A stretch of 62,761 bases of DNA from a virus, in IMG/VR virus record IMGVR_UViG_3300044769_000128, positions 1 through 62,761 of that record. One strand, given 5' to 3'. Of this stretch, positions 1 through 62,761 are shown one piece after another; within the stretch, counting starts at the first letter, position 1, and each line of letters starts with the position of its first letter. The notes below the pieces were generated by a model. The model made no database searches. It saw only the letters and a program-made list of their open reading frames with translations, and had not been told where the DNA came from. A program made the translations under genes and the position numbers.

Positions 1-127
1 ATGCAATGCCAGCCTCCGCAATGGTTTTATACGGGGCGATCTCCCGGCCCGAGGACGATGTCAGCGTGTCGGGCGGCGCCATCGACGTTACGCACCGGCC
101 GCTCCGCTACGAACTCTCCTGGCGCTC
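1..127. repeat. Left copy of exact 127-bp terminal direct repeat (identical to 62635..62761); circular-genome or assembly-overlap signature
   Basis: Read base by base: the first 127 nt equal the last 127 nt. Confidence 0.95.
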
Positions 128-1274
128 GCTGATCCAAGTCGTCTCCACGGGCTTCGACGATATCCGCACGGTCACCATCTACGGCCAAGACATCACCGGC
201 AACGACGCCAGCGGAACGATTTCCCTGCAAGCCATGAGCCCGGTCAGCGGCGTGATCGAATTTCTCCGCGTCGATAAGATCGAAGTATCGTCGGCGCACC
301 CGACCTATACGATCTCGGTTATTCAGCAACTGGGCGCCCTGGTGATCCATCAGATCAATCCCGGCGAGACCGGCGCGTTCCGCATGTTCCTAAACGCCAA
401 CTCGAATACGGTGGAACCGCTCGACCGCCACGAAAAATTATTTTGGAAAAATACCGACGATAGCGATGTGCCGACCGAAGCTACCGTGCAACTGTCCCAT
501 GACGCCATCGGCAAGCTCACCATCGGGCTCGAGGCCACCATCGACGGCACGCAGTCGGTGCCCACGCGGCTAGACGATCCGGGTGTCACGTTTTATGACG
601 ACAATATTGCGGTGGGAGTGCCAGGCGGCACGTTGCCCGCGGGCTCGGCGATCGGCGTGTGGATCAGGCAAACGCTATCGGCCAACGACGGGCCGTATGA
701 TGCGTTCGGCGGGCTATTGTTTTGCGGCGAGTTCCCCGAGAACGCCAATGAGGGCTGCTGTCCCGAGTTGTTGGAGAACCCTTGTCTGTTTAACTGCGCT
801 CCCGGCGTCGGCGTCGATATCGATACATCGTTGCCCGAGGGCTGCGAGCCGCCCGAACCGCCGGAACCGCCCGTGCCGCCGGAGTGCCCGGCGCCCTGTC
901 CCTCGCCGGGACAAACGCATAGCGTCATCTATGACGGCGCGACGATCAACGGCGGGCCCGCTATCAACGTCGATCCGTTATCGGTGCCCGATGAAAATTA
1001 TTTAGTGACGGCGATCTACTTCCCGGCGCTGAACGTGATCTCGCTGGTGTGGTACGACGGCGAGAGTAATACCGAATTCGGCACCGTGCTCGGCTCGGTA
1101 TCGGCGACACTGGTCCCCGGCGATGAGTTGAGAATAAGCCACACCACGCGAGTCGGCGGAGCGCTTCAATTTAGCGTTTACGTCAACGATGCGCTGATTA
1201 TCGGGCCGGTCACCGACGCGGGCATCCCCGAAGATGATACCTGCTTTGCGTTTTTCACCTTGGAGGAAAGCTGA
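6..1274 (+). CDS. Virion/tail-associated protein, function unknown (Pro-rich hinge plus beta-rich C-terminal domain)
   Basis: 422-aa ORF. On the circle its ATG lies 6 nt after the TAA of 61089..62633. Hinge PEPPEPPVPPECPAPCPSP. Sits in the late block. Confidence 0.75.
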   Translation: MPASAMVLYGAISRPEDDVSVSGGAIDVTHRPLRYELSWRSLIQVVSTGFDDIRTVTIYGQDITGNDASGTISLQAMSPVSGVIEFLRVDKIEVSSAHPTYTISVIQQLGALVIHQINPGETGAFRMFLNANSNTVEPLDRHEKLFWKNTDDSDVPTEATVQLSHDAIGKLTIGLEATIDGTQSVPTRLDDPGVTFYDDNIAVGVPGGTLPAGSAIGVWIRQTLSANDGPYDAFGGLLFCGEFPENANEGCCPELLENPCLFNCAPGVGVDIDTSLPEGCEPPEPPEPPVPPECPAPCPSPGQTHSVIYDGATINGGPAINVDPLSVPDENYLVTAIYFPALNVISLVWYDGESNTEFGTVLGSVSATLVPGDELRISHTTRVGGALQFSVYVNDALIIGPVTDAGIPEDDTCFAFFTLEES

Positions 1275-2353
1275 TGACCGTCTCGCTTCCGACGGGCTGG
1301 ACCACTTCGACCTACGGCTGCGCGACCTGCCCCGAGGATACGGTCCCGATCGCGCCGCAAGATATAGACGTGGTGTTTTGCTACGACATTACGGGCGGCG
1401 TGCCGGACGGGACGATCTCGGGTAACAACGCCGGGCAGATGAATTTCGTCACCGGCGAACCGGGTAGCGAAAGCTTCGTTGCGATCTCGACTAACCAGTC
1501 GGGGTTTGCCGCTTCCTATCCATTGGTGACGGCCTATCAGGCTATCGAGGCGACCGGCGAGACGCTGGCCGGGATTACCGCACTGGCGCTACCGGGCGGC
1601 AGAACCGCCGACTTTATCGGCCAAAGCGCCGGCACGGGGCGAAACGGCCATACCGATGAGCGCTCGGTGTACCACACGCTGATTAACTTGAACCCGACGT
1701 ATTTAGGCAACGCCACCGTCATGGCGTACTTCTCCTATGATACCAATGTTGTCACACTGCTGTCGTTCCCGATCTCGAACACGCTTTACGCCGGCACCTG
1801 GGCCAAGCACAACGACAATTTTTATCATCTGACTTCGGCGCCGAACTCGATAGTTCGGTGGAGCATCGCCGCGGGCGGCGCGGAGGTTCTATCGACCGAT
1901 CTCTCGGCAATTATTCCCGATGATGCGTTCGTCCGGTCGATGCAGGGGACCGATGATTATCTCTATATCGCTGTCCGCGGCGGCGGCAATTCCAACTACT
2001 ACCGGCTCGATGCTACCACCATGGCGCTGGTGGCGACCTATGGCGGCATGCCTTCGGAACTCTTGAGCACGTTCGCCGTAAGCGACGATCTGCATCTGAT
2101 CTGGGCTCGCAACGGCATCAACTGGGATTTTTATTATTTCATCCCGTCCACGAGCACGCTCACCTTGATCGACACAGTGACCGGCTCTTGCTCGCCAACT
2201 ACCCAGGATCAGAGCGGGCAGCTTTCGATGCAGTACAACAAGGGGTATATCTACATATCGAGCGGCGCAGAGAGCAACGGCGCACCGAACATCACCAAGA
2301 TCGGGCCGCTGCTGTGCCCCGGCCTGGACGTGCCGATCGGGAGTATCCTGTGA
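1274..2353 (+). CDS. Virion-associated hypothetical protein
   Basis: 359-aa ORF. ATG overlaps the upstream TGA (TGATG coupling). Beta-rich, repeat-like composition. Confidence 0.7.
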   Translation: MTVSLPTGWTTSTYGCATCPEDTVPIAPQDIDVVFCYDITGGVPDGTISGNNAGQMNFVTGEPGSESFVAISTNQSGFAASYPLVTAYQAIEATGETLAGITALALPGGRTADFIGQSAGTGRNGHTDERSVYHTLINLNPTYLGNATVMAYFSYDTNVVTLLSFPISNTLYAGTWAKHNDNFYHLTSAPNSIVRWSIAAGGAEVLSTDLSAIIPDDAFVRSMQGTDDYLYIAVRGGGNSNYYRLDATTMALVATYGGMPSELLSTFAVSDDLHLIWARNGINWDFYYFIPSTSTLTLIDTVTGSCSPTTQDQSGQLSMQYNKGYIYISSGAESNGAPNITKIGPLLCPGLDVPIGSIL

Positions 2354-2748
2354 TCGAGCTGCGAATCGAAAACCCGGAGACCAACGAGGAGCGCGTGTTG
2401 CGGCCGGGAGATAAGCTTGCGCCGCCGTGGCGTGTTGTCGGCATGGTCGGCGTTGCCAAGCCGAAACGCTCGATCCAAAGACATGCGACAAGTATCCGCA
2501 CCGTCAACGTCGACGACAAGCTGAACAAGCTCGCCGCGCTGTTGGCGATTCCGGCCGCCGATATCCTACACACCGTCGGTAGAGCGCTGGGCATCAACTG
2601 CGCGTACTGCCAACTGCGCTTTCAGATTTGGAAGAAGGCCGAGGAGATCGGCTGGTTGAAAGTGATTTACTTGACGGCGAGATCCATCAAGGCGCAAATG
2701 CAGCACGACGAGCAAGCGATCGAAGCGATGGCGAAGGAGTTGGAATAA
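2350..2748 (+). CDS. Hypothetical protein
   Basis: GTG at 2350 overlaps the upstream stop (GTGA). The upstream part of track ORF 2188.. overlaps the previous gene. Confidence 0.55.
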   Translation: MIELRIENPETNEERVLRPGDKLAPPWRVVGMVGVAKPKRSIQRHATSIRTVNVDDKLNKLAALLAIPAADILHTVGRALGINCAYCQLRFQIWKKAEEIGWLKVIYLTARSIKAQMQHDEQAIEAMAKELE

Positions 2749-3470
2749 TGGCCCAATGCTGCGCCGAGGGATTTTTCTTGTGGGAGGCGACTTGTCCCAC
2801 CTTCATCGCCAACCCACCGGCCGGGCTTATATCCGAGCAGAAGGGCGTCACGCGCCATATCCCGCAGCCGGAAATGCCGATCATGGAACCGGCCAAGGGA
2901 CTGAAGGACGCCATCCCCGCGCCGGTGTCGGCCGCGCAGCCGCCCAAGGTTGTGCAAGATATGAAGATGGCGACGTTCGATCAGAACTTCAGTACGACGA
3001 ACGATAACATCGATTCGATTCTCCGCTATCTCCGCGAGTCGCGCGTGCTGTCCGACACGACGTATGACGAACTCGCCAAGCGGGTAAACGAAATCTCTGA
3101 ATCCACCGATGTCGCGTATGCGTATGACGCGCTCGCGTCCGATCTCACCGATGAGCCGATGATCGGCGGGCCGGGCGAGCGCGGCTACGTGCAGACCAAA
3201 CAGGGAACGATGGTGATCCTCGCCGTGCGCGCTTCCGAAGCGATTCTCACCGGCAGCATCACGGTCAGCGTACAAAAGAATGGCGTTTCCAACGGTTTTA
3301 CAGTATCGTTGCTTCCGACAGATGAAGATCCGACCTACGCATTCAATAGAGTCGATCCTGGGACTTACAATTACGCAGCCGGAGATATCTTATCGACGAC
3401 TGTAACGACATCGGCGGGGCTCACGCCCGCAGTCGATATCGATGTGTCTCTAGGATTGGTGCATGGATAA
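2748..3470 (+). CDS. Hypothetical virion-module protein
   Basis: ATG at 2748 overlaps the upstream TAA (TAATG). 240 aa with non-repetitive composition. Confidence 0.65.
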   Translation: MAQCCAEGFFLWEATCPTFIANPPAGLISEQKGVTRHIPQPEMPIMEPAKGLKDAIPAPVSAAQPPKVVQDMKMATFDQNFSTTNDNIDSILRYLRESRVLSDTTYDELAKRVNEISESTDVAYAYDALASDLTDEPMIGGPGERGYVQTKQGTMVILAVRASEAILTGSITVSVQKNGVSNGFTVSLLPTDEDPTYAFNRVDPGTYNYAAGDILSTTVTTSAGLTPAVDIDVSLGLVHG

Positions 3471-3966
3471 AGCTGAAAAGGTCGTTCAACTCCACCCCTT
3501 CACGCTCCTCGAATTCGAAAAAGGCGAAATCACGTCGCGCTACTATTGGCCCGACCTGATCGACCGCGCTCGCAACTTCATCACCAAATGGGAAGCCGAC
3601 ACCGATCCGGTGTGGCTGTTCAACGAACTGAATACGGCCTTCATGGTTGGTGGCGGGACGTGGCTCGTCATGGCAGAGCTCGATCAGGAGAGTGAAAAAC
3701 TCTGTGGCCACATGCTCGCGCAGACGATGCCGTATTTGAACCTCGGCCAAGTGATCATGATTCATCAACTTGAGTGCGACGTTGAGAGTAGCGACATGAT
3801 CGCCCGCGGCTGGAAACGCATTCAGGAATGGGCGTGCGAGAAAAATATCCGTTACGTTTTGACCTTCGCGCGCAATCAGGCCGTGGCGCGGCTCTACCGG
3901 CAGAAGTACGGATTTAAAGATCGTCGGGTTCTGCAATCCTTCGATATGCTCAAGCGAAAGGACTAA
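3463..3966 (+). CDS. Putative GNAT-fold acetyltransferase-like protein
   Basis: 167 aa. C-terminal layout IRYVLTFARNQAVARLYRQKYGFK resembles GNAT beta5-alpha4-beta6. The canonical R/QxxGxG/A loop is not evident. Confidence 0.4.
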   Translation: MDKAEKVVQLHPFTLLEFEKGEITSRYYWPDLIDRARNFITKWEADTDPVWLFNELNTAFMVGGGTWLVMAELDQESEKLCGHMLAQTMPYLNLGQVIMIHQLECDVESSDMIARGWKRIQEWACEKNIRYVLTFARNQAVARLYRQKYGFKDRRVLQSFDMLKRKD

Positions 3967-3968
3967 CT

Positions 3969-4667
3969 ATGTCAGGTGGCGGCAGTACAGGTGGCGGAAC
4001 CACCGAAACCAAAGCGAGCATAGCGCCCGAGCTCCAACCGTTGTTCAAGCAGACGGCGGGCACGGTGATGGATTTGCAAAGCAATCCAAACGCTAATCTC
4101 GCGCCGTATTTATCCAGCAACCCGCAGCAGATCCCGCAAATGTCGCCCGAGCAGATGCAGGTGTTGCAGTTTCAAGGCAACCGCGCTTTCGGGCCGATGA
4201 CCACCGGGGCGGAAAACGCGGGGCTCAATCAATACGCGCAATTATTCGGCGGGCAGATCGGCCAATCACCGTACACGCAGCAGGCGATTCAAGCGGCGTC
4301 GAGGCCGGGGATGAACGAGCTCGCGCTCGCGGGACTCGGCAACTCGTCCGCGGTGGGCAACGTGATGAGCGAGGCGGCGTTGCCGTATATTTCGAAGGAA
4401 ATAGATATGCGCTACAACGCGGTGCCGCAGCTGTTCAACCTCGGGCAAACGCTGTCGGGCCGCCAATCGGCGCTACTTGGGGAATACGGCCAGGGACTTG
4501 GGCAACAGCAGGACTTAGCCTCACAACAGGCGGAAGCGAATTTCAACGACTTCTTGCGGCGTCAATCGTTGTCGCAATCTTTAACCACCGGCGTACTCGG
4601 CACGTTGCCGACCACCGGGCTCACTAATAGCACCAGTAAATCCACGCAAAGCGGCGGGTCGAAGTAA
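3969..4667 (+). CDS. Gly/Gln-rich internal-virion-like protein
   Basis: 232-aa ORF just upstream of the giant lytic-transglycosylase protein. Low-complexity Q/G/S composition. Confidence 0.6.
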   Translation: MSGGGSTGGGTTETKASIAPELQPLFKQTAGTVMDLQSNPNANLAPYLSSNPQQIPQMSPEQMQVLQFQGNRAFGPMTTGAENAGLNQYAQLFGGQIGQSPYTQQAIQAASRPGMNELALAGLGNSSAVGNVMSEAALPYISKEIDMRYNAVPQLFNLGQTLSGRQSALLGEYGQGLGQQQDLASQQAEANFNDFLRRQSLSQSLTTGVLGTLPTTGLTNSTSKSTQSGGSK

Positions 4668-5204
4668 ATGGACATGTTGCTTAACGGCGTCGGTACGCCT
4701 CCATTCTTCCCTCCTAGCGAAACTAGGATGCCTACCGGCGGCACGCCACCGTTTTTTCCAGAACAGCCAAGGAAAGGAAATTTTATGGCAGATCCAATTT
4801 CAGCAATGTTAGCAGCCGCAGCGCCGGCCGCGATGGGCACAGCAGCGGCGGTCCCCGCAGGACTCGGCATTCCCGGCATTGGTGCAGCCCTTGGCGCAGG
4901 CGCCGAAGCAGCCACAGCAGCGGCTCCCAACATGCTCGCCAAGGGACTCGGCGGCATCGGCCAAGCGGCCGGAATGAGCGCTGTCAACCAAGGCGTCAAC
5001 AACATGATGGGCGGCGACCAGCAGGCCGCACCGCCTCCGCCTCCCGTGCGGCCGAACGCAGCGCCACCAAGTCCTATCGGGAATACAGCCTTTCAGACGC
5101 CATCGGCGCGAAGGCCGGTTCAACCCAGCGGCGGCGGTCAGAACATGGGTGGCATGAGCCTTCAGCAAATGTTGGAGATGAAGAAGCGCGGGCTGATGGG
5201 GTAG
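4668..5204 (+). CDS. Ala/Gly/Pro-rich low-complexity protein
   Basis: ATG directly follows the upstream TAA. The G-T-P-P-F-F-P motif occurs twice near the N-terminus. Confidence 0.55.
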   Translation: MDMLLNGVGTPPFFPPSETRMPTGGTPPFFPEQPRKGNFMADPISAMLAAAAPAAMGTAAAVPAGLGIPGIGAALGAGAEAATAAAPNMLAKGLGGIGQAAGMSAVNQGVNNMMGGDQQAAPPPPPVRPNAAPPSPIGNTAFQTPSARRPVQPSGGGQNMGGMSLQQMLEMKKRGLMG

Positions 5205-5213
5205 GAGAACGCC

Positions 5214-6911
5214 ATGGGCTTTAATCTTCTCGACGACTTCATGAAATTCATGAACGGGAATCCCGACGATCCCGCTCAAAATTCCATACTTCAGAACATG
5301 GGGCTCGCGGCGAATAGTCAGACCAACCCGACGATCAATGAATTGAGAAGCAACATGAACGGGCGCGCGGTCAATCCGCTCAGCGAACCGTGGCTGGGTT
5401 CGGTCCTGCCGTACCCCGGCATGAACCCCGAAATGCCCGGACGGGCCGTGTTGCAAGAGCAGCCACAGCCGCCACCGCAGCCACAAGCACCGCCGCAGCA
5501 GCAGGACGGTATGGCGACCACGGCGGTCGGCGACGGCCCGATGTACTCGACACCAGGGGGTCAGCAGGCTTCGATAACGAATCCGCAATCAATAACACTC
5601 ACGCCGCCATTAAGCGCGGAGGAGCAACAAAGGAAACAACAACAACAGACGCCACAACCGCCACCGCCACCGCGGGGCATGATGGAATCGTTCATCGAGC
5701 AGCTACCGGAACTCGCGCTGTCTGGCTTTGCCAACATCGGCCGCGGCGGGATGCGCTACGGCAACACCGCCGGATATGTCGGCCTCGGTGCGCTCCGCGG
5801 GCTACAGGGGATGGCGATGCCGTTCGCCAAGTCGTTGCACGACGATCGGTTGACGGCGCGTAAAGACGCCGACCGCGCCGCTGCGCTCGCCCAATACTCG
5901 CAAGCGATGGGACACTCGCCCCAGGAAGCCGCCAGGACTGCCGCGACGGGGAATCTCGGCGCGCACGTCAATGTCGGCGAGATGGCAGTAGCGCAAGGGA
6001 TGCAGGACAAGGCCGAAGCCAAACGCGAACTCAACGAAACGATTCAACTCGCAGCACCGGAACTCGCCAAAGCTGACCCGATGCTCCGCGGTCTCGCCAT
6101 CGCTCAAGCCAAGGCCGGGAAAATGGATTGGATGGTGAACATCGTCGCCGGTCAACGGTTATCGCCCGCGACCCGCGTGGCCATCTCCAATGGGCACACG
6201 CTCACTTCGCCAATGCTGGTTGAGATCGGTTCTCTGCCGAGCGACATGCAGCAGAAATTCTTCGACATGAATGCCAAGATGGCGGCAACTGAAGCTGGCC
6301 GACTACGCAAGATCGGCGATGTAATCAATACCGACGTCGACATTCCCAACAAGGGAACTTTCCGAATACCGATGCAGGTGGTCGGGCACGATCAGCGCGG
6401 CGTGCCGATCTGGGAGCAGATGAAAGGCCCGGACGGTCAGCCGATCATGGGATCGAAGTTTAATCCCGACGGCACCAGCGCGGACCAGGTCCAGAAGCAA
6501 ATGCTATCGGATAGCCGCTTTTGGGCCACCTATACAAGGAAACGCGCCGATCTTGCCAAAGAACTAGAGGCTTTGAGTGACGATGAAAGCATTATCAATC
6601 GTCCACCGGACGGAGTGGAAACCCCCACGGCTAAACTCGCGCGCGAAAACCAGCGTGCGAAAGCGCTAGACGATTACAAGCGCCGCAAAGAACTCCTCGA
6701 TAAAGAGAGAGATGAAGGGCCGCCGATCGTCATGGGCAAAGCGACGAAGGAAACAGCCGGCGCACCGAAGCCGCCGCCGGGCGGTGCCAACGGCAGAAGA
6801 TTCGAGTCGCTACCACCGGCCTCTCAATTCCCAGACAAGTTCGCCACCGACACCGTTACCGGCAAACGAATGCGCTCCGACGGTACGAAGTGGATTCCAG
6901 CGGAATACTAA
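5214..6911 (+). CDS. Gln/Pro-rich internal-virion-like protein
   Basis: 565-aa ORF with GGAG-type RBS upstream. QPQPPPQPQAPPQQQ tract, then a helical charged region. Confidence 0.65.
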   Translation: MGFNLLDDFMKFMNGNPDDPAQNSILQNMGLAANSQTNPTINELRSNMNGRAVNPLSEPWLGSVLPYPGMNPEMPGRAVLQEQPQPPPQPQAPPQQQDGMATTAVGDGPMYSTPGGQQASITNPQSITLTPPLSAEEQQRKQQQQTPQPPPPPRGMMESFIEQLPELALSGFANIGRGGMRYGNTAGYVGLGALRGLQGMAMPFAKSLHDDRLTARKDADRAAALAQYSQAMGHSPQEAARTAATGNLGAHVNVGEMAVAQGMQDKAEAKRELNETIQLAAPELAKADPMLRGLAIAQAKAGKMDWMVNIVAGQRLSPATRVAISNGHTLTSPMLVEIGSLPSDMQQKFFDMNAKMAATEAGRLRKIGDVINTDVDIPNKGTFRIPMQVVGHDQRGVPIWEQMKGPDGQPIMGSKFNPDGTSADQVQKQMLSDSRFWATYTRKRADLAKELEALSDDESIINRPPDGVETPTAKLARENQRAKALDDYKRRKELLDKERDEGPPIVMGKATKETAGAPKPPPGGANGRRFESLPPASQFPDKFATDTVTGKRMRSDGTKWIPAEY

Positions 6912-9900
6912 ATGGCATGGATCATCGAAGGTGATGCCGCACCACCGCCGCCGCCACAATCGATCAACCCTGATCTGATCAGCCAAGAACTGCGCCGACG
7001 CGGGCTAAGTGATGCGCACGCGCAGGGCATCATCAGCAACATCCAACGCGAATCTGGGTTCAACCCCGCCGCCATGGGCGACCAGGGCACCGCACACGGG
7101 CTGTTCCAACACCGACTCGATCGCGCCGATGCGCTCAAGAAAACCGTTCCCGATTGGCAGACCAACTGGATGGGACAAGTCGACTTTGCGCTTAACGAGC
7201 CGGAAGGCAAAGCCTACCAAGCGCAACAATTCGCTAATCCCGCCGCCGCGACGACATGGTTCAAGGACAAGTTTGAACGGCCCGCCGGCACGGCTGCGCC
7301 GTCACAGGGGCGATGGGTAATCGAGGACGCCCCCAAGGTCACGGCACCCAAGGCGCCGCAATCCGATTATCAGAAACGAGCGGAAATACTCCGTGAGTCC
7401 TACAAGTATAAAACGACGCCCGCCGATCCGGCGGCATTCCTGTTTCCGCCCGAGACCCGCGAACCCTCGCCACTGGTCGCGCAGGCGACCGAGTTCGGCA
7501 AGCAAATTGGCCCGGCACTCTTGCAATCGCTGGCCCCACCAAAAACTCGCGAGACCTCACCGTTAGTAACCGATTTTGGTAAGCAGCTGGGTCCGGCGGC
7601 TTGGAGTGGCGTTCAGACGATCTCCCAGGCTATCGCGCCGTGGGTAACTCCCTTCCCCGGTATCGTCAATCCAGCATTGGGAGCGCTCGACCAAAAGATT
7701 GCCAGCGCGACAGGTACGCAGCCGCCCGCGCCGGTCCCGGCCGGTCCCAAGGACATGAGCGCGCTCAATCCTATGCCCGAGGCCGTGACGTCGCTATTCC
7801 AAGCGGGGCAACAGATCGCGCAGAAGGTCGGACTCGGCAAGGAATTCGATGCGCTAACCAACATGTATCCGGTTTACGGGCCGATGTCGGCGGTCGTCCC
7901 GGCTGCGCAGTGGGCGAAGTCGAAGATGCCAGGTGCCAAGGCGCCGCCTGCGCCGCCACCGCGACCCTTTGGCGCGGAGCCTTCATTCGTCGACGAACTA
8001 CCAAAGCCTAAGCCACCAGCGCCACCACCCGCACCAGAAGCCAAGCCGATCGAACTGCGGGAAGCCGACGTGGTTGCGCCGTCCGGGCCGATGCAGCCGG
8101 AAGCGCCAAAACCGCCGATCGCTTTCAAGAACGTGCCCGCAGACCCGCTGGAACATTATCTCCGAACCGGCGAGCGTCCCGTCGGCCTCCCGCCTGAACA
8201 AAAGGCGAGAATCATGGCCTCCGAAGGACTTCGTCGCCAAGTCGCAAACGGCAAGATAAGCGTCGATGAGGCCGTAGCGCGAAGTAAGGGTATCGCCGGT
8301 GATTTTACCGAAGCGGACGCCACGGCGATGGCGCAACGCGAAGGAGATATCCTTAGAGAGCAAGCGCCGCCAAAACCGCCTCCCGTTGCGCCGGCAGTAG
8401 CAAAAGTAGCAGAAGTAGCACCGCAGGAACCGCCCCTAAAACCGCCAGAATCGCCCGTAGCGGCATCCGCGGTCGAACCGGCACAAAGCCTTGCGCCACC
8501 GCCCGTAGCGCAGCCAGCGGCCAAGGGCGCACGCAGGAAGCGGGCGTCTCAGGCACAGCCGGAAGAAAATCTAAGCTTGTCCCAGTGGACCAAGAATAAC
8601 GGGGGTGCACCGGCCCAGGAACTCAGGGGCGAGGCCCGCCGGTTGATGAGGGAAAAGAATGTTCCCGGCATGTGGAGCAATGACCCCGACTACTCACTGA
8701 ACGAACTCGCCGAGATGGCGCACGCGCAAGGGTTTATCGACGCGCCGGAAACTCCCGCCTACTTGGCGGCGCTCCGTGATGATCTGACCGGCAAGCCGGT
8801 CCTGTCCGCACACCGCGAGGGATTTCAGAGTGGGGTCGAGCAGCAGACCAAGGCCGAATTCAGGAAGCAGGACATAGCGGACATATACGATGCCGTCGAA
8901 CGGATTGAACGCACCGATCAAGGGTATAAGGATTTGCTGGCCCTAGCCGAGAGCGGATCGCCCGCGGTCAAAGAGGCGGCGAGACGCCAACTGTTAAAAC
9001 TATGGCCCGATATTTTCGAGGACACGCCGCCGGTGTTTACCTCGCCCAAGGAACCGCCTGAAGTCAGCGCCGAAGTCGTGCGCCGGGGTGAAGAAGCCAA
9101 GCTGGCGGAGCCTTCCGACTTCAAGCCCGTGCAAGCTGACCGCCCGATGGTCAACCGCAAGGGCGAGAAACTTGTAGGGCAACGGAAGGATCAGATGCCC
9201 GCGGTGGGGCCGCCGGACGATTTCAGATTAACGTCCGAAGTCACGGCACCGCCGCCGAAGCCAGGTGAGAAGCAAGGCGAGCTCGCCGGGGTCGCGTCGG
9301 CAGAGACCGGGCGCAAGGTGCCGGAGGGCGCGACCAAGGGCACGCGCCAGCAGAGCGCCAAGCCGACGGAACTAGAAAAGATCGTCGCCGACGCCGAGGA
9401 AAAGGCCAATCAGTTCGTGCTCAAGGAAACTAATTCGACTTTGGCGCCCGAGGAAATGGACGCACTGCTCAAGGCGGCTAAGAACAACCCCCGCGGTGGT
9501 GTGGGTGTTCCCGGTGAGCCGCTGTTTATCAAAGGCAAAGATCTCCGTGATCTGGAATATGACTACGCCAAAGCGGTGACGGCAAAGCTGCCGGTGGACG
9601 CCACGGGCGGCGACCCGATCTGGCTGACGCGAAAGAAGGTTGCTTTCAACAAGGGAACAGGCGTTCAAAGCTTGTTGCCTAACTCGCTGGTGTACCGGGG
9701 CGTTAAAGCAGGCGAGAAAATGCTCGAAGTCATCGACGAGCATCCCGATCAGGTGCGCGGCATTCGCAACTACCTTCGCGAGACCGCCAAGGACACTTTT
9801 GAACCGATCACCAATCCAAACGTGTGGAAGCTGTGGGATATGCCCGGAGCTCGCGCTTGGGCCGAAGATCATATTCAGTTCGGTCCCAATACCGGCGGCT

Positions 9901-11942
9901 GGCAACGCACCGACGTCAAGCTCAAGAAACAAATCATGGATCTCGAGCGCAAGGGCGACGCTGCCAGCGCGGTCGAAGCGGACAGGTTAAAAAAGGATCT
10001 CAAAACATACGAGCGTCGTGCGGCCTTCGCAGGCAAGACCTTCGAGTCGCTGACACCCGACGAGCAATCCCAATACCTCCGCGGGCGCATGTGGTTTGAC
10101 CGCAACATCAGCGAGCCGATGGGGTTCGATCCCTACGACTCAATCTCGGACTACTTCCCGCACATGCGCGAATTCATCGAGACCGGGAGAACCATCGAGA
10201 TCAAAGTCGGCGACGAGGGGAGAATCCCTAAGACGTTGGCGGATTCGGTGTCGCAACGAGTCTTGGGCTGGATGGAAAAGCCGCGTACCGTCGACGCGCC
10301 CGCGGAACATTACGACCTCGACGCCATCTACGGACTCATCAACGGCGTATCGCGCCGGATCGGGCTCTCGGGCGGCATGGACCCGCGCTTTGGCACTCCC
10401 GTCGAGGGCCTGCTGAAGCGACTCAATCCCGTGCTCGAAGCGCTGTCCAAAGAAGAACCGGCGCTGATCCCGCACGCCAAGCGCATGATCGAGCGCGTTC
10501 TCGGTCACGCCGAGCGGCCGGAATCGCCGATGACCGACCTCATTCTACAAACTCAAGCGCTGCGCACCATGGGCGGGCGGCTGATGCCGGTGGTCAAGAA
10601 CCATTTTCAAAAACTCAATACGTTTGTCGACAACGGGCCTAAAGCCGCGATCCAAGGCTTTCGCGATATGTATGACCCGAAGCGCCGCGCCATTGCCAGG
10701 GCGGCCGGAGCGGATTTTGACGAGGGCGCGCTACTCGCCGACATCGATATGGTCAAAGAGGGCGATACGTGGGTCCACCGTCGAGGCCGCGACGCGCGCC
10801 ACATTAACGACTATGCGATGTGGGGCATGAAGTGGTCCGAGGGGTCAAACCAAGTCCACGCCTTCTTGTCCGCGCTCCGCAAGGGCGAGGAACTTTACGG
10901 CAGGGCGACCCCGGAAGCGATTAGCTACGCGCGCAAGAGCCAATCGCGGACGCAATTCGGCCGGCCGTCCTCGATGATCGAAATGGCGCAGACGTCCAAC
11001 CCAGGACGGATAGCGTTCCAACTCAAAAGATTTTCGCTGGCGCAAATCGACTTCATGCAGAATCAATTAAAAGACCCGGTCAAGGCAGCGCGACTTCTCG
11101 GTGGCATGATGGCACTGTACGGCGCCGATGGTTTTCACGTCGGATGGGACGATGACATCCGCAAACACCTTTGGAAAAACTGGCCGGGCGGCATCTTCGG
11201 CGCCATGGGCACGGCAATCTCCGATGACGTTTCGATCTTTCCCAGCGACGTGGTGCGCAGTTTCGGATTCTTTATGCCTGGGCCGTTCGCGTCGATGTGG
11301 TTCGATGGCTTGAGCGCCGCGACCGGCAAGTCGATGAATCCATTCGAGAAGGGCATCGACGTTGGCAGCCCGCTCTCACCCGAGCAGCGCATGAGCAAAG
11401 GCGTTCGCGCCTTCCCAGGTGGCGGCGTGTGGCTCAACGCGGCGCGTAAATTTCACAACGACATGAAATCCATCAACGCCAACCGAGGCGACATTCTCGA
11501 GCCCGTCGATTGGACAGAGGCGGCCGGCTGGAACGCCGCGACTGGTCCCAAGAAGGCGCCTCGTAGCAAGACGGAACTGTTTGGCTCTTTCCTCGGCATT
11601 CAATCCGCCAAACGGCGCGATGAATTCGAGCAGGGACGCGAGTTGGCCGATATCCGCCAAGAGGAAATCCGAGTCAAGCGCGACGCCGCCGACCTGTACG
11701 TCTCGGCCCAGATCGCGAGACAGCGCGGCGACCAGGAGCGCGGCAACCAGCAAACGCTTGATGCGAGACAGATGATTAAGGACTTCAATACCCGCTACAA
11801 AGGCGCACGGATCAAGCTCACCCAAGACTTGATCGATCAAGCCCGCAAGCGCCGCCGCTACACGCCCGCAGAACGACAGAGGCAAAGCCTGCCGAAGGAT
11901 ATCCGCGGCATCGAAGAAGCCCGGCCACCGCCTGAAGAATAA
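6912..11942 (+). CDS. Giant virion protein (1676 aa) with N-terminal lytic transglycosylase / phage-tail-lysozyme-like domain
   Basis: N-terminus GIISNIQRESGFNPAAMGDQGTAHGLFQHRLDR fits the ESGFxP...G.FQ lysozyme/SLT-like motif. Long Pro-rich spacer. The size resembles ejection or core proteins. Confidence 0.75.
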   Translation: MAWIIEGDAAPPPPPQSINPDLISQELRRRGLSDAHAQGIISNIQRESGFNPAAMGDQGTAHGLFQHRLDRADALKKTVPDWQTNWMGQVDFALNEPEGKAYQAQQFANPAAATTWFKDKFERPAGTAAPSQGRWVIEDAPKVTAPKAPQSDYQKRAEILRESYKYKTTPADPAAFLFPPETREPSPLVAQATEFGKQIGPALLQSLAPPKTRETSPLVTDFGKQLGPAAWSGVQTISQAIAPWVTPFPGIVNPALGALDQKIASATGTQPPAPVPAGPKDMSALNPMPEAVTSLFQAGQQIAQKVGLGKEFDALTNMYPVYGPMSAVVPAAQWAKSKMPGAKAPPAPPPRPFGAEPSFVDELPKPKPPAPPPAPEAKPIELREADVVAPSGPMQPEAPKPPIAFKNVPADPLEHYLRTGERPVGLPPEQKARIMASEGLRRQVANGKISVDEAVARSKGIAGDFTEADATAMAQREGDILREQAPPKPPPVAPAVAKVAEVAPQEPPLKPPESPVAASAVEPAQSLAPPPVAQPAAKGARRKRASQAQPEENLSLSQWTKNNGGAPAQELRGEARRLMREKNVPGMWSNDPDYSLNELAEMAHAQGFIDAPETPAYLAALRDDLTGKPVLSAHREGFQSGVEQQTKAEFRKQDIADIYDAVERIERTDQGYKDLLALAESGSPAVKEAARRQLLKLWPDIFEDTPPVFTSPKEPPEVSAEVVRRGEEAKLAEPSDFKPVQADRPMVNRKGEKLVGQRKDQMPAVGPPDDFRLTSEVTAPPPKPGEKQGELAGVASAETGRKVPEGATKGTRQQSAKPTELEKIVADAEEKANQFVLKETNSTLAPEEMDALLKAAKNNPRGGVGVPGEPLFIKGKDLRDLEYDYAKAVTAKLPVDATGGDPIWLTRKKVAFNKGTGVQSLLPNSLVYRGVKAGEKMLEVIDEHPDQVRGIRNYLRETAKDTFEPITNPNVWKLWDMPGARAWAEDHIQFGPNTGGWQRTDVKLKKQIMDLERKGDAASAVEADRLKKDLKTYERRAAFAGKTFESLTPDEQSQYLRGRMWFDRNISEPMGFDPYDSISDYFPHMREFIETGRTIEIKVGDEGRIPKTLADSVSQRVLGWMEKPRTVDAPAEHYDLDAIYGLINGVSRRIGLSGGMDPRFGTPVEGLLKRLNPVLEALSKEEPALIPHAKRMIERVLGHAERPESPMTDLILQTQALRTMGGRLMPVVKNHFQKLNTFVDNGPKAAIQGFRDMYDPKRRAIARAAGADFDEGALLADIDMVKEGDTWVHRRGRDARHINDYAMWGMKWSEGSNQVHAFLSALRKGEELYGRATPEAISYARKSQSRTQFGRPSSMIEMAQTSNPGRIAFQLKRFSLAQIDFMQNQLKDPVKAARLLGGMMALYGADGFHVGWDDDIRKHLWKNWPGGIFGAMGTAISDDVSIFPSDVVRSFGFFMPGPFASMWFDGLSAATGKSMNPFEKGIDVGSPLSPEQRMSKGVRAFPGGGVWLNAARKFHNDMKSINANRGDILEPVDWTEAAGWNAATGPKKAPRSKTELFGSFLGIQSAKRRDEFEQGRELADIRQEEIRVKRDAADLYVSAQIARQRGDQERGNQQTLDARQMIKDFNTRYKGARIKLTQDLIDQARKRRRYTPAERQRQSLPKDIRGIEEARPPPEE

Positions 11943-11948
11943 TACCGC

Positions 11949-11984
11949 TTGACAGATTCGTGCAGATGTACTACATATCTGCAC
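11949..11984 (+). promoter_or_regulatory. TTGACA box plus 8-bp-stem hairpin between the late block and the recombination block
   Basis: TTGACA at 11949. GTGCAGAT...ATCTGCAC stem at 11960..11984, directly before the ATG at 11985. No clear -10 box or T-run. Confidence 0.25.
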
Positions 11985-12185
11985 ATGAAGAAAAAACACC
12001 GCACCGTTGTTGATGTTCTTATCTCCGATTACGGGATGAGAATCGAAGAAATCGCCACCACCGTGAAAGCCTCGGCAAGTGCCGTGCGTAATTGGCGCCA
12101 GGGGCAAGAGCCTCGCCCCATTTATCGCGACATGCTCAAAGAAATTCTCGAAGCAAAGCGTGACGTACAAAAGGCGCAACAATGA
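11985..12185 (+). CDS. Small putative DNA-binding (HTH-like) protein
   Basis: 66 aa. Segment RIEEIATTVKASASAVRNWRQG looks like a helix-turn-helix. Confidence 0.45.
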   Translation: MKKKHRTVVDVLISDYGMRIEEIATTVKASASAVRNWRQGQEPRPIYRDMLKEILEAKRDVQKAQQ

Positions 12186-12337
12186 GAACCGCGGTCCCTA
12201 TGCTCATCGGCTTTGCGATCTCCCACGTTATTCACCAATGGTGGACGGGGGCGCGCGATTGGAGCGGAGCCTTCGGCTTGTGGTTTTGGCAAGCGAGCGC
12301 GGTGATGACTTACGTGTTTTTATTGTGGCTGGATTAG
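12182..12337 (+). CDS. Small membrane protein (51 aa)
   Basis: ATG overlaps the upstream TGA (ATGA). Two hydrophobic stretches. Below the ORF-track cutoff. Confidence 0.45.
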   Translation: MRTAVPMLIGFAISHVIHQWWTGARDWSGAFGLWFWQASAVMTYVFLLWLD

Positions 12338-12346
12338 GAGTAACCG

Positions 12347-12508
12347 ATGGAACCGATTCAGATCAAAAAGCCCGAGTGGGAGCGAATCTTTAGCTCATCG
12401 CCGGTCAACGAAGATGAACTGCCGCACGGCAAGTGGGCTTGGCCAAAATGTACCTGGTTTCGTAAACGCCTAGCGCGGGTGCGGGCGGAGGAGATCGAAC
12501 GTGGCTAA
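12347..12508 (+). CDS. Small hypothetical protein (53 aa)
   Basis: GGAG 7 nt upstream of the ATG. Its end overlaps the GTG start of the next gene. Confidence 0.45.
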   Translation: MEPIQIKKPEWERIFSSSPVNEDELPHGKWAWPKCTWFRKRLARVRAEEIERG

Positions 12509-12716
12509 ATACAAAGGTGGTCTCGCATTCCCAGGTCCCATGCCGGGGCAATATGGTATGACCCTGCGCGAATGGTACGCGGGCATGGCGCTACAGAGCG
12601 TCATAAATGATTGGAGTACGGGTTGGACTAAAGCCGCCGTAAGAGAAATCGCGAGAGGCGCCTTTGAAATTGCGGACGCAATGATCGCCGAGGACGAAAA
12701 GAGTAGGGAAAATTAA
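12501..12716 (+). CDS. Hypothetical protein
   Basis: 71 aa with a GTG start. Balanced composition. Confidence 0.55.
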   Translation: MAKYKGGLAFPGPMPGQYGMTLREWYAGMALQSVINDWSTGWTKAAVREIARGAFEIADAMIAEDEKSREN

Positions 12717-12728
12717 CAGGAGGACAGC

Positions 12729-13721
12729 ATGGAGAATAACGGACAAGAGATAGCGATACCGGGAGCAGCCCCGGCCAACCTACGCGAGCAGGGCGCCGCG
12801 GCGTTGAGCAATCACGCGCTCGATATGTCGCCGGCGCAAGTCGAACTACTCAAGCGCACGATCTGCCACGGTGCGACCGACGATGAATTGCAACTGTTCT
12901 TGCACGTCTGCAAGCGTACCGGACTCGATCCGTTTGCGCGGCAAATCTACGCGGTCAAGCGCTGGGATGGCAGATTGAAGCGCGACGTGATGGGGATTCA
13001 AACCTCCATCGACGGGTTCCGCCTGATCGCCGAACGGTCGGAGAAGTATGCCGGCCAACTCGGGCCGTTCTGGTGCGGCGAGGATGGTGTGTGGAAAGAC
13101 GTATGGCTATCGTCCAAGCCGCCGTTTGCGGCCAAGGTGGCAGCGCTGCGCCATGACTTCACCGAACCGTGTTGGGCAGTGGCTCGCTTCGAGGCTTATG
13201 CTCAACGGGGTGCGAACGGATTGTTCCCGATATGGCAGAAAATGTTCGACCTGATGATTGCCAAGTGCGCCGAGGCGCTCGCGCTGCGCAAGGCGTTCCC
13301 GCAGGAACTGTCGGGACTCTATACCGCTGACGAGATGGGACAAGCGAGTAACGAAGCGGACGAAGCGCCACCGCCGCCCAAGGAAGCCAAGCCCGCGGCA
13401 CCGCCGCCCAAGGAAACCAAGTTGTCGGCGCAGCACCCGGCCATCAACCAAGCGCGGCCACAACCGCAGCCGGAGCAATCCGAGTTCGGCTTCTCCTACA
13501 AGCAAGGGCTATGGGATGCGCTCAAAGCGTACAAGGGGAACAACCGCGATGCTGGGGACTTGTGCAAGGAACTCACCGGCAAAGCCTTCTTCACGGCCTT
13601 AACAGAAGATGAAGCCAAAGAGGGATTGAAGAAGTTTCAAGAGCAGTACCAACAAACGCCGATCGAGGATGCGCAGGTAAGTCAACTTGGCGAACATGGC
13701 ATAGGAAAATCGTACCTGTAA
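12729..13721 (+). CDS. RecT/Redbeta-family single-strand annealing protein
   Basis: [30 protein letters not shown]...[11 protein letters not shown] matches the conserved Bet/RecT core as I recall it. An exonuclease gene lies downstream. Confidence 0.8.
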
Positions 13722-13756
13722 AGATCAACCAGCTAACTTACGGAGGAGCCGACCAA

Positions 13757-14077
13757 ATGTTCGACAAGTTCGAAGCGCGCTGCAAGCTAGGGTGGAAAAG
13801 CTGCTACAAGATGCTCGACTATCAGTATGCAGCGCACCACGAACGCTTGAAGCGCTATCTCGCGTCATTGCCTCGCGAGTTGATGTGTCAGGAATGCGGC
13901 GGGAGTGGCCGTTACGTCGAGGATAAAATCGACTATTACACAATATGGGGCTCATGCGGCTGGTGCGAAGGTCTCGGTATTGTGCCGCCGCATATTCGCG
14001 GGCTGTGGCTGCAATATAAACGACAGGAAAGATACGAAAGGAAGCCGACCAATGGGATTACAAATCTTAAAGAATAG
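13757..14077 (+). CDS. Small protein with DnaJ-type CxxCxGxG zinc-finger motifs
   Basis: CQECGGSG and CGWCEGLG motifs in a 106-aa ORF. Confidence 0.55.
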   Translation: MFDKFEARCKLGWKSCYKMLDYQYAAHHERLKRYLASLPRELMCQECGGSGRYVEDKIDYYTIWGSCGWCEGLGIVPPHIRGLWLQYKRQERYERKPTNGITNLKE

Positions 14078-14378
14078 AGCCGAGGACACCGCATGTTTCT
14101 ACACGTCCGTTACCGATTGGGCCTTCGGGCCTATCGCCCGCGGCGAGGATGCCGAGGCACAGCTGATCGTGTTTACCGAATGGCTCGAGGCTCGGCCGGA
14201 ACATTACGACGACTACGAGTTGGCACGGCTGTGGAGTAAGTTCGGTGCGGAGTACCTGCCGGGGTTCAAATCGTGGATGGCTGACAGATATGAGGAGATC
14301 GATTGGAATAACGTCAAGCAATGGACGAGCGACTACCAACAAGCGCTCGAGGAATCGCACGCAGGGGGTGCAGTTTGA
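14052..14378 (+). CDS. Hypothetical protein
   Basis: Internal ATG at 14052 of track ORF 13905... 108 aa, acidic. Confidence 0.55.
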   Translation: MGLQILKNRAEDTACFYTSVTDWAFGPIARGEDAEAQLIVFTEWLEARPEHYDDYELARLWSKFGAEYLPGFKSWMADRYEEIDWNNVKQWTSDYQQALEESHAGGAV

Positions 14379-14740
14379 AATACACAAACAAGCTCGGACT
14401 GCCGGCGCCGCTGGCGTCCGCGGTGATCCGCGACACGTACCAAAAGGTCGGCGACTTGAGCGTCACGGCGCTCATCATGCCGCCGCGGAAGCGTATCCTC
14501 GAGAAGCGCCACGACGAGGAGATCAGCGTCGACGTCTCCGATCAGCTGTGGATGCTGCTGGGCTCGTCGGTCCATGCGGTCTTGGAGCGTGCCGATACCA
14601 GCGGGCACTTGGCCGAGGAGCGCATGACCGTATGTGTCGGCGATGCTATGCTCTCTGGACAACCGGACCTGCTGGAACGTCACGTGGTTTATAGTTGCCC
14701 CTGCTGTCATAAGGAAGCAGATGCCCCACAAGAAGAATAG
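14375..14740 (+). CDS. PD-(D/E)XK recombination exonuclease, N-terminal fragment (carries the PD motif)
   Basis: TTG at 14375 overlaps the upstream TGA. LSVTALIMPPRKRILEKRH...GSSVHAVLE...LSGQPDLLE is typical of phage Cas4-like exonucleases. It then runs into a non-homologous tail, VVYSCPCCHKEADAPQEE. Confidence 0.7.
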   Translation: MKYTNKLGLPAPLASAVIRDTYQKVGDLSVTALIMPPRKRILEKRHDEEISVDVSDQLWMLLGSSVHAVLERADTSGHLAEERMTVCVGDAMLSGQPDLLERHVVYSCPCCHKEADAPQEE

Positions 14741-15180
14741 AGCGGGAGTGACTTGCAAGTGGTGCGGGACGACGGTCGAGGTTGTCGCGAGCCGCGTGGC
14801 GGGCTTTTCTTATTGCTCACGAAGTTGCTGGGCGATCGCGAGTAATACTGGCAGAACTGTGTCTGAAGAAACTAAGAATAGAATGTCTCTTACAAAGAAG
14901 CTTCAAAACCGCAAGCGAGAACGAAGCGGAAATTGGAAGGGCGGGTTCACCGTCGATTCACTCGGGTATGTGAGAAATAATTTAGCGGGCAAGTATGAAC
15001 ATCGGCGAGTCATGGAAGAATCGTTGGGGCGATCCTTAACCGCGGCCGAAATTGTTCATCATATCAACGGCGATCGATCCGATAATGATCCGAGTAACCT
15101 TTGCATTATGAGTCGGAGCGAACACGCGAAGCATCATTGGGAGGAACACCGTCATGCAATGCGAAGAATGTAAGGTCGAA
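14681..15180 (+). mobile_element. Inserted HNH-endonuclease element interrupting the exonuclease gene (approximate boundaries)
   Basis: It lies between the PD codons (14663..14668) and the DYK codons (15211..15219) of one nuclease fold. Its composition differs from the flanks. Confidence 0.55.
14721..15173 (+). CDS. HNH homing endonuclease
   Basis: HHINGDRSDNDPSNLCIMSRSEHAKHH motif. N-terminal CxxC...CxxxC. AAGGAAG RBS. Visibly lower GC than the flanks. Confidence 0.85.
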   Translation: MPHKKNRAGVTCKWCGTTVEVVASRVAGFSYCSRSCWAIASNTGRTVSEETKNRMSLTKKLQNRKRERSGNWKGGFTVDSLGYVRNNLAGKYEHRRVMEESLGRSLTAAEIVHHINGDRSDNDPSNLCIMSRSEHAKHHWEEHRHAMRRM

Positions 15181-15762
15181 ATGGTGAAGGGTGAGGAATA
15201 TATTCTCAGCGATTATAAAGTCACGAGCACCTATTCCTTCTTACTCGGAGAGAAGATCGAATGGACACAGCAAATTCAGGCATACGCTTGGCTTTATCGC
15301 CAGCATGGCTTTGAAGTAAAGAAAGCACGTATCGTCGCGCTGCTCCGCGATTGGATGGCGTCTCGCGCCGAGACCGATCCCGGCTATCCGCAAAGCGGCG
15401 TTATCGTCAAGGAAATTCCCTTATGGTCAGCCAACGAACAAGAGCGCTACGTCTACGAGCGGGTCGCGCTGCACATGGACTCGGAAGCGCTCAAGGATGA
15501 TGAGTTGGAAGTGTGCTCCGCAACCGAGCGCTGGCAAAAAGCCGACTCGTGGGCGGTCAAGAAGAAGGGCAACAAGCGGGCGACCAAGGTATTCGACAGC
15601 GCGGCCGCGGCTCAAGAGATGGCCGAGAGCAATGCGACGTTCGAGGTCGAGCACCGGCCGGGACAATCGCTGCGTTGCCTGCGGTACTGCAACGCTGCGC
15701 CGTTCTGCTCGTATGCAAAAGGGCTGGCGGTCGTGGATGAACTGATCGCCGCGGAGGGGTAA
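15154..15762 (+). CDS. PD-(D/E)XK recombination exonuclease, C-terminal fragment (DxK motif plus C-terminal Cys cluster)
   Basis: YILSDYKVTS...EWTQQIQAYAWLYR...IVALLRDW...CLRYCNAAPFC. The start is ATG 15154 (overlapping the HNH end) or ATG 15181. Confidence 0.75.
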   Translation: MQCEECKVEMVKGEEYILSDYKVTSTYSFLLGEKIEWTQQIQAYAWLYRQHGFEVKKARIVALLRDWMASRAETDPGYPQSGVIVKEIPLWSANEQERYVYERVALHMDSEALKDDELEVCSATERWQKADSWAVKKKGNKRATKVFDSAAAAQEMAESNATFEVEHRPGQSLRCLRYCNAAPFCSYAKGLAVVDELIAAEG

Positions 15763-15763
15763 C

Positions 15764-16045
15764 ATGGAAGCCGAAGGCCCGCGCCAAGAGCGGGAAACAA
15801 TCCTGAACTACAACGAAGGCGACGAGAACTGCTCGATCTGGACAGCCTCGGGTATCGTTTACCGCAACCTGATGAAGCGGCTCGGGCCGGAATATCTGGT
15901 CGAGGATGGCCCGCGGCATGCCATCTTTGTGTTCCCGGCCAAATGGGTGCGCTTGCCGTCAAAACGGGTGATTAAGGCCATGTCGGAGGCCCAAAAGGCT
16001 GCTCTGGCCAAAGGAACGGCGTTGCGTCGCCAAAAGAGCGAGTAG
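15764..16045 (+). CDS. Hypothetical protein
   Basis: 93-aa ORF whose ATG lies 1 nt after the upstream stop. Confidence 0.6.
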   Translation: MEAEGPRQERETILNYNEGDENCSIWTASGIVYRNLMKRLGPEYLVEDGPRHAIFVFPAKWVRLPSKRVIKAMSEAQKAALAKGTALRRQKSE

Positions 16046-16068
16046 GACGATGGCTCCTGAGAACAAAC

Positions 16069-16161
16069 GCGGGATTTGAGGCATATCTAACATCGCTAGA
16101 ATCGACAGCTGGGGCCGACCAATGCGGGATTTAACGCACATGGGCAATTCGATGGTAGAAT
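16069..16161 (+). promoter_or_regulatory. Tandem promoter-like units: GCGGGATTT followed by TAGAAT, twice
   Basis: GCGGGATTT at 16069 and 16124. TAGAAT at 16097 and 16156. Located in the 174-bp gap upstream of the 16220 gene. Confidence 0.3.
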
Positions 16162-16219
16162 GTATTTATCTGGTGGTGTTTTTTGGCGTGGTCTTGGCGA
16201 TTCTGTTTCTGGCGCTGAC

Positions 16220-16606
16220 ATGAGCTACCGCTATACGCAGCAGGACGTCAAGGACATTCTCGCGCGCAATCAGCCGAGCAAAAGCAAGTACGGCAACAAA
16301 AAGGTCGTCGTCGATAACATCGGCTTCGACTCCAAGCGGGAAGCGGCCCGCTACAACGAGCTCAAGCTGATGGCCGGCGCGGGACTCATCAGCGATTTGG
16401 TGTGCCATCCGGCTTACGTAATCAAGATCAACGGCATTCATATTTGCGACGTGATCCTGGATTTCCGCTACTATGATTTGCAAAAACGGGTGACAGAATC
16501 AGCAATAGTGATCGAGGACGTCAAGGGCAAGGACAACGATCTGTCCCGGCTCAAGCGCAAATTGGTGGAAGCGCAATATGGTTTCAAGGTAACGCTGGTG
16601 AAGTAA
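16220..16606 (+). CDS. DUF1064-like PD-(D/E)XK nuclease (Holliday-junction-resolvase-like)
   Basis: KYGNKKVVVDNIGFDSKREAARYNELKL...VILDFRY...IEDVKGK matches the DUF1064 pattern as I recall it. Confidence 0.7.
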   Translation: MSYRYTQQDVKDILARNQPSKSKYGNKKVVVDNIGFDSKREAARYNELKLMAGAGLISDLVCHPAYVIKINGIHICDVILDFRYYDLQKRVTESAIVIEDVKGKDNDLSRLKRKLVEAQYGFKVTLVK

Positions 16607-17130
16607 TGTCATTCAGTCCCTATCACTGCCCCCGCTGTGGCACCGAGGTTATATTCAAGCGAATGCTCACGGTCGAGGAGGCGGCCGCGATGGCCGGCGT
16701 GAAGCCAACCACCATCATCGATTGGATTCACCAGCACAAGCTCCGCTACCGATTGTTTTCCTACGGGCCAAAAGGGTTGCGCAAAAGGATCGATACCGTC
16801 GATCTAATCGAATGGCTAAACAAATTGTACCCGTACCCCGAGATGCTCAACCCCGACAGGTGGGATCACCGAAAGTATTTGAAGCGCAACGAGGATCTGC
16901 GCAAGGCAAGGATAGTTCAGGCGAGGCTCCGCGCGGAACGCAAGTCAGCCACCCAACAAACAAGTCAGCTACCCAACAAACAAACAATCAGCGGGCCGGC
17001 CGCGCCGGCATCGAGTCCGGCAGACCAATCGCCTCCACCCGAAGATCAATCTGGTGCGGATCAAGCTGCCGAGCAATCGACGCGCACTGATGACACACCA
17101 GCAAGTCGAGATATTTCTTCCCAGCGGTAG
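16606..17130 (+). CDS. Zinc-ribbon plus excisionase/MerR-like HTH DNA-binding protein with low-complexity tail
   Basis: CPRCG, then LTVEEAAAMAGVKPTTIIDWIHQHKL (HTH_17-like). Confidence 0.6.
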   Translation: MSFSPYHCPRCGTEVIFKRMLTVEEAAAMAGVKPTTIIDWIHQHKLRYRLFSYGPKGLRKRIDTVDLIEWLNKLYPYPEMLNPDRWDHRKYLKRNEDLRKARIVQARLRAERKSATQQTSQLPNKQTISGPAAPASSPADQSPPPEDQSGADQAAEQSTRTDDTPASRDISSQR

Positions 17131-17137
17131 AGGTGAC

Positions 17138-17169
17138 ACGCCAGCGGAGCTCTGAGAGCTCCGTGGCGT
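17138..17169. terminator. Hairpin between convergent transcription units (candidate bidirectional terminator)
   Basis: ACGCCA-G-CGGAGCTC-TGA-GAGCTCCG-TGGCGT gives a 14-bp stem with one bulge. There is no U-run on either strand. Confidence 0.5.
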
Positions 17170-17189
17170 TGCAGCGTTGGCAAAGTTCT

Positions 17190-17549
17190 TTAAGTTTCTT
17201 CATCGTCGTCCTCGTCCTCAAGGTCGTTCGGGTCGCGTACCTGATAGCCGTTGTCATTAAGTAGCGTGGCGATATCCTCCAACGTGTCGGAGTCCCATTC
17301 TACGCCGTCGAGCAATTCCTGGATTGCCATGAGCAGGTCAACGTCGCCCATTCGCTGCGGATCATCTGGGTAAACATGAAAAGCCTCGAAGGGGCATCGC
17401 GCAGCCGGAGCGGGAGTCATGTGTGTGATGACGCCATCGTCCCATGATAGCCCGCAGGCGCCGCAAGTGGATCGGTCCTTGGCCTCGGCCTCGTCTGAAA
17501 TTGGCTTAACTGGAAAGTCCTTCGGAATATCGCTTGCTTTGAGTTTCAT
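17190..17549 (-). CDS. Highly acidic small protein with Cys motif
   Basis: 119 aa, about a quarter D/E. C-terminus DLEDEDDDEET. CGACG...C motif. Confidence 0.65.
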   Translation of the reverse strand: MKLKASDIPKDFPVKPISDEAEAKDRSTCGACGLSWDDGVITHMTPAPAARCPFEAFHVYPDDPQRMGDVDLLMAIQELLDGVEWDSDTLEDIATLLNDNGYQVRDPNDLEDEDDDEET

Positions 17550-17629
17550 CGGTCGGTCCTCCTACAGCATGAGTTGATAAAGTGCCGCGGCGCTAACCGC
17601 GGCGATAAGTGCCCAAAATAGGCGGGGGA

Positions 17630-18409
17630 TCATGTGGCGCGGTTCTGCTCTTTGGCATCATGGAGCAAGTACAGATCGTCCCTGCGGTTGCGCCGTCCTG
17701 GCATCCACTCAAGGGTCAAGCCTATGGCCTTCATAATCTGCTCAACGCTAGAAAAGCCACAAGCGCCGTCAATCGACGGGATAGTGTGCCGTTCGGTCGG
17801 GGTCTTGGATGAAGCCGTGTAGATCGCCTGATAGCGTTCGAGCCCTACGCTGATTCCCTGAGTCTCGGCATCGGCAACGGTCATGCCTTCGGCCTCGCCT
17901 GGCTTGCTCATGGTGCGGTCGGAGCAATCCACGCCAATGACAGCTTTGCCGGGGTCATAGTTCGGATCGTGAAACGTGAGGCCATAGAAATAACGGCCCT
18001 CGTTGACACGCTCTCCGGCGTGGTGGTCAAGCTGCATCTCCTCGCAGCATTCAGGGCATTTCGGAAAGCGCTCGCCTGGTTCCTCGTCCATCCAGTTATC
18101 TTTGCGAGCCCTCACGAGGTCAAGGTCATCTTTGACCCGCTTGGCCAAGCAATCCTTAGCGCGACACACAAAAGCGCCGTCGTCGCGCTTCCAGCTGGTG
18201 TGCTCCGGCATGTCCTCGGCCTTCAATGCGAGCAGTCTTTCGCGGTATGCCCTAGCGACCCAAAGGCCCAACGAAGTGCCCTTCATATCGTATCCGCCTC
18301 CGTTGCACGTTGCGGTTCGGCTGCCGTTCACATAAAGCGAGCAGATATTATAACCGTATGTGTCGCGTCCTCGGCTGGTAGTCCAGCGAAATTCAAGTGA
18401 TGTTGTCAT
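17630..18409 (-). CDS. Conserved-looking hypothetical protein
   Basis: GGAGG RBS 9 nt before ATG 18409. WTTSRGRDTYGYN...GGGYDMKGT motif. Function unknown. Confidence 0.7.
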   Translation of the reverse strand: MTTSLEFRWTTSRGRDTYGYNICSLYVNGSRTATCNGGGYDMKGTSLGLWVARAYRERLLALKAEDMPEHTSWKRDDGAFVCRAKDCLAKRVKDDLDLVRARKDNWMDEEPGERFPKCPECCEEMQLDHHAGERVNEGRYFYGLTFHDPNYDPGKAVIGVDCSDRTMSKPGEAEGMTVADAETQGISVGLERYQAIYTASSKTPTERHTIPSIDGACGFSSVEQIMKAIGLTLEWMPGRRNRRDDLYLLHDAKEQNRAT

Positions 18410-18441
18410 CTTGGTCGGTCCTCCGTAGTTGCGCACGTAGC

Positions 18442-18846
18442 TTAGAATAGTTTCCCCTGCCTCGCGTCAATCTCAGGCATCTCTAATGCGAGCGGGCTTT
18501 GATTCTGGGCACGTTTGGGCTTTAACCCTGCCGTAGGTATCAATCGCGCAGGGGTATCGGCTATAACCGTTTGCGGGCCAGCCTCGGTGTGTTCTATGCG
18601 TGGGAGCGGGCGAAGGTAATCGGCAAGCTCGACGGTCTTAAACGAGACGCAAACTTCCTCGCCCCCGATCTGGTTGAAAAACGTCCGATCTAAGCCATAT
18701 TTCTTGCGCATATACTTTTGCATGTTCTCCGGCTTACGGGTGAATTGCTGGCCTTGTGGCCAATGGGAGCCGAGCTCCGGCGTGTAAGGCGCGTTATGGG
18801 ATCCACTTGGGAATGTTTTAATCGCTTCGTAGATGTCTAGTTTCAT
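18442..18846 (-). CDS. Hypothetical protein
   Basis: ATG 18846 overlaps the upstream stop (ATGA). 134 aa. Confidence 0.6.
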   Translation of the reverse strand: MKLDIYEAIKTFPSGSHNAPYTPELGSHWPQGQQFTRKPENMQKYMRKKYGLDRTFFNQIGGEEVCVSFKTVELADYLRPLPRIEHTEAGPQTVIADTPARLIPTAGLKPKRAQNQSPLALEMPEIDARQGKLF

Positions 18847-19148
18847 GGTCGGCCTGCCATTTCGATCGTGTTGCGGATAAACTGCCACGGCTCGAAGCGG
18901 ATCGTGCCGTCCATCCACAGACCACCGATGAGGAAGATTAGCGCCATGATGCAACCTCCGAGCAGGAGCAGGTCAAGGTCGGATTCGCCGCGCTGGTTGC
19001 AGGCGTCGTCATATTGCTTTTCAGCCCAAGCGGAAAGCTCTTTGATTCGCTCGTCGTATTCTTCGCGGGTGATGTCACCGTTCATAAAATAGCGGTCTAT
19101 GCGGTCGGTTTGCTTCTCCACGCGCCTCTCTATTTGTTCTTCCGTCAT
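18843..19148 (-). CDS. Hypothetical protein with one predicted TM segment
   Basis: 101 aa. Charged helical N-terminus, then LLLLGGCIMALIFLIGGLW. Confidence 0.6.
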   Translation of the reverse strand: MTEEQIERRVEKQTDRIDRYFMNGDITREEYDERIKELSAWAEKQYDDACNQRGESDLDLLLLGGCIMALIFLIGGLWMDGTIRFEPWQFIRNTIEMAGRP

Positions 19149-19178
19149 CGGTCGTCCCTCCGTTTGCTGGTTGATATT

Positions 19179-19388
19179 CTAAAGGTCGTTGATTCGTTCA
19201 ATGTGAAATATGCCCGCTGCACCTCCACCGAAGATCAGTTTTTCACCGATCTTCATATTGTTGATTCGTTCGCTATCCTCATGGCTGAGGTCGTCATTGA
19301 GTCGGAAAAACTCGTCTAGCGTGGTGATGCTTGCGCCTTCTAGGTTGCTTCCGTCCTGAAATACTATGATTGCCTTGATCGGTTCCAT
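19179..19388 (-). CDS. Hypothetical protein (first gene of the leftward unit)
   Basis: 69 aa. GGAGG about 8 nt upstream of the ATG. Confidence 0.6.
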   Translation of the reverse strand: MEPIKAIIVFQDGSNLEGASITTLDEFFRLNDDLSHEDSERINNMKIGEKLIFGGGAAGIFHIERINDL

Positions 19389-19666
19389 TGATTCAATCCT
19401 CCGCTCTCCTATAGAGCAGGAGCCATGCCGATGATTTCATTGAGTTTTTGACGCTATCTTGCGTCGAAAACGGGCGTCAGTGCAGCACGAAAACACACTA
19501 TCCTAAATGTGGGATTGATATTCGCTAGTGATTGCGAGTAGTTGCAAGGATTTCAGGCACGCGAGACTTCCGGCGGAATCTATAGCCCGATACGGGAGTG
19601 TGCGCCTTGCTTAATCACTAAAAGGCTAATGATTATAGCGGCATGGGTGTTGCTCTATTGGTGGGT

Positions 19667-19867
19667 ATGAAAACTAAAGAGATTTCGATCAGAAGATTGA
19701 GAACGGATGAGCTAACAGATGAGGATTGGGTCGAAGTGCAGAGTATTCAGGATTGGATTTGGGATGTTAGCCATTATCGAACCGATTGGCGATTAACCAA
19801 GCTCTCAATCTATATCTATCAACGACGGGTGCAGAACGTGGCGCTGCGGCGTCGGGAGGTGGTCTGA
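19667..19867 (+). CDS. Hypothetical protein
   Basis: ATG 19667 is preceded by GGTGGG (alternative ATG at 19643). Its stop overlaps the next ATG (TGATG). Confidence 0.45.
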   Translation: MKTKEISIRRLRTDELTDEDWVEVQSIQDWIWDVSHYRTDWRLTKLSIYIYQRRVQNVALRRREVV

Positions 19868-20259
19868 TGGTCGATTACGTGGATAGAAACACCTTGGAGT
19901 GCGGGTGTGTCGTGGTTTGTTGGCGAGGCCTCTTCGATGAAATCGAATATTGCCCGCTCCACGCGGCGGCTCCGGCCATGCTCGAAGCGCTGGAGTTGGC
20001 TATTTCGACGGTGCGCTACTACCACGAGCATGAGGGTTGTCCTGACACGTTGAAGAAGTGCAGAGCCGCTATCGCCCTAGCCCGAAGCGGATCGGCCGCG
20101 CCGGTTGCGCCGTTCTCTTATGCCAAGACTAACTTGGACGCGCTAGTGTCTCACGTCCTAGCTATGGCTGACGACGCCTATCTCGTCGGCCATCCCGAAT
20201 GGTTGGAGATTGTAGCCGATGCTGATCAGGCTGCACGAGGTCAGAAGATAACCCGCTAG
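19867..20259 (+). CDS. Hypothetical protein
   Basis: 130 aa, translationally coupled to the upstream ORF. Followed by an intrinsic terminator. Confidence 0.6.
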   Translation: MVDYVDRNTLECGCVVVCWRGLFDEIEYCPLHAAAPAMLEALELAISTVRYYHEHEGCPDTLKKCRAAIALARSGSAAPVAPFSYAKTNLDALVSHVLAMADDAYLVGHPEWLEIVADADQAARGQKITR

Positions 20260-20283
20260 TCTCCGCCCGCTTCCCCCTCCCCC

Positions 20284-20313
20284 AAAGGTCAGCCCGTGCT
20301 GGCCTTTTCCTTT
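20284..20313 (+). terminator. Rho-independent terminator
   Basis: AAAGGTCAGC-CCGT-GCTGGCCTTT stem followed by a T-rich TTTTCCTTT tail. Confidence 0.6.
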
Positions 20314-20439
20314 GCCCGCTGTGCAGCCCACGTTGCCCCAGGATCCACGCTCGCTACTCGCTTGGCACATTCCCCCGTCCACATTCCCCGCGCCGCAATA
20401 ACCCGCGATGCTTCGGGTGAGGCATAATGCCACACCTCA

Positions 20440-20760
20440 CCTTCTGTCCGATGGTTCGTGCTACTTCTATAGCCTGCTACCTTTGGTTTCTCTGTGGATA
20501 TGTATTGTGTATGGACTCAATCCACATTAACTGATTCTAATTAGCAGTGACTGACTATTATCTTAATTGATGGCTTCAACCTTATACTGATTCCTTATTC
20601 CCTATGCTCTGATGAATACCCCGGTATTTAAATATATGGCAGATGCAGTTAATCCGGGGATAGTCACTCACTTTCAAATTTTCTACAATAAAATTTTCAG
20701 TATATCCGAAAGCAATTATCGGAAGTGGGGATTAGGAAAGTGGGGAAGGCGCTTCGCTGG
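20440..20760. other. AT-rich non-coding island with short direct and inverted repeats (origin or regulatory hub candidate)
   Basis: ACTGATTC twice (20530, 20586). AAGTGGGGA twice (20723, 20738). Inverted repeats TGTGGAT/ATCCACA and CCCCGG/CCGGGG. No convincing ORF. Confidence 0.4.
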
Positions 20761-20920
20761 CGGAGCCGCAGGCGCTAAAGGTGGCCGGGGCGGCGTTCTT
20801 CTTAATGTCATATTTGAATAGAGGGTGTCAAGGAGAAAATAGAGGCACACGTAATAGTGTAGGGATGCTTGAGCCACCACAATTAGTAGTGGTCAGCTTT
20901 GGAATAATTTCAGGAATAAA

Positions 20921-21172
20921 TTACGGGGAATTTGCCAACCACTTTTTCATTTGGTCCAGGGCTTCTTTGCCGCGGATAGCGGTGTTCGCGACACAATGGG
21001 GATCGTTGGCGAAGGTAATTTCCAGGTGACGCCCGTGGTGGATTAAGTGGTACTCGCGTTTGAACCCCCCGACTTTCTCAGGTCCACAATGATACATAGA
21101 CAGCAAAACGCCGTCAGGCAACGCCTGGATGAACGCATTGATGAAGATATGTTCTTGTTCGCCTACCGTCAT
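20921..21172 (-). CDS. Hypothetical protein (last gene of the leftward operon)
   Basis: ATG 21172 lies 4 nt after the upstream TGA, with GGTGA as RBS. The longer 21262 start would overlap the upstream gene by 86 nt. Confidence 0.55.
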   Translation of the reverse strand: MTVGEQEHIFINAFIQALPDGVLLSMYHCGPEKVGGFKREYHLIHHGRHLEITFANDPHCVANTAIRGKEALDQMKKWLANSP

Positions 21173-21176
21173 TTGT

Positions 21177-21395
21177 TCACCGATCCAAGGGGCAGTATTT
21201 CTTTCCGACCTTACCCAGAGCATCGGCTTGTTCTTGCAGGTGGGCAACGCTTTTGCCGTCATTCACCATGGCGGATTGGAGATAGGTGAGGATCGCGGCG
21301 ATGGTGTAGAGTTTTAGGGACTCGGCGAACTTCGCCGCCTCTTTAATATCCTCGTAGAGGAGATTGGTCTTTTCGTCTTTGAAGGGTCCGTTCAT
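21177..21395 (-). CDS. Hypothetical protein
   Basis: 72-aa helical ORF. Confidence 0.6.
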   Translation of the reverse strand: MNGPFKDEKTNLLYEDIKEAAKFAESLKLYTIAAILTYLQSAMVNDGKSVAHLQEQADALGKVGKKYCPLDR

Positions 21396-21410
21396 GGGTC
21401 ACCTAAGAGG

Positions 21411-21587
21411 CTAATCGTCCGTCCAGACTTTGTAAATCATCAATGGAAAGATCGGCGTTATCGCCCAACACAGATATCCCACTATGGGATACTTTTCCGG
21501 GCCATTGAATCCCAAGATGACAATGCAAACGAAATAGATCGAGAAGATCCATGAGAAGATTATCCGCTCTATGAGATTTTTCTTCAT
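21411..21587 (-). CDS. Small two-TM membrane protein (58 aa)
   Basis: MKKNLIERIIFSWIFSIYFVCIVILGF...GYLCWAITPIFPLMIY. ATG overlaps the upstream stop. Below the track cutoff. Confidence 0.5.
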   Translation of the reverse strand: MKKNLIERIIFSWIFSIYFVCIVILGFNGPEKYPIVGYLCWAITPIFPLMIYKVWTDD

Positions 21588-21673
21588 CGTTTATTGAACC
21601 ACCACTCGATGTAGCCGAGGTTCCAGCCCCAATCGGAGATGGAGAGCAGGAAGTAGAAGTCATCTTCAGTCAT
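21584..21673 (-). CDS. Mini-protein paralog C (29 aa): MTEDDFYFLLSISDWGW...
   Basis: ATGA coupling at both ends. N-terminus nearly identical to paralog B. Confidence 0.45.
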   Translation of the reverse strand: MTEDDFYFLLSISDWGWNLGYIEWWFNKR

Positions 21674-21837
21674 GGCCGCACCGTGCAGGCTTTCCAGATA
21701 TCGAGCAGATCTCTATAAGGGTCACGCACCAATAAGATGTTTTCGTCGCGCCACAAGCTCCAACTATTAAGTCCCCAATACCAGCCGAAATCGGAGATAT
21801 CCATTAAGAAGTAGAAGTCGTCCTCGGTCATCACCAT
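21670..21837 (-). CDS. Mini-protein paralog B (55 aa): MVMTEDDFYFLMDISDFGW...
   Basis: Overlapping start/stop with its neighbours. Shares the xEDDFYFL..IS.(W/F)GW N-terminus. Confidence 0.5.
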   Translation of the reverse strand: MVMTEDDFYFLMDISDFGWYWGLNSWSLWRDENILLVRDPYRDLLDIWKACTVRP

Positions 21838-21941
21838 GCCAACCATTCATCTACTTCGAAGTGCAGGCGGAAGCGGATTGCCGCTATTTGCCAGCCAAGG
21901 TGAGCCACTTCGAGCAGGAAGGCGAAGTCGATCTCGTTCAT
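21831..21941 (-). CDS. Mini-protein paralog A (36 aa): MNEIDFAFLLEVAHLGW...
   Basis: ATGA coupling to 21938..22126. A more diverged copy of the same N-terminal motif. Confidence 0.4.
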   Translation of the reverse strand: MNEIDFAFLLEVAHLGWQIAAIRFRLHFEVDEWLAW

Positions 21942-22126
21942 TTGTATTCCCCGCACCAGTCGTCGCCCCTGACCGTGGGCCATAGAGTTTGTCGTTGCTC
22001 GCCGGCTTTGGGCGGGAAGCGTCGGCAGGTGCCTTGTACTTCATCCGGTGCCCCGTCCTGGTCGGGAAAGAGTTTGAAATAAGCGCAAAGGTAGCAGCAT
22101 CTTTCGAATCTATCGGTCATTTGCAT
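21938..22126 (-). CDS. Small Cys-rich protein
   Basis: 62 aa with CCYLC...GTCRRFPP...DWCGEY. Confidence 0.6.
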   Translation of the reverse strand: MQMTDRFERCCYLCAYFKLFPDQDGAPDEVQGTCRRFPPKAGEQRQTLWPTVRGDDWCGEYK

Positions 22127-22191
22127 TTATTCCTTGGCGGGAGTAGGAGTAGCGCAGCCCGTCCCCTTTCCCGGTTATCCGTCACGAGCAG

Positions 22192-22923
22192 TCAAGCCTC
22201 GGAGCGATCCCGGGCTTTGCTGTTTGTGCGCTTGGCGATCTCGGCGGCGATGTCCTCACAAAGCCTGGTCAAGCGATAACTCCACGGCTTCATTCCTTTT
22301 GCGGCTGCGAAGATCATTTCTTTTGCAATCTCCAGCCCCTGCACCTCGGCGGCGTCACGCTCGGCCTCTAATTGTTCAATTTTATCGTGGCACTCAATTA
22401 CTTCATGCGGGAGTTTATCGTAATCAAATGCCTGCTGTTGAATTATACAGAAGGCACAACCGCCGTAACTGTCATCCCAATCTATAATTCGATGGCCGCA
22501 GGGGAATTTATTATTCAGCCTGGCGACTTCGGCGCGGATTTCGTCAACTTGTTTTCTGTACGGCGTTCCCTCGGTTATCGATCCGTCTGGATTTATTGTG
22601 ACCGGCTTATCATCCTCGCTGTTTAGTATTTTCTCCAACCTGTTGATTTCATCCATAGTGGTAATCCCCTTTCGCAGCCTGGCGACTTCGGCGCGGAGTT
22701 CTTCGATATGCTCAATGATGCTCTTGCCTGTGTATTCAGTGACGCCTAGCGCATTCCACGATTGAGCACAGCAACAATACTTGCAATGATTAGCCTCTGC
22801 GAGCGCGGCGGCGACGGCGGGACGATGCCTTACAGGGCATCGAATATTATGCTCTCCATCTAGCTCACAATATTTAGTACACGGCAGCAACCGCGCCGCT
22901 TCCTCTTGCCATTTATCCATCAT
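22192..22923 (-). CDS. Cys-rich coiled-coil protein
   Basis: 243 aa with several CxxC-type pairs. Internal duplicated RAEVARL segments. Confidence 0.7.
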   Translation of the reverse strand: MMDKWQEEAARLLPCTKYCELDGEHNIRCPVRHRPAVAAALAEANHCKYCCCAQSWNALGVTEYTGKSIIEHIEELRAEVARLRKGITTMDEINRLEKILNSEDDKPVTINPDGSITEGTPYRKQVDEIRAEVARLNNKFPCGHRIIDWDDSYGGCAFCIIQQQAFDYDKLPHEVIECHDKIEQLEAERDAAEVQGLEIAKEMIFAAAKGMKPWSYRLTRLCEDIAAEIAKRTNSKARDRSEA

Positions 22924-23144
22924 TTATATTCCTCTGGCAGGATGCCGAAGTCGGCCAGGGCGCGCGCTGTAGAAACGGCTAGAGCCTCGCGGGTCGTGCT
23001 AAAGTAGCCGTTGGCCCGCTCCTCGACCAACTTGCGGATGAGGAGAAAAATCGCTTCTGTCATCATGGTGTGCAACTCGTCGGGATCCTTCGTGGGGAAT
23101 TTGTTCGCTATCCACAATTCCCCGACTTCTTTATCTTCCATCAT
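22920..23144 (-). CDS. Hypothetical protein
   Basis: 74 aa, with ATGA coupling on both sides. Confidence 0.65.
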   Translation of the reverse strand: MMEDKEVGELWIANKFPTKDPDELHTMMTEAIFLLIRKLVEERANGYFSTTREALAVSTARALADFGILPEEYK

Positions 23145-23413
23145 TTCGACAGTTCCTCCACCGCCCGGTTAAACGCCTGTTGCCAGCCGACGCCGTGGCG
23201 AACTCTTTTCCCCTCGGCATTGGGTAACGTAGCCTCGAGCGCGATATTCTCGGCCTGATCGAGCACCGCGTTACGGCGCGCGATATACGCGCAGTCGTGC
23301 GCGAACACCAGCGTCGGCGATTCGCACTCCTCGAAGATCCGCCGCTTGGGATCGTTGTTCACATAGCCGATGGTGCGCTCGGTTCTCGCCTCGCTGCAAT
23401 TACAGACTTCCAT
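23141..23413 (-). CDS. Hypothetical protein
   Basis: 90-aa ORF. Confidence 0.65.
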   Translation of the reverse strand: MEVCNCSEARTERTIGYVNNDPKRRIFEECESPTLVFAHDCAYIARRNAVLDQAENIALEATLPNAEGKRVRHGVGWQQAFNRAVEELSK

Positions 23414-23422
23414 TTTGGTGGC

Positions 23423-23818
23423 TCATTTCTTCACCTCGATGTGATCGGGATGTTTCGTTTTCATGTGCGCTGCTAATTGGCCGATAGTGCGCTTACAGTA
23501 GGGGCACACGCCCGCGCTCACCCGCTTTTGCAACCGGCGCTGCTTTTTCTCGGCCTGCTCCCGCCGGGCCATTTCATTGCGCGCATCCTGCTTGGCGATA
23601 TCCAACTGACGCGCGAGTGCGGCCTTTTCCTTTTCCAGCTTCATCACCGTCGTTTCCAGATACGACTGTGAATGCCCCAATGGACACCAGAAGGTTTCGC
23701 CGCTGTCTTTAGCCCGACGGTAAAGATCCTGTGTAATCGCAAACAGGCAGTGACACTTGCAGCACTCCTCGGTCACTAACTGCTGCGAGACGGTAATAGC
23801 TAAGCCTGAATTCGCCAT
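23423..23818 (-). CDS. Zinc-ribbon / coiled-coil protein ending in a C2H2-like finger
   Basis: CCKCHC...CPLGH, a coiled coil, then CPYCKRTIGQLAAHMKTKH. Confidence 0.65.
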   Translation of the reverse strand: MANSGLAITVSQQLVTEECCKCHCLFAITQDLYRRAKDSGETFWCPLGHSQSYLETTVMKLEKEKAALARQLDIAKQDARNEMARREQAEKKQRRLQKRVSAGVCPYCKRTIGQLAAHMKTKHPDHIEVKK

Positions 23819-23826
23819 GATTGCCC

Positions 23827-24147
23827 CTAGAATGAAACCTTATGCCCGTGAAATCTCCGCACATGCTCGCGCCTGGCTTCGTCGGTGAAAAACTTAGCAG
23901 CGCACCGGCTGCACTTTATCCGGCGCTCGAAGTCCTCGGGTTCCTCGCTGCTGTGGTAATATTTGCGATGCATCGGCGCCCGCGGCCGCGCCTCGCCCTT
24001 CTTCATTTCCTCTATCACTTTATCCTCGTCCAGTTGAACTTCGTTTCGCTCCCACTGCGAGATCGTGTTGCGGCACTTGCCGAGAATCTTGCCCAACTGC
24101 GCCTGGGTGAGATGCAAGTCCTCACGGATCTTGAAGATGGTTTTCAC
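23827..24147 (-). CDS. XRE-family HTH regulator fused to a classical-pattern C2H2 zinc finger
   Basis: GTG 24147 overlaps the upstream TGA. LHLTQAQLGKILGKCRNTISQWERNE (Cro/CI-type HTH). CSRCAAKFFTDEARREHVRRFH = CX2CX12HX4H. Confidence 0.7.
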   Translation of the reverse strand: MKTIFKIREDLHLTQAQLGKILGKCRNTISQWERNEVQLDEDKVIEEMKKGEARPRAPMHRKYYHSSEEPEDFERRIKCSRCAAKFFTDEARREHVRRFHGHKVSF

Positions 24148-24425
24148 TTCGTCTCCACCTTGGCTAGATACAAATCCTTGGCCGTCTCCGCGGCGTCCTT
24201 CCAGCGCTGTTTCCACTCGAGCGCTTCTGTCAACTGAAACTTGAGCGCGGCAATCTCGCCGTCCTTCTCGTTCGATTTTTTCACTACTCCCTCAAAGATA
24301 CGTTCAAGGGTTTTGAGATATTCCTCCTTCTTGACGCAACAAGCGTGACAAAGTTCATCGTAGTTCGTAAAGTCTCCGCCGCACTGCACACACTCAATGC
24401 TCGCGCGCTCATCAACGTCAGTCAT
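24144..24425 (-). CDS. Zinc-ribbon coiled-coil protein
   Basis: CVQCGG...CHACC, then a heptad-like region. Confidence 0.65.
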   Translation of the reverse strand: MTDVDERASIECVQCGGDFTNYDELCHACCVKKEEYLKTLERIFEGVVKKSNEKDGEIAALKFQLTEALEWKQRWKDAAETAKDLYLAKVETK

Positions 24426-24649
24426 CTGACCACCATCGCATTCTTAAACGCCACTTTGATCTTATGAATGCCGATCAACTGTTCCTCAGTCTTGGTTTTC
24501 AGCTTGGGCATCTCGCTGGCGTAAAAGCGGGCAAGCCCGCCGTCGTCGAACTCGTAGGCGGGGTCGAACACCAGCCACACGTCGGCTTTGAGAATCGTCG
24601 ATTCGATCAGGATAGCTTTATCTTCGGGCGGCATGGGTTTCTTTTTCAT
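24422..24649 (-). CDS. Hypothetical protein
   Basis: 75-aa coupled ORF. Confidence 0.6.
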   Translation of the reverse strand: MKKKPMPPEDKAILIESTILKADVWLVFDPAYEFDDGGLARFYASEMPKLKTKTEEQLIGIHKIKVAFKNAMVVR

Positions 24650-24930
24650 TTGGCCCTCAGTGTTTCGGCAAATCTTCGTTGCCGCTCACGAAGTTCTTCC
24701 TTGTTTTCAGTTTCGTATCGCGAGCAACTGCTGTCTCTCCTAGCCGATAGCAGTTTGTTGAAAAATGCCCCGTTCTGTTCCGTGAGAATCGGTCCCAGCT
24801 TTAACAGCAAATCAACGATGCAGTTCTTCATGTCGGTTTCGATGATATCGCAAATCTCCGCCATGTGTTTGGAAAATACGAGGTCGACGACCCCAGCGAT
24901 CTCTAGTTTCTCTTTTTCACTAAGAGACAT
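24646..24930 (-). CDS. Hypothetical protein
   Basis: ATG 24930 overlaps the upstream TGA. 94 aa. Confidence 0.6.
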   Translation of the reverse strand: MSLSEKEKLEIAGVVDLVFSKHMAEICDIIETDMKNCIVDLLLKLGPILTEQNGAFFNKLLSARRDSSCSRYETENKEELRERQRRFAETLRAK

Positions 24931-25106
24931 CACCAGACCTCCTTGTTGACAATTTCCTTGCGGGTCCTCCCGCACAGCTTGCACTTGAACCACTTCACCG
25001 CCACCGCATCGGGGTTGAGCACGTAGTCGTCGCAGGAATGCTCCACTTCCTTGAGATCGCCATCCTCGAAGCGAAAATATCTATTTAAGTCCGTCGTCGT
25101 GCCCAT
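24930..25106 (-). CDS. First gene of the leftward operon: small Cys-containing protein (58 aa)
   Basis: AGGAG 7 nt upstream of ATG 25106. Contains SCDD...CKLCG. Below the track cutoff. Confidence 0.5.
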   Translation of the reverse strand: MGTTTDLNRYFRFEDGDLKEVEHSCDDYVLNPDAVAVKWFKCKLCGRTRKEIVNKEVW

Positions 25107-25135
25107 CGCGAACTCCTAAAAATTAGTATGCGCCA

Positions 25136-25164
25136 CTTATAGATTTATGCAGAATTAATGTCAA
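25136..25164 (-). promoter_or_regulatory. Sigma70-type promoter for the leftward operon
   Basis: On the minus strand: TTGACA, a 17-nt spacer, then TATAAG. It lies about 30 nt upstream of the AGGAG/ATG at 25106. Confidence 0.6.
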
Positions 25165-25180
25165 GTAGTATTATCTTGAC
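25160..25180. promoter_or_regulatory. Perfect palindrome GTCAAG-N9-CTTGAC overlapping both divergent -35 boxes (operator candidate)
   Basis: Read directly. It overlaps the minus-strand TTGACA and the plus-strand TTGACT. Confidence 0.45.
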
Positions 25181-25212
25181 TGTGCATTATTTTCTATGGT
25201 AAGCAGACTGCC

Positions 25213-25449
25213 ATGGAAAAAAAAATATCGGGCTACACTATCCGCACCGACGCCGAGACTTGGAAGAGATTTAGAATGCTCGCCATCGCCTACGATCAGC
25301 CAATGGCCAAACTCTTTTCCGACATGGTGGCGACCCTCTGGCCGATGGACAATAAATTACTCATTGAAGCTGTGGAACACACCAACGCGCGCAAAAAGGA
25401 GAAGAAACATGGCAAGACAGATGGAAGTGCCCGGAACCGAGAAGGTTAA
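25213..25449 (+). CDS. Putative ribbon-helix-helix (Arc/CopG-like) regulator
   Basis: N-terminal GYTIRTDAETWKRFRMLAIAYDQPMAKLFSDMVATL fits a strand-helix-helix layout. Sits at the divergent promoter. Confidence 0.45.
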   Translation: MEKKISGYTIRTDAETWKRFRMLAIAYDQPMAKLFSDMVATLWPMDNKLLIEAVEHTNARKKEKKHGKTDGSARNREG

Positions 25450-25666
25450 GAACAAAGAGATCAGCGAGGCGGCAGAGGAGTACGTCAAGGCGCGCGACCG
25501 CAGGGTCCGGGCCTCGCGCCCGGAGATCGAAAAGAAAGAATCGCTGATCGCGCTGATGAAAAAACACAAGCTGACAACCTACAGCGACGATGAACTTACC
25601 GTGGAGCTAACCGTGGCCAAGGAAAAGATCAAGGTCACCGTCGGCAGTGAGGAAGAAGAAGATTAG
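25409..25666 (+). CDS. Hypothetical charged protein
   Basis: AAGGAG RBS before ATG 25409. 85 aa, K/E-rich. Confidence 0.55.
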   Translation: MARQMEVPGTEKVKNKEISEAAEEYVKARDRRVRASRPEIEKKESLIALMKKHKLTTYSDDELTVELTVAKEKIKVTVGSEEEED

Positions 25667-25699
25667 CTTCCTCGCTCACCCTCGCGTATAGTGCGCCAC

Positions 25700-26083
25700 A
25701 TGGCTGAACCACCTGAACTGTTGCAGAACCAGCATCCCATCGCGATCCGCATGGGTTCGATCACCGAGCATATCTTAGACTTCTACGAGTCGGTAGCCTC
25801 GCCCAAGAGCGACGAAGAACTCGCAGCGGTCGAGGAACTGTTCAAGAAATATCCCAAGGTGTGCGCCGCCAAGCTACGCATTGCCCCGACCCTGCTGAAT
25901 AAAGTTTTACCGAACCGATCGGTGCAGGTGCACAAGGTCACCACCAAGCGCGAGGACGTGCAGCGGCCAAAGAATCTAACGGCGAAGGAACTGCACGGCA
26001 TGGGACTGACCACGGATCAGTTGCGCAAGTTGGCCGGCATGGGTGCCGATATCGAGGAAGCGGAGGTCGAAGATGCCAAATGA
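25700..26083 (+). CDS. Hypothetical protein (position compatible with a small terminase, unverified)
   Basis: 127 aa upstream of the large terminase. HTH-like LTAKELHGMGLTTDQLRKLAG. Confidence 0.5.
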   Translation: MAEPPELLQNQHPIAIRMGSITEHILDFYESVASPKSDEELAAVEELFKKYPKVCAAKLRIAPTLLNKVLPNRSVQVHKVTTKREDVQRPKNLTAKELHGMGLTTDQLRKLAGMGADIEEAEVEDAK

Positions 26084-26345
26084 AATCGTGATTGTGATCG
26101 TGGTGCTACTACTCGTCTACGTCGCCATCGTTCTCACTCTTGGGTGCGTCACGCTAGTTAATGCGCTTCGACGGATTGACCAGCAGCTTGACGCCCTAGA
26201 CGACAGCGGCACGCCACCGGCAACTGCTGTCCCTAAACTGCCGCGGCTATCGCGCCGCATGCCCGAGCCGGAACCCGGCGGCACCAAGGTTTATCCCAAT
26301 GACAAAGAAGTGTGGGATCAAGGCTTGGAAAGAACCGATGTCTGA
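26073..26345 (+). CDS. Single-TM membrane protein
   Basis: GGAGG RBS. IVIVIVVLLLVYVAIVLTLGCVTLV segment. Confidence 0.55.
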   Translation: MPNEIVIVIVVLLLVYVAIVLTLGCVTLVNALRRIDQQLDALDDSGTPPATAVPKLPRLSRRMPEPEPGGTKVYPNDKEVWDQGLERTDV

Positions 26346-26430
26346 CTTCGGCTACGATACCCTACCTCTGGCCATCGGCTTTACTTTCGGCACACTGTTC
26401 GGTGCCTTCATCACCTGGCTGCTGACTTAA
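26338..26430 (+). CDS. Possible 30-aa membrane peptide
   Basis: MSDFGYDTLPLAIGFTFGTLFGAFITWLLT. Overlaps the upstream stop. Confidence 0.35.
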   Translation: MSDFGYDTLPLAIGFTFGTLFGAFITWLLT

Positions 26431-26447
26431 CCCTGGGAAGAATCGAA

Positions 26448-26681
26448 ATGCTTGAAAGATTTGCCGAAAAGCTTCACGTAATCCAAGCGCCCAAAGATGC
26501 GGTCTTAATGATCGAATATGACAGAGGCGCAATAACCGAGGAGCAGTGTGCAGCCGTTGTCGCTTGGCTCGAAAAACAAGGTTACAAAAGAGTCATCATG
26601 GTCGCGATACAACCGGGCCGGGGCAGGCTCACGCTCTCCGCAATCTACGACCGCAGTAAACCTGGGAAGAAACGACGATGA
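26448..26681 (+). CDS. Hypothetical protein
   Basis: 77-aa ORF. Confidence 0.6.
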   Translation: MLERFAEKLHVIQAPKDAVLMIEYDRGAITEEQCAAVVAWLEKQGYKRVIMVAIQPGRGRLTLSAIYDRSKPGKKRR

Positions 26682-26726
26682 CCTATTTCCTCCAACAACG
26701 AACTCATAAGCCGCGACCCTGAAGCT

Positions 26727-28415
26727 TTGCGCCGCACGGCGCGTCTCCTCGTCTACCAGCGAGACGAGGAACTGTTCTTCAAAGACCAGCTGCAAATCCA
26801 GACCAAGGCGATGACCAAGATTCGCTTTGCGCCCAACCCGGTCCAACTGCCGCTGATGAAGCTCGTCCGCGAGCAGAAAAAAACCATCGGCAAGATCCGG
26901 CTGATCATCTTCAAGTGCCGCCAACCGGGAATCAGCACTTGGTCGGCCGGCCTGGTCGCGCACAAGTATTTGCTCAACGACAACGTCTACGCCTTCACGA
27001 TCGCGCAGGACAAAAGCACCGTCGCCAATATCTTCAAGATGCACGAGATTTTCTACACCGGCATGGACGAGGATATCCGCCCGACGCAGCTGTATCACAC
27101 CAAGGGCACGGAGACCGTGGTAGGCGACGTCAGCACGCAAAGCCGGTTGCTGGTCGGCGAGGCGAAGAACATCAACGTCGGAACCGGGATGACCATCCAT
27201 GTGGTCCACGCTTCGGAATGCTGCCGCTACCCGTACCCGCAGCAGATCACCGACTCGCTGATCCCCGCGCTCTCGGACGCGCCCGGCACGGTTAGAATAT
27301 TCGAATCGACGGCGTTCCCCGCTCCCGGCGGCGTGTGGTTCAAATCGATGTGCGAGCGGGCCATGCGCGGGGAGACCGAATACAAGTTTCACTTCGTCGA
27401 GTGGTGGCGCATGCCGGAATACCAGATTCCGCTATCCAAGGGCGAGAAGCTGAAGCTTGGCGAGGAAGAAAAGACCCTGGTGCGCAGTCATGGTCTGTCG
27501 GTGGAGAACATCAAGTGGCGGCGCATGAAGATCGCCGATCTTGACGGCGACCTGGAAACCTTTCGCCAAAGCTACCCGATCACATTCGATGAAGGCTGGC
27601 AGCTCAAGGGGTCGACGGCCTTCGCCCGCGAGCGGCTGATGGAGATGCGCGAGATGATTCGCCCGCCACTGAAAACATTTTCAGTATTCCAAGATCGGCT
27701 GGTTCAAGATCCCGAAGGCGAGTTATCGGTATGGTTCGAACCGGAACCCGGTAAAACATACGATATTGGGGCCGACGTTGGCGGAGGCAGCGATATCGGC
27801 GACGCATCGACCGTTGAGGTCGTCGAACGCTATTCGCTGCGTCAGGTGGCCGAATGGCGCGGTTTTATCGACCCTGTGGATTTCGCTTACACGCTTGCCA
27901 CCATCGGGCGCTATTACAACAACGCCCAGATCGCGCCCGAGGTCGAGAAGTTCGGCATGGGCACGCTTGGAAGGCTTCAGCAGATATATACGAATATATT
28001 CGTTTGGAGGAAAAGAGATACGATCGTACCGGAATTCACGCATCAGTTGGGGTGGGCTACCAACCACACGTCCAAGCTGATGATCGTGGCGTTTGCCAGG
28101 CATTCGATCTGGCATCGCAAGGTCCAGGTCTATTCACTGGCTCTCTGGCAAGAACTAATGAACTATTCGCATGACACAACGCCGTCGGGGATGCACACCT
28201 ACAACGCGAGGCCAGGGGAGACCGACGATCTCGTGATGGCGTGGCTGATCGCGCTACAGACTTCCGACGATGAGAATATCTTGAAGTGGACCGAGCAGAA
28301 GATCGAGCTCCAACAGTCGCGCAAGAACGAGATCGCCGAGGAAGCTTATCGGGCGCAGCCGTTGACCGCGGTATCGCTCAGGGAACTGTCGGAGGAGATC
28401 GGGGATTGGAAGTGA
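26727..28415 (+). CDS. Terminase large subunit
   Basis: 562 aa. KCRQPGISTW Walker-A-like segment. Acidic nuclease-type motif DDLVMAWL near the C-terminus. TTG start (next in-frame ATG at 26811). Confidence 0.8.
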   Translation: MRRTARLLVYQRDEELFFKDQLQIQTKAMTKIRFAPNPVQLPLMKLVREQKKTIGKIRLIIFKCRQPGISTWSAGLVAHKYLLNDNVYAFTIAQDKSTVANIFKMHEIFYTGMDEDIRPTQLYHTKGTETVVGDVSTQSRLLVGEAKNINVGTGMTIHVVHASECCRYPYPQQITDSLIPALSDAPGTVRIFESTAFPAPGGVWFKSMCERAMRGETEYKFHFVEWWRMPEYQIPLSKGEKLKLGEEEKTLVRSHGLSVENIKWRRMKIADLDGDLETFRQSYPITFDEGWQLKGSTAFARERLMEMREMIRPPLKTFSVFQDRLVQDPEGELSVWFEPEPGKTYDIGADVGGGSDIGDASTVEVVERYSLRQVAEWRGFIDPVDFAYTLATIGRYYNNAQIAPEVEKFGMGTLGRLQQIYTNIFVWRKRDTIVPEFTHQLGWATNHTSKLMIVAFARHSIWHRKVQVYSLALWQELMNYSHDTTPSGMHTYNARPGETDDLVMAWLIALQTSDDENILKWTEQKIELQQSRKNEIAEEAYRAQPLTAVSLRELSEEIGDWK

Positions 28416-28736
28416 TTAGAGTATTTTTTCTAATTCATCTATTCGCTGAATTTTAGGGTAGTCTTTTAAAGCTAAATTGTATTTACAGTAAAAAGCTTCG
28501 AGTTCGTCCATCTGTTCGCGCCAGCCATAGCCGGGATACTTTTCTTCCATCTCAAGCATCATCTCCAAGTATTCCTGGCGCGTGACCTTGCCGGCAGCGT
28601 GTAGAATTTTAAAAGACGCTGCGGCATATTCCGGTGATGCCATTTCGCGTTTCCATTTTTCAATTTGCGCAAGTCCTACCCACTGAGGAGTTTCGCTTGG
28701 TCGGCCGGCGATTTTCTTTTTAGAGATTCTAGCCAC
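28416..28736 (-). CDS. Hypothetical protein (second gene of the inverted cassette)
   Basis: AAGGAG 6 nt before GTG 28736. Its stop abuts the terminase stop (TGATTA). AT-richer than the flanks. Confidence 0.6.
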   Translation of the reverse strand: MARISKKKIAGRPSETPQWVGLAQIEKWKREMASPEYAAASFKILHAAGKVTRQEYLEMMLEMEEKYPGYGWREQMDELEAFYCKYNLALKDYPKIQRIDELEKIL

Positions 28737-29442
28737 GGTAAGCTCCTTCGTAAATTTTAACTGCGTTTGAGTCATTCTTTGTAATAAAGTCGAAAGTGCA
28801 TTTCCAGTTTCCGTTGCCGGTTCCGAGCAGGAATCTCGAATCGCCGATGTTATCAAAAACCCTTTGCCAAAAGTCTAGCGTTCGATGCTCCTTGATTCGG
28901 ATTGCCGCTTTCTCGTATCGACTCCTGGTTAGAGGCCATTGAACTTTTGGAAGTCGGTTTTCAAAAATATCGTTCCAGCTGTCAACTAAATCCTGGACCG
29001 ACAATTCGGGCTTTTGAGACTCGGTCGAGCCGCTAGGCGGAAAGACATTTTCTTTGGGGGATATAGGGGGAGGTTGGAGAGGAGGGTTAGGAGGGAGGGA
29101 GGGAGGAGTAGATGCTTCGGCAGCTAACTTTCTATATTTCCCATAGTTACGTGCGTAAAGAACCTCTGGCTGACCACTGGCCGATAGCTGGCGGGGGTCC
29201 AGCCAGTGTCTGGCCAGCATCCAGCCAACCTCCCGCCGGACCGTGGCCGGGGTCTGGCGGACCTTCCGCGAGATAACGGAATCCCATCCTGAAACGAGTT
29301 TCCATGAGTTTTTTTCGCGGTCCAGAATGCTAAGAACTTCGGCCCAAGTTCTAAGCGCTCGGTCGCCAAAAGTATCGGTGAATTCCCAACCTTCACCGTC
29401 AGAGTTGAAATCCTGAGAAAAAGGGAAATATCGTGCTGGCAC
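28729..29442 (-). CDS. Putative replication-initiator / replisome-organizer-like protein
   Basis: AAGGAGG RBS with a GTG start. N-terminus YFPFSQDFNSDGEGWEF...WAEVLSIL resembles the DUF4373/Lin1244-type N-terminus. C-terminus FLLGTGNGNWKCTFDFITKNDSNAVKIYEGAY resembles phage replication-protein C-termini. This rests on memory only. Confidence 0.4.
   Translation of the reverse strand: MPARYFPFSQDFNSDGEGWEFTDTFGDRALRTWAEVLSILDREKNSWKLVSGWDSVISRKVRQTPATVRREVGWMLARHWLDPRQLSASGQPEVLYARNYGKYRKLAAEASTPPSLPPNPPLQPPPISPKENVFPPSGSTESQKPELSVQDLVDSWNDIFENRLPKVQWPLTRSRYEKAAIRIKEHRTLDFWQRVFDNIGDSRFLLGTGNGNWKCTFDFITKNDSNAVKIYEGAYRG
29056..29108 (+). repeat. Polypurine G-run tract with a G3-N-G3-N-G3-N-G3 core (29084..29103)
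   Basis: GGGGGATATAGGGGGAGGTTGGAGAGGAGGGTTAGGAGGGAGGGAGGGAGG on the plus strand. It encodes the Pro-rich hinge of the minus-strand gene. Confidence 0.8.
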
Positions 29443-29558
29443 CGTCTAATGCCTCCTTCCATACAAGGTTTGAGGGTGACGCCGGTGTGTATGGCACCGG
29501 CGCCGCGGATTCCCTCATTTTGATGCTTCAACAGCGGGTAGCTAATCCGCTGCGAAGC

Positions 29559-29587
29559 GTTTTATGCCCTTTGATCTACTATTGCAA
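29559..29587 (-). promoter_or_regulatory. Promoter-like element for the inverted cassette
   Basis: On the minus strand: TTGCAA, a 17-nt spacer, then TAAAAC. Two hairpins lie in the 5' leader that follows. Confidence 0.45.
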
Positions 29588-29611
29588 CATTTTTTTCATT
29601 TTCCTTATAAA
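29582..29611 (+). promoter_or_regulatory. Sigma70-type promoter for the 29686.. unit
   Basis: TTGCAA, a 17/18-nt spacer, then TTATAA/TATAAA. The self-complementary TTGCAA also serves the divergent promoter. Confidence 0.55.
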
Positions 29612-29685
29612 TTTGTCCTAAGCGTAGGATTTTCTTGCTATTGCAGCGAACAAAGAGTATGCAGACTCAACAAGGAGAACCGACC

Positions 29686-30249
29686 ATGGCCATCGAAGAA
29701 ATCGAAATAGACGGTGAGATAGTTGTGCTCAAAGACATCGACGACTTAACCGCCGATGAGTTCGCCTCGCTCAAGGGGACCAAACCCATGGGCGAGAAGG
29801 CGCTGGCGGCAAGGGCTGTGAAACGCGAAGCCGATGCCGCAGTGAATCAGTTGTTTAATCAATTGCGCAACTTGGTCGATTACGGCCACCAGTTTGCCGA
29901 CTGGCAACTCGACGTCGCCATGTCGACGATCTTCTGTAAGCTCGAGAAAGCCGATGCCGAGTGGATCAAAGAGTTATCTGCGCAGGTAGCGAGCCGGCCG
30001 ATCTGGCAGTTGTTCGCGGGCTGGTTCAAGCTGCTGCATGAGCGCGGCGAGACCACCGCGGCGATCTACGATACCGATTGGCAGACCACCGGCGAGGGCG
30101 AGAAGCCTAAAACCTTTTGCGCTTACGCGCCGTGTGGTGTGGAGTTTGTTGGTGAACGGGCTGGGCAGAAATTCCACAGCAATGCCTGTGGTGTCGCGCA
30201 GGAAAAACTAGATCGCGCGTCGGCCAAAGAAACATCAGCGAGTTGGTGA
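29686..30249 (+). CDS. Hypothetical protein with C-terminal Cys/His motif
   Basis: AAGGAG RBS. 187 aa. FCAYAPCG...KFHSNACG. Confidence 0.65.
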   Translation: MAIEEIEIDGEIVVLKDIDDLTADEFASLKGTKPMGEKALAARAVKREADAAVNQLFNQLRNLVDYGHQFADWQLDVAMSTIFCKLEKADAEWIKELSAQVASRPIWQLFAGWFKLLHERGETTAAIYDTDWQTTGEGEKPKTFCAYAPCGVEFVGERAGQKFHSNACGVAQEKLDRASAKETSASW

Positions 30250-30443
30250 TGGAAGCCGCATTCATTGTGGAAGATCCTGCTCATTTGTTTTTAATTGTCA
30301 TGCTAACGATCTTCGTTGGTTTTGCGTGGGCGCTATATCTGGATATAAAAAATACTTGCTTTTGTTTTCCGATGTGCGACCGCTGCAAAGCCAAGCAGCA
30401 AGAGCGGGAAATTTTGCGAAGCATGGGCAAAAGGCGTGAGTGA
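30243..30443 (+). CDS. Small membrane protein with CxxC
   Basis: 66 aa. LFLIVMLTIFVGFAWALYL, then CFCFPMCDRC. Confidence 0.5.
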   Translation: MVMEAAFIVEDPAHLFLIVMLTIFVGFAWALYLDIKNTCFCFPMCDRCKAKQQEREILRSMGKRRE

Positions 30444-30622
30444 AAGACATTTCCGTCATCGAGCGCGCGTGGAGCAATCGCGTCCATGAATTTCCCGACT
30501 ACGGCAAGCGCGAGCATATCAACTACGGGCTGTCCTGCTGGTGCAAGCCAGAAATCGAGCGCGTCTACGATCAGGACGATAATCTGATATCCTTCACGCT
30601 CGTCCATCATGTGATTCAATGA
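30440..30622 (+). CDS. Hypothetical protein
   Basis: GTG overlaps the upstream TGA. 60 aa. Confidence 0.5.
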   Translation: MKDISVIERAWSNRVHEFPDYGKREHINYGLSCWCKPEIERVYDQDDNLISFTLVHHVIQ

Positions 30623-31305
30623 AACCTCGACTCTTGGATTTATTTTGTGGCGCGGGTGGCGCCGGGATGGGCTACCACCGAGCGGGCTTTGAAGTCGTCG
30701 GCGTGGATATCAAAAGACAAAAAAACTATCCGTTCACTTTCATTCAAGGCGATGCGCTCAATCCTCCGATAAAACTTTCAGAGTTCGCCGCGATCCACGC
30801 GAGCCCACCGTGTCAGGCCCATACTTCGCTACGAAAAATGTGGAACAAAAAACCGCACGATGATTTAATTCCAGCAACACGCCGCTTCCTCGAAGAATCG
30901 GGACTGCCATGGGTGATGGAAAATGTTCCAGGTGCACCGTTGAAAAATCCGTTTCGCTTGTGCGGGACAATCTTCGGCTTGAAAACTTTATGCGGTGCGG
31001 AACTACGTCGGCACAGATACTTCGAGAATAGCGGCTTCTTCGCACTCACGCCGGAGTGCAATCATGGGCGAACGGTGCCGGGAGTCTACGGTGGTCACAT
31101 ACGAGACCGTTGTCGAACGATCACGATTACTGGCAACACGCCGCAGCAAAACGTAGTCAGAAATCGCGTCAGACAAACTTTCTCGATCGAGGCGGCGCGC
31201 GTTGCCATGGGTATCGATTGGATGAATATGAGCGAGTTGAGTCAAGCAATACCACCGGCCTATACTAATTTCATCGGCTCGCAGTTAGCCAAGTCTCTAA
31301 AGTAA
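30619..31305 (+). CDS. DNA (cytosine-5) methyltransferase, compact form (paralog 1)
   Basis: Motif I DLFCGAGG, motif IV SPPCQ, motif VI ENVPGAP, C-terminal QAIPPAYTNFIG. Confidence 0.85.
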   Translation: MKPRLLDLFCGAGGAGMGYHRAGFEVVGVDIKRQKNYPFTFIQGDALNPPIKLSEFAAIHASPPCQAHTSLRKMWNKKPHDDLIPATRRFLEESGLPWVMENVPGAPLKNPFRLCGTIFGLKTLCGAELRRHRYFENSGFFALTPECNHGRTVPGVYGGHIRDRCRTITITGNTPQQNVVRNRVRQTFSIEAARVAMGIDWMNMSELSQAIPPAYTNFIGSQLAKSLK

Positions 31306-31329
31306 CCCTGGGGGAAACGAAACTATGCA

Positions 31330-33105
31330 GTGCCGCACTTTGGAAAAGAAGATGAACTGATCCGCATGCTGACGCTCCTCGACGAGGAGTGTGAAACCCA
31401 ACGCGCTAAACTGGTCTCGCGCGCCAAGGACAACCTCGAAATTGTCCGCGGCCCCGGCCAGTGGAAGATGAAGCGCAACCCCTACTTTCTCTACAACGTC
31501 ATCGAAAAAAATATCGAAGCGAAAGTCTCGAAGTTAGCCGAAACCAAACCCACCATTCGCGTGATGCCGGACAGGCCCGGCGTGGAGGAAAGCTGCAATG
31601 TCATTCAGACGTGCGTGGAAGCGATATGGGATAATCGTCACATGGAGTCTCGGATTGAGCGGCTCGGTTATTTTGGGGCTATCATGGGGGCTGGCTTTGC
31701 AGGCACCCCATTTAATCGAGAACTTAACAACGGCGATGGTGATATTGATTTTGTCGCTAGGGATCCTCGCAGCGTCGGCTTCGATACTGCTATCGTGGAC
31801 TCTACCGATATCGACGGAGGAGAATTCGTCGAAATCCAAGACGTAATGCCGCTGGATATCATCCAGAACACGTTTCCTGGACGCGGCGGGCTAGTGACCC
31901 GCGACGACCGCCTCTCCGTTTTCGAAGAACCCGGTAAGACTCCCATGGGCGCGATCAAGACCGCGATCCAACGCTGGACCGGCGGCGTCCAGGGCGCGAC
32001 CAAGGGATCCGCCATCCCGCGCTGCATGGTGAAGGAATTCTGGATCAAGGATCGGCGGAGTTCCAGCGACAACGCGGGCCAATTCCCAATCATCGAAGGA
32101 CTCACGAGTTACGCACTGGACGGCAAGCCGTTTCCCGGCGGGAGAAGAATCCTCACGTCCATGGGCGACGGCGGCATGATAATCCTCAAAGACGAGTACA
32201 ACCCGTATTGGGACGGCGCACCGCCGACCGATATGCTCTCTTGGCGCGTCGATCTCGAATCGGCCTGGGGGCCGGACGAAGTCCAGCGCATGAAGCGGGT
32301 CCAAGAAGCGATCAATAGAATCGGCGACGCTTATACCAAAAATATGATTCTGAACTCTGTCGAGCGCATGGTGGTGGACAAAGGCGCGCTCGATAAAGAC
32401 GAACTCGACAAGCTATCGAACGAAGCGGCGCAGATCATCTACAAAAATCCCGGCCGGGAATTCAAGCACGACGTCCCGCCGCCGCTGCCGCCGGAAACCC
32501 TGCCGTTCATCAACCGCCTGATCGAACTCAGCGAAGTCATTTGCGGCACCGCCGACTCGGCTTTGCAAAAGCGCGTACCGTCGATTGTCACCGGACCGGC
32601 CGTCGAAGGACTGCAACTCGCCGTGGAGACCGCCCAGAGAGCGGTGGCGCGGCGACTCGAGGACTTCTTGCAGCGGGTCGGCCAAAAGCTGATCTCCCGC
32701 ATATTCCAGTATTACACCACCGATCGGCTGCTCCATTATGTCGGCCCGACCCAGGAATGGACCCAGTTCATGTTCGAACGGAGCAAAATCCTGGTGTCGA
32801 CCGATCATAAGAACGGCACCAAGAAGCTCCGAAATCCCGAGGATATTCGGAAAGCCTACATGGACTTCAAGTTCAAGGTCGAGCCGGGGTCGTCCCTCGC
32901 CGTGGCGCGGGCGCAACGAAGCATGATGAAATTTCAATTCGCGCAGCAAGGGTGGCTGCCCCCGTGGGAAGCCATGAAGGAACTGGGCATAGACAACGCC
33001 GAAGAAAAGTACAATGCTGCGCAAAAGGAAATCCAAGCGGGCCGCATGCAGGCGCCGACGCCCAGCAAACAGGGCGGGCAAATCTCAAAAGCGATCGGAA
33101 TGTAG
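31330..33105 (+). CDS. Portal protein (probable)
   Basis: 591 aa. It is the largest non-terminase ORF between the terminase and the scaffold/capsid genes. Called on position and size, with no signature checked. Confidence 0.6.
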   Translation: MPHFGKEDELIRMLTLLDEECETQRAKLVSRAKDNLEIVRGPGQWKMKRNPYFLYNVIEKNIEAKVSKLAETKPTIRVMPDRPGVEESCNVIQTCVEAIWDNRHMESRIERLGYFGAIMGAGFAGTPFNRELNNGDGDIDFVARDPRSVGFDTAIVDSTDIDGGEFVEIQDVMPLDIIQNTFPGRGGLVTRDDRLSVFEEPGKTPMGAIKTAIQRWTGGVQGATKGSAIPRCMVKEFWIKDRRSSSDNAGQFPIIEGLTSYALDGKPFPGGRRILTSMGDGGMIILKDEYNPYWDGAPPTDMLSWRVDLESAWGPDEVQRMKRVQEAINRIGDAYTKNMILNSVERMVVDKGALDKDELDKLSNEAAQIIYKNPGREFKHDVPPPLPPETLPFINRLIELSEVICGTADSALQKRVPSIVTGPAVEGLQLAVETAQRAVARRLEDFLQRVGQKLISRIFQYYTTDRLLHYVGPTQEWTQFMFERSKILVSTDHKNGTKKLRNPEDIRKAYMDFKFKVEPGSSLAVARAQRSMMKFQFAQQGWLPPWEAMKELGIDNAEEKYNAAQKEIQAGRMQAPTPSKQGGQISKAIGM

Positions 33106-33107
33106 GA

Positions 33108-33782
33108 TTGGCGATTGCCTCAAAGCCTAGATTGCTAGATTTATTTTGCGGCGCTGGCGGCGCCGCGATGGGCTATCACCGCGCGGGCTTTGAAGTCGTT
33201 GGCGTCGATATCAAACCGCAAAAGCATTATCCCTTCGAGTTTCACCAAGCCGACGCTATGACCTACCCGCTGGACGGCTTCCATGTCATTCATGCGAGCC
33301 CCCCGTGTCAGAAATACACTAAAGCGAGCAAGCAATGGCGGATAAATGGCAAGGGATATTTCGATTTGATTCAGCCAATTAGAGAACGATTGAGTGCAAG
33401 CGGCGTCTCTTATGTCATTGAGAACGTGCCAGGAGCGCCGTTAATTGAACCGACTATGCTCAATGGCGCTATGTTTGGGATGAAGGTACTAAGACGCAGG
33501 TATTTTGAAACCAGTCCTCAATTAGATTTTATCCTTGTCCCATCTGATCCGGCAGCGACATTCAAAATGGGCCGCATGGTAAAGGATGGCGATATGATTA
33601 CGCCGGTGGGTCACTTTACAAATGTGGCCTATGCTAAAAAAATAATGGGCGTTGATTGGATGAACCGCGACGAACTCTCTCAAGCCATCCCGCCTGCCTA
33701 CACGGAATTTATCGGCAAGCAATTACTCGGATGTAGGATTATCGGGCACCCCGAACGTAGCATAGTTAGGAATTTAGATTGA
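33108..33782 (+). CDS. DNA (cytosine-5) methyltransferase, compact form (paralog 2)
   Basis: DLFCGAGG, SPPCQ, ENVPGAP, QAIPPAYTEFIG. No ATG is available. TTG at 33108 lies 3 nt after the portal TAG. Confidence 0.8.
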   Translation: MAIASKPRLLDLFCGAGGAAMGYHRAGFEVVGVDIKPQKHYPFEFHQADAMTYPLDGFHVIHASPPCQKYTKASKQWRINGKGYFDLIQPIRERLSASGVSYVIENVPGAPLIEPTMLNGAMFGMKVLRRRYFETSPQLDFILVPSDPAATFKMGRMVKDGDMITPVGHFTNVAYAKKIMGVDWMNRDELSQAIPPAYTEFIGKQLLGCRIIGHPERSIVRNLD

Positions 33783-33880
33783 CATGTGGCCGCATTAGTC
33801 GTATTGGCTTTAACTGTTAGTCGTTACTCCGTAAGATCTTGAGCGGGGTTCTTGGTCGGCCCCCGTTCTCGAAATTAAGC

Positions 33881-33923
33881 ACGCCTGGGAAACGAGTTGT
33901 TTTCCCGGCGTGTTTTTTTATTT
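33881..33923 (+). terminator. Strong Rho-independent terminator
   Basis: ACGCCTGGGAAA...TTTCCCGGCGT stem followed by GTTTTTTTATTT. Confidence 0.75.
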
Positions 33924-33984
33924 GGCGGGCGATGGTCCCGTTTCCCAGGACGCGACTGTCGCCCGTTAGAGAAGAAAAAAAAGA

Positions 33985-34422
33985 ATGCCCTTCGGTCTAC
34001 CAGACATCAATCCAGGACAAGACGTTTCTCCACAGGGGATGCCGCCACCGATGCCTCCGATGCCGGGCGGTCCTCCTCCAATGCCGCAATCCCCGGACCA
34101 AGGCGGTTCGGCGAATCTCGGCTTAGACTTTCTCGTAGGTTTGCTTGCCGGCGCGGGGTTGCCAGTTATCTCGCGCGCTCTCCGACCCGGCAGAACTCCC
34201 GGCGAGCGCATGGCGACCGGCGGCGAAATGAATCCGCGCTCCATGCTCGACACGGTGGCGTCGGGAATCGGCGGCGGTGGTAAACCGGGCGGCCTCGGCG
34301 TGCCGTCGATGAGCGATATTCTGCCCGCACTCGCGGCCAAAATGGGACCGGGACAGCAGGGCATGCAAATTCCACCTGAGATGATGATGCAATTACAACG
34401 GCCTCCGATGCCGGGAATGTAG
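33985..34422 (+). CDS. Met/Pro/Gly-rich low-complexity protein
   Basis: MPFGLPD...GMPPPMPPMPGGPPPMP... 145 aa. Confidence 0.55.
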   Translation: MPFGLPDINPGQDVSPQGMPPPMPPMPGGPPPMPQSPDQGGSANLGLDFLVGLLAGAGLPVISRALRPGRTPGERMATGGEMNPRSMLDTVASGIGGGGKPGGLGVPSMSDILPALAAKMGPGQQGMQIPPEMMMQLQRPPMPGM

Positions 34423-34425
34423 GTT

Positions 34426-34788
34426 ATGTCAGACCAACAAACCATGGACGGCAGTCCGGCGTATGTCGAGCGCACGCTGACGCAGCTTTACGACACGGGT
34501 AAATTCGCCGGTCTCAAGTATCACGAGTCCGACAGATTCGATACCAAAGTTCTTTTTATTCAGTTTCAAGCGGGACCGATTTCACACGAGGTCAACGGCT
34601 GCGCGATTGAGGACGTGATCGATGTACTCGTAACCCGTCTTGAAGGTTTTCAGAATGGCCCGTTTCGTTGTGACGAGAATGCGCTGGCTATCACCCAACT
34701 CGAAGAAGCGAAGCGGTCGCTTCTCAATCGCACCGACAAGCGGCAAGCGCAGGGCGTTGAAGGAACCAGCGCGGCGCATGAAAGCTAA
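34426..34788 (+). CDS. Hypothetical head-module protein
   Basis: 120 aa with ordinary globular composition. Confidence 0.65.
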   Translation: MSDQQTMDGSPAYVERTLTQLYDTGKFAGLKYHESDRFDTKVLFIQFQAGPISHEVNGCAIEDVIDVLVTRLEGFQNGPFRCDENALAITQLEEAKRSLLNRTDKRQAQGVEGTSAAHES

Positions 34789-34932
34789 ATGTTTCCCGTG
34801 AAACAAAAATCCCGCGTGAAAGAATTGCCCAGCGAATTCGCGCCCAAGGGACTCCGCAAGATGGAATCCACTTACGACGTCAAGCGTCCGAAACTAAAGT
34901 TTCCAGTTCGTAAACTAAAACAATCGAGGTAA
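34789..34932 (+). CDS. Possible small basic protein (47 aa)
   Basis: ATG lies 1 nt after the upstream TAA. K/R-rich. Below the track cutoff. Confidence 0.35.
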   Translation: MFPVKQKSRVKELPSEFAPKGLRKMESTYDVKRPKLKFPVRKLKQSR

Positions 34933-34935
34933 GCC

Positions 34936-35172
34936 ATGGCAGAAGAAACAAAAGAACCGAAAAAAGTCATTTGCGATACCTGCGAAACCTTGGAAGTCGA
35001 ACCCGAGAACTTAAAGAAGGGCGGCAAGACTTGTCAGACCTGCATCAATAAGGGCGCAAAAAAAAAGACGCCAGTGAAGGCGAGCCAGGAGCAGCCGAAG
35101 TCGGAGAGCCGCCCGTCCCAAGAAGGGATACGGAGCCCGCTCCACACCCCAAGCCGAAAGTTCGACGAGTAA
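34936..35172 (+). CDS. Lys-rich small protein with CxxC pairs
   Basis: CDTC...CQTC. 78 aa. Confidence 0.55.
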   Translation: MAEETKEPKKVICDTCETLEVEPENLKKGGKTCQTCINKGAKKKTPVKASQEQPKSESRPSQEGIRSPLHTPSRKFDE

Positions 35173-35212
35173 AAGATAAACCGAAGTCACAAGCTAAAAG
35201 GAGGAAATCGAA

Positions 35213-35296
35213 ATGAAAAAAGGTAAAGGCGGAATCAAGTCCCCCGTTGGCAAATCCATCGCGGGCGCCCGCTCAGTGAAAACCAAAAGACGATAA
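35213..35296 (+). CDS. Possible 27-aa highly basic peptide
   Basis: Strong AAAGGAGGA RBS 7 nt upstream. MKKGKGGIKSPVGKSIAGARSVKTKRR. Confidence 0.4.
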   Translation: MKKGKGGIKSPVGKSIAGARSVKTKRR

Positions 35297-35298
35297 CC

Positions 35299-35673
35299 AT
35301 GCCGTTTCCCCCGATGCCCGGTATGCCGGGTGCAGCCCCTCCGCCTATGCCCCCGATGGGTGGTCCGGCCGGTATGCCGGGCATGCCTCCGATGCCGCCA
35401 ATGCCAGGAATGGGCGGCCCGATGGGCGCACCGCCGGAGATAGCCGGCCTGCTGGCCATGCTTGGGGAAATCAATCAGCCGACGGCGGGAGACAAGATCA
35501 ACGAGGCGATTCAACTGCTGACCGAGGCGAAAAAGATGGACGACAAGGTCGCCCCGGTGGTGGCCCGCGCCATCGATATTCTCAAGGGCAGTTGCAGCGA
35601 TACTGACGACGGGGATGACGATTCATCCGATCCAACAAGGAGCCACGAGCCAAGTTCGAAGGAGCCGTACTAA
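35299..35673 (+). CDS. Met/Pro/Gly-rich protein with acidic C-terminus
   Basis: MPFPPMPGMPGAAPPPMPPMGGPAGMPGMPPMPPMPGMGGPMG, then a helical region and a D-rich tail. Confidence 0.55.
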   Translation: MPFPPMPGMPGAAPPPMPPMGGPAGMPGMPPMPPMPGMGGPMGAPPEIAGLLAMLGEINQPTAGDKINEAIQLLTEAKKMDDKVAPVVARAIDILKGSCSDTDDGDDDSSDPTRSHEPSSKEPY

Positions 35674-35715
35674 CGGCCAACCGGAGAACAGCTTAGAGCC
35701 AACCAAGGAGGAGAG

Positions 35716-36624
35716 ATGCTACCAGATCCAATTTTAGGAACCGCAGCGGGAGCCACTGACCAAGGTCAGCAAGGCCAACCGCAGCAAGGACAGCAGCCGG
35801 CTAACGGCACCACGCCCGCGACCACGGAACCCGTATGGCTAAACGCCATCCAGGACCAGTCGATGCGCGAAGAGGCCAAAAAATCGTACCTGCTAAACAG
35901 TGATTACACCAAGAAAACCCAGGAGTTAGCCGAGCAGCGGAAGTCCTGGGAGAGCGAAAAAGAAGCGTTAAAACGCCAAAATGAAGAGTATCTTCAGGGA
36001 TGGAAAGCTAGCTGGAACGCTTACGAGGAAGCGCAGAAAAAGTATCAGCAGAATCCGACAGCGGCCAACGCGCAGAACGTGCGCGACCTTGCCCAGGAAA
36101 GTAACGAGTATTGGGAAGGCTACGATCTGATGGACGGCCCCAAGCAGGGGAAACACGTCGCGCAGTACACCGCTCAACAGGTGACCCAATACGTCAATCA
36201 GTTGGCGCAAAAGTTCAATGAGGCTTACCAGCAGGACAAGAAGCAGCATCAAGCCTACATGGACAACTATTTCGCCACGTACTTGGACGCTCAACAGAAG
36301 TTTCCCGGTAACCCGGAACAGCAAAAAGCCTATTTGAACGCCATGTACCAAGTGCGCTCGGGTCAAGCCGATCCGCGCGAGTTAGCGTACCAGCAAGTGA
36401 TCGCGCCGAGTGAGCGCGAACGCCTGCTCGAAGAAGGCCGAAAGCTCGGCGCGGCCGAGGCGGAGCAACGCTTAAAGAACCAGCAGCAGTTCGACATGAA
36501 CGGCACGGGCACCCCGCAACCGTACCGGCACGCACCGTTGGCCGACAAGAAGGCCCGCGAGGCGGAATTGAATCAACAGCTGACAGCGAAGTTCGGGGCG
36601 AGCATTTGGAATCCGAATTCGTAG
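35716..36624 (+). CDS. Scaffolding-like protein
   Basis: 302 aa, Gln/Glu/Lys-rich and helical. Immediately upstream of the capsid-like gene. Confidence 0.5.
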   Translation: MLPDPILGTAAGATDQGQQGQPQQGQQPANGTTPATTEPVWLNAIQDQSMREEAKKSYLLNSDYTKKTQELAEQRKSWESEKEALKRQNEEYLQGWKASWNAYEEAQKKYQQNPTAANAQNVRDLAQESNEYWEGYDLMDGPKQGKHVAQYTAQQVTQYVNQLAQKFNEAYQQDKKQHQAYMDNYFATYLDAQQKFPGNPEQQKAYLNAMYQVRSGQADPRELAYQQVIAPSERERLLEEGRKLGAAEAEQRLKNQQQFDMNGTGTPQPYRHAPLADKKAREAELNQQLTAKFGASIWNPNS

Positions 36625-36726
36625 GCTAGGGCCGATCACCCGAAAACGCGCTACCGCAGCGCGCCGTCTGCGAATACTTCATCGCGGCAAAACCCAAGCG
36701 GAGGGCACTTATGAGGAATAAGTCTC

Positions 36727-37692
36727 ATGGCTCTCGACAACCGGCAGTTGGGCGAAATTTCCGCGATGACGATCGATTACAGAATCCCCGATCTCATCGA
36801 TAACTTTTTCACCAGTAACCCTCTCATCATCAAGCTTCTTCAGCGCGACAAGGTCGAAGTCGACGGCGGCGAGAAAATTCGCCAGCCGGTGATCTACGGC
36901 AAGCTGAACGGCGGGTCGTACACCGATCTCGACCTGTTCAATACCGACCGCAAAGAGACCGTCGCCGACATGATCTTCGAGTGGAAGCAGAAGTACGTCA
37001 ATATCACGATTTCCGGCCTCGAAGGTCTGAAGAACGCGGGCGCGGCCAAAATCCGCGACCAGGCCAATTACAAGATGGACAACGCCTCGATGACCGGCGC
37101 CGACCTGCTCGGCACGGCGATCTATGGCGACGGCACCGCGGACGGCGGCAAAGACATCACCGGCCTACGCGCGGCTCTCGACGACGGCACGACTTACACC
37201 ACCTACGGCGGCATCACCCGCAGTTCCACCACCGGCACAGAAGGCGCGGCGGTACGCGGCAACATCGACACCACCGGCGGCGTGTTCTCGTTGGGCTTTA
37301 TGAATACCAAGTGGTCGGCAGCGATCATCGCCAACGAGAAACCCGACCTGATCGTGACGACACAAACGATCTGGAACAAGTGGTGGGACCGGGTCCAGCC
37401 CTCGCAGCGCTTCAACGCGACCTCGAGCGGCAACCAGATGGCGAATGCCGGTTTCGACGTGATCCGCCATAACGGCGCGGACGTCGTCGTCGATCAGCAT
37501 TGCCCAGCGGGCCACGTCTATTTTCTCAATACCAAGTGGATCAAATTTATCACGCATACCAAGCGGCAGTGGTCGTTCACGGGTTGGAAATACCCGACTA
37601 ACCAGGACTCAATGATAGGTCAACTTCTTTGGGCCGGTGAACTCGTGGTGCAATCGCCGCGGCTTCAGTCCATGGTCACCAACGTAACCTAA
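36727..37692 (+). CDS. Major capsid protein (probable)
   Basis: 321 aa directly after the scaffold-like gene. Composition and length are typical of HK97-fold capsid proteins. No alignment was done. Confidence 0.65.
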   Translation: MALDNRQLGEISAMTIDYRIPDLIDNFFTSNPLIIKLLQRDKVEVDGGEKIRQPVIYGKLNGGSYTDLDLFNTDRKETVADMIFEWKQKYVNITISGLEGLKNAGAAKIRDQANYKMDNASMTGADLLGTAIYGDGTADGGKDITGLRAALDDGTTYTTYGGITRSSTTGTEGAAVRGNIDTTGGVFSLGFMNTKWSAAIIANEKPDLIVTTQTIWNKWWDRVQPSQRFNATSSGNQMANAGFDVIRHNGADVVVDQHCPAGHVYFLNTKWIKFITHTKRQWSFTGWKYPTNQDSMIGQLLWAGELVVQSPRLQSMVTNVT

Positions 37693-37697
37693 GAATT

Positions 37698-38114
37698 ATG
37701 CTTCAGCCCCCGCCAGAGCCCGAGCGCGTTTCCTCTGCCAACGCTGTGCCCGCGGGACTTCGTCACTTGATGCCGATCAAGGGCGAGGCCGCGGCGCGCA
37801 AAGTTGGTAACGATAAGGTGCTCTATGTCGGGGGATTGGAAAAGGTCGATCCCAAGGTCCGCTGCTTCGTGATCGCAAAATATGTTGTGCACGCGGCCCA
37901 GGACGGCGGGTTCGGCATTATTTGCATCATGCGCGGCCCGAATCACAAACATGAGTTTCGGGTAATGGACATTGTCAACAAGATCAGGAAATGGCCGGGG
38001 CCGTCCATGGCGGGACTCACGCAGTTTCGCGACGACTGCTGGCTCGATGAGCGAAAAAAGATTTGGGTATTGGGCGCCAAGCCCAACCCGGACGCAACCG
38101 TCTCGACGCCTTAA
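37698..38114 (+). CDS. Hypothetical head-module protein
   Basis: 138-aa ORF. Confidence 0.6.
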   Translation: MLQPPPEPERVSSANAVPAGLRHLMPIKGEAAARKVGNDKVLYVGGLEKVDPKVRCFVIAKYVVHAAQDGGFGIICIMRGPNHKHEFRVMDIVNKIRKWPGPSMAGLTQFRDDCWLDERKKIWVLGAKPNPDATVSTP

Positions 38115-38141
38115 TTTTGGCGGAGGGACAAGGAGAGTAAA

Positions 38142-38903
38142 ATGGCTTTAGTTACCGCTGCGGCATTTTTGAATTTGGGTCATGTGTTTTCCTTTTCCGG
38201 CGACGATCTGACCAAGTGCACATCGACACCGAAAGCACGGCTTGGCTCGCTTTCGTTCGTTATCGACGAATTCGGCTATCACAGAATCTTTCGTTACCAG
38301 CGCTTCATGCTGGCCGGAACTCCCGGCCTGGTGTTTGACCGCGTAGCGCTTGTCACCGGCACCACGGATGCGGCCGGAACTACGACCTCGGCGATCGACG
38401 CAACGATCTTCACTGCGGGCGATGAAGTAGGCAAAATCTTTCAGGTCAACGTCGCTTCCGGCGCTGCACCCGAAGGCGAAACCGCACTGATCGTGAAAAA
38501 TACCACGACCACGGTTTTCTTTGATCCCAACTATCCGCTGTCGGTGGCAGCTGCTTCCGGCATTACGTTTAGCGATTGGGGCGTCAACCACTACGATGCG
38601 GGCGCCTTGGCGTCGAACAACATCAACAGCGGCGGCATCCTGATGGGTACTCCGGTGGCCAAGGATTACGGCTGGGCGCAGATACACGGCTTTCATCCGG
38701 CGGTGGCCGTCGATCCTAACTCCGCGGCGATCACCGCAGATGCGGCCGGTCAGCACGGCGCGACATCCTTTGTCGTCCTGCTCGCCACCGGCGCGTCACA
38801 GCAGCAGGACTATATCGGCTGGTTCCCGATGGCGACCTCGACCACAGCGGTCCAGGCCTGCTTCGTTATCGACGTGTTCGGCCAAGCGCAGCCGGTCAGC
38901 TAA
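38142..38903 (+). CDS. Structural protein, function unknown
   Basis: 253 aa, Ala/Thr/Gly-rich and beta-rich. Confidence 0.7.
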   Translation: MALVTAAAFLNLGHVFSFSGDDLTKCTSTPKARLGSLSFVIDEFGYHRIFRYQRFMLAGTPGLVFDRVALVTGTTDAAGTTTSAIDATIFTAGDEVGKIFQVNVASGAAPEGETALIVKNTTTTVFFDPNYPLSVAAASGITFSDWGVNHYDAGALASNNINSGGILMGTPVAKDYGWAQIHGFHPAVAVDPNSAAITADAAGQHGATSFVVLLATGASQQQDYIGWFPMATSTTAVQACFVIDVFGQAQPVS

Positions 38904-38912
38904 GGAGGAATC

Positions 38913-39164
38913 ATGGCAGCAGCAACACCGACAAGAAGCGAATTCGTCAGCCTCGGCAACAAGCGCGCGGTGGTCGGCGTGTTTACCTCTATTGCCGACA
39001 CAAACACCTGGAACCCTGGCATGTCCTTTATTGACGCAGTGATCATCGGCAACGGTGCTAAAACCACCACCTACGGGCACACATTGGACACAGCCAAGCG
39101 GGTTATCACGTTCGATCTAAGCGCAAGCTTGGCGAGTTGTGAAGTGACCGTCATCGGGGTCTAA
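38913..39164 (+). CDS. Small structural-module protein
   Basis: AAGGAGG RBS. 83 aa. Confidence 0.6.
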   Translation: MAAATPTRSEFVSLGNKRAVVGVFTSIADTNTWNPGMSFIDAVIIGNGAKTTTYGHTLDTAKRVITFDLSASLASCEVTVIGV

Positions 39165-39165
39165 A

Positions 39166-40098
39166 ATGGGTCTAACCGTTACCAATCTCAGAAACGACAA
39201 CGTGGGGAATTCCAAGATGGTTTGGGGGAACCTTGCCTTCGATAGTTCCTACCCGACCGGAGGGGAATCCCTCACGGGCCTCATGGTCGGCTTGAGTACC
39301 ATCGACGTCATGCGCGCCGATGCCAAGTCCGGCTACCTGTTCGAATACAACTACACCACGCAAAAGCTGATGGCCTATAATTTCGCCGCTTCCGGCGCGT
39401 CGACGTACGATTACAACTACGCGCCAGGCGGCGGCGATATTAAAGGCTCGGCGATTACCGATTCGGAAAACGCCGATGCGGCGAGCATCCCGACCAACGG
39501 GCAGCTTGTCGCCAACTTGGCAGCGGTGGCGGCGGGTGCGTGGACCTACGTCGAAACGCTCGAGATTGACACGCCGCGAAACGTGATGATCCTGATCGCC
39601 AACGATACCGCGGGCTCGCTCGATCTGTTCGAAGGCGTCACCACCTTTGCCGTGACCGGAGTTTTCAGAGGCGCAGCGCAAACCGAGTCGATCACGTTCA
39701 CGTCCACGGCGGGAAACAAGGCTTTGGCCAACACGCCGAACTATCGCTACAAGTACGGCGTCAAGCCGTTTGACCGGATTACCGGCGTGGTCTGCACCAA
39801 TCCGCCCGCCGATACGATTAAGTGCGGCGTCGGCATCGGCTCCCTGATCGGCTACCCGGTCAACTCGGCCACCGGCGCGGACGCTGATTTTCACAAGCTG
39901 ATCAAGAACGGCGTCGACCTCGCGGTGGCGACGATCATCGATCACACCAATCATACGGTGAATTTCGGCACGCTGGCCGACGGCGCGGAAGTGTCAATGA
40001 CGTATGCCGTGGCAACTTCGCCGGTGGCGGCGGAAGTCCCTGCGAGCACTAACCTCGCTTCGCTGACGGGGATAAAATTCGAAGCGCGCGGCGTGTGA
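39166..40098 (+). CDS. Structural protein, function unknown
   Basis: 310 aa. N-terminus FDSSYPTGGESLTG...GYLFEYNYTTQKLMAY. Followed by a strong terminator. Confidence 0.7.
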   Translation: MGLTVTNLRNDNVGNSKMVWGNLAFDSSYPTGGESLTGLMVGLSTIDVMRADAKSGYLFEYNYTTQKLMAYNFAASGASTYDYNYAPGGGDIKGSAITDSENADAASIPTNGQLVANLAAVAAGAWTYVETLEIDTPRNVMILIANDTAGSLDLFEGVTTFAVTGVFRGAAQTESITFTSTAGNKALANTPNYRYKYGVKPFDRITGVVCTNPPADTIKCGVGIGSLIGYPVNSATGADADFHKLIKNGVDLAVATIIDHTNHTVNFGTLADGAEVSMTYAVATSPVAAEVPASTNLASLTGIKFEARGV

Positions 40099-40120
40099 GC
40101 AAACTTAACAAACTGATTAC

Positions 40121-40156
40121 AGCCGGGTTGGGTGAACGCCCGATCCGGCTTTTTTC
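40121..40156 (+). terminator. Rho-independent terminator/attenuator inside the late block
   Basis: AGCCGGGTTGGG-TGAACG-CCCGATCCGGCT stem (with G-U pairs) followed by TTTTTT. Confidence 0.75.
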
Positions 40157-40169
40157 TTAGGAGAGCAAA

Positions 40170-40496
40170 ATGGCAGAAGGATGGCACTACGTAACCACGA
40201 CACCGCTGGCGGGCACGGCGGTGAAGATTGGTCCTAAAAACTGCTTTGTCGGCCCGGTGGTGATCGCCAATCTCACGGCGTCGACCGCCTGGCTGCAATT
40301 ATTCGACGCAGCGGCAGCCGCCGACGTGACACCGGGAACGACGAAACCGACTGTGGCGATTGCCGTGGCGGCGAGTCTCAGCAAGGAAGTCGATCTCTGC
40401 GGCCTGACGTTTTTGCTCGGCTGCGTGGCACTCTCGGCCACCGCCGCTGAAGGCGCCACGGGCGCCAATACCAATACGATGATCGGCATCGGCTAA
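40170..40496 (+). CDS. Hypothetical structural-module protein
   Basis: GGAG RBS. 108 aa, Ala-rich. Confidence 0.6.
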   Translation: MAEGWHYVTTTPLAGTAVKIGPKNCFVGPVVIANLTASTAWLQLFDAAAAADVTPGTTKPTVAIAVAASLSKEVDLCGLTFLLGCVALSATAAEGATGANTNTMIGIG

Positions 40497-40672
40497 TGGC
40501 GGATTATTTACTGCTCGAGACCGGCGACAAGCTGATCCTTGAGGACGCCAGCGGCAACCTGCTTTTGGAAAGCAGCGCAGGCGAAGTCGAACCGCTTTGG
40601 GCGCGCCTGTCGATCTCCATGCCGGTATTTCTATTCATCGTCTTGAGAGAACTCGGCGGGGATCTTTCCTAA
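40496..40672 (+). CDS. Small protein with an LLLE-type N-terminal motif (58 aa)
   Basis: MADYLLLETGDKLILEDASGNLLLE. TAATG coupling at both ends. Below the track cutoff. Confidence 0.5.
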   Translation: MADYLLLETGDKLILEDASGNLLLESSAGEVEPLWARLSISMPVFLFIVLRELGGDLS

Positions 40673-40836
40673 TGGAAGTTTTAAAGCGCGGCCCGGTGAC
40701 GGTCTATGCCTTTAAGCCGCAACCCGACATTACCCCGTTCGAGCTCGCGCGCATCATGCCGCTCTTGATCGAGAAGGATGCCGAATCCATCGAGAATCTT
40801 CCCGAAGAATGTTTGCGCCACTTTAAAAAAAGATAA
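40672..40836 (+). CDS. Small hypothetical protein (54 aa)
   Basis: ATG overlaps the upstream TAA. Confidence 0.5.
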   Translation: MEVLKRGPVTVYAFKPQPDITPFELARIMPLLIEKDAESIENLPEECLRHFKKR

Positions 40837-40842
40837 CCAACC

Positions 40843-41766
40843 ATGGCCGATAGCAAACTCACAGCACTCTCGGAAATCAGCGTCCCGATTCTTAGCGATC
40901 TCGGCTACACGGTCGATGATCCAGGCGGCTCGCCTATTAGCAACAAGGTCACGCATCAGCGGTTGTTAGGCCTCGTTCCCAGCATCCCCGGCGGGCGCTT
41001 AACGCTTACCACTGCCGTGCCAATCACCACCGCCGACGTGACCGGCGTCGGTACGCTCTATTACACGCCCTACGTCCACAACGGCGTTCGCGTCTTTGAC
41101 GGCACCCGTTGGCTGTTTAAGACTTTCAGCGAAATCTCGCTGGCGCTCACGCTGACCAGCGGCAAGAACTACGACGTATTTATTGACGACGATGCCGCCA
41201 CGCTCACGTTGAGTTCGGCGTGGACCGATGACACCACGCGGGCCGACGCTCTCGGCACGCAGGATTCGATCGTTGTGCTCAACAGCGACAAGACTAAGCT
41301 TTGGCTCGGGGTGATTCGCGCCAGCGCTGCCAACGTGACCACCGATTCCGCGGTCAATCGCTTGGTTGGCAACGCCTACAACACCGCGCGCCGATTATTG
41401 AGCAAAGTCGCTGGATCGTCGAGCCACACTTATAATTCTAGCACCTGGCGAAATTATAACGCCGACGCTACCCAGCGAATCGGGGTAGTCCACGCAGTAG
41501 CAGGGATCGCCGATCTCTCCCCCCAGGCGATATTCAGTTCGTGTTCGGGCACCGGCTCGACCCGTATCAGCATTGGGCTGGACTCCTCAACAGTGCCGTC
41601 AGTCCAGCAGTTAGTGGCGGCAGGGGAGACTTTGCCGCCCTATATCCCACCGTGGGGGGCGCTCGCCATCACTGCGGGCTATCACTATTTACAGTTGATC
41701 GAATCTGTAGATGCGGGCACAAGCACCTTCGATTGGGGCAGCATGACCGGGACAATCTTTAACTAA
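40843..41766 (+). CDS. Tail/fibre-associated protein
   Basis: 307 aa. N-terminus MADSKLTALSEIS...DLGYTVDD is typical of fibre-type N-termini I have seen. Unverified. Confidence 0.6.
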   Translation: MADSKLTALSEISVPILSDLGYTVDDPGGSPISNKVTHQRLLGLVPSIPGGRLTLTTAVPITTADVTGVGTLYYTPYVHNGVRVFDGTRWLFKTFSEISLALTLTSGKNYDVFIDDDAATLTLSSAWTDDTTRADALGTQDSIVVLNSDKTKLWLGVIRASAANVTTDSAVNRLVGNAYNTARRLLSKVAGSSSHTYNSSTWRNYNADATQRIGVVHAVAGIADLSPQAIFSSCSGTGSTRISIGLDSSTVPSVQQLVAAGETLPPYIPPWGALAITAGYHYLQLIESVDAGTSTFDWGSMTGTIFN

Positions 41767-41767
41767 T

Positions 41768-42388
41768 ATGGCTATCATACACGTTGCCAGACTCTCTCAG
41801 GCGCTCACTACGGCGGGCGTTGCCATTGTCAGCGTCAACCAGGACGGCATCGTCGAACCGGCGAATCTTCAAGCCGCGGCCGATCCGATCATCGCCGCCT
41901 TCGATGATAGCGAGGCGGCGAACAATACTTTTCTCAATTCACAGGCGCGCACGGTCGCCAGCGAGGACATCGACAGCAACAAAAATCCCATCAATAAGGA
42001 ATTGCGAGCGGCGGCCTCTTTAGTCGTCGATGAGGTCAACCTGCTCCGTGACGATGTCATCGGTATCGCCTCGCAGACGTGGGACCCGGCCAGCATGGCC
42101 AACGCGACCGGGCTGACCTCGCCAAACTTCACCGTAACGGGAGCGGCTTTTGGTGACATCGTTCACCCGATCGCGCCCTACACGCTCGCAGGCGTGACGG
42201 CGACCGCCTACGTCTCGGCGGCCAACACGGCGGTCATTCGTTTGCACAACGGCACGGGCGCTGCGGTCAACCTTGTCTCGGGAAGTTGGTCGGTGATGGT
42301 GCTGCGTCATACCGTCTTAACACCGCGCACAATGGCGCAAGCAAAAAGCGCGATGCAAAACAAAGTAAACGCGGGCGACGTGGACTAA
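41768..42388 (+). CDS. Tail-module hypothetical protein
   Basis: 206-aa ORF. Confidence 0.65.
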   Translation: MAIIHVARLSQALTTAGVAIVSVNQDGIVEPANLQAAADPIIAAFDDSEAANNTFLNSQARTVASEDIDSNKNPINKELRAAASLVVDEVNLLRDDVIGIASQTWDPASMANATGLTSPNFTVTGAAFGDIVHPIAPYTLAGVTATAYVSAANTAVIRLHNGTGAAVNLVSGSWSVMVLRHTVLTPRTMAQAKSAMQNKVNAGDVD

Positions 42389-42432
42389 ATGGCCACCCTT
42401 ACCGTAAAACAAGACGGCGGCGAGAGATAGCG

Positions 42433-45400
42433 ATGGCTAATTACTATGTCGCCCCCGGCGGTGTTGACTCCAATCCAGGCACAAGCGTTGGCTCGCCATT
42501 TCGTACAGTACAAAAAGCCGCCGATGTTGCGGTCGCGGGAGATACTTGTTTTTTCCGAAATGGAACTTATGGAACTCTTACCCTGCCGCGAAGCGGCACT
42601 TCGGGTAACCCCATCACGTTTAAAAATTATCCGGGCGAATTTCCCGTCTTAAATTACACGGTAGATCCTGACAACCGGCCAAACCCGGAAGTGTTTGTAA
42701 TATACTTGGATGGCCATTCATGGATTGTCCTTGACGGTCTACGCACTACAGGCGGCTCGATTGGCATCCTGGTCTATCCCGGTGCGAACAACAATCAGAT
42801 TCTCAACTGCGAAGCCAGCGACTCGCTCGGCACCGGAATTATGGTTTATGGTGGGAGTAGCAACAACCTTATCCGAAACTGTAAATCTCACGATAACTGC
42901 AAATTAAACTGGCCACGGGGGGCAATTTACGCCAGAGGCGGTATATGGGGAGCGGGTATCACAGTTCAGTCGGGCGGCACTAATAATATCGTAGAGGATT
43001 GCTATGTTTACTGGAACCACGGCGAGGGGCTGTCAACGGGAGTTGGAACAACAAATTCGATCTTTCGCCGCAATGTGGTTGCCGACAACTGGAGCGTGAA
43101 CCTGTATGTGGATGGAGCAAACGATACCACCTTCGACAGCAATCTAGTTTACCTGACCAATGAAGCCAAAAGCTGGCCTACCGTTGATCCACAAGGGCGC
43201 AACAAGAGTAATGCGTTGGGCATCGGCGCTGCAATAGAACCAGATTCGGACTTTATTGCAGCATTATCCGGTCTAAGGATCACTAGGAACGTGGTCGTAA
43301 AGTGCGATTCGGGGATTTGGTCATTCCCCGAAGATCCCGGTCACGTATTCTCTGATTGGCTCATTGCTAATAACACGCTGATTAGAAATGGGGACGGCCT
43401 CAAACTACTCAATTCGGGTGCGGGTATTTCAAGCATCGCATTCCAGAATAATATCATTATTGAGGATTTGGCTAGTGCCAATTCGCAAATGCAGGCCAAT
43501 CCCCTGCCGACGAGTTCAACATTTAGTAATAATATTTTTTATGGAATTGATTCTTTTTACATTGGCGGAGTTCAATACGGGTATGTGTCAGCATCGTCCC
43601 AATTAGGCTTTACGAATTCCCGCTTTGGCGTGGAACCTGGCTTAGTAAACAAAAATTATATCCCGCCCCGATTTTGGAGCGATCCCTCTCTTTCTGCGCC
43701 TTCGGCTATCGTCGCGTTAGCTGATCTTGTCTCGAATTTCTACTTAACTTCTGGGAGTGTAGCCATTAGTTTTGGCGTCGATGTCGGCTTGCCCTTTGTC
43801 GGCACGCCAGATGCGGGGGCGTTTGAATTTGCCCCTTCCCCAGGGCCAGTTACCCTCACCGTCAAACAGAACGGCACCGGCAATTATACCACGATCGGCG
43901 CGGCGCTGGCCAATATCGGTTACGCCGTGGCGGGTGCTGGCGCTGATGATATCGTGGAAGTGTATAACGGCACCTACAATACTGAGCGAGTCGTCAACAA
44001 CAATCTGCCGAGCGGCACTTCTTGGTCGCATCCGTTCCACCTACGGGTGGCACCAGGCAACACCGCTATCCTTAGCTCTTTCACCGGATACAACCTGATC
44101 AATCTCGACGCGGGCACCGGCGGCCCGCTCTACGCGATTATTGAAGGGTTCACCATCGATGGGGCCGCTACCACGGTTAATGCAGGCTTGGTCGTCATCA
44201 GCGGGTCTAGTTACGTCAGACTTATAAACTGCGAGATTAAAAACGCGAATATCTTTGGCGAAGTGGATGTGTCCAATAATCACGTTTACATCGGGATAGG
44301 CTCGAATAGCCATCACATCGAGATTCTAAACAACCAAATTCACGGCGGCATTTCAGCGGGGCACGGCGTCTACAACGAAGGCAGCAACAACATCATTCAA
44401 GGGAATAACATTTACGATATTGGCGGATACGGAATCCATAATTACAGTAATGTGCCCGGCAACACGCCCAACAATAATCTTTTTGCCGAAAACACGGTTT
44501 ATAATTGCGGCACTGTCCGAGCGACTGCGGCCGGTATTTTGGTCGGCATCGGCAGCGGCAACCAATGCTTCAAAAATGTCAGCTATAACAATCTCGGTGC
44601 GGACCTAGACGGCGGCGTCGGCATCGCGGTTAGCGGCACCGGCGCGCAGATTTATAATAATACCTGTTACGGGAACAGTTGGTACGGGCTCGATCTGTCG
44701 GGCTCGACCAGCGCCATCGTCAGAAACAACATCGCGTATCTGAACGGCACGAACATCGAGACCGGCGGCTCGAGCGGACTCACGCAGTCCAATAATTTCA
44801 CCAGCAATCCGACGTTCGTCAATGTCGGCACCGGCGATTTTCACTTACAAGCGTCGAGTGCGGCGATCAACTTCGGCGTCAATGTCGGCTTGCCGTATAG
44901 CGGTTCGGCACCGGACGCGGGAGCGTTTGAGTATAGCGCTCCGGTGGTCCCGCCGACCGCGCCGACTCATCAGTACAACAACACGACGAAGTTCTACGAG
45001 CTATTGCTCGCCGACTCCTCCGTAGTCTCCTCGTCCGGTGTGCACTGCTTGCAGCCGGTCAACGGCCCCAACGGGTTTGTCACTTTCGTCAAGGCGGGAA
45101 ACGTCGCGCAAACAGTAGCGCGGAAAATATCGACGGGCGCTGAGTACATCAATTCGGAGCAGACCGCGGGTATAGGCGGCGGCTATAATCGGTGGGCCAA
45201 CGACGGCTCGCGCTACATCATCGGCGCGCGGCGGGTGACTCATGGCAAGCAATTTTTCTATCGCGACTTGGTGGCGTATATCTTCGACACCCAGGCGCCG
45301 GAGAAGTGGCTGAACTTCGCTACGCTTGGGCGACCGACCCTGGATATTTTCCGAGCGGTTGGAGCAGGGCAAAAACCTTTGGCGCTCTGGGTCAAGAACG

Positions 45401-45660
45401 GCAATCAAGTCACCGGCTTTGAAAATAGCGATCCTCTGGGCATCGTCCGGCGCTTTACTTTCATCAGCGCGACCCTGATCGATTTCGTCCTTGAGCAACG
45501 TATCGGAGACAACGACGGCAACATCACGGCGGCATTTGTCCGGTGCCAGCGCCAATTCACGCTCGCCACCGGGGCGATGAGCGCGATCAGCATCGTGGCG
45601 ACACACACCGTCAACGCGGCGATCCCGACAGCGCCCGCCTGGCTCTACGTGGCAACCTGA
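42433..45660 (+). CDS. Tail spike/fibre with two tandem right-handed beta-helix (pectate-lyase-like) modules
   Basis: YYVAPGGVDSNPGTSVGSPFRTVQKA start. Repeated NN-I-x-xN rungs. Each module ends in the PDAGAFE(F/Y) motif. The second module starts TLTVKQNGTGNYTTIGAAL. Confidence 0.8.
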   Translation: MANYYVAPGGVDSNPGTSVGSPFRTVQKAADVAVAGDTCFFRNGTYGTLTLPRSGTSGNPITFKNYPGEFPVLNYTVDPDNRPNPEVFVIYLDGHSWIVLDGLRTTGGSIGILVYPGANNNQILNCEASDSLGTGIMVYGGSSNNLIRNCKSHDNCKLNWPRGAIYARGGIWGAGITVQSGGTNNIVEDCYVYWNHGEGLSTGVGTTNSIFRRNVVADNWSVNLYVDGANDTTFDSNLVYLTNEAKSWPTVDPQGRNKSNALGIGAAIEPDSDFIAALSGLRITRNVVVKCDSGIWSFPEDPGHVFSDWLIANNTLIRNGDGLKLLNSGAGISSIAFQNNIIIEDLASANSQMQANPLPTSSTFSNNIFYGIDSFYIGGVQYGYVSASSQLGFTNSRFGVEPGLVNKNYIPPRFWSDPSLSAPSAIVALADLVSNFYLTSGSVAISFGVDVGLPFVGTPDAGAFEFAPSPGPVTLTVKQNGTGNYTTIGAALANIGYAVAGAGADDIVEVYNGTYNTERVVNNNLPSGTSWSHPFHLRVAPGNTAILSSFTGYNLINLDAGTGGPLYAIIEGFTIDGAATTVNAGLVVISGSSYVRLINCEIKNANIFGEVDVSNNHVYIGIGSNSHHIEILNNQIHGGISAGHGVYNEGSNNIIQGNNIYDIGGYGIHNYSNVPGNTPNNNLFAENTVYNCGTVRATAAGILVGIGSGNQCFKNVSYNNLGADLDGGVGIAVSGTGAQIYNNTCYGNSWYGLDLSGSTSAIVRNNIAYLNGTNIETGGSSGLTQSNNFTSNPTFVNVGTGDFHLQASSAAINFGVNVGLPYSGSAPDAGAFEYSAPVVPPTAPTHQYNNTTKFYELLLADSSVVSSSGVHCLQPVNGPNGFVTFVKAGNVAQTVARKISTGAEYINSEQTAGIGGGYNRWANDGSRYIIGARRVTHGKQFFYRDLVAYIFDTQAPEKWLNFATLGRPTLDIFRAVGAGQKPLALWVKNGNQVTGFENSDPLGIVRRFTFISATLIDFVLEQRIGDNDGNITAAFVRCQRQFTLATGAMSAISIVATHTVNAAIPTAPAWLYVAT

Positions 45661-47132
45661 TGGCGTTCCAACTCCAATCACAAAACGATTTCGAGAATAG
45701 CGGTCTTTACGGCGGCTCCGTCCAAGACTTAAACGATATTGTTTTCGACCGGCAGAGTTACACCGCCACGTATCCGGGGCTGCGGAGTTTTACGTCGATA
45801 TACTTCGTGCCGTTCGGTGGCATGACCGTCGGCTCGCCCGCGACTTCCTTCGTCATTGATGTCACCGCGCAGCAGATTTTTATGATCCGCGGCGGCAACA
45901 TGAAGATCATCGCGGGGATGTACGGATTTACCGGCTACCGGGACGGCACCGGCAGCCAAGCGCTGTTAGGCATGGGAGGTTTTCAGGAAGCGTATGGGTA
46001 CTGCGTTGACTCGCTGGGCGCGCTCTATGTCACCGACACCAAGAACGGCAAGATTCGCAAGCTCGTCGAGCAGGGTAACGGCACCTGGACGGTATCGACC
46101 TACGCGACTTACAGCACCACTGCCATCGCCTGTGACGCCGCCGATAATATCTGGACCACCAGCGGCTCGACTCTGATCAAGATTTTTCCCGGCGGCGCGA
46201 CGCAAACCTATCAGACCGGCATCAGCAACATCAATCAGATCGCCATGCTGGCCAACGGCCATATCCTGATCGTCACTCGCGCGAACGCCTGGGATGCCAT
46301 TTACGATTTTAATCCCGCCAATAGCTTAGTCATTCGCCGCGCCGGCATGACCGAAGCGGAAGTCAACAATTTTTTCGCCACCAACGGGTTTATCCTCGTC
46401 GACGGCCCGGCAATCAATGGGGCGACGTATCACAGCCCCCAGTTCGCTTATTGGAACGCCGACGGCACGGAAATCTGGATGGGCGGTGGCGACGAGCGTC
46501 AGCTGCGACGCTATCTCGCGTCTACCGGGCGGGTCGATTCGCTATTTCCCGACGGCGCTTTTTACGAAACTCAGGTTCGAATCGGCGGCTCTACCAACGA
46601 CAATCCAAGCCTGCCCTTTTATATGGTCTCGCCCGGCGGCAAACAGGCTAACGGCTATCCGTGGGACTTCGGCCGCTCCGGTGCCATCACCGCAGCGCTG
46701 AAAGTCGTTCCGGTCGATATCGGCGACCCCGCGCTGTTCAACGGCGCTTCATTCATCAGCCAAACGATTCCCACGACCATGGTGGCCGATCAGCAGTATC
46801 CGGTGACCGTGACGATGCGAAACACCGGATCGACGACTTGGACTCCGGCGACCGACTACCGGCTGGGCACGCAGAATCCCCAGGACAACACCACCTGGCT
46901 CAATACCAATCGCGTGTTCATGGCGGCGGGAACCTCCGCCGCGCCAAATACCAATTACACGTTTAGCTTCACCGTGCGCGCGCCGACCGCAGCGGGCAAT
47001 TACAATATGCAGTTCAAGATGGTGCGCGAAGCGGTGGAGTGGTTCGGTGCGCTCTCGGCCAACGCCGTCGTCGCGGTGGCGGCACCGCAGTCCGGCGCAT
47101 TGATCCCCGTAACCGTGCAGATCAGGCTCTAA
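45660..47132 (+). CDS. Tail-fibre-associated protein: NHL/beta-propeller-like region plus C-terminal Ig-like module
   Basis: LYVTDTKNGKIRKL-type blades. The C-terminal ~115 aa is homologous to two modules in the next gene. Confidence 0.65.
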   Translation: MAFQLQSQNDFENSGLYGGSVQDLNDIVFDRQSYTATYPGLRSFTSIYFVPFGGMTVGSPATSFVIDVTAQQIFMIRGGNMKIIAGMYGFTGYRDGTGSQALLGMGGFQEAYGYCVDSLGALYVTDTKNGKIRKLVEQGNGTWTVSTYATYSTTAIACDAADNIWTTSGSTLIKIFPGGATQTYQTGISNINQIAMLANGHILIVTRANAWDAIYDFNPANSLVIRRAGMTEAEVNNFFATNGFILVDGPAINGATYHSPQFAYWNADGTEIWMGGGDERQLRRYLASTGRVDSLFPDGAFYETQVRIGGSTNDNPSLPFYMVSPGGKQANGYPWDFGRSGAITAALKVVPVDIGDPALFNGASFISQTIPTTMVADQQYPVTVTMRNTGSTTWTPATDYRLGTQNPQDNTTWLNTNRVFMAAGTSAAPNTNYTFSFTVRAPTAAGNYNMQFKMVREAVEWFGALSANAVVAVAAPQSGALIPVTVQIRL

Positions 47133-50100
47133 TGGCAACTTACCCAATCCAACTGTCACAGCCGTTTCGCCAAGGCGATGCTATCTCGCCGGTGTGTGCC
47201 ATTGCGGGCGTCGCCATCCCGACCCAGACCAATATCCTTTGCCGATGGCCCGACGGCTCGGTGAAGCTCGCGGTGTTCACGGTGATCTTGACCGGCAACG
47301 CTGGCGAGCTCGTCACCCTGCAATTCAAGGAAGGCACGCCGCTCGGCACCACGCCGGGAACGTCGATCAGCTTCGATGCGTCGATGGAAATCTTAGGCGT
47401 GCAGCGATTCAAGAGCGCGCTTCCCGCCACGGTTTATATCAGCGGGCCGCTGGCGACGACTTACATTCATGCCGATCATACCGGAGCGAACGATCTTCAG
47501 GGCATCAGCCCGACCAAGTGCCGGCCGATCTTTCACGTCACCCATTGGCACACGCAGAATAAAGTCAAAATCCGCTTCATTGGCGAATGCACCAATATCG
47601 CGGCTATGGGTCAATGCGGCCTCGGCGACATCGCGACTCCCATGCGGCTAAGAATCAACGGCGTGGAAGTGTATTCGCTCTCGGGCCGCCAATGGTTCGA
47701 TCAGATGATGGCCTACGCTTCGCGCTTCACGCGGGTGTTTTGGTTAAACGGCGCTCCGACAGCACCCGCGGCGATCAAGCACAACGTCGCCTATATCGGT
47801 CAGACCGGCGCGTCGCATACCTTCGATCACACGGTTGTCGTTTCGGAAGCCGCCGTGGCGTCCATGTATACGCAATGGACCAACGTCGTCGCGGCTGGCA
47901 ATCACCAAATCTTGAAACCCGGCCTGTGGGTCAAGCCCATGGGCAACGCGGGCGGCAGCGATTACGTCGGCCCGTGGACCACCTGGGTCATGCTTTGGCT
48001 CTACACCGGCGACCGGCGCATGCTCGAAGTGTGCGAGGGCCAAGCCAATCTCGGCTGTCAATGGCCGATGCACTACCGCGAGAACGGCGCTGCGGGCGAT
48101 TTCTACTCGGTAGAAAACCATACCTCGTGCCAACTGTTAAACATCGCGTCGAACTTGGCACGCAGCGGCGTGACCGCCGTCGACGATCTCGATAGCTGGG
48201 GCTGGAATCCTGATACCTCCCATCAGCCAGACCACTACTTTGGGATGTATTTATTGCTCGCGCATGAATTCTTCTATTTTGAGCAAGCTGCGTTTTGGGC
48301 GTCGTGGTCGACAGCCTTCTACAATCATGCGGGCATCACCGCTGAATTCGGCTGCGGTCCCACCGGCGCTGAGGGCGGCATCCCTGGACTTAACTCGCTG
48401 ACGATCAGAGGCCAAGCGTGGGTGTTTCGCTCGCGCTGCGAAGTGGCGGCCTACTGCCCGGACGCGCGCCTCGCCGAGAAAAACTATTTCAACCGCATGG
48501 CGATCGACGCCATCGAGATTTGGGAAGGTGAGCGCAACATCACCACCACGCCGTATAACGGGAGCGCCAACTGGAATTGGGGCCGCTCCATCACGCCGTC
48601 GGAGCACCCGCTGCGCTACTGGCAACACGGCAACGGTAATTTTATTCAGAATCCCAACGGCACGGCCAACGGTGACGTGGATCCGTCGCGGGCGAGCGCG
48701 GGCTTGAGCACTTGGGAGCAGAACTTTTTGGCGCTGGCTTTGATCCGCGGGCTGGAACTCGGCTTTGCCACCGGCGCGCTGATCGCTTGGCTGTCGTACA
48801 ATATCCAAGGACAACAAGAAAACTTAACTTGGAATATCGCTTCGAACCGTTCACCGACGCGCGACCCGTCCGGCAACTTCTTTACCACCTGGGCCGATGT
48901 GCTGGCCTGCTACGACGTCACCTGGGCGGCCAACGAGGGCATCGATTACGACGCGCTGTTTTTGGCGAAAGTCAGCGACTTAAATCACGGCTATACCAAT
49001 ATTGCGCGAGCAGCTGCGAGAGCGATGAACGTCGAATCCGCATGGATGGCGACCAACGGCTTGCCGGATTACACAACCAATCCCAAGTGGGCGATCAAGC
49101 TCCGGCTCATCGCACCGCCGCCACCGCCTGATCCACCGCCGCCACCCGAGGAGCCTCCTCCACCCCCGCCGCCGCCGACTCCGTCCAATAACGCAGCGGC
49201 GTATGTGACGCAACTGAATGTCCCGATCACGATGACGCTGGGGCAAGTGGTTTCGGTGACGATCCGCATGCAGAACATCGGCGATACGACTTGGAGCGAG
49301 GCGTCGCTGTATCGACTTTGCAGTATGAACCCCATCGATAATACGACTTGGACCGCGCCGCTGAATCGGGTTTCTATCGTCGGCACGGTTGCGCCGAATG
49401 CGACTTATGATTTTGTTTTCAACATGACCGCGCCCGCGGTAGCCGGTACGTACAACTTCCAATGGCAGATGGTGCAGGAGTTGGTCGAGCGCTTCGGCCA
49501 ACTCACGCAGAACGTCGCCGTCGTGGTCGCGCCGCCGGAACCGCCGCCGCCGACGCCGCTGCTTAATGGGGCGCAATATATCATTCAGACCGATGTGCCA
49601 ATGACGATGACGGTGGGCGATGCGGCGCTGGTGTCGATCACCATGAAGAACACCGGCGATACCGATTGGAACACCGTGGGCGGATACCATCTCGGCAGCC
49701 AAAATCCCCAGGACAATTTCACCTGGGGCGTTCACCGCGCGGAGATCACCGGCACAGTGGCGCCGAACGCAAGCTACACGTTTACGTTTCAGATCACCGC
49801 GCCGGCGACCCCTGGCACCTATAACTTTCAATGGAAGATGGTCCAGGACTTCGTCGAGTGGTTCGGCAACTTTACCCAAAACGTCGCCATCGTGGCTATT
49901 CCCGTTACAGTGATGACGACCTACTACGTGGCGACCACGGGCAACAATGCAAATCCCGGCACGATCGGTCAGCCATTCCTTACACTTCAGAAAGCGCACG
50001 ACATCGCCAATCCCGGCGATACGATCTACATGCGCGGCGGGACTTATCTAATGCCGACGCAAACATCGATCACTAGAAGCGGCAGTAGTGGAAGCCGTAT

Positions 50101-51127
50101 TAGTGTTTTCAACTATCCCAGCGAAGTTCCAATCTTGGATGGATCTTCTAATCCAAATACAGGCGGTCATTCAATTATTCGGGTGAACACCAGCGTATCG
50201 TGGTGGCACTTCAAGGGGCTAGAGGTCAAAAGCAGCCCCGGATACGGCTTTTATTTGGTTGGGAATGCAAGCAACATTATCATCGAGAACTGCAATGTTC
50301 ACCATAACCTTCGATTAGACAATAGCGGCGGAGGTATTCAGATAGAGTTTGGCAGTAACATTCTGATATTGAACAACGATTTGCATCACAACGGCCACGC
50401 TGGATCCGAGGGTGGAAGTGGAAGCGACATAGGTTCGCAACTGACCGGAAACGTCTTTCGCGGTAATCGTGCATGGCGCAACAACGACAACGGCATGGCT
50501 TTTTTTGATGCCGCGAATGTTTTGATCGAGAATAATTGGGTATGGGAGAACGGCTACAACGATGCTTTGGTCAACATACCACCCGGTGATGGCGTTGGGT
50601 TTAAGTTAGGCGGCAGCGGTACGGGCGACGGTAATCACATAGTACGGAATAACTTGGCGTGGAGAAATTATGGGAATGCGTTTGATGCTAACAGCGCAAA
50701 CTTACCCATGAATGTTTTTAACAATACAGCTTATGATAATGGCGGCGCTAACTTTCATTTCTTTAATGGAACCGTCGCCTATGTTCTGAAGAATAATCTA
50801 TCATTTGCTCCGGGGGTCATAAGTATCGGCCCATCTACGCTCGCCACGTTTAATTCGTGGAATTTGTCCGTAACTGTTAATTCAGCAGATTTCACTACCC
50901 TAGATTTCACCGCCAACCTTGGCGCACGAAATGCCGATGGCTCATTGCCGGTTAGCGACTTCCTCAAACTCGCCTCTGGCAGCGACCTTATCGACAAGGG
51001 TACAGATGTTGGCATCGCTTATACCGGCATTGCGCCCGATCTTGGAGCCTACGAACACGACTTCGTCGCGCCGCCTCAGCCGCCAACGGTTCCCGATCCG
51101 CCGTCAAGCTTAACGGTCACAATGTAA
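47132..51127 (+). CDS. Large tail fibre/spike (1331 aa): unknown N-terminal domain, poly-Pro linker, two Ig-like modules, C-terminal beta-helix module
   Basis: PPPPPDPPPPPEEPPPPPPPPTP linker. TYYVATTGNNANPGTIGQPFLTLQKA beta-helix start. Ends in the PDLGAYEH motif, then PPSSLTVTM. Confidence 0.8.
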   Translation: MATYPIQLSQPFRQGDAISPVCAIAGVAIPTQTNILCRWPDGSVKLAVFTVILTGNAGELVTLQFKEGTPLGTTPGTSISFDASMEILGVQRFKSALPATVYISGPLATTYIHADHTGANDLQGISPTKCRPIFHVTHWHTQNKVKIRFIGECTNIAAMGQCGLGDIATPMRLRINGVEVYSLSGRQWFDQMMAYASRFTRVFWLNGAPTAPAAIKHNVAYIGQTGASHTFDHTVVVSEAAVASMYTQWTNVVAAGNHQILKPGLWVKPMGNAGGSDYVGPWTTWVMLWLYTGDRRMLEVCEGQANLGCQWPMHYRENGAAGDFYSVENHTSCQLLNIASNLARSGVTAVDDLDSWGWNPDTSHQPDHYFGMYLLLAHEFFYFEQAAFWASWSTAFYNHAGITAEFGCGPTGAEGGIPGLNSLTIRGQAWVFRSRCEVAAYCPDARLAEKNYFNRMAIDAIEIWEGERNITTTPYNGSANWNWGRSITPSEHPLRYWQHGNGNFIQNPNGTANGDVDPSRASAGLSTWEQNFLALALIRGLELGFATGALIAWLSYNIQGQQENLTWNIASNRSPTRDPSGNFFTTWADVLACYDVTWAANEGIDYDALFLAKVSDLNHGYTNIARAAARAMNVESAWMATNGLPDYTTNPKWAIKLRLIAPPPPPDPPPPPEEPPPPPPPPTPSNNAAAYVTQLNVPITMTLGQVVSVTIRMQNIGDTTWSEASLYRLCSMNPIDNTTWTAPLNRVSIVGTVAPNATYDFVFNMTAPAVAGTYNFQWQMVQELVERFGQLTQNVAVVVAPPEPPPPTPLLNGAQYIIQTDVPMTMTVGDAALVSITMKNTGDTDWNTVGGYHLGSQNPQDNFTWGVHRAEITGTVAPNASYTFTFQITAPATPGTYNFQWKMVQDFVEWFGNFTQNVAIVAIPVTVMTTYYVATTGNNANPGTIGQPFLTLQKAHDIANPGDTIYMRGGTYLMPTQTSITRSGSSGSRISVFNYPSEVPILDGSSNPNTGGHSIIRVNTSVSWWHFKGLEVKSSPGYGFYLVGNASNIIIENCNVHHNLRLDNSGGGIQIEFGSNILILNNDLHHNGHAGSEGGSGSDIGSQLTGNVFRGNRAWRNNDNGMAFFDAANVLIENNWVWENGYNDALVNIPPGDGVGFKLGGSGTGDGNHIVRNNLAWRNYGNAFDANSANLPMNVFNNTAYDNGGANFHFFNGTVAYVLKNNLSFAPGVISIGPSTLATFNSWNLSVTVNSADFTTLDFTANLGARNADGSLPVSDFLKLASGSDLIDKGTDVGIAYTGIAPDLGAYEHDFVAPPQPPTVPDPPSSLTVTM

Positions 51128-51137
51128 GGAGAAAGTT

Positions 51138-51434
51138 ATGGCAGTCAACGTTACCTGGAAGGACAATTCGAACAATGAAGCGGGCTTCGTCTTGGAGCGC
51201 CAGTTAAACGGCGACCCTTTCTCGGTTATCGCGCAGAGCCTTCCCGCCGGCACGATTTCCTACGAGGATACAACGGCGACCGGCTCGACCGAGGGGGACA
51301 ATGTTTACACGTATCGGGTCAAGGCGTTCAACACCGCGGGGGCATCGGAATACTCCAACGTGAGCAGCGTCACCATTCCGCAGATCGTGACGATTCCGAA
51401 TGCGCCGAGTGATTTAACGGCAACGGCCCTTTGA
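51138..51434 (+). CDS. Stand-alone fibronectin type III domain protein
   Basis: AAGGAG RBS. VTWKDNSNNEAGFVLER...YTYRVKAFNTAGASEYS. Ends at a TGA followed by C. Confidence 0.7.
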   Translation: MAVNVTWKDNSNNEAGFVLERQLNGDPFSVIAQSLPAGTISYEDTTATGSTEGDNVYTYRVKAFNTAGASEYSNVSSVTIPQIVTIPNAPSDLTATAL

Positions 51435-51449
51435 CCCAATGAGATAAAG

Positions 51450-51665
51450 TTGTCCTGGCGGGACAACTCTGAAAACGAGATCGGCTTCGAGGTCGAGCGA
51501 ACCGCCAATGGTGTAATCAAACTGTTACAGCAATATGCCGATCAGACCACGCTCGTCGATACCGGGCTTAAAAAAAACACCTGGCACTACTACCGAATCC
51601 GTGCCCTCGGCGTGGCGGGACCGTCGCCGTGGACTAACAAGGTGAGGGTGAGAACGCTACGCTAA
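51450..51665 (+). CDS. Second FN3 domain, in frame with 51138..51434 across one TGA (read-through extension or fragment)
   Basis: LSWRDNSENEIGFEVER...YYRIRALGVAGPSPWT. Only a TTG with weak SD is available as its own start. Confidence 0.5.
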   Translation: MSWRDNSENEIGFEVERTANGVIKLLQQYADQTTLVDTGLKKNTWHYYRIRALGVAGPSPWTNKVRVRTLR

Positions 51666-51674
51666 AGGACATAA

Positions 51675-52013
51675 ATGGATTTTTTTACTTCGCTCTTATG
51701 GGCCGCCGAAAAGGTCGACCCGAACCTGGTCGCAAACATCGGTCAGAAAGCAGCCGACGATGCCGAGATCGCGGCCCGCTACGCGCTTTATTCCTTGATC
51801 GTGCAGTCGGTGGTGCCGATCGCAACTGCGTGGATCGCGTTCAAGCAAGTGCAGTTGAACCGCACGATGAGTCACGTCGAGCACAATACCAACTCGATCA
51901 AAGACGAACTGGTTGCGCAGGCGCTTCAGCTTGGAAAAACCGAGGGTAATTTAGAGGGACGAGCCGAACAAACTGCCGAGAGGCAAAGAGAGAAGGTTTC
52001 AAAAGGAGGATAG
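51675..52013 (+). CDS. Membrane-anchored coiled-coil protein (lysis-cluster candidate)
   Basis: One TM (YALYSLIVQSVVPIATAWIAF), then a charged helix. Confidence 0.5.
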   Translation: MDFFTSLLWAAEKVDPNLVANIGQKAADDAEIAARYALYSLIVQSVVPIATAWIAFKQVQLNRTMSHVEHNTNSIKDELVAQALQLGKTEGNLEGRAEQTAERQREKVSKGG

Positions 52014-52014
52014 A

Positions 52015-52200
52015 ATGGTATTCCCCATAGTTTCGATTTTAGTCGCGCTGATCCTAATCGCGCTGATCTGGTGGGTGATCGATCAGTTGGTGACCGACGA
52101 ATTTATAAGAAAAATCGCCAGGGTCGTGATGGTGGTTTTGTGTGTTTTATATATCGTGAGCCTGATTAGCGGCGTCGGGCCGGCGATCAGTTTTAGGTAG
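52015..52200 (+). CDS. Holin-like two-TM small protein
   Basis: 61 aa with two hydrophobic helices. Called on position and topology only. Confidence 0.5.
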   Translation: MVFPIVSILVALILIALIWWVIDQLVTDEFIRKIARVVMVVLCVLYIVSLISGVGPAISFR

Positions 52201-52279
52201 GTATTGGGGTGGCACGTCACACTCGCAAGGTGTTGTCGAGTAAAAGGTGGCGTGCCCGCCCCAACTTTTTGGAGGCACT

Positions 52280-52384
52280 ATGGATTGGTCCAACGTGCTG
52301 TTGTTTATCATGCAGGTGGCATTGATCGGACTCATGGGCTGCGGCGTGGTATTTATCGCGCTGCTCCTGGCTGGCCATGGATAA
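52280..52384 (+). CDS. Possible 34-aa single-TM peptide
   Basis: GGAGG RBS. MDWSNVLLFIMQVALIGLMGCGVVFIALLLAGHG. Confidence 0.4.
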   Translation: MDWSNVLLFIMQVALIGLMGCGVVFIALLLAGHG

Positions 52385-52565
52385 TTTAACGAGAGACGCC
52401 AAGATCAGGGCGATCGAGGACGATGTGAATAAGCTGCTCGTCGATATGCCGCGACTTAAAAAGATTGTGCTTCTGAAGCACCTGCCGATCTTGCTCGGCT
52501 TTCGCCCAGGCACGGACCTGGACTATGAGCTGTCAAACGAAGCGCGGAAGGACGAAAAGAAATGA
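52377..52565 (+). CDS. Hypothetical protein
   Basis: 62 aa. Overlaps both neighbours. Confidence 0.5.
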   Translation: MDNLTRDAKIRAIEDDVNKLLVDMPRLKKIVLLKHLPILLGFRPGTDLDYELSNEARKDEKK

Positions 52566-52834
52566 GACTCTTGCTCACGGGGTGGATTTTGTTCTGTCTG
52601 TATATGCTGGCCGGCTGCGCGTCCAAAACCACCGTCCATATTGAAGTCCGACCGGACGGCACTTGCGTCGGCGATTACACTTCGGACAAAGAGCAGATGG
52701 GGCTCGAAGCGGCGATTTGCGGCGGCAAAGTCAAAGTCGAAAAGAGCGGGACTTTGGAAAGCGTCATTGCGGCTCAGACGCAGATTATTCAAATGCTAAT
52801 GAAGGCGGGAGCGCTCGCCGCGACAATTCCATAG
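52562..52834 (+). CDS. Lipoprotein (o-spanin-like or exclusion lipoprotein)
   Basis: Signal peptide with the lipobox LAGC: MRLLLTGWILFCLYMLAGCASK. Confidence 0.7.
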   Translation: MRLLLTGWILFCLYMLAGCASKTTVHIEVRPDGTCVGDYTSDKEQMGLEAAICGGKVKVEKSGTLESVIAAQTQIIQMLMKAGALAATIP

Positions 52835-53176
52835 AGTTTCCGACCGACTCGTGTTATAAAGCGACCACCTGGGGGAATAGCAGATAGTCCAATCGGTTAC
52901 GTCATAGTAGATCACACGCAATCGCTTCCATCCATTCAACGCCAGTACGGTCCAATCGTCGAGTACGATACGACGGTTTGCCGCCACTGTAATGGCGTCC
53001 TGAAGGTTCTCCATCGCCAGCATACCGGCCTGTATTGCATGCCGTGCGGCGGCCCGGTCCACGATCGCCCGCAGTGCGCCGATCACAAAGAACATTTTAT
53101 GCAGCGAATCGAGCGCCAGGTGGCGCGGATTAACTTTTTAGCCAAGCTCGGCATTTACGACAATTCTGGGAGGTAA
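52835..53176 (+). other. Start-less 114-codon reading frame with a zinc-ribbon motif, in frame with the lipoprotein gene across its TAG
   Basis: CRHCNG-x13-CMPCGG. No ATG, GTG or TTG lies upstream of the motif. It ends inside the GGGAGG RBS of the next gene. The codon-aligned antisense ORF 52796..53095 is the alternative reading. Confidence 0.35.
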
Positions 53177-53178
53177 CG

Positions 53179-53469
53179 ATGGGAGAGCGAGCAATCAATC
53201 GAGAGGAAGCCGAAATCGGCATGTGGTGGGCGACGTGTTGCCTGCACGACTTGCATCGAATCGATAACGAACAGGATCTCCAAGACGCCAAAGAGGGCGC
53301 GCCCTATATGGACGTGCGGGTTTGGTCATCCCTGAAAGACGCGCTCCTGGACCTGCTGCCAGATGAGAGCAGCGAGTCGCTTGAGTGGTGGCTGGATTTT
53401 CGGCGCGAGTCGTATCCGTCGGATTATACCGAGATTCGCAAAGCAGTGGAGGAAGCTCATGCAAATTGA
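53179..53469 (+). CDS. Acidic hypothetical protein
   Basis: GGGAGG RBS. 96 aa. Confidence 0.6.
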   Translation: MGERAINREEAEIGMWWATCCLHDLHRIDNEQDLQDAKEGAPYMDVRVWSSLKDALLDLLPDESSESLEWWLDFRRESYPSDYTEIRKAVEEAHAN

Positions 53470-53851
53470 AAGACCGAAAATCGTCGATGAAATGATCCAG
53501 GCGTTGCTCACCCACGGCACCGTGGAGGATCTGAAAACTCCGCAGGGACAATTCTTGCGCCACTTGATGACCGCCGCGGAAGTCGACCGCACCATGGACT
53601 TGCCTATGACCTACGCCAAGGGCTTTGACGGCGTGACCTGCGATTTTTGCCGGGGCGACAATCGCTTCAAGAATTGCGGCATGTGCTTTGGCAGCTTCGA
53701 TGCCTTGCCTGCCGGTGAAGAAATAGCCGCCGAGAGAATCGCCATCGAGAAAGCCAACCGCGAAAACCGCAGCAGCGACCCGATGTGGAAAGCGTCCTGG
53801 GGATCTTTGCCGCCGATCGATTGGCAGCCCACGGGGATCAATCGCGACTAA
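53459..53851 (+). CDS. Hypothetical protein with a Cys cluster
   Basis: Internal ATG 53459. CDFCRGDNRFKNCGMCFG. Confidence 0.6.
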   Translation: MQIERPKIVDEMIQALLTHGTVEDLKTPQGQFLRHLMTAAEVDRTMDLPMTYAKGFDGVTCDFCRGDNRFKNCGMCFGSFDALPAGEEIAAERIAIEKANRENRSSDPMWKASWGSLPPIDWQPTGINRD

Positions 53852-54558
53852 TGCAAGCCGTTAATTCCCCCTACGGGCCGGTCTTGATCGGCGTCATCTC
53901 CGGCGATCTCGCGCGCTACCACGAATTCAATACTTCGATGTTGCGGCTCGTGGTGCCCAAGGGTTCGACCTGGAAGTGGGTACGCGGCAATGGCATTGCC
54001 TACAATCGAAACCTAATCGCCAAAGACTTGGAAGCGGAGCACGAGCACCTTTGGTTTATGGACGACGATCAAGCATTCGAACCCGACATTTTGATGCGGC
54101 TGCTCGCGCATGACAAGGACATCGTCCAGCCGCTCATCGTTACCCGCAAGCCGCCTTTCTACCCTTATGCGTATTACTGGAATCCCGAGAAAGGCATGTA
54201 CGACACGATCGCGTGGGAGAGATTGCCGACCAGTGGCTTGATTCGCGTCGACGGCACCAGTGCGGGCGGCATGTTGGTGAAGAAACACGTTTTCGAAAAG
54301 ATGAAGCGTCCGTGGTTTGAAGAAGGGATGTTCCCCGAGTCAGACATGCTTGGCGAAGATCTCTGGTTTTCGAAAAAAGCGATGGAGTTGGGAATCGAAA
54401 CTTGGCTCGACCTAGACACTCACATGGGGCACATGACGACCATGGGAGTGTGGCCGGGGCAAGCTAATGGGAAATGGTGCATTGATCTGGACATCAATCA
54501 TGGCGTGCGTGTCCGGGTCAACGCCGATATCGGCAAAAACGCACTGACCGACGAGTAA
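53851..54558 (+). CDS. GT-A fold (family-2-like) glycosyltransferase
   Basis: FMDDDQAF (DxD motif) and GEDLWFSKKAMELG, typical of GT2 enzymes. 235 aa. Confidence 0.65.
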   Translation: MQAVNSPYGPVLIGVISGDLARYHEFNTSMLRLVVPKGSTWKWVRGNGIAYNRNLIAKDLEAEHEHLWFMDDDQAFEPDILMRLLAHDKDIVQPLIVTRKPPFYPYAYYWNPEKGMYDTIAWERLPTSGLIRVDGTSAGGMLVKKHVFEKMKRPWFEEGMFPESDMLGEDLWFSKKAMELGIETWLDLDTHMGHMTTMGVWPGQANGKWCIDLDINHGVRVRVNADIGKNALTDE

Positions 54559-54569
54559 AGGAGATACCG

Positions 54570-55019
54570 ATGGCAAGATATGCAGGCACGGTGAAATCGA
54601 TCACCGCGAGTACGACCGATGATAATTGGGCGTTGACAGCGGGCACAGGCAAATCGGCAAAGATTATCGAAGTGCATTGGGGCGGTGAGACCACGACTTC
54701 GACCGCAATGTGTACCCGCGTAGCGCGTAGCTCCGGTCAGACCGGCGCGACGACTGCGGTGACCACCGCGAAAATTCACCCGAACTCCCCCACGGCCGGG
54801 ACCGTTTTGGGTTCGACATTCGCCACGACGCAACCGACTCTCGATGCGGGCGATCTGTTTGCCGAATCGTGGAACGCTCACGGCGGCGTGGTCCGCTGGC
54901 TGGCCGCACCGGGCGAGGAATTCGTCTTGATCGGCGCCGCGACCGAGACCGTGATCTCGTGCCGGAATTCCGTCGGCACCGCGACTTCGACCTACGGGCT
55001 TCTCCACGAAGAGGACTAA
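54570..55019 (+). CDS. Tail-module hypothetical protein
   Basis: 149 aa, Thr/Ala/Gly-rich and beta-rich. Confidence 0.65.
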   Translation: MARYAGTVKSITASTTDDNWALTAGTGKSAKIIEVHWGGETTTSTAMCTRVARSSGQTGATTAVTTAKIHPNSPTAGTVLGSTFATTQPTLDAGDLFAESWNAHGGVVRWLAAPGEEFVLIGAATETVISCRNSVGTATSTYGLLHEED

Positions 55020-55025
55020 GCCTTA

Positions 55026-56585
55026 ATGGCCGGACCCTTTCTCTTTGACCGGGTCAAGGAGACTTCAACGACCACCGGCACTGGTACGCTCACGCTTGCC
55101 GGTGCCGTGTCTAATTTCCAAGCCTTCTCCGTGGTCGGCGACGGGAACACTTGCTACTACGCCATCGTGCACCGCACGATAGCCGAGTGGGAAGTGGGGG
55201 TCGGCACTTATACCGCGTCGGGCACCACGCTCGCGCGGACCAGCGTTTTGGCAAGCTCCAACTCGGGACTCGTCGTTACGCTTCAGGCCGGGACCAAAGA
55301 CGTTTTCATCACCGCGCCCGCTACGCTGCTCTCCAATATCAGTCCGGTGTCGTACACCTACGAGGCGGCGGGACTCGAGCCGCTGGCCATCGAAGTCCTG
55401 CAATCGGGCACTTACACTTACGCGATCAACAGCACCACGACGAAACTCGTGGTCAATGCTTACTTGACGCAGTTGGCCGGCGCCGGGAGATGGGAAATCC
55501 GCGACCCGCGTCGGACGATGCCGCTCCGCAATGTGACGGTGACGGGGACCGGAGCCGGGTCCACGGGAATCTTCATCGATCCGACACTGCCGACTTACGC
55601 CAACGCGCAAGCGACGTACTACGATCGGTTAAGCTCGTTGGCGACTTTGCCGACCAAGTATTTGTCGATCGGCACGGCGGGCACTCGCGCGGTGTTTCTG
55701 CCCGGCCCCTACGGCAACATCATTACGTCGGTCAATGTGTTTGATGCGACCTGGGTCGTCATTCGCCCGTTCGGCACGACGCTCGGATGGAATCTCCACG
55801 ACGAAGTCGGCGATGCCGCCAGCGAGGCAATTAACTTCGCTCATCCGACGCTGATCCCGGTTTCCAAGCTTGTTTGCTGGGCCTTGGAGTTGGGCACGCA
55901 GCGCACCGCTGGCAATGCCGAGGGGTCGATAACTTACGTCATTTGCCCGAGCACTTGGGGCAAAGTCACCGATTCGAATACTTATCTTTTCAGGGATGAT
56001 TTCACCGGCGATACATTGGACACCGGGGCGACCTGGACACGCTCTCAATCCTCGGCTGGCAACGTCGAGATCGATACCAACTTTGCCTGGCTGAAGCTGA
56101 TCGGCGACGGCAACTGGGGCGCCAACGGGTGTTTTTCCCAGACCACCACGGCGCGCAACGTCGGCAAGAAATTCCAGTGCGATGTGTACGTGCCGGTGAT
56201 TTCGAGTCTCAATCATAATTACTTGGTCGGTTGGCACGATGGCGCGGGACAAAGCTTCTCGGACTTTGCGCACGGCATGTATTTTACCAATAGCGGCGGC
56301 GTGCGCCGCTTGCAGGTTTTCGAAGATAACAACAGCCGCGGGCTGGTGGGCGCCAACCCTGGATTCACCGAAGGCTACATTTACCGGGTGAGAATCACGC
56401 TCGGCGCGTCGAGCGCGACTTATGAGATTCAGGGCGGTCCCGAATACGATCAAATCGGCGGGGCAACATGGGACGATGTTACGCCGGGTGTGACTTCGAG
56501 CACGACTACGCCGCTCGCCATCGGCGCGACCCGCGAGCAGGCCACCGGCACGGTCTACGTCGGCGACATGAGGATGTACACCTAA
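55026..56585 (+). CDS. Tail-fibre-like protein with a lectin/LamG-like C-terminal region
   Basis: N-terminus ETSTTTGTGTLTLAGAV...EWEVGVGTY...LARTSVLASSN is a recurring fibre N-terminus as I recall it. 519 aa. Confidence 0.65.
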   Translation: MAGPFLFDRVKETSTTTGTGTLTLAGAVSNFQAFSVVGDGNTCYYAIVHRTIAEWEVGVGTYTASGTTLARTSVLASSNSGLVVTLQAGTKDVFITAPATLLSNISPVSYTYEAAGLEPLAIEVLQSGTYTYAINSTTTKLVVNAYLTQLAGAGRWEIRDPRRTMPLRNVTVTGTGAGSTGIFIDPTLPTYANAQATYYDRLSSLATLPTKYLSIGTAGTRAVFLPGPYGNIITSVNVFDATWVVIRPFGTTLGWNLHDEVGDAASEAINFAHPTLIPVSKLVCWALELGTQRTAGNAEGSITYVICPSTWGKVTDSNTYLFRDDFTGDTLDTGATWTRSQSSAGNVEIDTNFAWLKLIGDGNWGANGCFSQTTTARNVGKKFQCDVYVPVISSLNHNYLVGWHDGAGQSFSDFAHGMYFTNSGGVRRLQVFEDNNSRGLVGANPGFTEGYIYRVRITLGASSATYEIQGGPEYDQIGGATWDDVTPGVTSSTTTPLAIGATREQATGTVYVGDMRMYT

Positions 56586-56692
56586 TGCTCGGCGAGACTG
56601 CAATCAGCGAAGCGCCTATTTCCGCCGAGGCCGAAGCCGGTGTGGATACCAACACGGACGTCCTGCCGGGTCAGCCGATCGGGTTGAGCTAA
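56585..56692 (+). CDS. Possible 35-aa peptide (MLGETAISEAPIS...)
   Basis: TAATG coupling. Below the track cutoff. Confidence 0.4.
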   Translation: MLGETAISEAPISAEAEAGVDTNTDVLPGQPIGLS

Positions 56693-56693
56693 A

Positions 56694-57359
56694 ATGGCGA
56701 CTCTTAATTTAACCCAGGTTCTTGGCGAGACCGGACGAGAAAGTTCTGCCGGAGTCGTCGATATAACTAATAATCCATTGGGGAATGTCGACGCCACCAA
56801 TGAATGGTTCGCCTTCCGATTTCAGAACGTCACCATCGCGCCAGGATCAACGATCAACACAGCAGTCATGTCTATTGTCGTTCCGTTGTCAACGGAGGAC
56901 GAACCGTTACATACCTTTTACGGCGAGGACCACGACAACGCCCCGGTGCTTACAAACGCGGCTAGTAGTATCAGCACGCGCACACAGACTACCGCGACGG
57001 TTCTCTGGGACAACACGAATCTCGGCGCTCCGGGAACCTTTAGTCCTCCCGGTATGGCTGCGATTGTTCAGGAGATCATCGATCGTCCGGGTTGGGCGAG
57101 CGGCAATGCGATTGTGATTTTTTGCAACGGCAGTGCCACGGCGACGCGCGACCTATCGGTGAATAACGGCGACGCGACTTTCGCCATCGACTACACGCCG
57201 CCCGTTGAAACGTACCGGGCCGCCCCCCGAATATCACAGCCGCAACAGGCGCCGCGGCGCGCGGCTAGTAGCGCCTATTGGCGGCAGAATGCCGCCGTGA
57301 TTGAAGAGGCTGTGGTTGACACCTATATACCGCCGGGCGCGGTGGGCGGGGTCGCCTAA
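56694..57359 (+). CDS. Tail-module protein; its C-terminus carries the first RxxxxAYW unit
   Basis: 221 aa. Ends ...PRRAASSAYWRQNAAVIEE... Confidence 0.65.
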   Translation: MATLNLTQVLGETGRESSAGVVDITNNPLGNVDATNEWFAFRFQNVTIAPGSTINTAVMSIVVPLSTEDEPLHTFYGEDHDNAPVLTNAASSISTRTQTTATVLWDNTNLGAPGTFSPPGMAAIVQEIIDRPGWASGNAIVIFCNGSATATRDLSVNNGDATFAIDYTPPVETYRAAPRISQPQQAPRRAASSAYWRQNAAVIEEAVVDTYIPPGAVGGVA

Positions 57360-59101
57360 TGGCGCACGATTATCAATACTGGCGACGGTCGCGGCGCACC
57401 AATACGGCGCCCTACCGCTTCTTCTCCATCAAGGCTGGTGGCCCGGATGTGGCGGCCGTTGCTGAGACACCGCCGATCGCCACCAAAATGTCGGAGCGCT
57501 ATCCGCTCAAACCGCGCACTGCAAACACGGCTTACTGGCGGCAGAATGCAGCCGTGGTGGGCGACGATGTATTTGTTCACACACAGCTACCCTCGCGCGC
57601 GCCGACAAAAGCTCGCACGGCGAACACTGCTTACTGGTGTCACAACGAAGCCGTGATAGGGGACGGGGTATTCGTCCATACACAGTTAACCGCGCGTGCA
57701 CCCGCTAAAGCGAGAACGGCGAACGCCGCCTACTGGCGCGACAACAAGCTTCAGATCAACGACGAGGTTCCCCAGAACGGGCGAATCTTTTCGCTCGGCC
57801 CGCCCGTCAGGCGCACGGCAAATACGGCTTATTTCGTCAATCCGACCGCTGTCGTCGCCGATGTGACGAACCTGCCGCCGATCGTGCCGGTGATTACCGA
57901 CTTCGCTCGGTCCAAGGCGCGCACGGCCAATTCGGCATACTGGCAAGCGCTGCGCTTTCAAATCAACGACGAAGTGCCGCAAAACGGCCGGATCGAATTC
58001 CCCGTGCGGCCATACCGCCGCGCGGCTGCGACCGAATACTGGCGCAACAGTCAGTTCGTCGTCGACGATGCCGCCGTTGTCGGCCCGATCATTTTCCCGA
58101 CCCTGGCGACGCCGCTGAAGGCGCGAGACCGCACGGCGTATTATCGCTTCTTCCGCAGCGGTGGTGGCGGCACCGACGTGACGCCTCCGGTGGTGGTCGA
58201 TCCGCCACCGATCTTTCCGTTCATCTCCGATATCTATCGCCCGCGGCGCACGGCGAATACCGCCTATTGGCGCAATGCTTCATTCGTCATCGATGACGTC
58301 GTTCCCATTGATCCACCGACGACTTTCCCGTTCATCTCCGACATTGCCCGGCGCCATCGCTACAATAGCGCGACCGCGCCGTGGCGCTGGATCGGCAGCA
58401 GGGGCGGCGGCCTCGATGTCGAGCCGCCGATCACTTTCCCGTCGGCGACCACGCTGTTCGATTTCCGGCGTAACAAGCTGCGGAGCGCCCGGCAGAACTA
58501 TCAATTTGCCGGGGCGCGGCAACTCGCGCTGGCGTTCAAGCCCGAAGGCATGATCCTTTTCCCCGAGCACAACAATACGACGCGGCGGCGTAAGGAAGCG
58601 GCGAACACCGCTTATTGGCGACCCAACACCGGACAGATCGTTTACGTCGACTTCTCCGAGGAGCTATCGGCCAAGCTGTTGCCGCAGCGCTACTGGACAC
58701 CGCTCCGCGCTGGCAATGCCGCCTACTGGAAAAACAATCCAGGACCGATCCCGGTGATCACGTTCCTCGAGGAGTTATCGGCCAAGCTGCTTCCCAGCCG
58801 TGCGCCGGGAGCCCGCCGCGGCGTCAATACGATCTATTCAGTTACATCGCGCTACATGGAAGATACCGTGGCGTTTGACAGCGTCATCGGCGCCATCCTG
58901 TTACCAGACCGTGTCTACCAGCAGCAACGCGCCTCCGAGTTCGCCTACTGGATGCCACCGCCGTTCTTGGTCCAATTCCCGGCACCGCTCGCGCCGCTGA
59001 TTATCGGCAAGGCGCGCGTGCAGACGCTTTGGGCCAACGACCGGGAATTTATAATCCCGGCCAAGCGGAGAAAGTTTCCACAGAAACCGAAAAGACCATG
59101 A
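57359..59101 (+). CDS. Repeat protein built from about 14 degenerate R-T-A-N-T-A-Y-W units
   Basis: RTANTAYWRQN, RTANTAYWCHN, RTANAAYWRDN, RTANTAYFVNP, RTANSAYWQAL and similar, spaced about 30-45 aa apart. 580 aa. Confidence 0.7.
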   Translation: MAHDYQYWRRSRRTNTAPYRFFSIKAGGPDVAAVAETPPIATKMSERYPLKPRTANTAYWRQNAAVVGDDVFVHTQLPSRAPTKARTANTAYWCHNEAVIGDGVFVHTQLTARAPAKARTANAAYWRDNKLQINDEVPQNGRIFSLGPPVRRTANTAYFVNPTAVVADVTNLPPIVPVITDFARSKARTANSAYWQALRFQINDEVPQNGRIEFPVRPYRRAAATEYWRNSQFVVDDAAVVGPIIFPTLATPLKARDRTAYYRFFRSGGGGTDVTPPVVVDPPPIFPFISDIYRPRRTANTAYWRNASFVIDDVVPIDPPTTFPFISDIARRHRYNSATAPWRWIGSRGGGLDVEPPITFPSATTLFDFRRNKLRSARQNYQFAGARQLALAFKPEGMILFPEHNNTTRRRKEAANTAYWRPNTGQIVYVDFSEELSAKLLPQRYWTPLRAGNAAYWKNNPGPIPVITFLEELSAKLLPSRAPGARRGVNTIYSVTSRYMEDTVAFDSVIGAILLPDRVYQQQRASEFAYWMPPPFLVQFPAPLAPLIIGKARVQTLWANDREFIIPAKRRKFPQKPKRP

Positions 59102-59397
59102 ACACGATCAACAAACAGCCCGCCGAGCGTTTGCCGCTGGCCTTTGAATTCCGCGACCGCCTGCCCCTGGGCGGCCAACTCTATAGCGGGATTCTTTTAG
59201 CCGTCAATGTCGCCGACGGGTCCGACGTCGTCGATGATATTCTCGTCTCGCCGATCGGTACGGTCAACGGGACGCAGGTCAGATTCATGGTCGAGAACGG
59301 CACCAGCGGCGAGGTTTATAAAGTCACGCTTTTGGCGACGCTCACCGACGGCGCGGTCCTGGAAGAAGATGTTCTGATCGCCATGGGGAGTATCTAA
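59098..59397 (+). CDS. Small beta-sandwich-like tail-module protein
   Basis: ATGA coupling. 99 aa. ...GTSGEVYKVTLLATLTDGAVLEEDVLI. Confidence 0.6.
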   Translation: MNTINKQPAERLPLAFEFRDRLPLGGQLYSGILLAVNVADGSDVVDDILVSPIGTVNGTQVRFMVENGTSGEVYKVTLLATLTDGAVLEEDVLIAMGSI

Positions 59398-60306
59398 ATG
59401 AACCACGACGCTATCGTCAAATTCGTTCAAACGCGCACGGGCGAGCACTCGCTGATTTCCTACGACAAGGCGAGCGAGTTGATGAATCTCGCGCACGCGC
59501 AAATCCTCGAGGAAGAAGAATGGAGTCGCAAGTACACCGAGATCCTAATCCGCACGCCGGCCGATGACACCACCGGCACGTTCGCCATCACTAACGGTTC
59601 GTCCACTGCCGTCGGCACGGGGCTGACGCTGACTTCCAACAACTTGGGCTGGTACATTCACTTCGGCAGCGACACCGCGATCTATGTGATCGGCGCGCTT
59701 ACCGGGGCGACAATCACGCTGCACGATTATGCCGGCAACGTGGTCACCTATGCGGGCGAGACGCAAAGCGCGGCGACCTTCATCGCGTTTAAGCGCTGGC
59801 ACACGCTCGGCGAAGCCATCGAGGGCATCGAAGTGGTGACCCATGACCGCACGCTTTCGGAAATCACCACAGGCGTCCTGGACGATTGGGACCGGGACCG
59901 GAGCACCACTTCGAACTATCCCGATCATTGGGCTTACGGCCCGCGCGACGCCAATGGCTTTATGCAAATCGAATTCTGGCCGCGCGCCAATAGCACGCTC
60001 GCAATCCGGGTAAAGGTCCGGCGCGGGCATATCGATCTCAAGGGCGTCGAGCAACCGTTCTGTCCCTGGTATGTCATCGGGTGGAAAGCCGCCGCCGAGG
60101 CGTGTCTGTTTTTACAAGCGAAAACCAATCAGGCGACGTGGTTCACACTCGCGGACAAATACGAGGCGAAGTACGTGGCGGCCGTCGCCCGCGCGATGCA
60201 GCAAGATCAGAAGAAAAGCGGCTTGCCTCACCGCATTAAAGACGTCGAGGGTGACGCCGGCATCGATGATGACTTTTACGTGCGCCACGACAATCTCGGC
60301 TGGTAG
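59398..60306 (+). CDS. Tail/baseplate-module hypothetical protein
   Basis: 302 aa. Its ATG abuts the upstream TAA. Confidence 0.65.
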   Translation: MNHDAIVKFVQTRTGEHSLISYDKASELMNLAHAQILEEEEWSRKYTEILIRTPADDTTGTFAITNGSSTAVGTGLTLTSNNLGWYIHFGSDTAIYVIGALTGATITLHDYAGNVVTYAGETQSAATFIAFKRWHTLGEAIEGIEVVTHDRTLSEITTGVLDDWDRDRSTTSNYPDHWAYGPRDANGFMQIEFWPRANSTLAIRVKVRRGHIDLKGVEQPFCPWYVIGWKAAAEACLFLQAKTNQATWFTLADKYEAKYVAAVARAMQQDQKKSGLPHRIKDVEGDAGIDDDFYVRHDNLGW

Positions 60307-60314
60307 GAGTTTCA

Positions 60315-61088
60315 ATGGCATTCCCTGTTTCCATAAATCCTTCACAACCGGCGAACACCGACGCGCCTGCGGGCGCCGCCGCGCAGATTCGCGGCATCAA
60401 GCAACTGATCGTCGATCTGTTCGGCCTGCCGGTGGACCCTTCGCTCATCACCGCGGCGCCGTTCACCATCAGTTCGGGCGGGCTCGTCACCATCAACATC
60501 TCCACGGCAACGGTCAATCTTGAGATTGTCCACGGCATAATCAGTTCGGGGTCGCCCGACATCGCGGCGACAGTCACCTGGAACCATCCCGGCGTGCACT
60601 TCACCGAGGACTTTCGAAACATCACCGACACCAACTCGCTGCCGACTTCTTTATTTGACGACAAGCGGGTGGGCGATATCAGCAAGTACAAGCTTAGAAA
60701 AGACGGCTCGCTGCAACCGCGCGTGCTAGGCAATCTCACCGGCGGGTCCACGGCGCTCATCACCGCGGGCGCTGCGGCGGGCGTGACTCCGACAGTTTCG
60801 ATCAGCGGCAAAGACCTCGGCGGCGAAATCACCGTGCTCACCGGCACTACGGCGACCACCGGCATTTTGTGCAACGTGACTTTCTCCGCGCCGCTGCAAA
60901 CTGCGCCGACGGTGTTTCTATTACCCGCCGACCAGAACTCGGCCAACGATTGGTCGAAGTTTTATATCCCCGCCGCGGGCGACACCAACGCGCCCGACAC
61001 GACGAAATTCTCCGTGCACATCGGTACGGCGCTCACCGACGGGACCACTTACAAATTCCGCTATTTTTCGATTGAGAACAACGCCTAA
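60315..61088 (+). CDS. Tail-module hypothetical protein
   Basis: 257-aa ORF. Confidence 0.65.
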   Translation: MAFPVSINPSQPANTDAPAGAAAQIRGIKQLIVDLFGLPVDPSLITAAPFTISSGGLVTINISTATVNLEIVHGIISSGSPDIAATVTWNHPGVHFTEDFRNITDTNSLPTSLFDDKRVGDISKYKLRKDGSLQPRVLGNLTGGSTALITAGAAAGVTPTVSISGKDLGGEITVLTGTTATTGILCNVTFSAPLQTAPTVFLLPADQNSANDWSKFYIPAAGDTNAPDTTKFSVHIGTALTDGTTYKFRYFSIENNA

Positions 61089-62633
61089 ATGCCGCGCGGC
61101 GAAATTAACATCCCTGTAAAAGTTCCGCGTTTGGGCATGCACACGGAGCTACCCGACAACGAGTTGCCGCTCGAAGCGATGCGCGACTGCTCCAACATGC
61201 TGCGCTCCAACGGCGGCAAGCTGGTCATGCGGCCGGGCTACAAGCAGACCGATCCGGTCGGCGTCGGCTCGCGCTGCATGGGCGGGATCTCTTACGTTAC
61301 CGGCAACCGCACCGTGGCGGGCACCGTGGCGGGCTGGTGGCACTTCAACGGCACCAACTGGACCGATATCACCGGCACACCGCTGTCGGGCAATTACGAG
61401 AGCTATGTTCAGTACGCGATCTTTCCACGGAGCGGCATTTACCACGCGGTTGGGGTGAACGGCACCAATATCCCTAAAAGCTGGGACGGCAGCGCGCCGA
61501 CGTATGTGGACATCCCCAACGCGCCGTGCCGCCCGTTCGACGTTACCGTCAGCGCGAATCGCTGCATAATGATCGAGAAGCCGAATCGGCTCTATATCTC
61601 GGAGTTCAACGATCACTTTAGCTGGCCCGGCCTGATCGCCGACATGGCAGATGCGGGCGATATTATGATCCTGATCGAACGCCTGACGCGCACCAGCTTT
61701 TCAATCTTGGGTGAAGCGTCTCAGTGGGTCGGCAAGGCGCAAGCCGGACGGTTCCCCTTCCGCTTCGATATCGTGGACGAGCAGCCGGGGCCGATGTCGG
61801 TCAATAGCTGTGTGCGGGATGGGTTCGTTCAATATTACATCGGGATCGATGGGAATGTGTACCGCTTCGATGGCATCCGGTGCACGCGGGTCGGTAACGC
61901 CATGCAGCGCTACGTGCAGCAGAATTACTCCTATGAGAATCGCTTCATGGCCTGGGGCGTGCTGTTGGAAGATTTTCGCACGATCTTTTTTTTCTTTCCG
62001 TCCAACATCAACGACGCGCCGGACATTGGAATTTTTTACAATGTGGATTCCGGCGAGATGGGGCGGTTGAGCTACGGCGAAGCCGGTCTGACGATGGGCT
62101 GGAAGTACAGAAATATCTCCACGCTCACCTATGACGATCTCGACGATTACTCGGCGACCTACACGGGCCTCGATGCTTTCTTCCCGACGTACCTGTCCAT
62201 GGCCGGGCAATCGGTGCGCGCGCAAATGTTCGGCGATACCTTGGGCGTGACTCACGTCAGCGGTAACGGGCCAGGTTCGGACAACGGCGCCAACGTCGAA
62301 GGCAAGTGGGAACTAGCTCTAATGAACCCAGGCGGCGAAGGGCAGAACTTCAGGCTCGATACATTCGAGACTTACTTCACCAAGACCGCCAACCCGACCA
62401 CGGTGGAAATCTCGGTGGGCGTCACCGACACGCTGATGAGCGAGCCGCCGTTTTACGAAGTCAACGATATCGAATTGCAGATTGACGAGCGCAAGGACTT
62501 GGACCTGCAAAAACTCGATATGGATAAAAGATTTATCACTGTGCGCCATCGGGTCACGACCACCACGGGGCATGTCGAGTGGAACAGAGGGGTACTGTAC
62601 GGGGACCCCAAAAGACCGGGTCCTTCGACGTAA
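61089..62633 (+). CDS. Tail-module hypothetical protein
   Basis: 514 aa. Its ATG abuts the upstream TAA. Followed across the junction by the ORF at 6. Confidence 0.7.
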   Translation: MPRGEINIPVKVPRLGMHTELPDNELPLEAMRDCSNMLRSNGGKLVMRPGYKQTDPVGVGSRCMGGISYVTGNRTVAGTVAGWWHFNGTNWTDITGTPLSGNYESYVQYAIFPRSGIYHAVGVNGTNIPKSWDGSAPTYVDIPNAPCRPFDVTVSANRCIMIEKPNRLYISEFNDHFSWPGLIADMADAGDIMILIERLTRTSFSILGEASQWVGKAQAGRFPFRFDIVDEQPGPMSVNSCVRDGFVQYYIGIDGNVYRFDGIRCTRVGNAMQRYVQQNYSYENRFMAWGVLLEDFRTIFFFFPSNINDAPDIGIFYNVDSGEMGRLSYGEAGLTMGWKYRNISTLTYDDLDDYSATYTGLDAFFPTYLSMAGQSVRAQMFGDTLGVTHVSGNGPGSDNGANVEGKWELALMNPGGEGQNFRLDTFETYFTKTANPTTVEISVGVTDTLMSEPPFYEVNDIELQIDERKDLDLQKLDMDKRFITVRHRVTTTTGHVEWNRGVLYGDPKRPGPST

Positions 62634-62634
62634 A

Positions 62635-62761
62635 ATGCAATGCCAGCCTCCGCAATGGTTTTATACGGGGCGATCTCCCGGCCCGAGGACGATGTCAGCG
62701 TGTCGGGCGGCGCCATCGACGTTACGCACCGGCCGCTCCGCTACGAACTCTCCTGGCGCTC
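62635..62761. repeat. Right copy of the exact 127-bp terminal direct repeat
   Basis: Identical to 1..127. Confidence 0.95.

What the first reader, a model, noticed from the sequence alone, without database searches (positions are those of the whole stretch)
14375..15762. HNH homing endonuclease splits the RecT-partner exonuclease between its PD and DxK catalytic motifs, with three ORFs in three frames
The ORF at 14375..14740 carries the N-terminal half of a phage Cas4-like PD-(D/E)XK exonuclease (LSVTALIMPP..., GSSVHAVLE, LSGQPDLLE). The ORF at 15154..15762 carries the rest (YILSDYKVTS, EWTQQIQAYAWLYR, IVALLRDW, C-terminal CLRYCNAAPFC). In intact relatives the PD and DxK motifs are only about a dozen residues apart, as I recall.

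Here the two motifs are separated by about 540 bp holding a lower-GC HNH endonuclease gene (14721..15173). That gene has its own AAGGAAG RBS and overlaps both fragments by 20 nt. All three ORFs are in different frames, so this is not an intein. Very little non-ORF RNA is left for a group I intron core.

The junction-derived tails add CPCC to the end of the N-fragment and CEEC to the start of the C-fragment. These could form an intermolecular metal clasp that reassembles the split enzyme. That last point is speculative.
Basis: partly seen in the sequence, partly recalled or inferred. Interest (0 to 1): 0.75.

Follow-up and report, generated by a model that had tools for sequence, protein, structure and literature searches.

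The report
Exonuclease gene split by HNH endonuclease
A selfish HNH endonuclease gene has landed in the middle of a phage recombination exonuclease gene, between two catalytic motifs, so the enzyme is now encoded as two separately translated halves; this is a rare but already documented kind of "gene in pieces", here with cysteine-rich tails at the break.

Summary
A Cas4-like PD-(D/E)XK exonuclease gene, downstream of RecT, is continuous in every one of several hundred relatives examined. Here it is broken in the short loop between the PD aspartate and the DxK motif by about 515 bp. That insert carries an intact HNH_3 endonuclease ORF (14721..15173).

The three ORFs are in three frames. Each downstream ORF starts 20 nt before the upstream stop, and each has its own Shine-Dalgarno sequence. 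Nothing supports RNA or protein splicing: there is no Rfam intron match, the RNA fold is no more stable than shuffled sequence (z = -0.23), 88% of the insert is ORF, and the tails (20 and about 14 aa) are too short for a split intein.

Both halves keep 43 of 44 highly conserved residues and show no faster change than intact relatives. A second, diverged relative (L003) is split at the same loop by another HNH gene.

The best explanation is a free-standing homing endonuclease creating a genes-in-pieces enzyme. The closest precedents are phage Aeh1 nrdA-a/mobE/nrdA-b and an SbcD-like gene split by a Vsr-like endonuclease.

The paired CxxC motifs in the tails are unlikely by chance (about 1-3 x 10^-4) and resemble a zinc ribbon broken at its tip. 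The metal-clasp idea remains untested, and the second split locus does not share it. This is a new member of a known kind.

The parts
12729..13721 (+). RecT-family single-strand annealing protein, the recombination partner of the exonuclease.
   Evidence: Pfam RecT at E = 1.5e-32. It sits upstream of the exonuclease, as in the intact relative L001.
14375..14740 (+). Exonuclease N-fragment, 121 aa. Residues 1-101 are homologous to intact exonucleases and end at ...GQPDLLE, which holds the PD aspartate. Residues 102-121 are a unique tail, RHVVYSCPCCHKEADAPQEE.
   Evidence: phrog_2139 at 3.4e-14. It is 89-91% identical to the N-halves of the intact P0001 and P0002. The TTG start overlaps the upstream stop, and intact relatives start at the same residue. 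JGI makes the same call, P0138.
14678..15192 (+). Inserted DNA, about 515 bp, with boundaries uncertain by about 6 nt. It consists of a 43-nt leader with a Shine-Dalgarno sequence, the HNH ORF, and about 20 nt of 3' sequence. It replaces about 4 loop codons of intact relatives.
   Evidence: In the DNA alignment with intact L001 and L002, homology stops after CTGCTGGAA (14677) and resumes around 15193-15205. The protein alignments agree.
14712..14718 (+). Shine-Dalgarno-like AAGGAAG for the HNH ORF. It lies inside the coding sequence of the N-fragment tail.
   Evidence: Read directly from the sequence.
14721..15173 (+). Free-standing HNH (HNH_3) endonuclease gene, 150 aa. It has an N-terminal CxxC...CxxxC finger and an intact HH...N...H motif.
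   Evidence: Pfam HNH_3 at 5.5e-13, plus 15 PHROG HNH families. It is the only gene of this type in the window.
15140..15145 (+). Shine-Dalgarno GGAGGA for the C-fragment, embedded in the 3' end of the HNH ORF.
   Evidence: Read directly from the sequence: it lies 8 nt upstream of ATG 15154.
15154..15762 (+). Exonuclease C-fragment, 202 aa. It has a unique head, MQCEECKVEMVKG(EE). The homologous part follows from YILSDYK and holds DxK, QxxxY, a DUF2188-like insert and four conserved Cys.
   Evidence: phrog_2139 at 5e-38. It is 73-79% identical to the C-halves of the intact P0001 and P0002. The invariant residues are listed. JGI's gene call is P0003.

Best explanation
**What it is.** A free-standing HNH homing endonuclease gene, with about 43 nt of leader and about 20 nt of trailer, was copied into the coding sequence of the phage's Cas4-like PD-(D/E)XK exonuclease, the nuclease partner of RecT. 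It landed in the turn of the beta-hairpin that carries the PD aspartate on one strand and the DxK motif on the other.

**What is shown.**
- The gene is physically split into two ORFs.
- The inserted DNA supplies a stop for the first half.
- It supplies a Shine-Dalgarno sequence and ATG for the endonuclease.
- It supplies a Shine-Dalgarno sequence and an in-frame ATG for the second half.
- Both halves are intact and undecayed.
- No intron-like or intein-like element is detectable.

**What is inferred.**
- The three ORFs are translated separately from one transcript, with coupling through the 20-nt overlaps.
- The two exonuclease polypeptides re-associate non-covalently, re-forming the hairpin and a composite active site. 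The aspartate comes from the N-fragment. The DxK, QxxxY and four-cysteine cluster come from the C-fragment.
- The HNH enzyme cuts uninterrupted alleles of the gene in co-infecting relatives, and repair then copies the endonuclease gene in. The insertion destroys the target in its own genome.

**More speculative.** The junction-encoded tails extend the two hairpin strands. Their CxxC pairs (C-P-C-C, then 13 residues, then C-E-E-C) may bind one metal ion between the two chains and so stabilise the heterodimer.
For: **Break position.**
- 118 of 118 aligned full-length homologues are uninterrupted at this loop.
- All other loci scanned with separate N-half and C-half HMMs are also uninterrupted there, apart from L003, as are all 25 genome loci, judged from their contiguous match spans.
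- All 381 GenBank phage matches are single-piece.
- The DNA alignment places the insert at about 14678..15192.

**The two halves are one enzyme.**
- The halves joined in silico pass the Pfam PDDEXK_1 gathering score (25.3 against 22), with the match running across the junction. Neither half passes alone.
- The AlphaFold2 model has pLDDT 86.9. Its best PDB neighbour is Cas4 SSO0001 (4ic1; E = 1.9e-6, probability 1.0), followed by Exo5, AdnAB, MGME1, RecE and a lambda-exonuclease-like enzyme.

**The HNH gene is intact.**

**No splicing element.**
- No Rfam family matches at E <= 10 except a chance snoRNA hit on the opposite strand.
- The RNA fold z-score is -0.23.
- 453 of about 515 inserted nt are ORF.
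- The tails are 20 and about 14 aa with no domain match.

**The split gene looks maintained.**
- There is an in-frame ATG with GGAGGA 8 nt upstream.
- dN/dS against intact relatives is 0.10-0.20, against 0.13 between two intact genes.
- Lineage-specific substitutions are not in excess: 20 in the window, against 13 and 25 in the two intact relatives.
- 43 of 44 columns that are at least 90% conserved are kept.

**Recurrence.**
- In L003, the C-terminus of an HNH ORF abuts a C-fragment that starts MKLTDWK at the same loop, with an ATGA stop/start overlap.
- The same derived start in L126, together with saturated synonymous divergence (pS 0.90, pN 0.25), suggests long purifying selection on a fractured C-fragment.

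**Tails.**
- The chance of a CxxC in both tails is 1.3-3.5e-4.
- The model extends the strands (E99-107 and E132-145) with tail pLDDT 73-86.
- The joined tails weakly match the HypA zinc-ribbon segment (E = 0.018, below cut-off).

**Precedent.** In Aeh1 nrdA-a/mobE/nrdA-b, the tails that originated with the insertion are essential (PMC3045599). An SbcD-like gene is split by a Vsr-like endonuclease, with tails of 25 and 9 aa (PMC2677866).
Against: - There are no expression, interaction or activity data. Every functional step is inferred.
- dN/dS and the relative-rate counts average over history before and after the insertion. A recent insertion into a now-dead gene would look the same.
- The exonuclease may be dispensable for the phage, so selection to rescue it is not guaranteed.
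- No close relative of this HNH gene or of these tails was found: the best is 50% identity over part of the protein, and there are no DNA matches. Conservation of the tails therefore cannot be tested.
- The nearest HNH relatives are not inside exonuclease genes, so target specificity for this site is unproven.
- The L003-type C-fragment has no cysteine head. Both tails here are acidic, so they lack the charge complementarity seen in Aeh1.
- The AlphaFold2 model was of an artificial fused chain, and its coordinates could not be inspected.
- In L126 the fractured C-fragment has no N-half or HNH gene within 4 kb. Such fragments can therefore persist without an adjacent partner.
Confidence: 0.62

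Rival explanations
1. The exonuclease was simply inactivated by a selfish insertion. The HNH gene landed in a dispensable gene, and the two ORFs are recent, not yet decayed remnants that do not form an enzyme. The start codon, the Shine-Dalgarno sequence and the cysteines came with the inserted DNA by chance.
For: - No close relatives carry the same insertion, which fits a recent event.
- Selection measures cannot isolate the branch after the insertion.
- L126 shows a fractured C-fragment with no partner nearby.
- Phage exonucleases that partner with RecT are often non-essential (general knowledge).
Against: - An in-frame ATG with a strong Shine-Dalgarno sequence sits exactly ahead of the second half.
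- There is no excess of lineage-specific or disruptive substitutions, and 43 of 44 conserved columns are kept.
- L003 has the same solution, a start codon fused to the HNH stop.
- L003 and L126 C-fragments share the derived start and diverged under strong constraint (pN 0.25 against a saturated pS of 0.90).
- Paired CxxC motifs are improbable by chance.
Confidence: 0.25
2. The insert is a group I intron carrying an HNH ORF. Self-splicing restores a continuous mRNA. For example, a 5' splice site after U14680 and a 3' splice site after G15195 would give PDLLER|EYILSDYK, the same loop length as in relatives.
For: - Phage HNH endonucleases are often intron-encoded (general knowledge; PMC3943268 was listed).
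- A U/G splice-site pair that restores the reading frame can be drawn from the sequence.
Against: - No group I or group II model matches, even at E <= 10 with permissive filters.
- The folding energy is no better than shuffled sequence (z = -0.23).
- Only about 62 nt of the insert lie outside the ORF.
- In L003 the second half starts at the very stop codon of the HNH ORF, which leaves no 3' intron sequence.
- An intron would have no need for an in-frame ATG with a Shine-Dalgarno sequence for exon 2.
Confidence: 0.06
3. This is a fractured gene with a split intein. The tails would be intein halves that ligate the two exonuclease halves by protein trans-splicing, as in the loci described by Dassa et al. 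2009.
For: The gene order, host N-half then free-standing endonuclease then host C-half, is the same as in the fractured-gene loci (PMC2677866).
Against: - The tails total about 34 aa, against roughly 130 aa or more for a Hint fold (general knowledge).
- There is no Pfam match in the tails.
- The first tail residue is Arg, not Cys or Ser.
- No nucleophilic Cys, Ser or Thr follows the head where homology resumes (GEEY).
Confidence: 0.01
4. The arrangement is an assembly or sequencing artefact, a chimeric join that places an HNH gene inside the exonuclease gene.
For: The window is a single metagenomic contig seen once.
Against: - The junctions are compact and organised, with two 20-nt ORF overlaps and two Shine-Dalgarno sequences.
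- Flanking homology resumes at the corresponding codon of the same gene.
- An independent contig from another sample, L003, shows the same kind of interruption at the same loop.
Confidence: 0.02

Closest known systems
[quoted passage not shown] 2007 PNAS, cited; Crona et al. 2011 NAR, PMC3045599)
   Same: - A free-standing HNH-family homing endonuclease gene sits inside a gene that is continuous in all relatives.
[quoted passage not shown] - The endonuclease ORF overlaps the start of the downstream half.
- Unique C-terminal and N-terminal tails are encoded by DNA that came with the insertion.
- There is no RNA or protein splicing.
   Different: - The host gene here is a Cas4-like PD-(D/E)XK exonuclease of a RecT recombination module, not nrdA.
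- The endonuclease is HNH_3-type and only distantly related, if at all, to mobE.
- The Aeh1 tails have opposite charges. Here both tails are acidic and each carries a CxxC motif.
- Function of the split enzyme is shown experimentally for Aeh1 and only inferred here.
SbcD-like exonuclease split by a Vsr-like endonuclease without an intein (Dassa et al. 2009 NAR, PMC2677866)
   Same: - A DNA-repair nuclease gene of metagenomic, probably phage, origin is broken by a free-standing endonuclease ORF.
- There is no intein.
- Short unique segments flank the fracture point: 25 aa and 9 aa there, 20 aa and about 14 aa here.
   Different: - The nuclease fold differs: a calcineurin-like phosphoesterase there, PD-(D/E)XK here.
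- The endonuclease family differs: Vsr-like there, HNH here.
- No cysteine motifs were reported in those tails.
T4 topoisomerase gp39 / mobA / gp60 (discussed in PMC3045599)
   Same: A homing endonuclease gene separates two halves of one enzyme, and both halves carry tail-like extensions.
   Different: T4 gene 60 also needs a 50-nt ribosomal bypass. Nothing comparable is seen here.
Intermolecular zinc sites built from two CxxC motifs, such as the Rad50 zinc hook, and CxxC-x12-13-CxxC zinc ribbons such as the HypA zinc site (general knowledge; the HypA match is)
   Same: There are two CxxC knuckles with zinc-ribbon spacing (13 residues between them when the tails are joined). In the Rad50 hook, each chain contributes one CxxC to a shared metal ion, which is what the clasp idea requires.
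   Different: No metal binding is shown. The HypA match is below threshold (15.5 bits against 28.9). Here the two knuckles would come from two different gene products created by a gene fracture.

Membership tests
Genes-in-pieces created by a free-standing homing endonuclease (Aeh1 nrdA/mobE type) | A gene that is continuous in relatives is broken into two ORFs at a single point. | tested here: met
   118 aligned homologues and the loci scanned with half-gene HMMs are uninterrupted at this loop, apart from L003. The window has a 527-nt gap between the N-half and C-half HMM matches. The 25 genome loci have contiguous matches of about 800-875 nt.
Genes-in-pieces created by a free-standing homing endonuclease (Aeh1 nrdA/mobE type) | A complete endonuclease ORF with its own translation signals lies between the halves, in a different frame. 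| tested here: met
   HNH_3 at 48.8 bits against a cut-off of 24.8. The ORF has an ATG preceded by AAGGAAG. Frames are 2, 0 and 1.
Genes-in-pieces created by a free-standing homing endonuclease (Aeh1 nrdA/mobE type) | No self-splicing intron and no intein surrounds the endonuclease gene. | tested here: met
   No Rfam intron match at E <= 10. Fold z-score -0.23. Only about 62 nt of the insert are non-ORF. The tails are 20 and about 14 aa with no domain match. Absence of splicing at the RNA or protein level was not measured.
Genes-in-pieces created by a free-standing homing endonuclease (Aeh1 nrdA/mobE type) | Unique tail sequences sit at the fracture point and are absent from continuous relatives. 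| tested here: met
   RHVVYSCPCCHKEADAPQEE and MQCEECKVEMVKG(EE) align to gaps in all homologues.
Genes-in-pieces created by a free-standing homing endonuclease (Aeh1 nrdA/mobE type) | The halves are translated separately and assemble into an active enzyme. | not testable with these tools
   Only indirect evidence is available: a Shine-Dalgarno sequence and ATG for the second half, no decay, and constraint on L003/L126-type fractured C-fragments.
PD-(D/E)XK nuclease, Cas4-like / RecB-like exonuclease | Catalytic D ... (D/E)xK core with a QxxxY motif. | tested here: met
   D98 lies in the N-fragment. D141, K143, Q161 and Y165 (numbering of the joined sequence) lie in the C-fragment. All are invariant in the alignment.
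PD-(D/E)XK nuclease, Cas4-like / RecB-like exonuclease | Reaches the Pfam PDDEXK_1 (PF12705) gathering score. | tested here: met
   The joined halves score 25.3 bits against 22, over residues 89-274 and across the junction. Neither fragment alone scores. Many homologues carry PF12705.
PD-(D/E)XK nuclease, Cas4-like / RecB-like exonuclease | Fold similarity to solved Cas4-type or RecB-type nucleases. | tested here: met
   Foldseek top hit is 4ic1 (SSO0001 Cas4): E = 1.9e-6, probability 1.0, TM 0.55 normalised to the target. Exo5, AdnAB, MGME1, Cas4, RecE and LHK-Exo follow. A sequence profile found no PDB match.
PD-(D/E)XK nuclease, Cas4-like / RecB-like exonuclease | Four-cysteine iron-sulfur cluster site. 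| tested here: inconclusive
   Four invariant Cys (C242, C296, C300, C306) are all in the C-fragment. Cluster binding was not tested.
CRISPR-associated Cas4 proper (NCBIfam TIGR00372 equivalog) | Reaches the curated equivalog cut-off. | tested here: not met
   26.5 bits against a cut-off of 65. The protein is Cas4-like in fold, but it is not a CRISPR Cas4.
HNH homing endonuclease | HNH catalytic motif is present and intact. | tested here: met
   Pfam HNH_3. The motif IVHHINGDRSDNDPSNL...SEHAKHH aligns with its relatives.
HNH homing endonuclease | Cleaves the endonuclease-free allele and is copied into it (homing). | not testable with these tools
   Indirect only. A second HNH gene occupies the same loop in L003. 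A more divergent tract of about 45 codons lies immediately downstream of the insert. The nearest HNH relatives are not in exonuclease genes.
Group I intron | Conserved catalytic core (P3-P9) detectable by covariance model. | tested here: not met
   No match in Rfam 15 at E <= 10 over 14300..15500. No excess structure.
Split intein (fractured gene) | N-terminal and C-terminal intein halves with Hint-domain blocks and nucleophilic junction residues. | tested here: not met
   The tails are 20 and about 14 aa with no Pfam match. The junction residues are Arg, and Gly/Glu.
Zinc ribbon / intermolecular zinc clasp | Two CxxC knuckles at ribbon spacing that bind one metal ion. | tested here: inconclusive
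   The motif is present: CPCC, then 13 residues, then CEEC. Chance probability is 1.3-3.5e-4. The HypA zinc-site match is below cut-off. Tail pLDDT is 73-86 in a fused-chain model. There are no relatives in which to test conservation, and the L003 head has no Cys.

The most novel reading that the evidence does not exclude
The DNA that came in with the endonuclease gene encodes the two halves of a small zinc ribbon. One CxxC knuckle sits at the end of the N-fragment and the other at the start of the C-fragment. After separate translation, the two knuckles would bind a single metal ion between the chains, as the Rad50 zinc hook does. This would clamp the broken beta-hairpin shut and restore the composite PD / DxK active site. 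It would be a new molecular solution for repairing a gene fractured by a selfish element. It differs from the charge-complementary tails of Aeh1 NrdA and from RNA or protein splicing.
Probability: 0.25. Interest if true: 0.65.

Novelty: new member of a known kind. Interest (0 to 1): 0.45.

Why it matters
Few gene fractures by free-standing homing endonucleases have been described. A 2023 paper still cites the Aeh1 case as "at least one instance" of a split gene that keeps its function (PMC10448857).

This locus adds a clean example in a different enzyme class. The cut falls between two residues of one catalytic triad, and it recurs at the same loop in a diverged relative. That points to a preferred target site in a widespread phage exonuclease family, which has about 3,900 cluster representatives.

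The halves are small (121 and 202 aa) and the nuclease activity is easy to assay. This makes a convenient system for asking how fractured enzymes reassemble and whether insertion-derived tails do the work.

If the paired CxxC tails form an intermolecular metal site, that would be a new rescue mechanism and a possible natural template for split-protein engineering.

Tried and rejected
- **Intron.** An Rfam scan at E <= 10 over 14300..15500 gave only a chance snoRNA hit on the opposite strand. Folds of the whole insert and of both junctions gave z-scores of -0.23, +0.62 and +0.28.
- **Junction repeats.** Direct and inverted repeats at the junctions (GAAGAAT at 14731 and 15163; AACGTCACG / AAAGTCACG) are no better than many other short repeats in the region. 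AAGAAT recurs several times. I treat them as chance.
- **Transcription signals.** Promoter-like and terminator-like sites are at the numbers expected from shuffles.
- **More copies of this insertion.**
  - The HNH protein search gave hits of at most 50% identity.
  - An IMG/VR scan with the HNH protein gave 5 loci at 34-47% identity, none flanked by exonuclease halves.
  - A degenerate DNA pattern for the CPCC tail found nothing in IMG/VR.
  - The N-fragment search returned only the window's own gene.
- **More L003-type fractures.** A degenerate pattern for ATG-K-L-T-D-W-K-V-T found nothing in IMG/VR or in the genome collection. The metagenome scan with P0079 returned only uninterrupted genes.
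- **Short hits in the representative search.** Most were N-truncated proteins that still hold the PD motif, not fractures. P0266 (L127) turned out to be a frameshifted gene that is continuous at this loop.
- **Origin of the HNH gene.** The L001 HNH-like gene downstream of DUF1064 is not related to the window's HNH gene, so it gives no evidence for a local hop.
- **Two-chain model.** Model coordinates are not exposed, so Cys-Cys distances could not be measured.
- **GC content.** It does not mark the 3' boundary, because the first 45 codons of the C-half are low in GC in the intact relatives too.


Full report
**1. The observation**

| ORF | Coordinates | Length | Frame |
|---|---|---|---|
| Exonuclease N-fragment (TTG start) | 14375..14740 | 121 aa | 2 |
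| HNH endonuclease | 14721..15173 | 150 aa | 0 |
| Exonuclease C-fragment | 15154..15762 | 202 aa | 1 |

- Each downstream ORF begins 20 nt before the end of the previous one.
- AAGGAAG precedes the HNH ATG, and GGAGGA lies 8 nt before the C-fragment ATG.
- JGI's own annotation calls the two exonuclease fragments with these same ends (P0138; P0003).
- The middle ORF is a clear HNH_3 endonuclease: Pfam E = 5.5e-13, plus 15 PHROG HNH families.
- Both flanking ORFs hit the same PHROG exonuclease family, phrog_2139. They cover profile positions 2-84 and 143-322.
- RecT lies upstream at 12729..13721.

**2. Where the break is**

A search with the two fragments joined found 184 relatives. The best are uninterrupted proteins of 289-293 aa that are 72-75% identical (P0001, P0002).

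In an alignment of 118 full-length relatives, the segment between '...G(Q/K)PDLLx' and 'xxDYK(V)TS' is only 3-6 residues, rarely up to about 12. The window has 34 extra residues there, which are the two tails.

At the DNA level, homology to the intact genes of L001 and L002 stops after CTGCTGGAA (14677) and resumes around 15193-15205. The insert is therefore about 515 bp, of which 453 bp are the HNH ORF. It replaces about four loop codons.

I built separate HMMs for the N-half and the C-half and scanned the six-frame translations of the 125 loci fetched up to that point. Only the window showed a large gap between the halves at this loop (527 nt), and only L003 held a C-half with no N-half. The 25 genome loci fetched later all have contiguous matches of about 800-875 nt. 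All 381 matches in GenBank phages are single pieces.

**3. What the host gene is**

- Joined in silico, the halves pass the Pfam PDDEXK_1 gathering score with a match that runs across the junction. Neither half does so alone.
- An AlphaFold2 model of the joined sequence is confident (pLDDT 86.9, pTM 0.79).
- Its best PDB neighbour is the Cas4 protein SSO0001 (4ic1; E = 1.9e-6). Human Exo5, AdnAB, MGME1, type I-C Cas4, RecE and a lambda-exonuclease-like enzyme follow.
- It is not a CRISPR Cas4 in the strict sense: it scores 26.5 bits on NCBIfam cas4 against a cut-off of 65.
- In the model, the PD strand (E99-107) and the DxK strand (E132-145) form one hairpin. The break is therefore in a hairpin turn.
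- The catalytic aspartate D98 is on the N-fragment. D141, K143, Q161, Y165 and the four invariant cysteines are on the C-fragment.

**4. Is anything spliced?**

- No Rfam family, including the intron models, matches 14300..15500 even at E <= 10. The single listed hit is a chance snoRNA match on the opposite strand.
- The insert folds no better than shuffled sequence (z = -0.23). Neither junction is structured.
- Only about 62 nt of the insert lie outside the HNH ORF.
- A frame-restoring U...G splice pair can be drawn (after U14680 and after G15195), but nothing else supports it.
- An intein is excluded by the three frames. A split intein is excluded by the tail lengths (20 and about 14 aa), the lack of any domain match, and non-nucleophilic junction residues.

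**5. Is the split gene alive?**

- The second half has its own in-frame ATG and a strong Shine-Dalgarno sequence, both supplied by the inserted DNA.
- dN/dS of each half against the intact relatives is 0.10-0.20. Between the two intact genes it is 0.13.
- Substitutions unique to the window lineage number 4 in the N-half and 16 in the C-half. L001 has 4 and 9, and L002 has 5 and 20.
- 43 of 44 columns that are at least 90% conserved are kept. The one exception is N163Q.
- These measures cannot isolate the time since the insertion, so a recent inactivation is not excluded.

**6. A second case**

P0079 is a 190-aa protein that starts MKLTDWKVTS, two residues before the DxK motif. On its contig (L003) it is directly preceded by the C-terminus of another HNH_3 endonuclease (...EIVHHKDGNKLNNNLDNLELTTRAEHLRMHRIWE*). 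The stop of that ORF overlaps the start of P0079 as ATGA. This HNH end is 43% identical to the window's HNH. The contig is cut, so the N-half is unseen.

A related contig, L126, has the same derived start (ATG AAA CTN ACN GAT TGG). Its upstream DNA is unrelated, and no N-half or HNH gene lies within 4 kb.

The two C-fragments are 63% identical, with saturated synonymous change (pS 0.90) and pN 0.25. If the shared start reflects a fracture in their common ancestor, a fractured C-fragment has been under purifying selection for a long time.

The same loop has thus been hit at least twice in this family. The L003-type head has no cysteine.

**7. The tails**

The N-tail is RHVVYSCPCCHKEADAPQEE. The C-head is MQCEECKVEMVKG(EE).

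- The first six head codons are overprinted on the last HNH codons, and the last six tail codons on the first HNH codons.
- Both tails are acidic, unlike the oppositely charged Aeh1 tails.
- Each contains a CxxC motif. The chance of that in both tails is 1.3e-4 to 3.5e-4, using this window's own translated sequence.
- Joined, the tails read C-P-C-C, then 13 residues, then C-E-E-C. That is zinc-ribbon spacing. The joined tails weakly match the zinc-site segment of HypA (E = 0.018, 15.5 bits, below the cut-off of 28.9).
- In the fused-chain model, the tails prolong the two hairpin strands at pLDDT 73-86, although no homologue covers them.

**8. Origin**

- The window's HNH gene has no close relative in 5.8 billion proteins or in IMG/VR. 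The best matches are 50% identical or less over part of the protein.
- Its nearest relatives are not inside exonuclease genes.
- It is the only gene of its type in the window.
- Nucleotide identity to L001 drops to 0.53-0.73 for about 45 codons immediately downstream of the insert. It then rises to 0.87-0.98. This could be a co-converted flank from the donor, but the evidence is weak.

**9. Comparison with known systems**

The anatomy matches the genes-in-pieces class. In phage Aeh1, the HNH-family mobE gene splits nrdA between adjacent beta-strands and partitions the active-site cysteines. It overlaps nrdA-b and leaves insertion-derived tails that are essential for activity (PMC3045599).

Dassa et al. 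describe an SbcD-like exonuclease split by a Vsr-like endonuclease without an intein. That gene has unique segments of 25 aa and 9 aa at the fracture (PMC2677866).

The locus here is therefore a new member of a known kind. It has three features of its own:
- a new host enzyme class;
- a cut within one catalytic triad that recurs at the same loop in a diverged relative;
- cysteine-pair tails.

**10. Verdict**

| Claim | Confidence |
|---|---|
| An HNH endonuclease gene fractured the exonuclease gene, with no splicing element detectable | about 0.9 |
| The halves reassemble into an active nuclease | about 0.6 |
| The tails form a metal clasp | about 0.25 |

Noticed in passing
L003:1-695 (JGI 3300023284, Ga0255798_10206554): This is a second, diverged exonuclease split at the same loop. 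The 3' end of another HNH_3 ORF ends in an ATGA overlap with a C-fragment that starts MKLTDWKVTS (P0079). The contig is cut, so the N-half and most of the HNH gene are unseen.
   Followed up: partly
L126:3424-4570 (JGI 3300022707, Ga0247389_10053474): This is an orphan C-fragment (P0140) with the same derived MKLTDWK start as L003. It has about 577 nt of unrelated non-coding DNA upstream and a divergently transcribed integrase module. No N-half or HNH gene lies within 4 kb. Against L003 it shows pN 0.25 and a saturated pS of 0.90, so it has been under constraint. Where its partner half is, if one exists, is unknown.
   Followed up: partly
window 12729-13721 and L001:665-1669: The annealing proteins of the window and of the close relative L001 share only the first 10 residues and the last ~100 residues (70% identity). 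The window's core matches the Pfam RecT domain and has no detectable similarity to the core of the L001 protein. This looks like a swap of the catalytic core between conserved ends, possibly keeping a partner-binding tail.
   Followed up: no
window 16606-17130 and L001:4561-5085: The genes downstream of the DUF1064 gene start with the identical six residues MSFSPY in both phages and then diverge completely. The L001 gene is an HNH_3-like protein and the window gene is not. This is a sharp mosaic boundary next to a nuclease gene.
   Followed up: no
window 15199-15340: About 45 codons immediately downstream of the HNH insert are clearly more diverged from L001 (0.53-0.73 nucleotide identity) than the next ~75 codons (0.87-0.98). 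Eight of the 16 window-specific amino-acid changes in the C-half lie here. It may be a co-conversion tract from the donor of the endonuclease gene.
   Followed up: partly
window 13757-14077: This small ORF (106 aa) has CxxCxGxG-type cysteine pairs and weak, sub-threshold matches to the DnaJ central zinc-finger domain. It overlaps the start of the ORF at 13905-14378, which directly precedes the exonuclease.
   Followed up: no
window 14721-15173: The HNH ORF did not appear in the search of the 5.8-billion-protein collection, although both exonuclease fragments from this same contig did. The source annotation may not have called the endonuclease gene.
   Followed up: no
L127:2835-3691 (ENA ERZ23496382): This exonuclease homologue is continuous at the PD/DxK loop but has a frameshift within the N-half (HMM positions 1-69 and 74-100 lie in different frames). 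The gene caller therefore reported only a 181-aa C-terminal protein (P0266). It is either a sequencing error or a pseudogene, not an endonuclease split.
   Followed up: partly
L133-L157 (genome contigs): The closest cellular (probably prophage) copies of this exonuclease are in Acidobacteriota genomes assembled from metagenomes, many of them Pyrinomonadaceae. This is a weak hint at the host range of this phage group.
   Followed up: no

What the first reader, a model, noticed from the sequence alone, without database searches (positions are those of the whole stretch)
51092..51665. Tandem FN3 domains at the end of the fibre locus are cut twice: by a stop+SD+start junction with a frame change, and by a single in-frame TGA-C
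The 1331-aa fibre ends ...PDPPSSLTVTM-TAA. P-S-x-L-T-V-T is the canonical first strand of an FN3 domain. Eleven nt later, after AAGGAG and in the +1 frame, the next ORF begins MAVNVTWKDNSNNEAGFVLER..., which is the rest of that FN3. The domain therefore appears split between two genes.

That ORF ends ...PNAPSDLTATAL-TGA. The same frame continues PNEIKLSWRDNSENEIGFEVER..., a second FN3 whose first strand lies before the stop. The downstream piece has only a TTG with poor SD as a possible start. The stop context TGA-C is regarded as a weak termination signal in E. coli.

The options are programmed read-through giving 98-aa and ~175-aa products, gene fission in progress, or sequencing errors. TGA is otherwise a normal stop in this genome (for example at 1272 and 2351).
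Basis: partly seen in the sequence, partly recalled or inferred. Interest (0 to 1): 0.7.

Follow-up and report, generated by a model that had tools for sequence, protein, structure and literature searches.

The report
Leaky stop splits phage fibre FN3
A small gene behind a phage tail-fibre gene carries a conserved, weak in-frame TGA stop that most likely lets some ribosomes read on to add a second fibronectin-type domain, and its first domain lacks a strand that the fibre's own tail appears to carry.

Summary
Both features are real and neither is a sequencing error. The TAA–AAGGAG–ATG junction (51125–51140) and the in-frame TGA-C (51432–51435) recur in 14 contigs from separate runs or assemblies, forming five lineages that differ by up to about 45% in protein sequence.

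Junction 1 is an ordinary, conserved gene boundary. Spacing and frame vary between relatives (overlap, 7–12 nt; frame 0, +1, +2), which excludes recoding. The upstream protein nevertheless always ends in a selected FN3 strand-A-like tail (PPSSLTVTM), and the next protein starts at strand B.

Junction 2 differs. The stop is always TGA followed by C and always in frame. The 76 codons after it never vary in length and are under purifying selection (dN/dS 0.11–0.26). Closest relatives without the stop have Ser (TCG) there. True terminators at both ends of the gene drift among TAA, TAG and TGA.

TGA is a normal stop elsewhere, and the complete 62.6-kb genome encodes no tRNA.

Best explanation: programmed UGA read-through gives a 98-aa and a 175-aa product. 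Restart at TTG 51450 cannot be excluded. No protein evidence exists.

Speculative extra: the split FN3 is a strand-donation dock joining fibre and accessory protein.

The parts
47132..51127 (+). Tail-fibre or depolymerase-like gene (1331 aa). It has an N-terminal region shared with relatives, two N_BRCA1_IG Ig-like domains and a Pel9A-like right-handed beta-helix, and ends in the strand-A-like tail.
   Evidence: ORF list. Pfam PF16158, PF22842 and PF13229. 67% identity over 795 aa to the L008 fibre, which lacks the beta-helix but keeps the tail.
51098..51124 (+). C-terminal tail PPSSLTVTM of the fibre. It resembles FN3 strand A and is the proposed donor strand for the next protein's first domain.
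   Evidence: Adding it to the 98-aa ORF extends the fn3 HMM match from positions 17-83 to 1-83 and from 14.7 to 21.6 bits. The peptide is conserved despite synonymous codon changes, including AGC/TCC Ser, in every non-signal-peptide lineage whose junction was read. It sits behind different preceding domains.
51125..51140 (+). Junction 1: TAA stop, AAGGAG Shine-Dalgarno sequence (51126-51131), 6-nt spacer, ATG (51138). This is a true gene boundary.
   Evidence: The stop-to-start distance is -1 (TAATG overlap), 7, 9, 10, 11 or 12 nt in relatives. The frame relation is 0, +1 or +2. The stop is TAA or TGA.
51138..51434 (+). 98-aa ORF: FN3-1 strands B-G, a linker, and strand A of FN3-2 (PSDLTATAL, 51405-51431), ending in TGA.
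   Evidence: AF2 pLDDT 84: six strands, tail unstructured. Foldseek hits are all FN3.
51432..51435 (+). In-frame TGA followed by C, the proposed read-through site. It lies at the end of strand A, at the A-B turn of FN3-2.
   Evidence: It is TGA-C in all five stop-bearing lineages. Fused relatives have TCG Ser and no C at +4. The position maps to Ser104, at the end of strand A, in the AF2 model of fused homologue P0007 (pLDDT 95).
51435..51665 (+). FN3-2 strands B-G: 76 codons plus TAA. It is translated only by read-through, or from TTG 51450.
   Evidence: It is open and exactly 76 codons long in every stop-bearing locus that reaches its end. dN/dS is 0.11-0.26, and the binomial P against neutrality is 4e-4 to 5e-7. 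The fn3 HMM reaches 30.1 bits only when the pre-TGA strand is included.
51450..51452 (+). TTG, the only possible in-frame restart codon (rival explanation). Only a GAG lies upstream as a weak Shine-Dalgarno sequence.
   Evidence: It is conserved in all TGA lineages, and also in fused L014. The product would lack strand A and most of strand B (fn3 positions 19-83, 14.5 bits).
51448..51468 (+). 9-bp hairpin AGUUGUCCU-GGC-GGGACAACU, starting 13 nt after the UGA. It is a possible read-through stimulator, with weak evidence.
   Evidence: dG is -11.6 kcal/mol and z is only -1.8 against shuffles. It is present in all TGA lineages with one G-C to A-U compensatory change. It overlaps the conserved LSWRDN codons and a probable recombination tract.

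Best explanation
The window is a complete tailed-phage genome. Directly after its last fibre gene lies a small gene for a tandem-FN3 accessory protein, and its expression is split in two ways.

(1) The fibre gene and the accessory gene are separate, translationally coupled cistrons (TAA, strong SD, ATG). The accessory protein's first FN3 natively starts at strand B. The fibre ends in a conserved strand-A-like peptide.

(2) Inside the accessory gene, at the A-B turn of the second FN3, sits a conserved weak stop, UGA-C. Most ribosomes terminate there and release a 98-aa protein: FN3-1 plus a free strand-A tail. A minority insert an amino acid and continue for 76 codons, producing a 175-aa two-domain protein. 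The inserted residue is most probably Trp, through near-cognate tRNA-Trp as at other leaky bacterial UGAs. The phage would thus make two isoforms in a fixed ratio from one gene. This parallels the way other phages append Ig-like domains to a fraction of structural subunits by frameshifting.

Shown here: the conservation, reading frame, stop context and selection. Inferred: that read-through occurs, how efficient it is, which residue is inserted, and that the products are part of the virion.
For: - Not an artefact. An identical junction appears in an independent Logan assembly. The same two junctions appear in diverged contigs from ENA, JGI and Logan, 14 contigs in all.
- Invariant stop. The internal stop is always TGA with C at +4 (CTT TGA CCC or GTC TGA CAG), even where the following amino acid changes from Pro to Gln. 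By contrast, the true terminator at junction 1 is TAA or TGA, and the terminator after FN3-2 is TAA-A, TGA-A, TAG-T, TAG-C or TAG-G.
- Invariant frame. The stop and the downstream ORF are always in frame, with exactly five codons before the TTG. Spacing and frame at the genuine stop-start junction 1 vary.
- Selection. Post-TGA dN/dS is 0.11-0.26 within and between TGA clades (P 4e-4 to 5e-7). Length is fixed at 76 codons.
- Intact relatives. P0007, P0009 and L015 (58-64% identity) are intact fusions with Ser (TCG) at the TGA position.
- Structure. The full fn3 match (30-36 bits) and the seven-strand AF2 domain require residues on both sides of the stop.
- No code change. TGA terminates large genes here. 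The genome is complete, with a 127-nt terminal overlap, and has no tRNA gene.
- Background. UGA is the leakiest bacterial stop, read through at 1e-3 to 1e-2 (PMC4989110), and is read as Trp (PMC7918605). From my own knowledge: Poole, Brown and Tate (1995, EMBO J) rank UGA-C the weakest E. coli termination signal, and it is the context used at the prfB shift site.
- Precedent. Phages append Ig-like domains to a fraction of structural proteins by recoding (PMC5009743).
Against: - No protein, ribosome-profiling or reporter data exist. The host is unknown.
- The TTG at 51450 is conserved in all TGA lineages, so termination followed by restart is not excluded.
- Conservation of TGA-C across five lineages is only modestly improbable under neutrality. 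My rough estimate is about 0.1, given a total tree length of about 1.5-1.8 synonymous substitutions per site.
- The window's gene is mosaic: FN3-1 is nearer the other TGA clade and FN3-2 is nearer the fused clade. Part of the nucleotide identity just after the TGA may therefore be shared ancestry rather than selection.
- The downstream hairpin is not significant against shuffles (z -0.3 to -1.8).
- Programmed read-through is, to my knowledge, not established for dsDNA phage structural genes. My literature searches found no example.
Confidence: 0.6

Rival explanations
1. Termination and restart. Ribosomes stop at the UGA and some re-initiate 15 nt downstream at TTG 51450. This gives a separate 71-aa polypeptide, which the tail of the 98-aa protein then completes in trans. 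That would be a second split of the same kind as junction 1.
For: TTG is conserved in all five TGA lineages, and a GAG or GGAG lies 6-7 nt upstream. Gene callers annotated the 71-aa ORF in L006 and L007. The family already tolerates one FN3 split at the A|B boundary. Both breaks fall within 1-2 residues of the same structural position.
Against: - The TTG product would lose strand A and also most of strand B (EIKL). Its fn3 match covers only positions 19-83 at 14.5 bits.
- Real starts in this genome have strong AGGAG-type SDs. Here the GAG is simply the conserved Glu codon, which is also present in fused relatives.
- TTG is also present in fused L014.
- TTG lies inside the 5' arm of the hairpin.
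- The stop-to-TTG distance and frame never vary, unlike the true stop-start junction 1.
- The five codons in between keep FN3-like residues, x-(N/T)-E-I-(K/R/D), with synonymous changes.
Confidence: 0.17
2. UGA is decoded specifically rather than by leaky near-cognate reading. The candidates are a host or phage suppressor tRNA, a host genetic code in which UGA is a sense codon, or selenocysteine insertion directed by the downstream hairpin.
For: A conserved UGA has a small hairpin 13 nt downstream, which is roughly the distance of a bacterial SECIS element. The host is unknown, so a host-encoded suppressor cannot be excluded.
Against: - TGA ends many large genes in the same genome, including late structural genes, and large ORFs contain no internal TGA.
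- The complete genome has no tRNA gene.
- There is no Rfam match near the site.
- Homologues have Ser, not Cys, at the position.
- The hairpin is a plain 9-bp stem with a 3-nt loop and is not significant.
Confidence: 0.05
3. A nonsense mutation or gene decay: FN3-2 is an untranslated remnant, and only the 98-aa protein matters.
For: FN3-2 evolves somewhat faster than FN3-1 at non-synonymous sites (dN 0.31-0.46 against 0.19 between the window and the other TGA clade). Many conserved in-frame stops in mobile elements are pseudogenes (PMC7918605).
Against: - dN/dS is 0.11-0.26, with P down to 5e-7 against neutrality, including within the window's own clade (10.5 synonymous against 6.5 non-synonymous differences).
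- There are no indels or secondary stops in 76 codons, in any stop-bearing locus that covers them, at dS up to >2.
Confidence: 0.03
4. A sequencing or assembly error at one or both junctions.
For: None was found. A homopolymer A8 lies at 51580-51587, but it is not at either junction.
Against: The sequence is identical in an independent Logan assembly. Both junctions are reproduced in 13 further contigs from other runs, with surrounding substitutions.
Confidence: 0.01

Closest known systems
Ig-like (including FN3) domains appended to a fraction of phage capsid or tail subunits by programmed ribosomal frameshifting. Examples are T3 gp10B, Lactobacillus phage A2 and Listeria phages A118, A500 and PSA (Fraser et al. 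2006, as reviewed in PMC5009743).
   Same: One phage gene in the late/structural region gives a short product and a C-terminally extended one. The extension is an Ig-superfamily domain, and the ratio would be set by a recoding event.
   Different: No frame change occurs here: the extension is in frame behind a UGA, so the event would be read-through. The recoding site lies inside the domain, at the A-B turn, rather than before it. The carrier is a small accessory protein, not a capsid or tail-tube protein. Virion location is not shown.
Leaky UGA read-through that produces the Qbeta A1 (coat-extension) protein.
   Same: A weak UGA would be read, presumably by tRNA-Trp, in a few percent of passes. 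This would give a minor extended structural protein alongside the major short one (my own knowledge, plus PMC4989110 and PMC7918605 for UGA leakiness).
   Different: Qbeta is an ssRNA phage and its context is UGA-A. Here the genome is a dsDNA tailed phage, the context is UGA-C, and the stop interrupts a folded domain. There is no sequence relationship between the two.
Donor-strand complementation or exchange in chaperone-usher and type V pili, and its engineered analogue, the split Ig-like domain pair SpyTag/SpyCatcher.
   Same: An Ig-like fold is encoded without one edge strand. A strand-like peptide sits at the terminus of the partner polypeptide. FN3 N-terminal strand swapping has been observed crystallographically (PDB 4m6a, found).
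   Different: There is no homology to pilins, no chaperone or usher, and no isopeptide chemistry. Here the missing strand is A (N-terminal) and the donor is a C-terminal tail. No physical complex has been tested. Two relatives with signal peptides lack any donor tail upstream (L216, L219), so FN3-1 may fold without it.
The prfB (RF2) +1 frameshift site, CUU UGA C.
   Same: The identical heptanucleotide CTT TGA C occurs in the window clade and in L012. It exploits the same slow-terminating UGA-C.
   Different: The +1 frame ends after four codons (DPMR*). There is no upstream SD-like stimulator. L009 and L212 have GTC TGA C. The conserved coding frame is frame 0.

Membership tests
Fibronectin type III domain (Pfam PF00041) | HMM match at or above the gathering score (25 bits) across the whole profile | tested here: met
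   FN3-2, read across the TGA, scores 30.1-36.4 bits over profile positions 2-83 of 84. FN3-1 alone scores 14.7 bits over positions 17-83. With the fibre tail it scores 21.6 bits over positions 1-83, still below the cut-off.
Fibronectin type III domain (Pfam PF00041) | Seven-strand beta-sandwich fold | tested here: met
   In the AF2 model of fused homologue P0007 (pLDDT 95.3), FN3-2 has seven strands and FN3-1 has six, with no strand A. The window's 98-aa product has six strands (pLDDT 84). All top Foldseek hits are FN3 domains, with TM 0.6-0.69.
Programmed stop-codon read-through | A coding ORF continues in frame beyond the stop and is under purifying selection | tested here: met
   The ORF is 76 codons, always in frame and with no indels. 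dN/dS is 0.11-0.26 and P is 4e-4 to 5e-7.
Programmed stop-codon read-through | Stop identity and a leaky context are conserved among relatives | tested here: met
   TGA-C occurs in 5 of 5 lineages (14 contigs). Neighbouring true terminators drift among TAA, TAG and TGA. The statistical weight is modest, because the lineages are few.
Programmed stop-codon read-through | A stimulatory downstream RNA structure | tested here: inconclusive
   A 9-bp hairpin lies 13 nt after the UGA in all TGA lineages, with one compensatory pair. Its z-score is only -0.3 to -1.8, and it overlaps conserved codons.
Programmed stop-codon read-through | The extended polypeptide is detected and the inserted residue identified | not testable with these tools
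   This needs mass spectrometry, a reporter assay or ribosome profiling.
Recoding-appended Ig-like domains of phage structural proteins | The carrier is a virion structural protein | tested here: inconclusive
   The gene sits directly after three fibre or depolymerase-like genes and before small membrane proteins, in a phage with TerL, portal and major head protein. There is no PHROG hit and no virion data. Some relatives carry signal peptides.
Recoding-appended Ig-like domains of phage structural proteins | The extension is reached by a -1 or +1 frameshift | tested here: not met
   The extension is in frame 0. The +1 frame stops after four codons.
Donor-strand complementation systems | The acceptor Ig-like domain is encoded without an edge strand | tested here: met
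   FN3-1 starts at strand B in all family members. The fn3 match covers profile positions 17-83, and AF2 gives six strands.
Donor-strand complementation systems | The partner polypeptide carries a matching donor strand | tested here: inconclusive
   The upstream protein ends in PxxPS(S/N)L(T/S)V(T/I)M in every non-signal-peptide lineage whose junction was read. This holds whatever domain precedes the tail, with synonymous variation. The tail is also present in 2 of 4 signal-peptide loci. It completes the fn3 HMM alignment. It is absent upstream in L216 and L219.
Donor-strand complementation systems | A physical complex forms, with the strand inserted into the acceptor | not testable with these tools
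It needs AF-Multimer, pull-down or cryo-EM.
Stop-codon-reassigned phages (TGA as a sense codon) | Many in-frame TGAs in late genes, often with a suppressor tRNA | tested here: not met
   There is a single in-frame TGA. TGA terminates large late genes. The complete genome has no tRNA. Other same-frame TGA-C neighbours (26043-26681) are ordinary separate genes.
Selenocysteine insertion (bacterial SECIS) | A SECIS hairpin after the UGA, and Cys or Sec in homologues | tested here: not met
   There is no Rfam hit. Homologues have Ser. The hairpin is a generic one.

The most novel reading that the evidence does not exclude
The FN3 domains here may form a natural split-domain docking system. Under this reading, the fibre's C-terminal strand-A peptide inserts into the strand-A-less FN3-1 of the accessory protein and fastens it non-covalently to the fibre tip.

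Termination at UGA would leave the 98-aa product with an equivalent free strand-A tail: APSDLTATAL, compared with PPSSLTVTM on the fibre. That tail could capture the next 98-aa subunit, building a titin-like chain of FN3 beads by donor-strand exchange. The rarer read-through product would use that strand in cis to complete FN3-2, and so would cap the chain. Read-through frequency would then set the chain length.

The same tail would work as a portable 'tag'. That would explain why it stays at the extreme C-terminus when fibre domains are swapped: a beta-helix is present in the window clade and absent in L008, L012, L013 and L015, and an unrelated M11-like protein carries the tail in L014.
Probability: 0.15. 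Interest if true: 0.9.

Novelty: new variant of a known kind. Interest (0 to 1): 0.66.

Why it matters
If read-through is confirmed, this would be a clear case of programmed UGA read-through in a dsDNA tailed phage. Recoding of structural genes in such phages is so far known almost only as frameshifting. The recoding site would also sit inside a folded domain rather than between domains.

The case shows that gene callers lose real coding sequence here. The window's own annotation has no FN3-2 gene, and the family is annotated as 98-aa 'titin' fragments.

The conserved strand-A tail on otherwise unrelated upstream proteins suggests a modular, possibly strand-donation-based way of attaching accessory domains to receptor-binding proteins. 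That would matter for understanding host-range modules. It could also offer a natural split-FN3 tag/catcher pair for protein engineering.

The locus is small, well defined and easy to test.

Tried and rejected
- Close relatives in GenBank phages (blastn and tblastn) and in IMG/VR with the fibre C-terminus: none useful.
- IMG/VR, metagenome and genome scans with the FN3x2 alignment. They returned almost only generic tandem-FN3 proteins at 30-45% identity. Only L015 was a true relative. No isolate or MAG gave a host.
- Frameshift or 'hop' at junction 1. Rejected because the frame relation is 0, +1, +2 or an overlap in different lineages, and the ORF98 frame has a stop nine codons upstream.
- prfB-like +1 shift at CTT TGA C. 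Rejected because the +1 frame gives DPMR*, and other lineages have GTC TGA C.
- Code reassignment or a suppressor tRNA. Rejected.
- SECIS or any known RNA family. No hit.
- Nucleotide-level conservation after the TGA as evidence of an RNA signal. Codon identity at conserved residues is already 55-67% gene-wide, and the window's gene is mosaic around this point, so this was not used as evidence.
- Structure prediction of a fibre-tail plus ORF98 chimera, to test strand docking.
- Literature searches for phage read-through in tail fibres and for donor-strand complementation in phage fibres. They found no precedent.
Full report
**Observation**

- The 1331-aa fibre ORF (47132..51127) ends ...PDPPSSLTVTM-TAA.
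- AAGGAG overlaps the stop (51126-51131), and ATG at 51138 opens a 98-aa ORF in the +1 frame.
- That ORF ends ...PNAPSDLTATAL-TGA (51432-51434) followed by C.
- The same frame continues for 76 codons to TAA at 51663-51665.

Pfam supports the domain reading.
- The 98-aa ORF alone aligns only to fn3 profile positions 17-83 (14.7 bits).
- With the fibre tail in front, the alignment becomes 1-83 (21.6 bits).
- The TTG-initiated 71-aa piece aligns to positions 19-83 (14.5 bits).
- The segment spanning the TGA aligns to positions 2-83 at 30.1-36.4 bits, above the 25-bit cut-off.

AlphaFold2 of the 98-aa product gives six strands (B-G) and an unstructured tail (pLDDT 84). All top Foldseek PDB hits are FN3 domains.

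**Context**

The window is a tailed-phage genome. It has a large terminase (26727-28415), a portal (31330-33105) and a major head protein (36727-37692). Three large beta-helix/Ig/NHL fibre-like genes (42286-51127) precede the locus. The contig has a 127-nt terminal overlap, so the assembly is complete and circular. It encodes no tRNA. GC content is 56.6%. TGA ends about 31% of ORFs, including large late genes, so the genetic code is standard.

**Not an artefact**

The 98-aa protein is found on an independent Logan assembly that is 100% identical across 651 nt. It is also found on three diverged contigs from other samples (L005-L007). Protein searches and contig look-ups added three more diverged lineages that stop at the same place:
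- L008-L011 (72% identity over the 98 aa),
- L012 (73%),
- L212-L215 (62%).

In all 14 contigs the internal stop is TGA followed by C (CTT TGA CCC or GTC TGA CAG). In every one that extends far enough, FN3-2 is open, in frame and exactly 76 codons long.

**Junction 1 is a normal gene boundary with an unusual conserved tail**

Across relatives the stop-to-start distance is -1 (TAATG overlap in L013 and L015), 7, 9, 10, 11 or 12 nt. The frame relation is 0, +1 or +2, and the stop is TAA or TGA. This excludes frameshifting or read-through there. The +1 frame in the window is incidental.

What is conserved is the peptide. The upstream protein ends PPSSLTVTM (APSNLSVIM in L012 and L212, APVNLTVN in L014, APTALAIS in L220). 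Synonymous variation is abundant, including Ser encoded by AGC in one lineage and TCC in another.

The tail stays at the extreme C-terminus whatever precedes it:
- a Pel9A-like beta-helix in the window clade;
- an N_BRCA1_IG domain directly in L008/L009, L012, L013 and L015;
- an unrelated M11-peptidase-like membrane or secreted protein in L014.

The downstream protein always begins at strand B.

The wider family consists mainly of 190-215-aa proteins in which a signal peptide is followed immediately by strand B. Two of the four such loci examined have the upstream tail (L014, L220/221) and two do not (L216, L219). FN3-1 without strand A is therefore a family trait, and the tail may not be essential for folding.

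A regex scan of the roughly 115 generic tandem-FN3 loci held at that point found no other A|B split. That regex also missed the family's own L013-L015 junctions, so this negative is only approximate.

**Junction 2 behaves differently from a terminator**

The closest relatives without the stop (P0007/L013, P0009, L015; 58-64% identity) are intact two-domain proteins. They have Ser (TCG) at the TGA position and no C at +4.

In the AF2 model of P0007 (pLDDT 95.3), that Ser is the last residue of strand A, at the A-B turn. This is within 1-2 residues of where junction 1 cuts FN3-1.

The post-TGA codons are under purifying selection both within and between the TGA clades:
- dN/dS is 0.11-0.26;
- within the window's own clade there are 10.5 synonymous against 6.5 non-synonymous differences (P = 4e-4);
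- between clades P falls to 5e-7.

Two internal controls support a special role for this stop. The true terminator after FN3-2 drifts (TAA-A, TGA-A, TAG-T, TAG-C, TAG-G), and so do the junction-1 terminator and its spacing. The internal TGA-C and its frame never change.

**Mechanism**

The best reading is programmed leaky termination. UGA is the leakiest bacterial stop, read through at 1e-3 to 1e-2 and decoded as Trp (PMC4989110; PMC7918605). From my own knowledge, UGA-C is the weakest E. coli context (Poole et al. 1995) and is the context used in the prfB shift site. CTT TGA C is literally that heptamer. Here, however, the +1 frame ends after four codons and other lineages have GTC TGA C, so a +1 frameshift is rejected.

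The outcome would be a major 98-aa and a minor 175-aa isoform.

A 9-bp hairpin starts 13 nt after the UGA (51448-51468, -11.6 kcal/mol). It is present in all TGA lineages with one compensatory pair. It is not significant against shuffles (z -0.3 to -1.8). It also overlaps the conserved LSWRDN codons and a probable recombination tract: the window's FN3-1 is nearer the other TGA clade, and its FN3-2 is nearer the fused clade. I therefore give it little weight.

**Rivals**

- *Restart at TTG 51450.* This cannot be excluded, because the codon is conserved. Against it: the product would lack strand A and most of strand B; the only 'SD' is the conserved Glu codon; TTG also occurs in a fused relative; and spacing and frame are invariant.
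- *Code reassignment, a suppressor tRNA or selenocysteine.* All are unsupported.
- *Decay or error.* Both are refuted.

**Comparison with known systems**

The closest known kind is the appending of Ig-like domains to a fraction of phage structural subunits by programmed frameshifting (PMC5009743). Mechanistically, the closest is the Qbeta A1 UGA read-through.

This case differs in three ways. It uses in-frame UGA-C read-through in a dsDNA phage. The site lies inside the domain. The first domain is itself split across a gene boundary. Literature searches found no phage-fibre read-through and no donor-strand precedent. FN3 N-terminal strand swapping does exist structurally (PDB 4m6a).

**Speculative extension**

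The fibre tail and the tail of the 98-aa product are equivalent strand-A peptides. They could dock or polymerise strand-A-less FN3-1 units by strand donation, with the read-through isoform acting as a cap. I give it about 15%.

**Verdict**

- Sequencing error and gene decay are refuted.
- Junction 1 is a conserved gene boundary with a selected strand-A-like tail.
- Junction 2 is most likely a programmed UGA-C read-through site (confidence about 0.6).
- This is a new variant of a known kind and is experimentally tractable.

Noticed in passing
window 1-127 and 62635-62761: The first ~127 nt are repeated at the end of the contig (a k-mer-sized overlap). The window is therefore a complete, circularly assembled phage genome of about 62.6 kb. 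ARAGORN finds no tRNA genes in it.
   Followed up: partly
window 49950-51097 compared with L008:1486-4692, L012, L013 and L015: Fibre modularity. The window clade carries a ~355-aa Pel9A-like beta-helix between the second N_BRCA1_IG domain and the PPSSLTVTM tail. Related fibres (67% identical over 795 aa) end directly after the Ig-like domain with the same tail. The domain insertion or loss leaves the tail at the extreme C-terminus.
   Followed up: partly
window 51138-51665: The accessory gene is mosaic. FN3-1 is closest to the other TGA-bearing clade (dS 0.77-0.86). FN3-2 is closest to the fused, Ser-containing clade (dS 0.88 to L015, against >2 to L009 and L012). This implies recombination near or just after the TGA.
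   Followed up: partly
L014:521-2447, and proteins P0008, P0010, P0017-P0020 and P0023: Most members of the wider family have a signal peptide immediately before strand B of FN3-1. In L014 the upstream M11-peptidase-like protein also has an N-terminal hydrophobic segment and ends in a strand-A-like tail. The family may therefore act outside the cytoplasm in some phages.
   Followed up: partly
window 51429-51435: CTT TGA C is identical to the bacterial prfB (RF2) +1 frameshift heptanucleotide. Here the +1 frame gives only DPMR-stop, and there is no upstream SD-like stimulator.
   Followed up: yes
window 26043-28415: Two small ORFs and the large terminase gene lie in one frame, separated by TGA-C stops. 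On inspection they are ordinary separate genes: a membrane protein, then an ORF with its own ATG. There are no family hits.
   Followed up: yes
window 51675-52200: Directly after the FN3 gene come a 112-aa ORF and a 61-aa membrane protein (weak PF28077 THIVI_2564 hit). The same arrangement occurs in L013 and L212-L214, and an M15 peptidase lies further on in L012. This is probably the start of the lysis cassette.
   Followed up: no
window 51450-51665: The source (JGI) annotation of this contig appears to have no gene for FN3-2. The exact 71-aa TTG product is absent from the protein collection, and the 98-aa product is named 'titin'. Annotation pipelines lose this coding sequence.
   Followed up: partly
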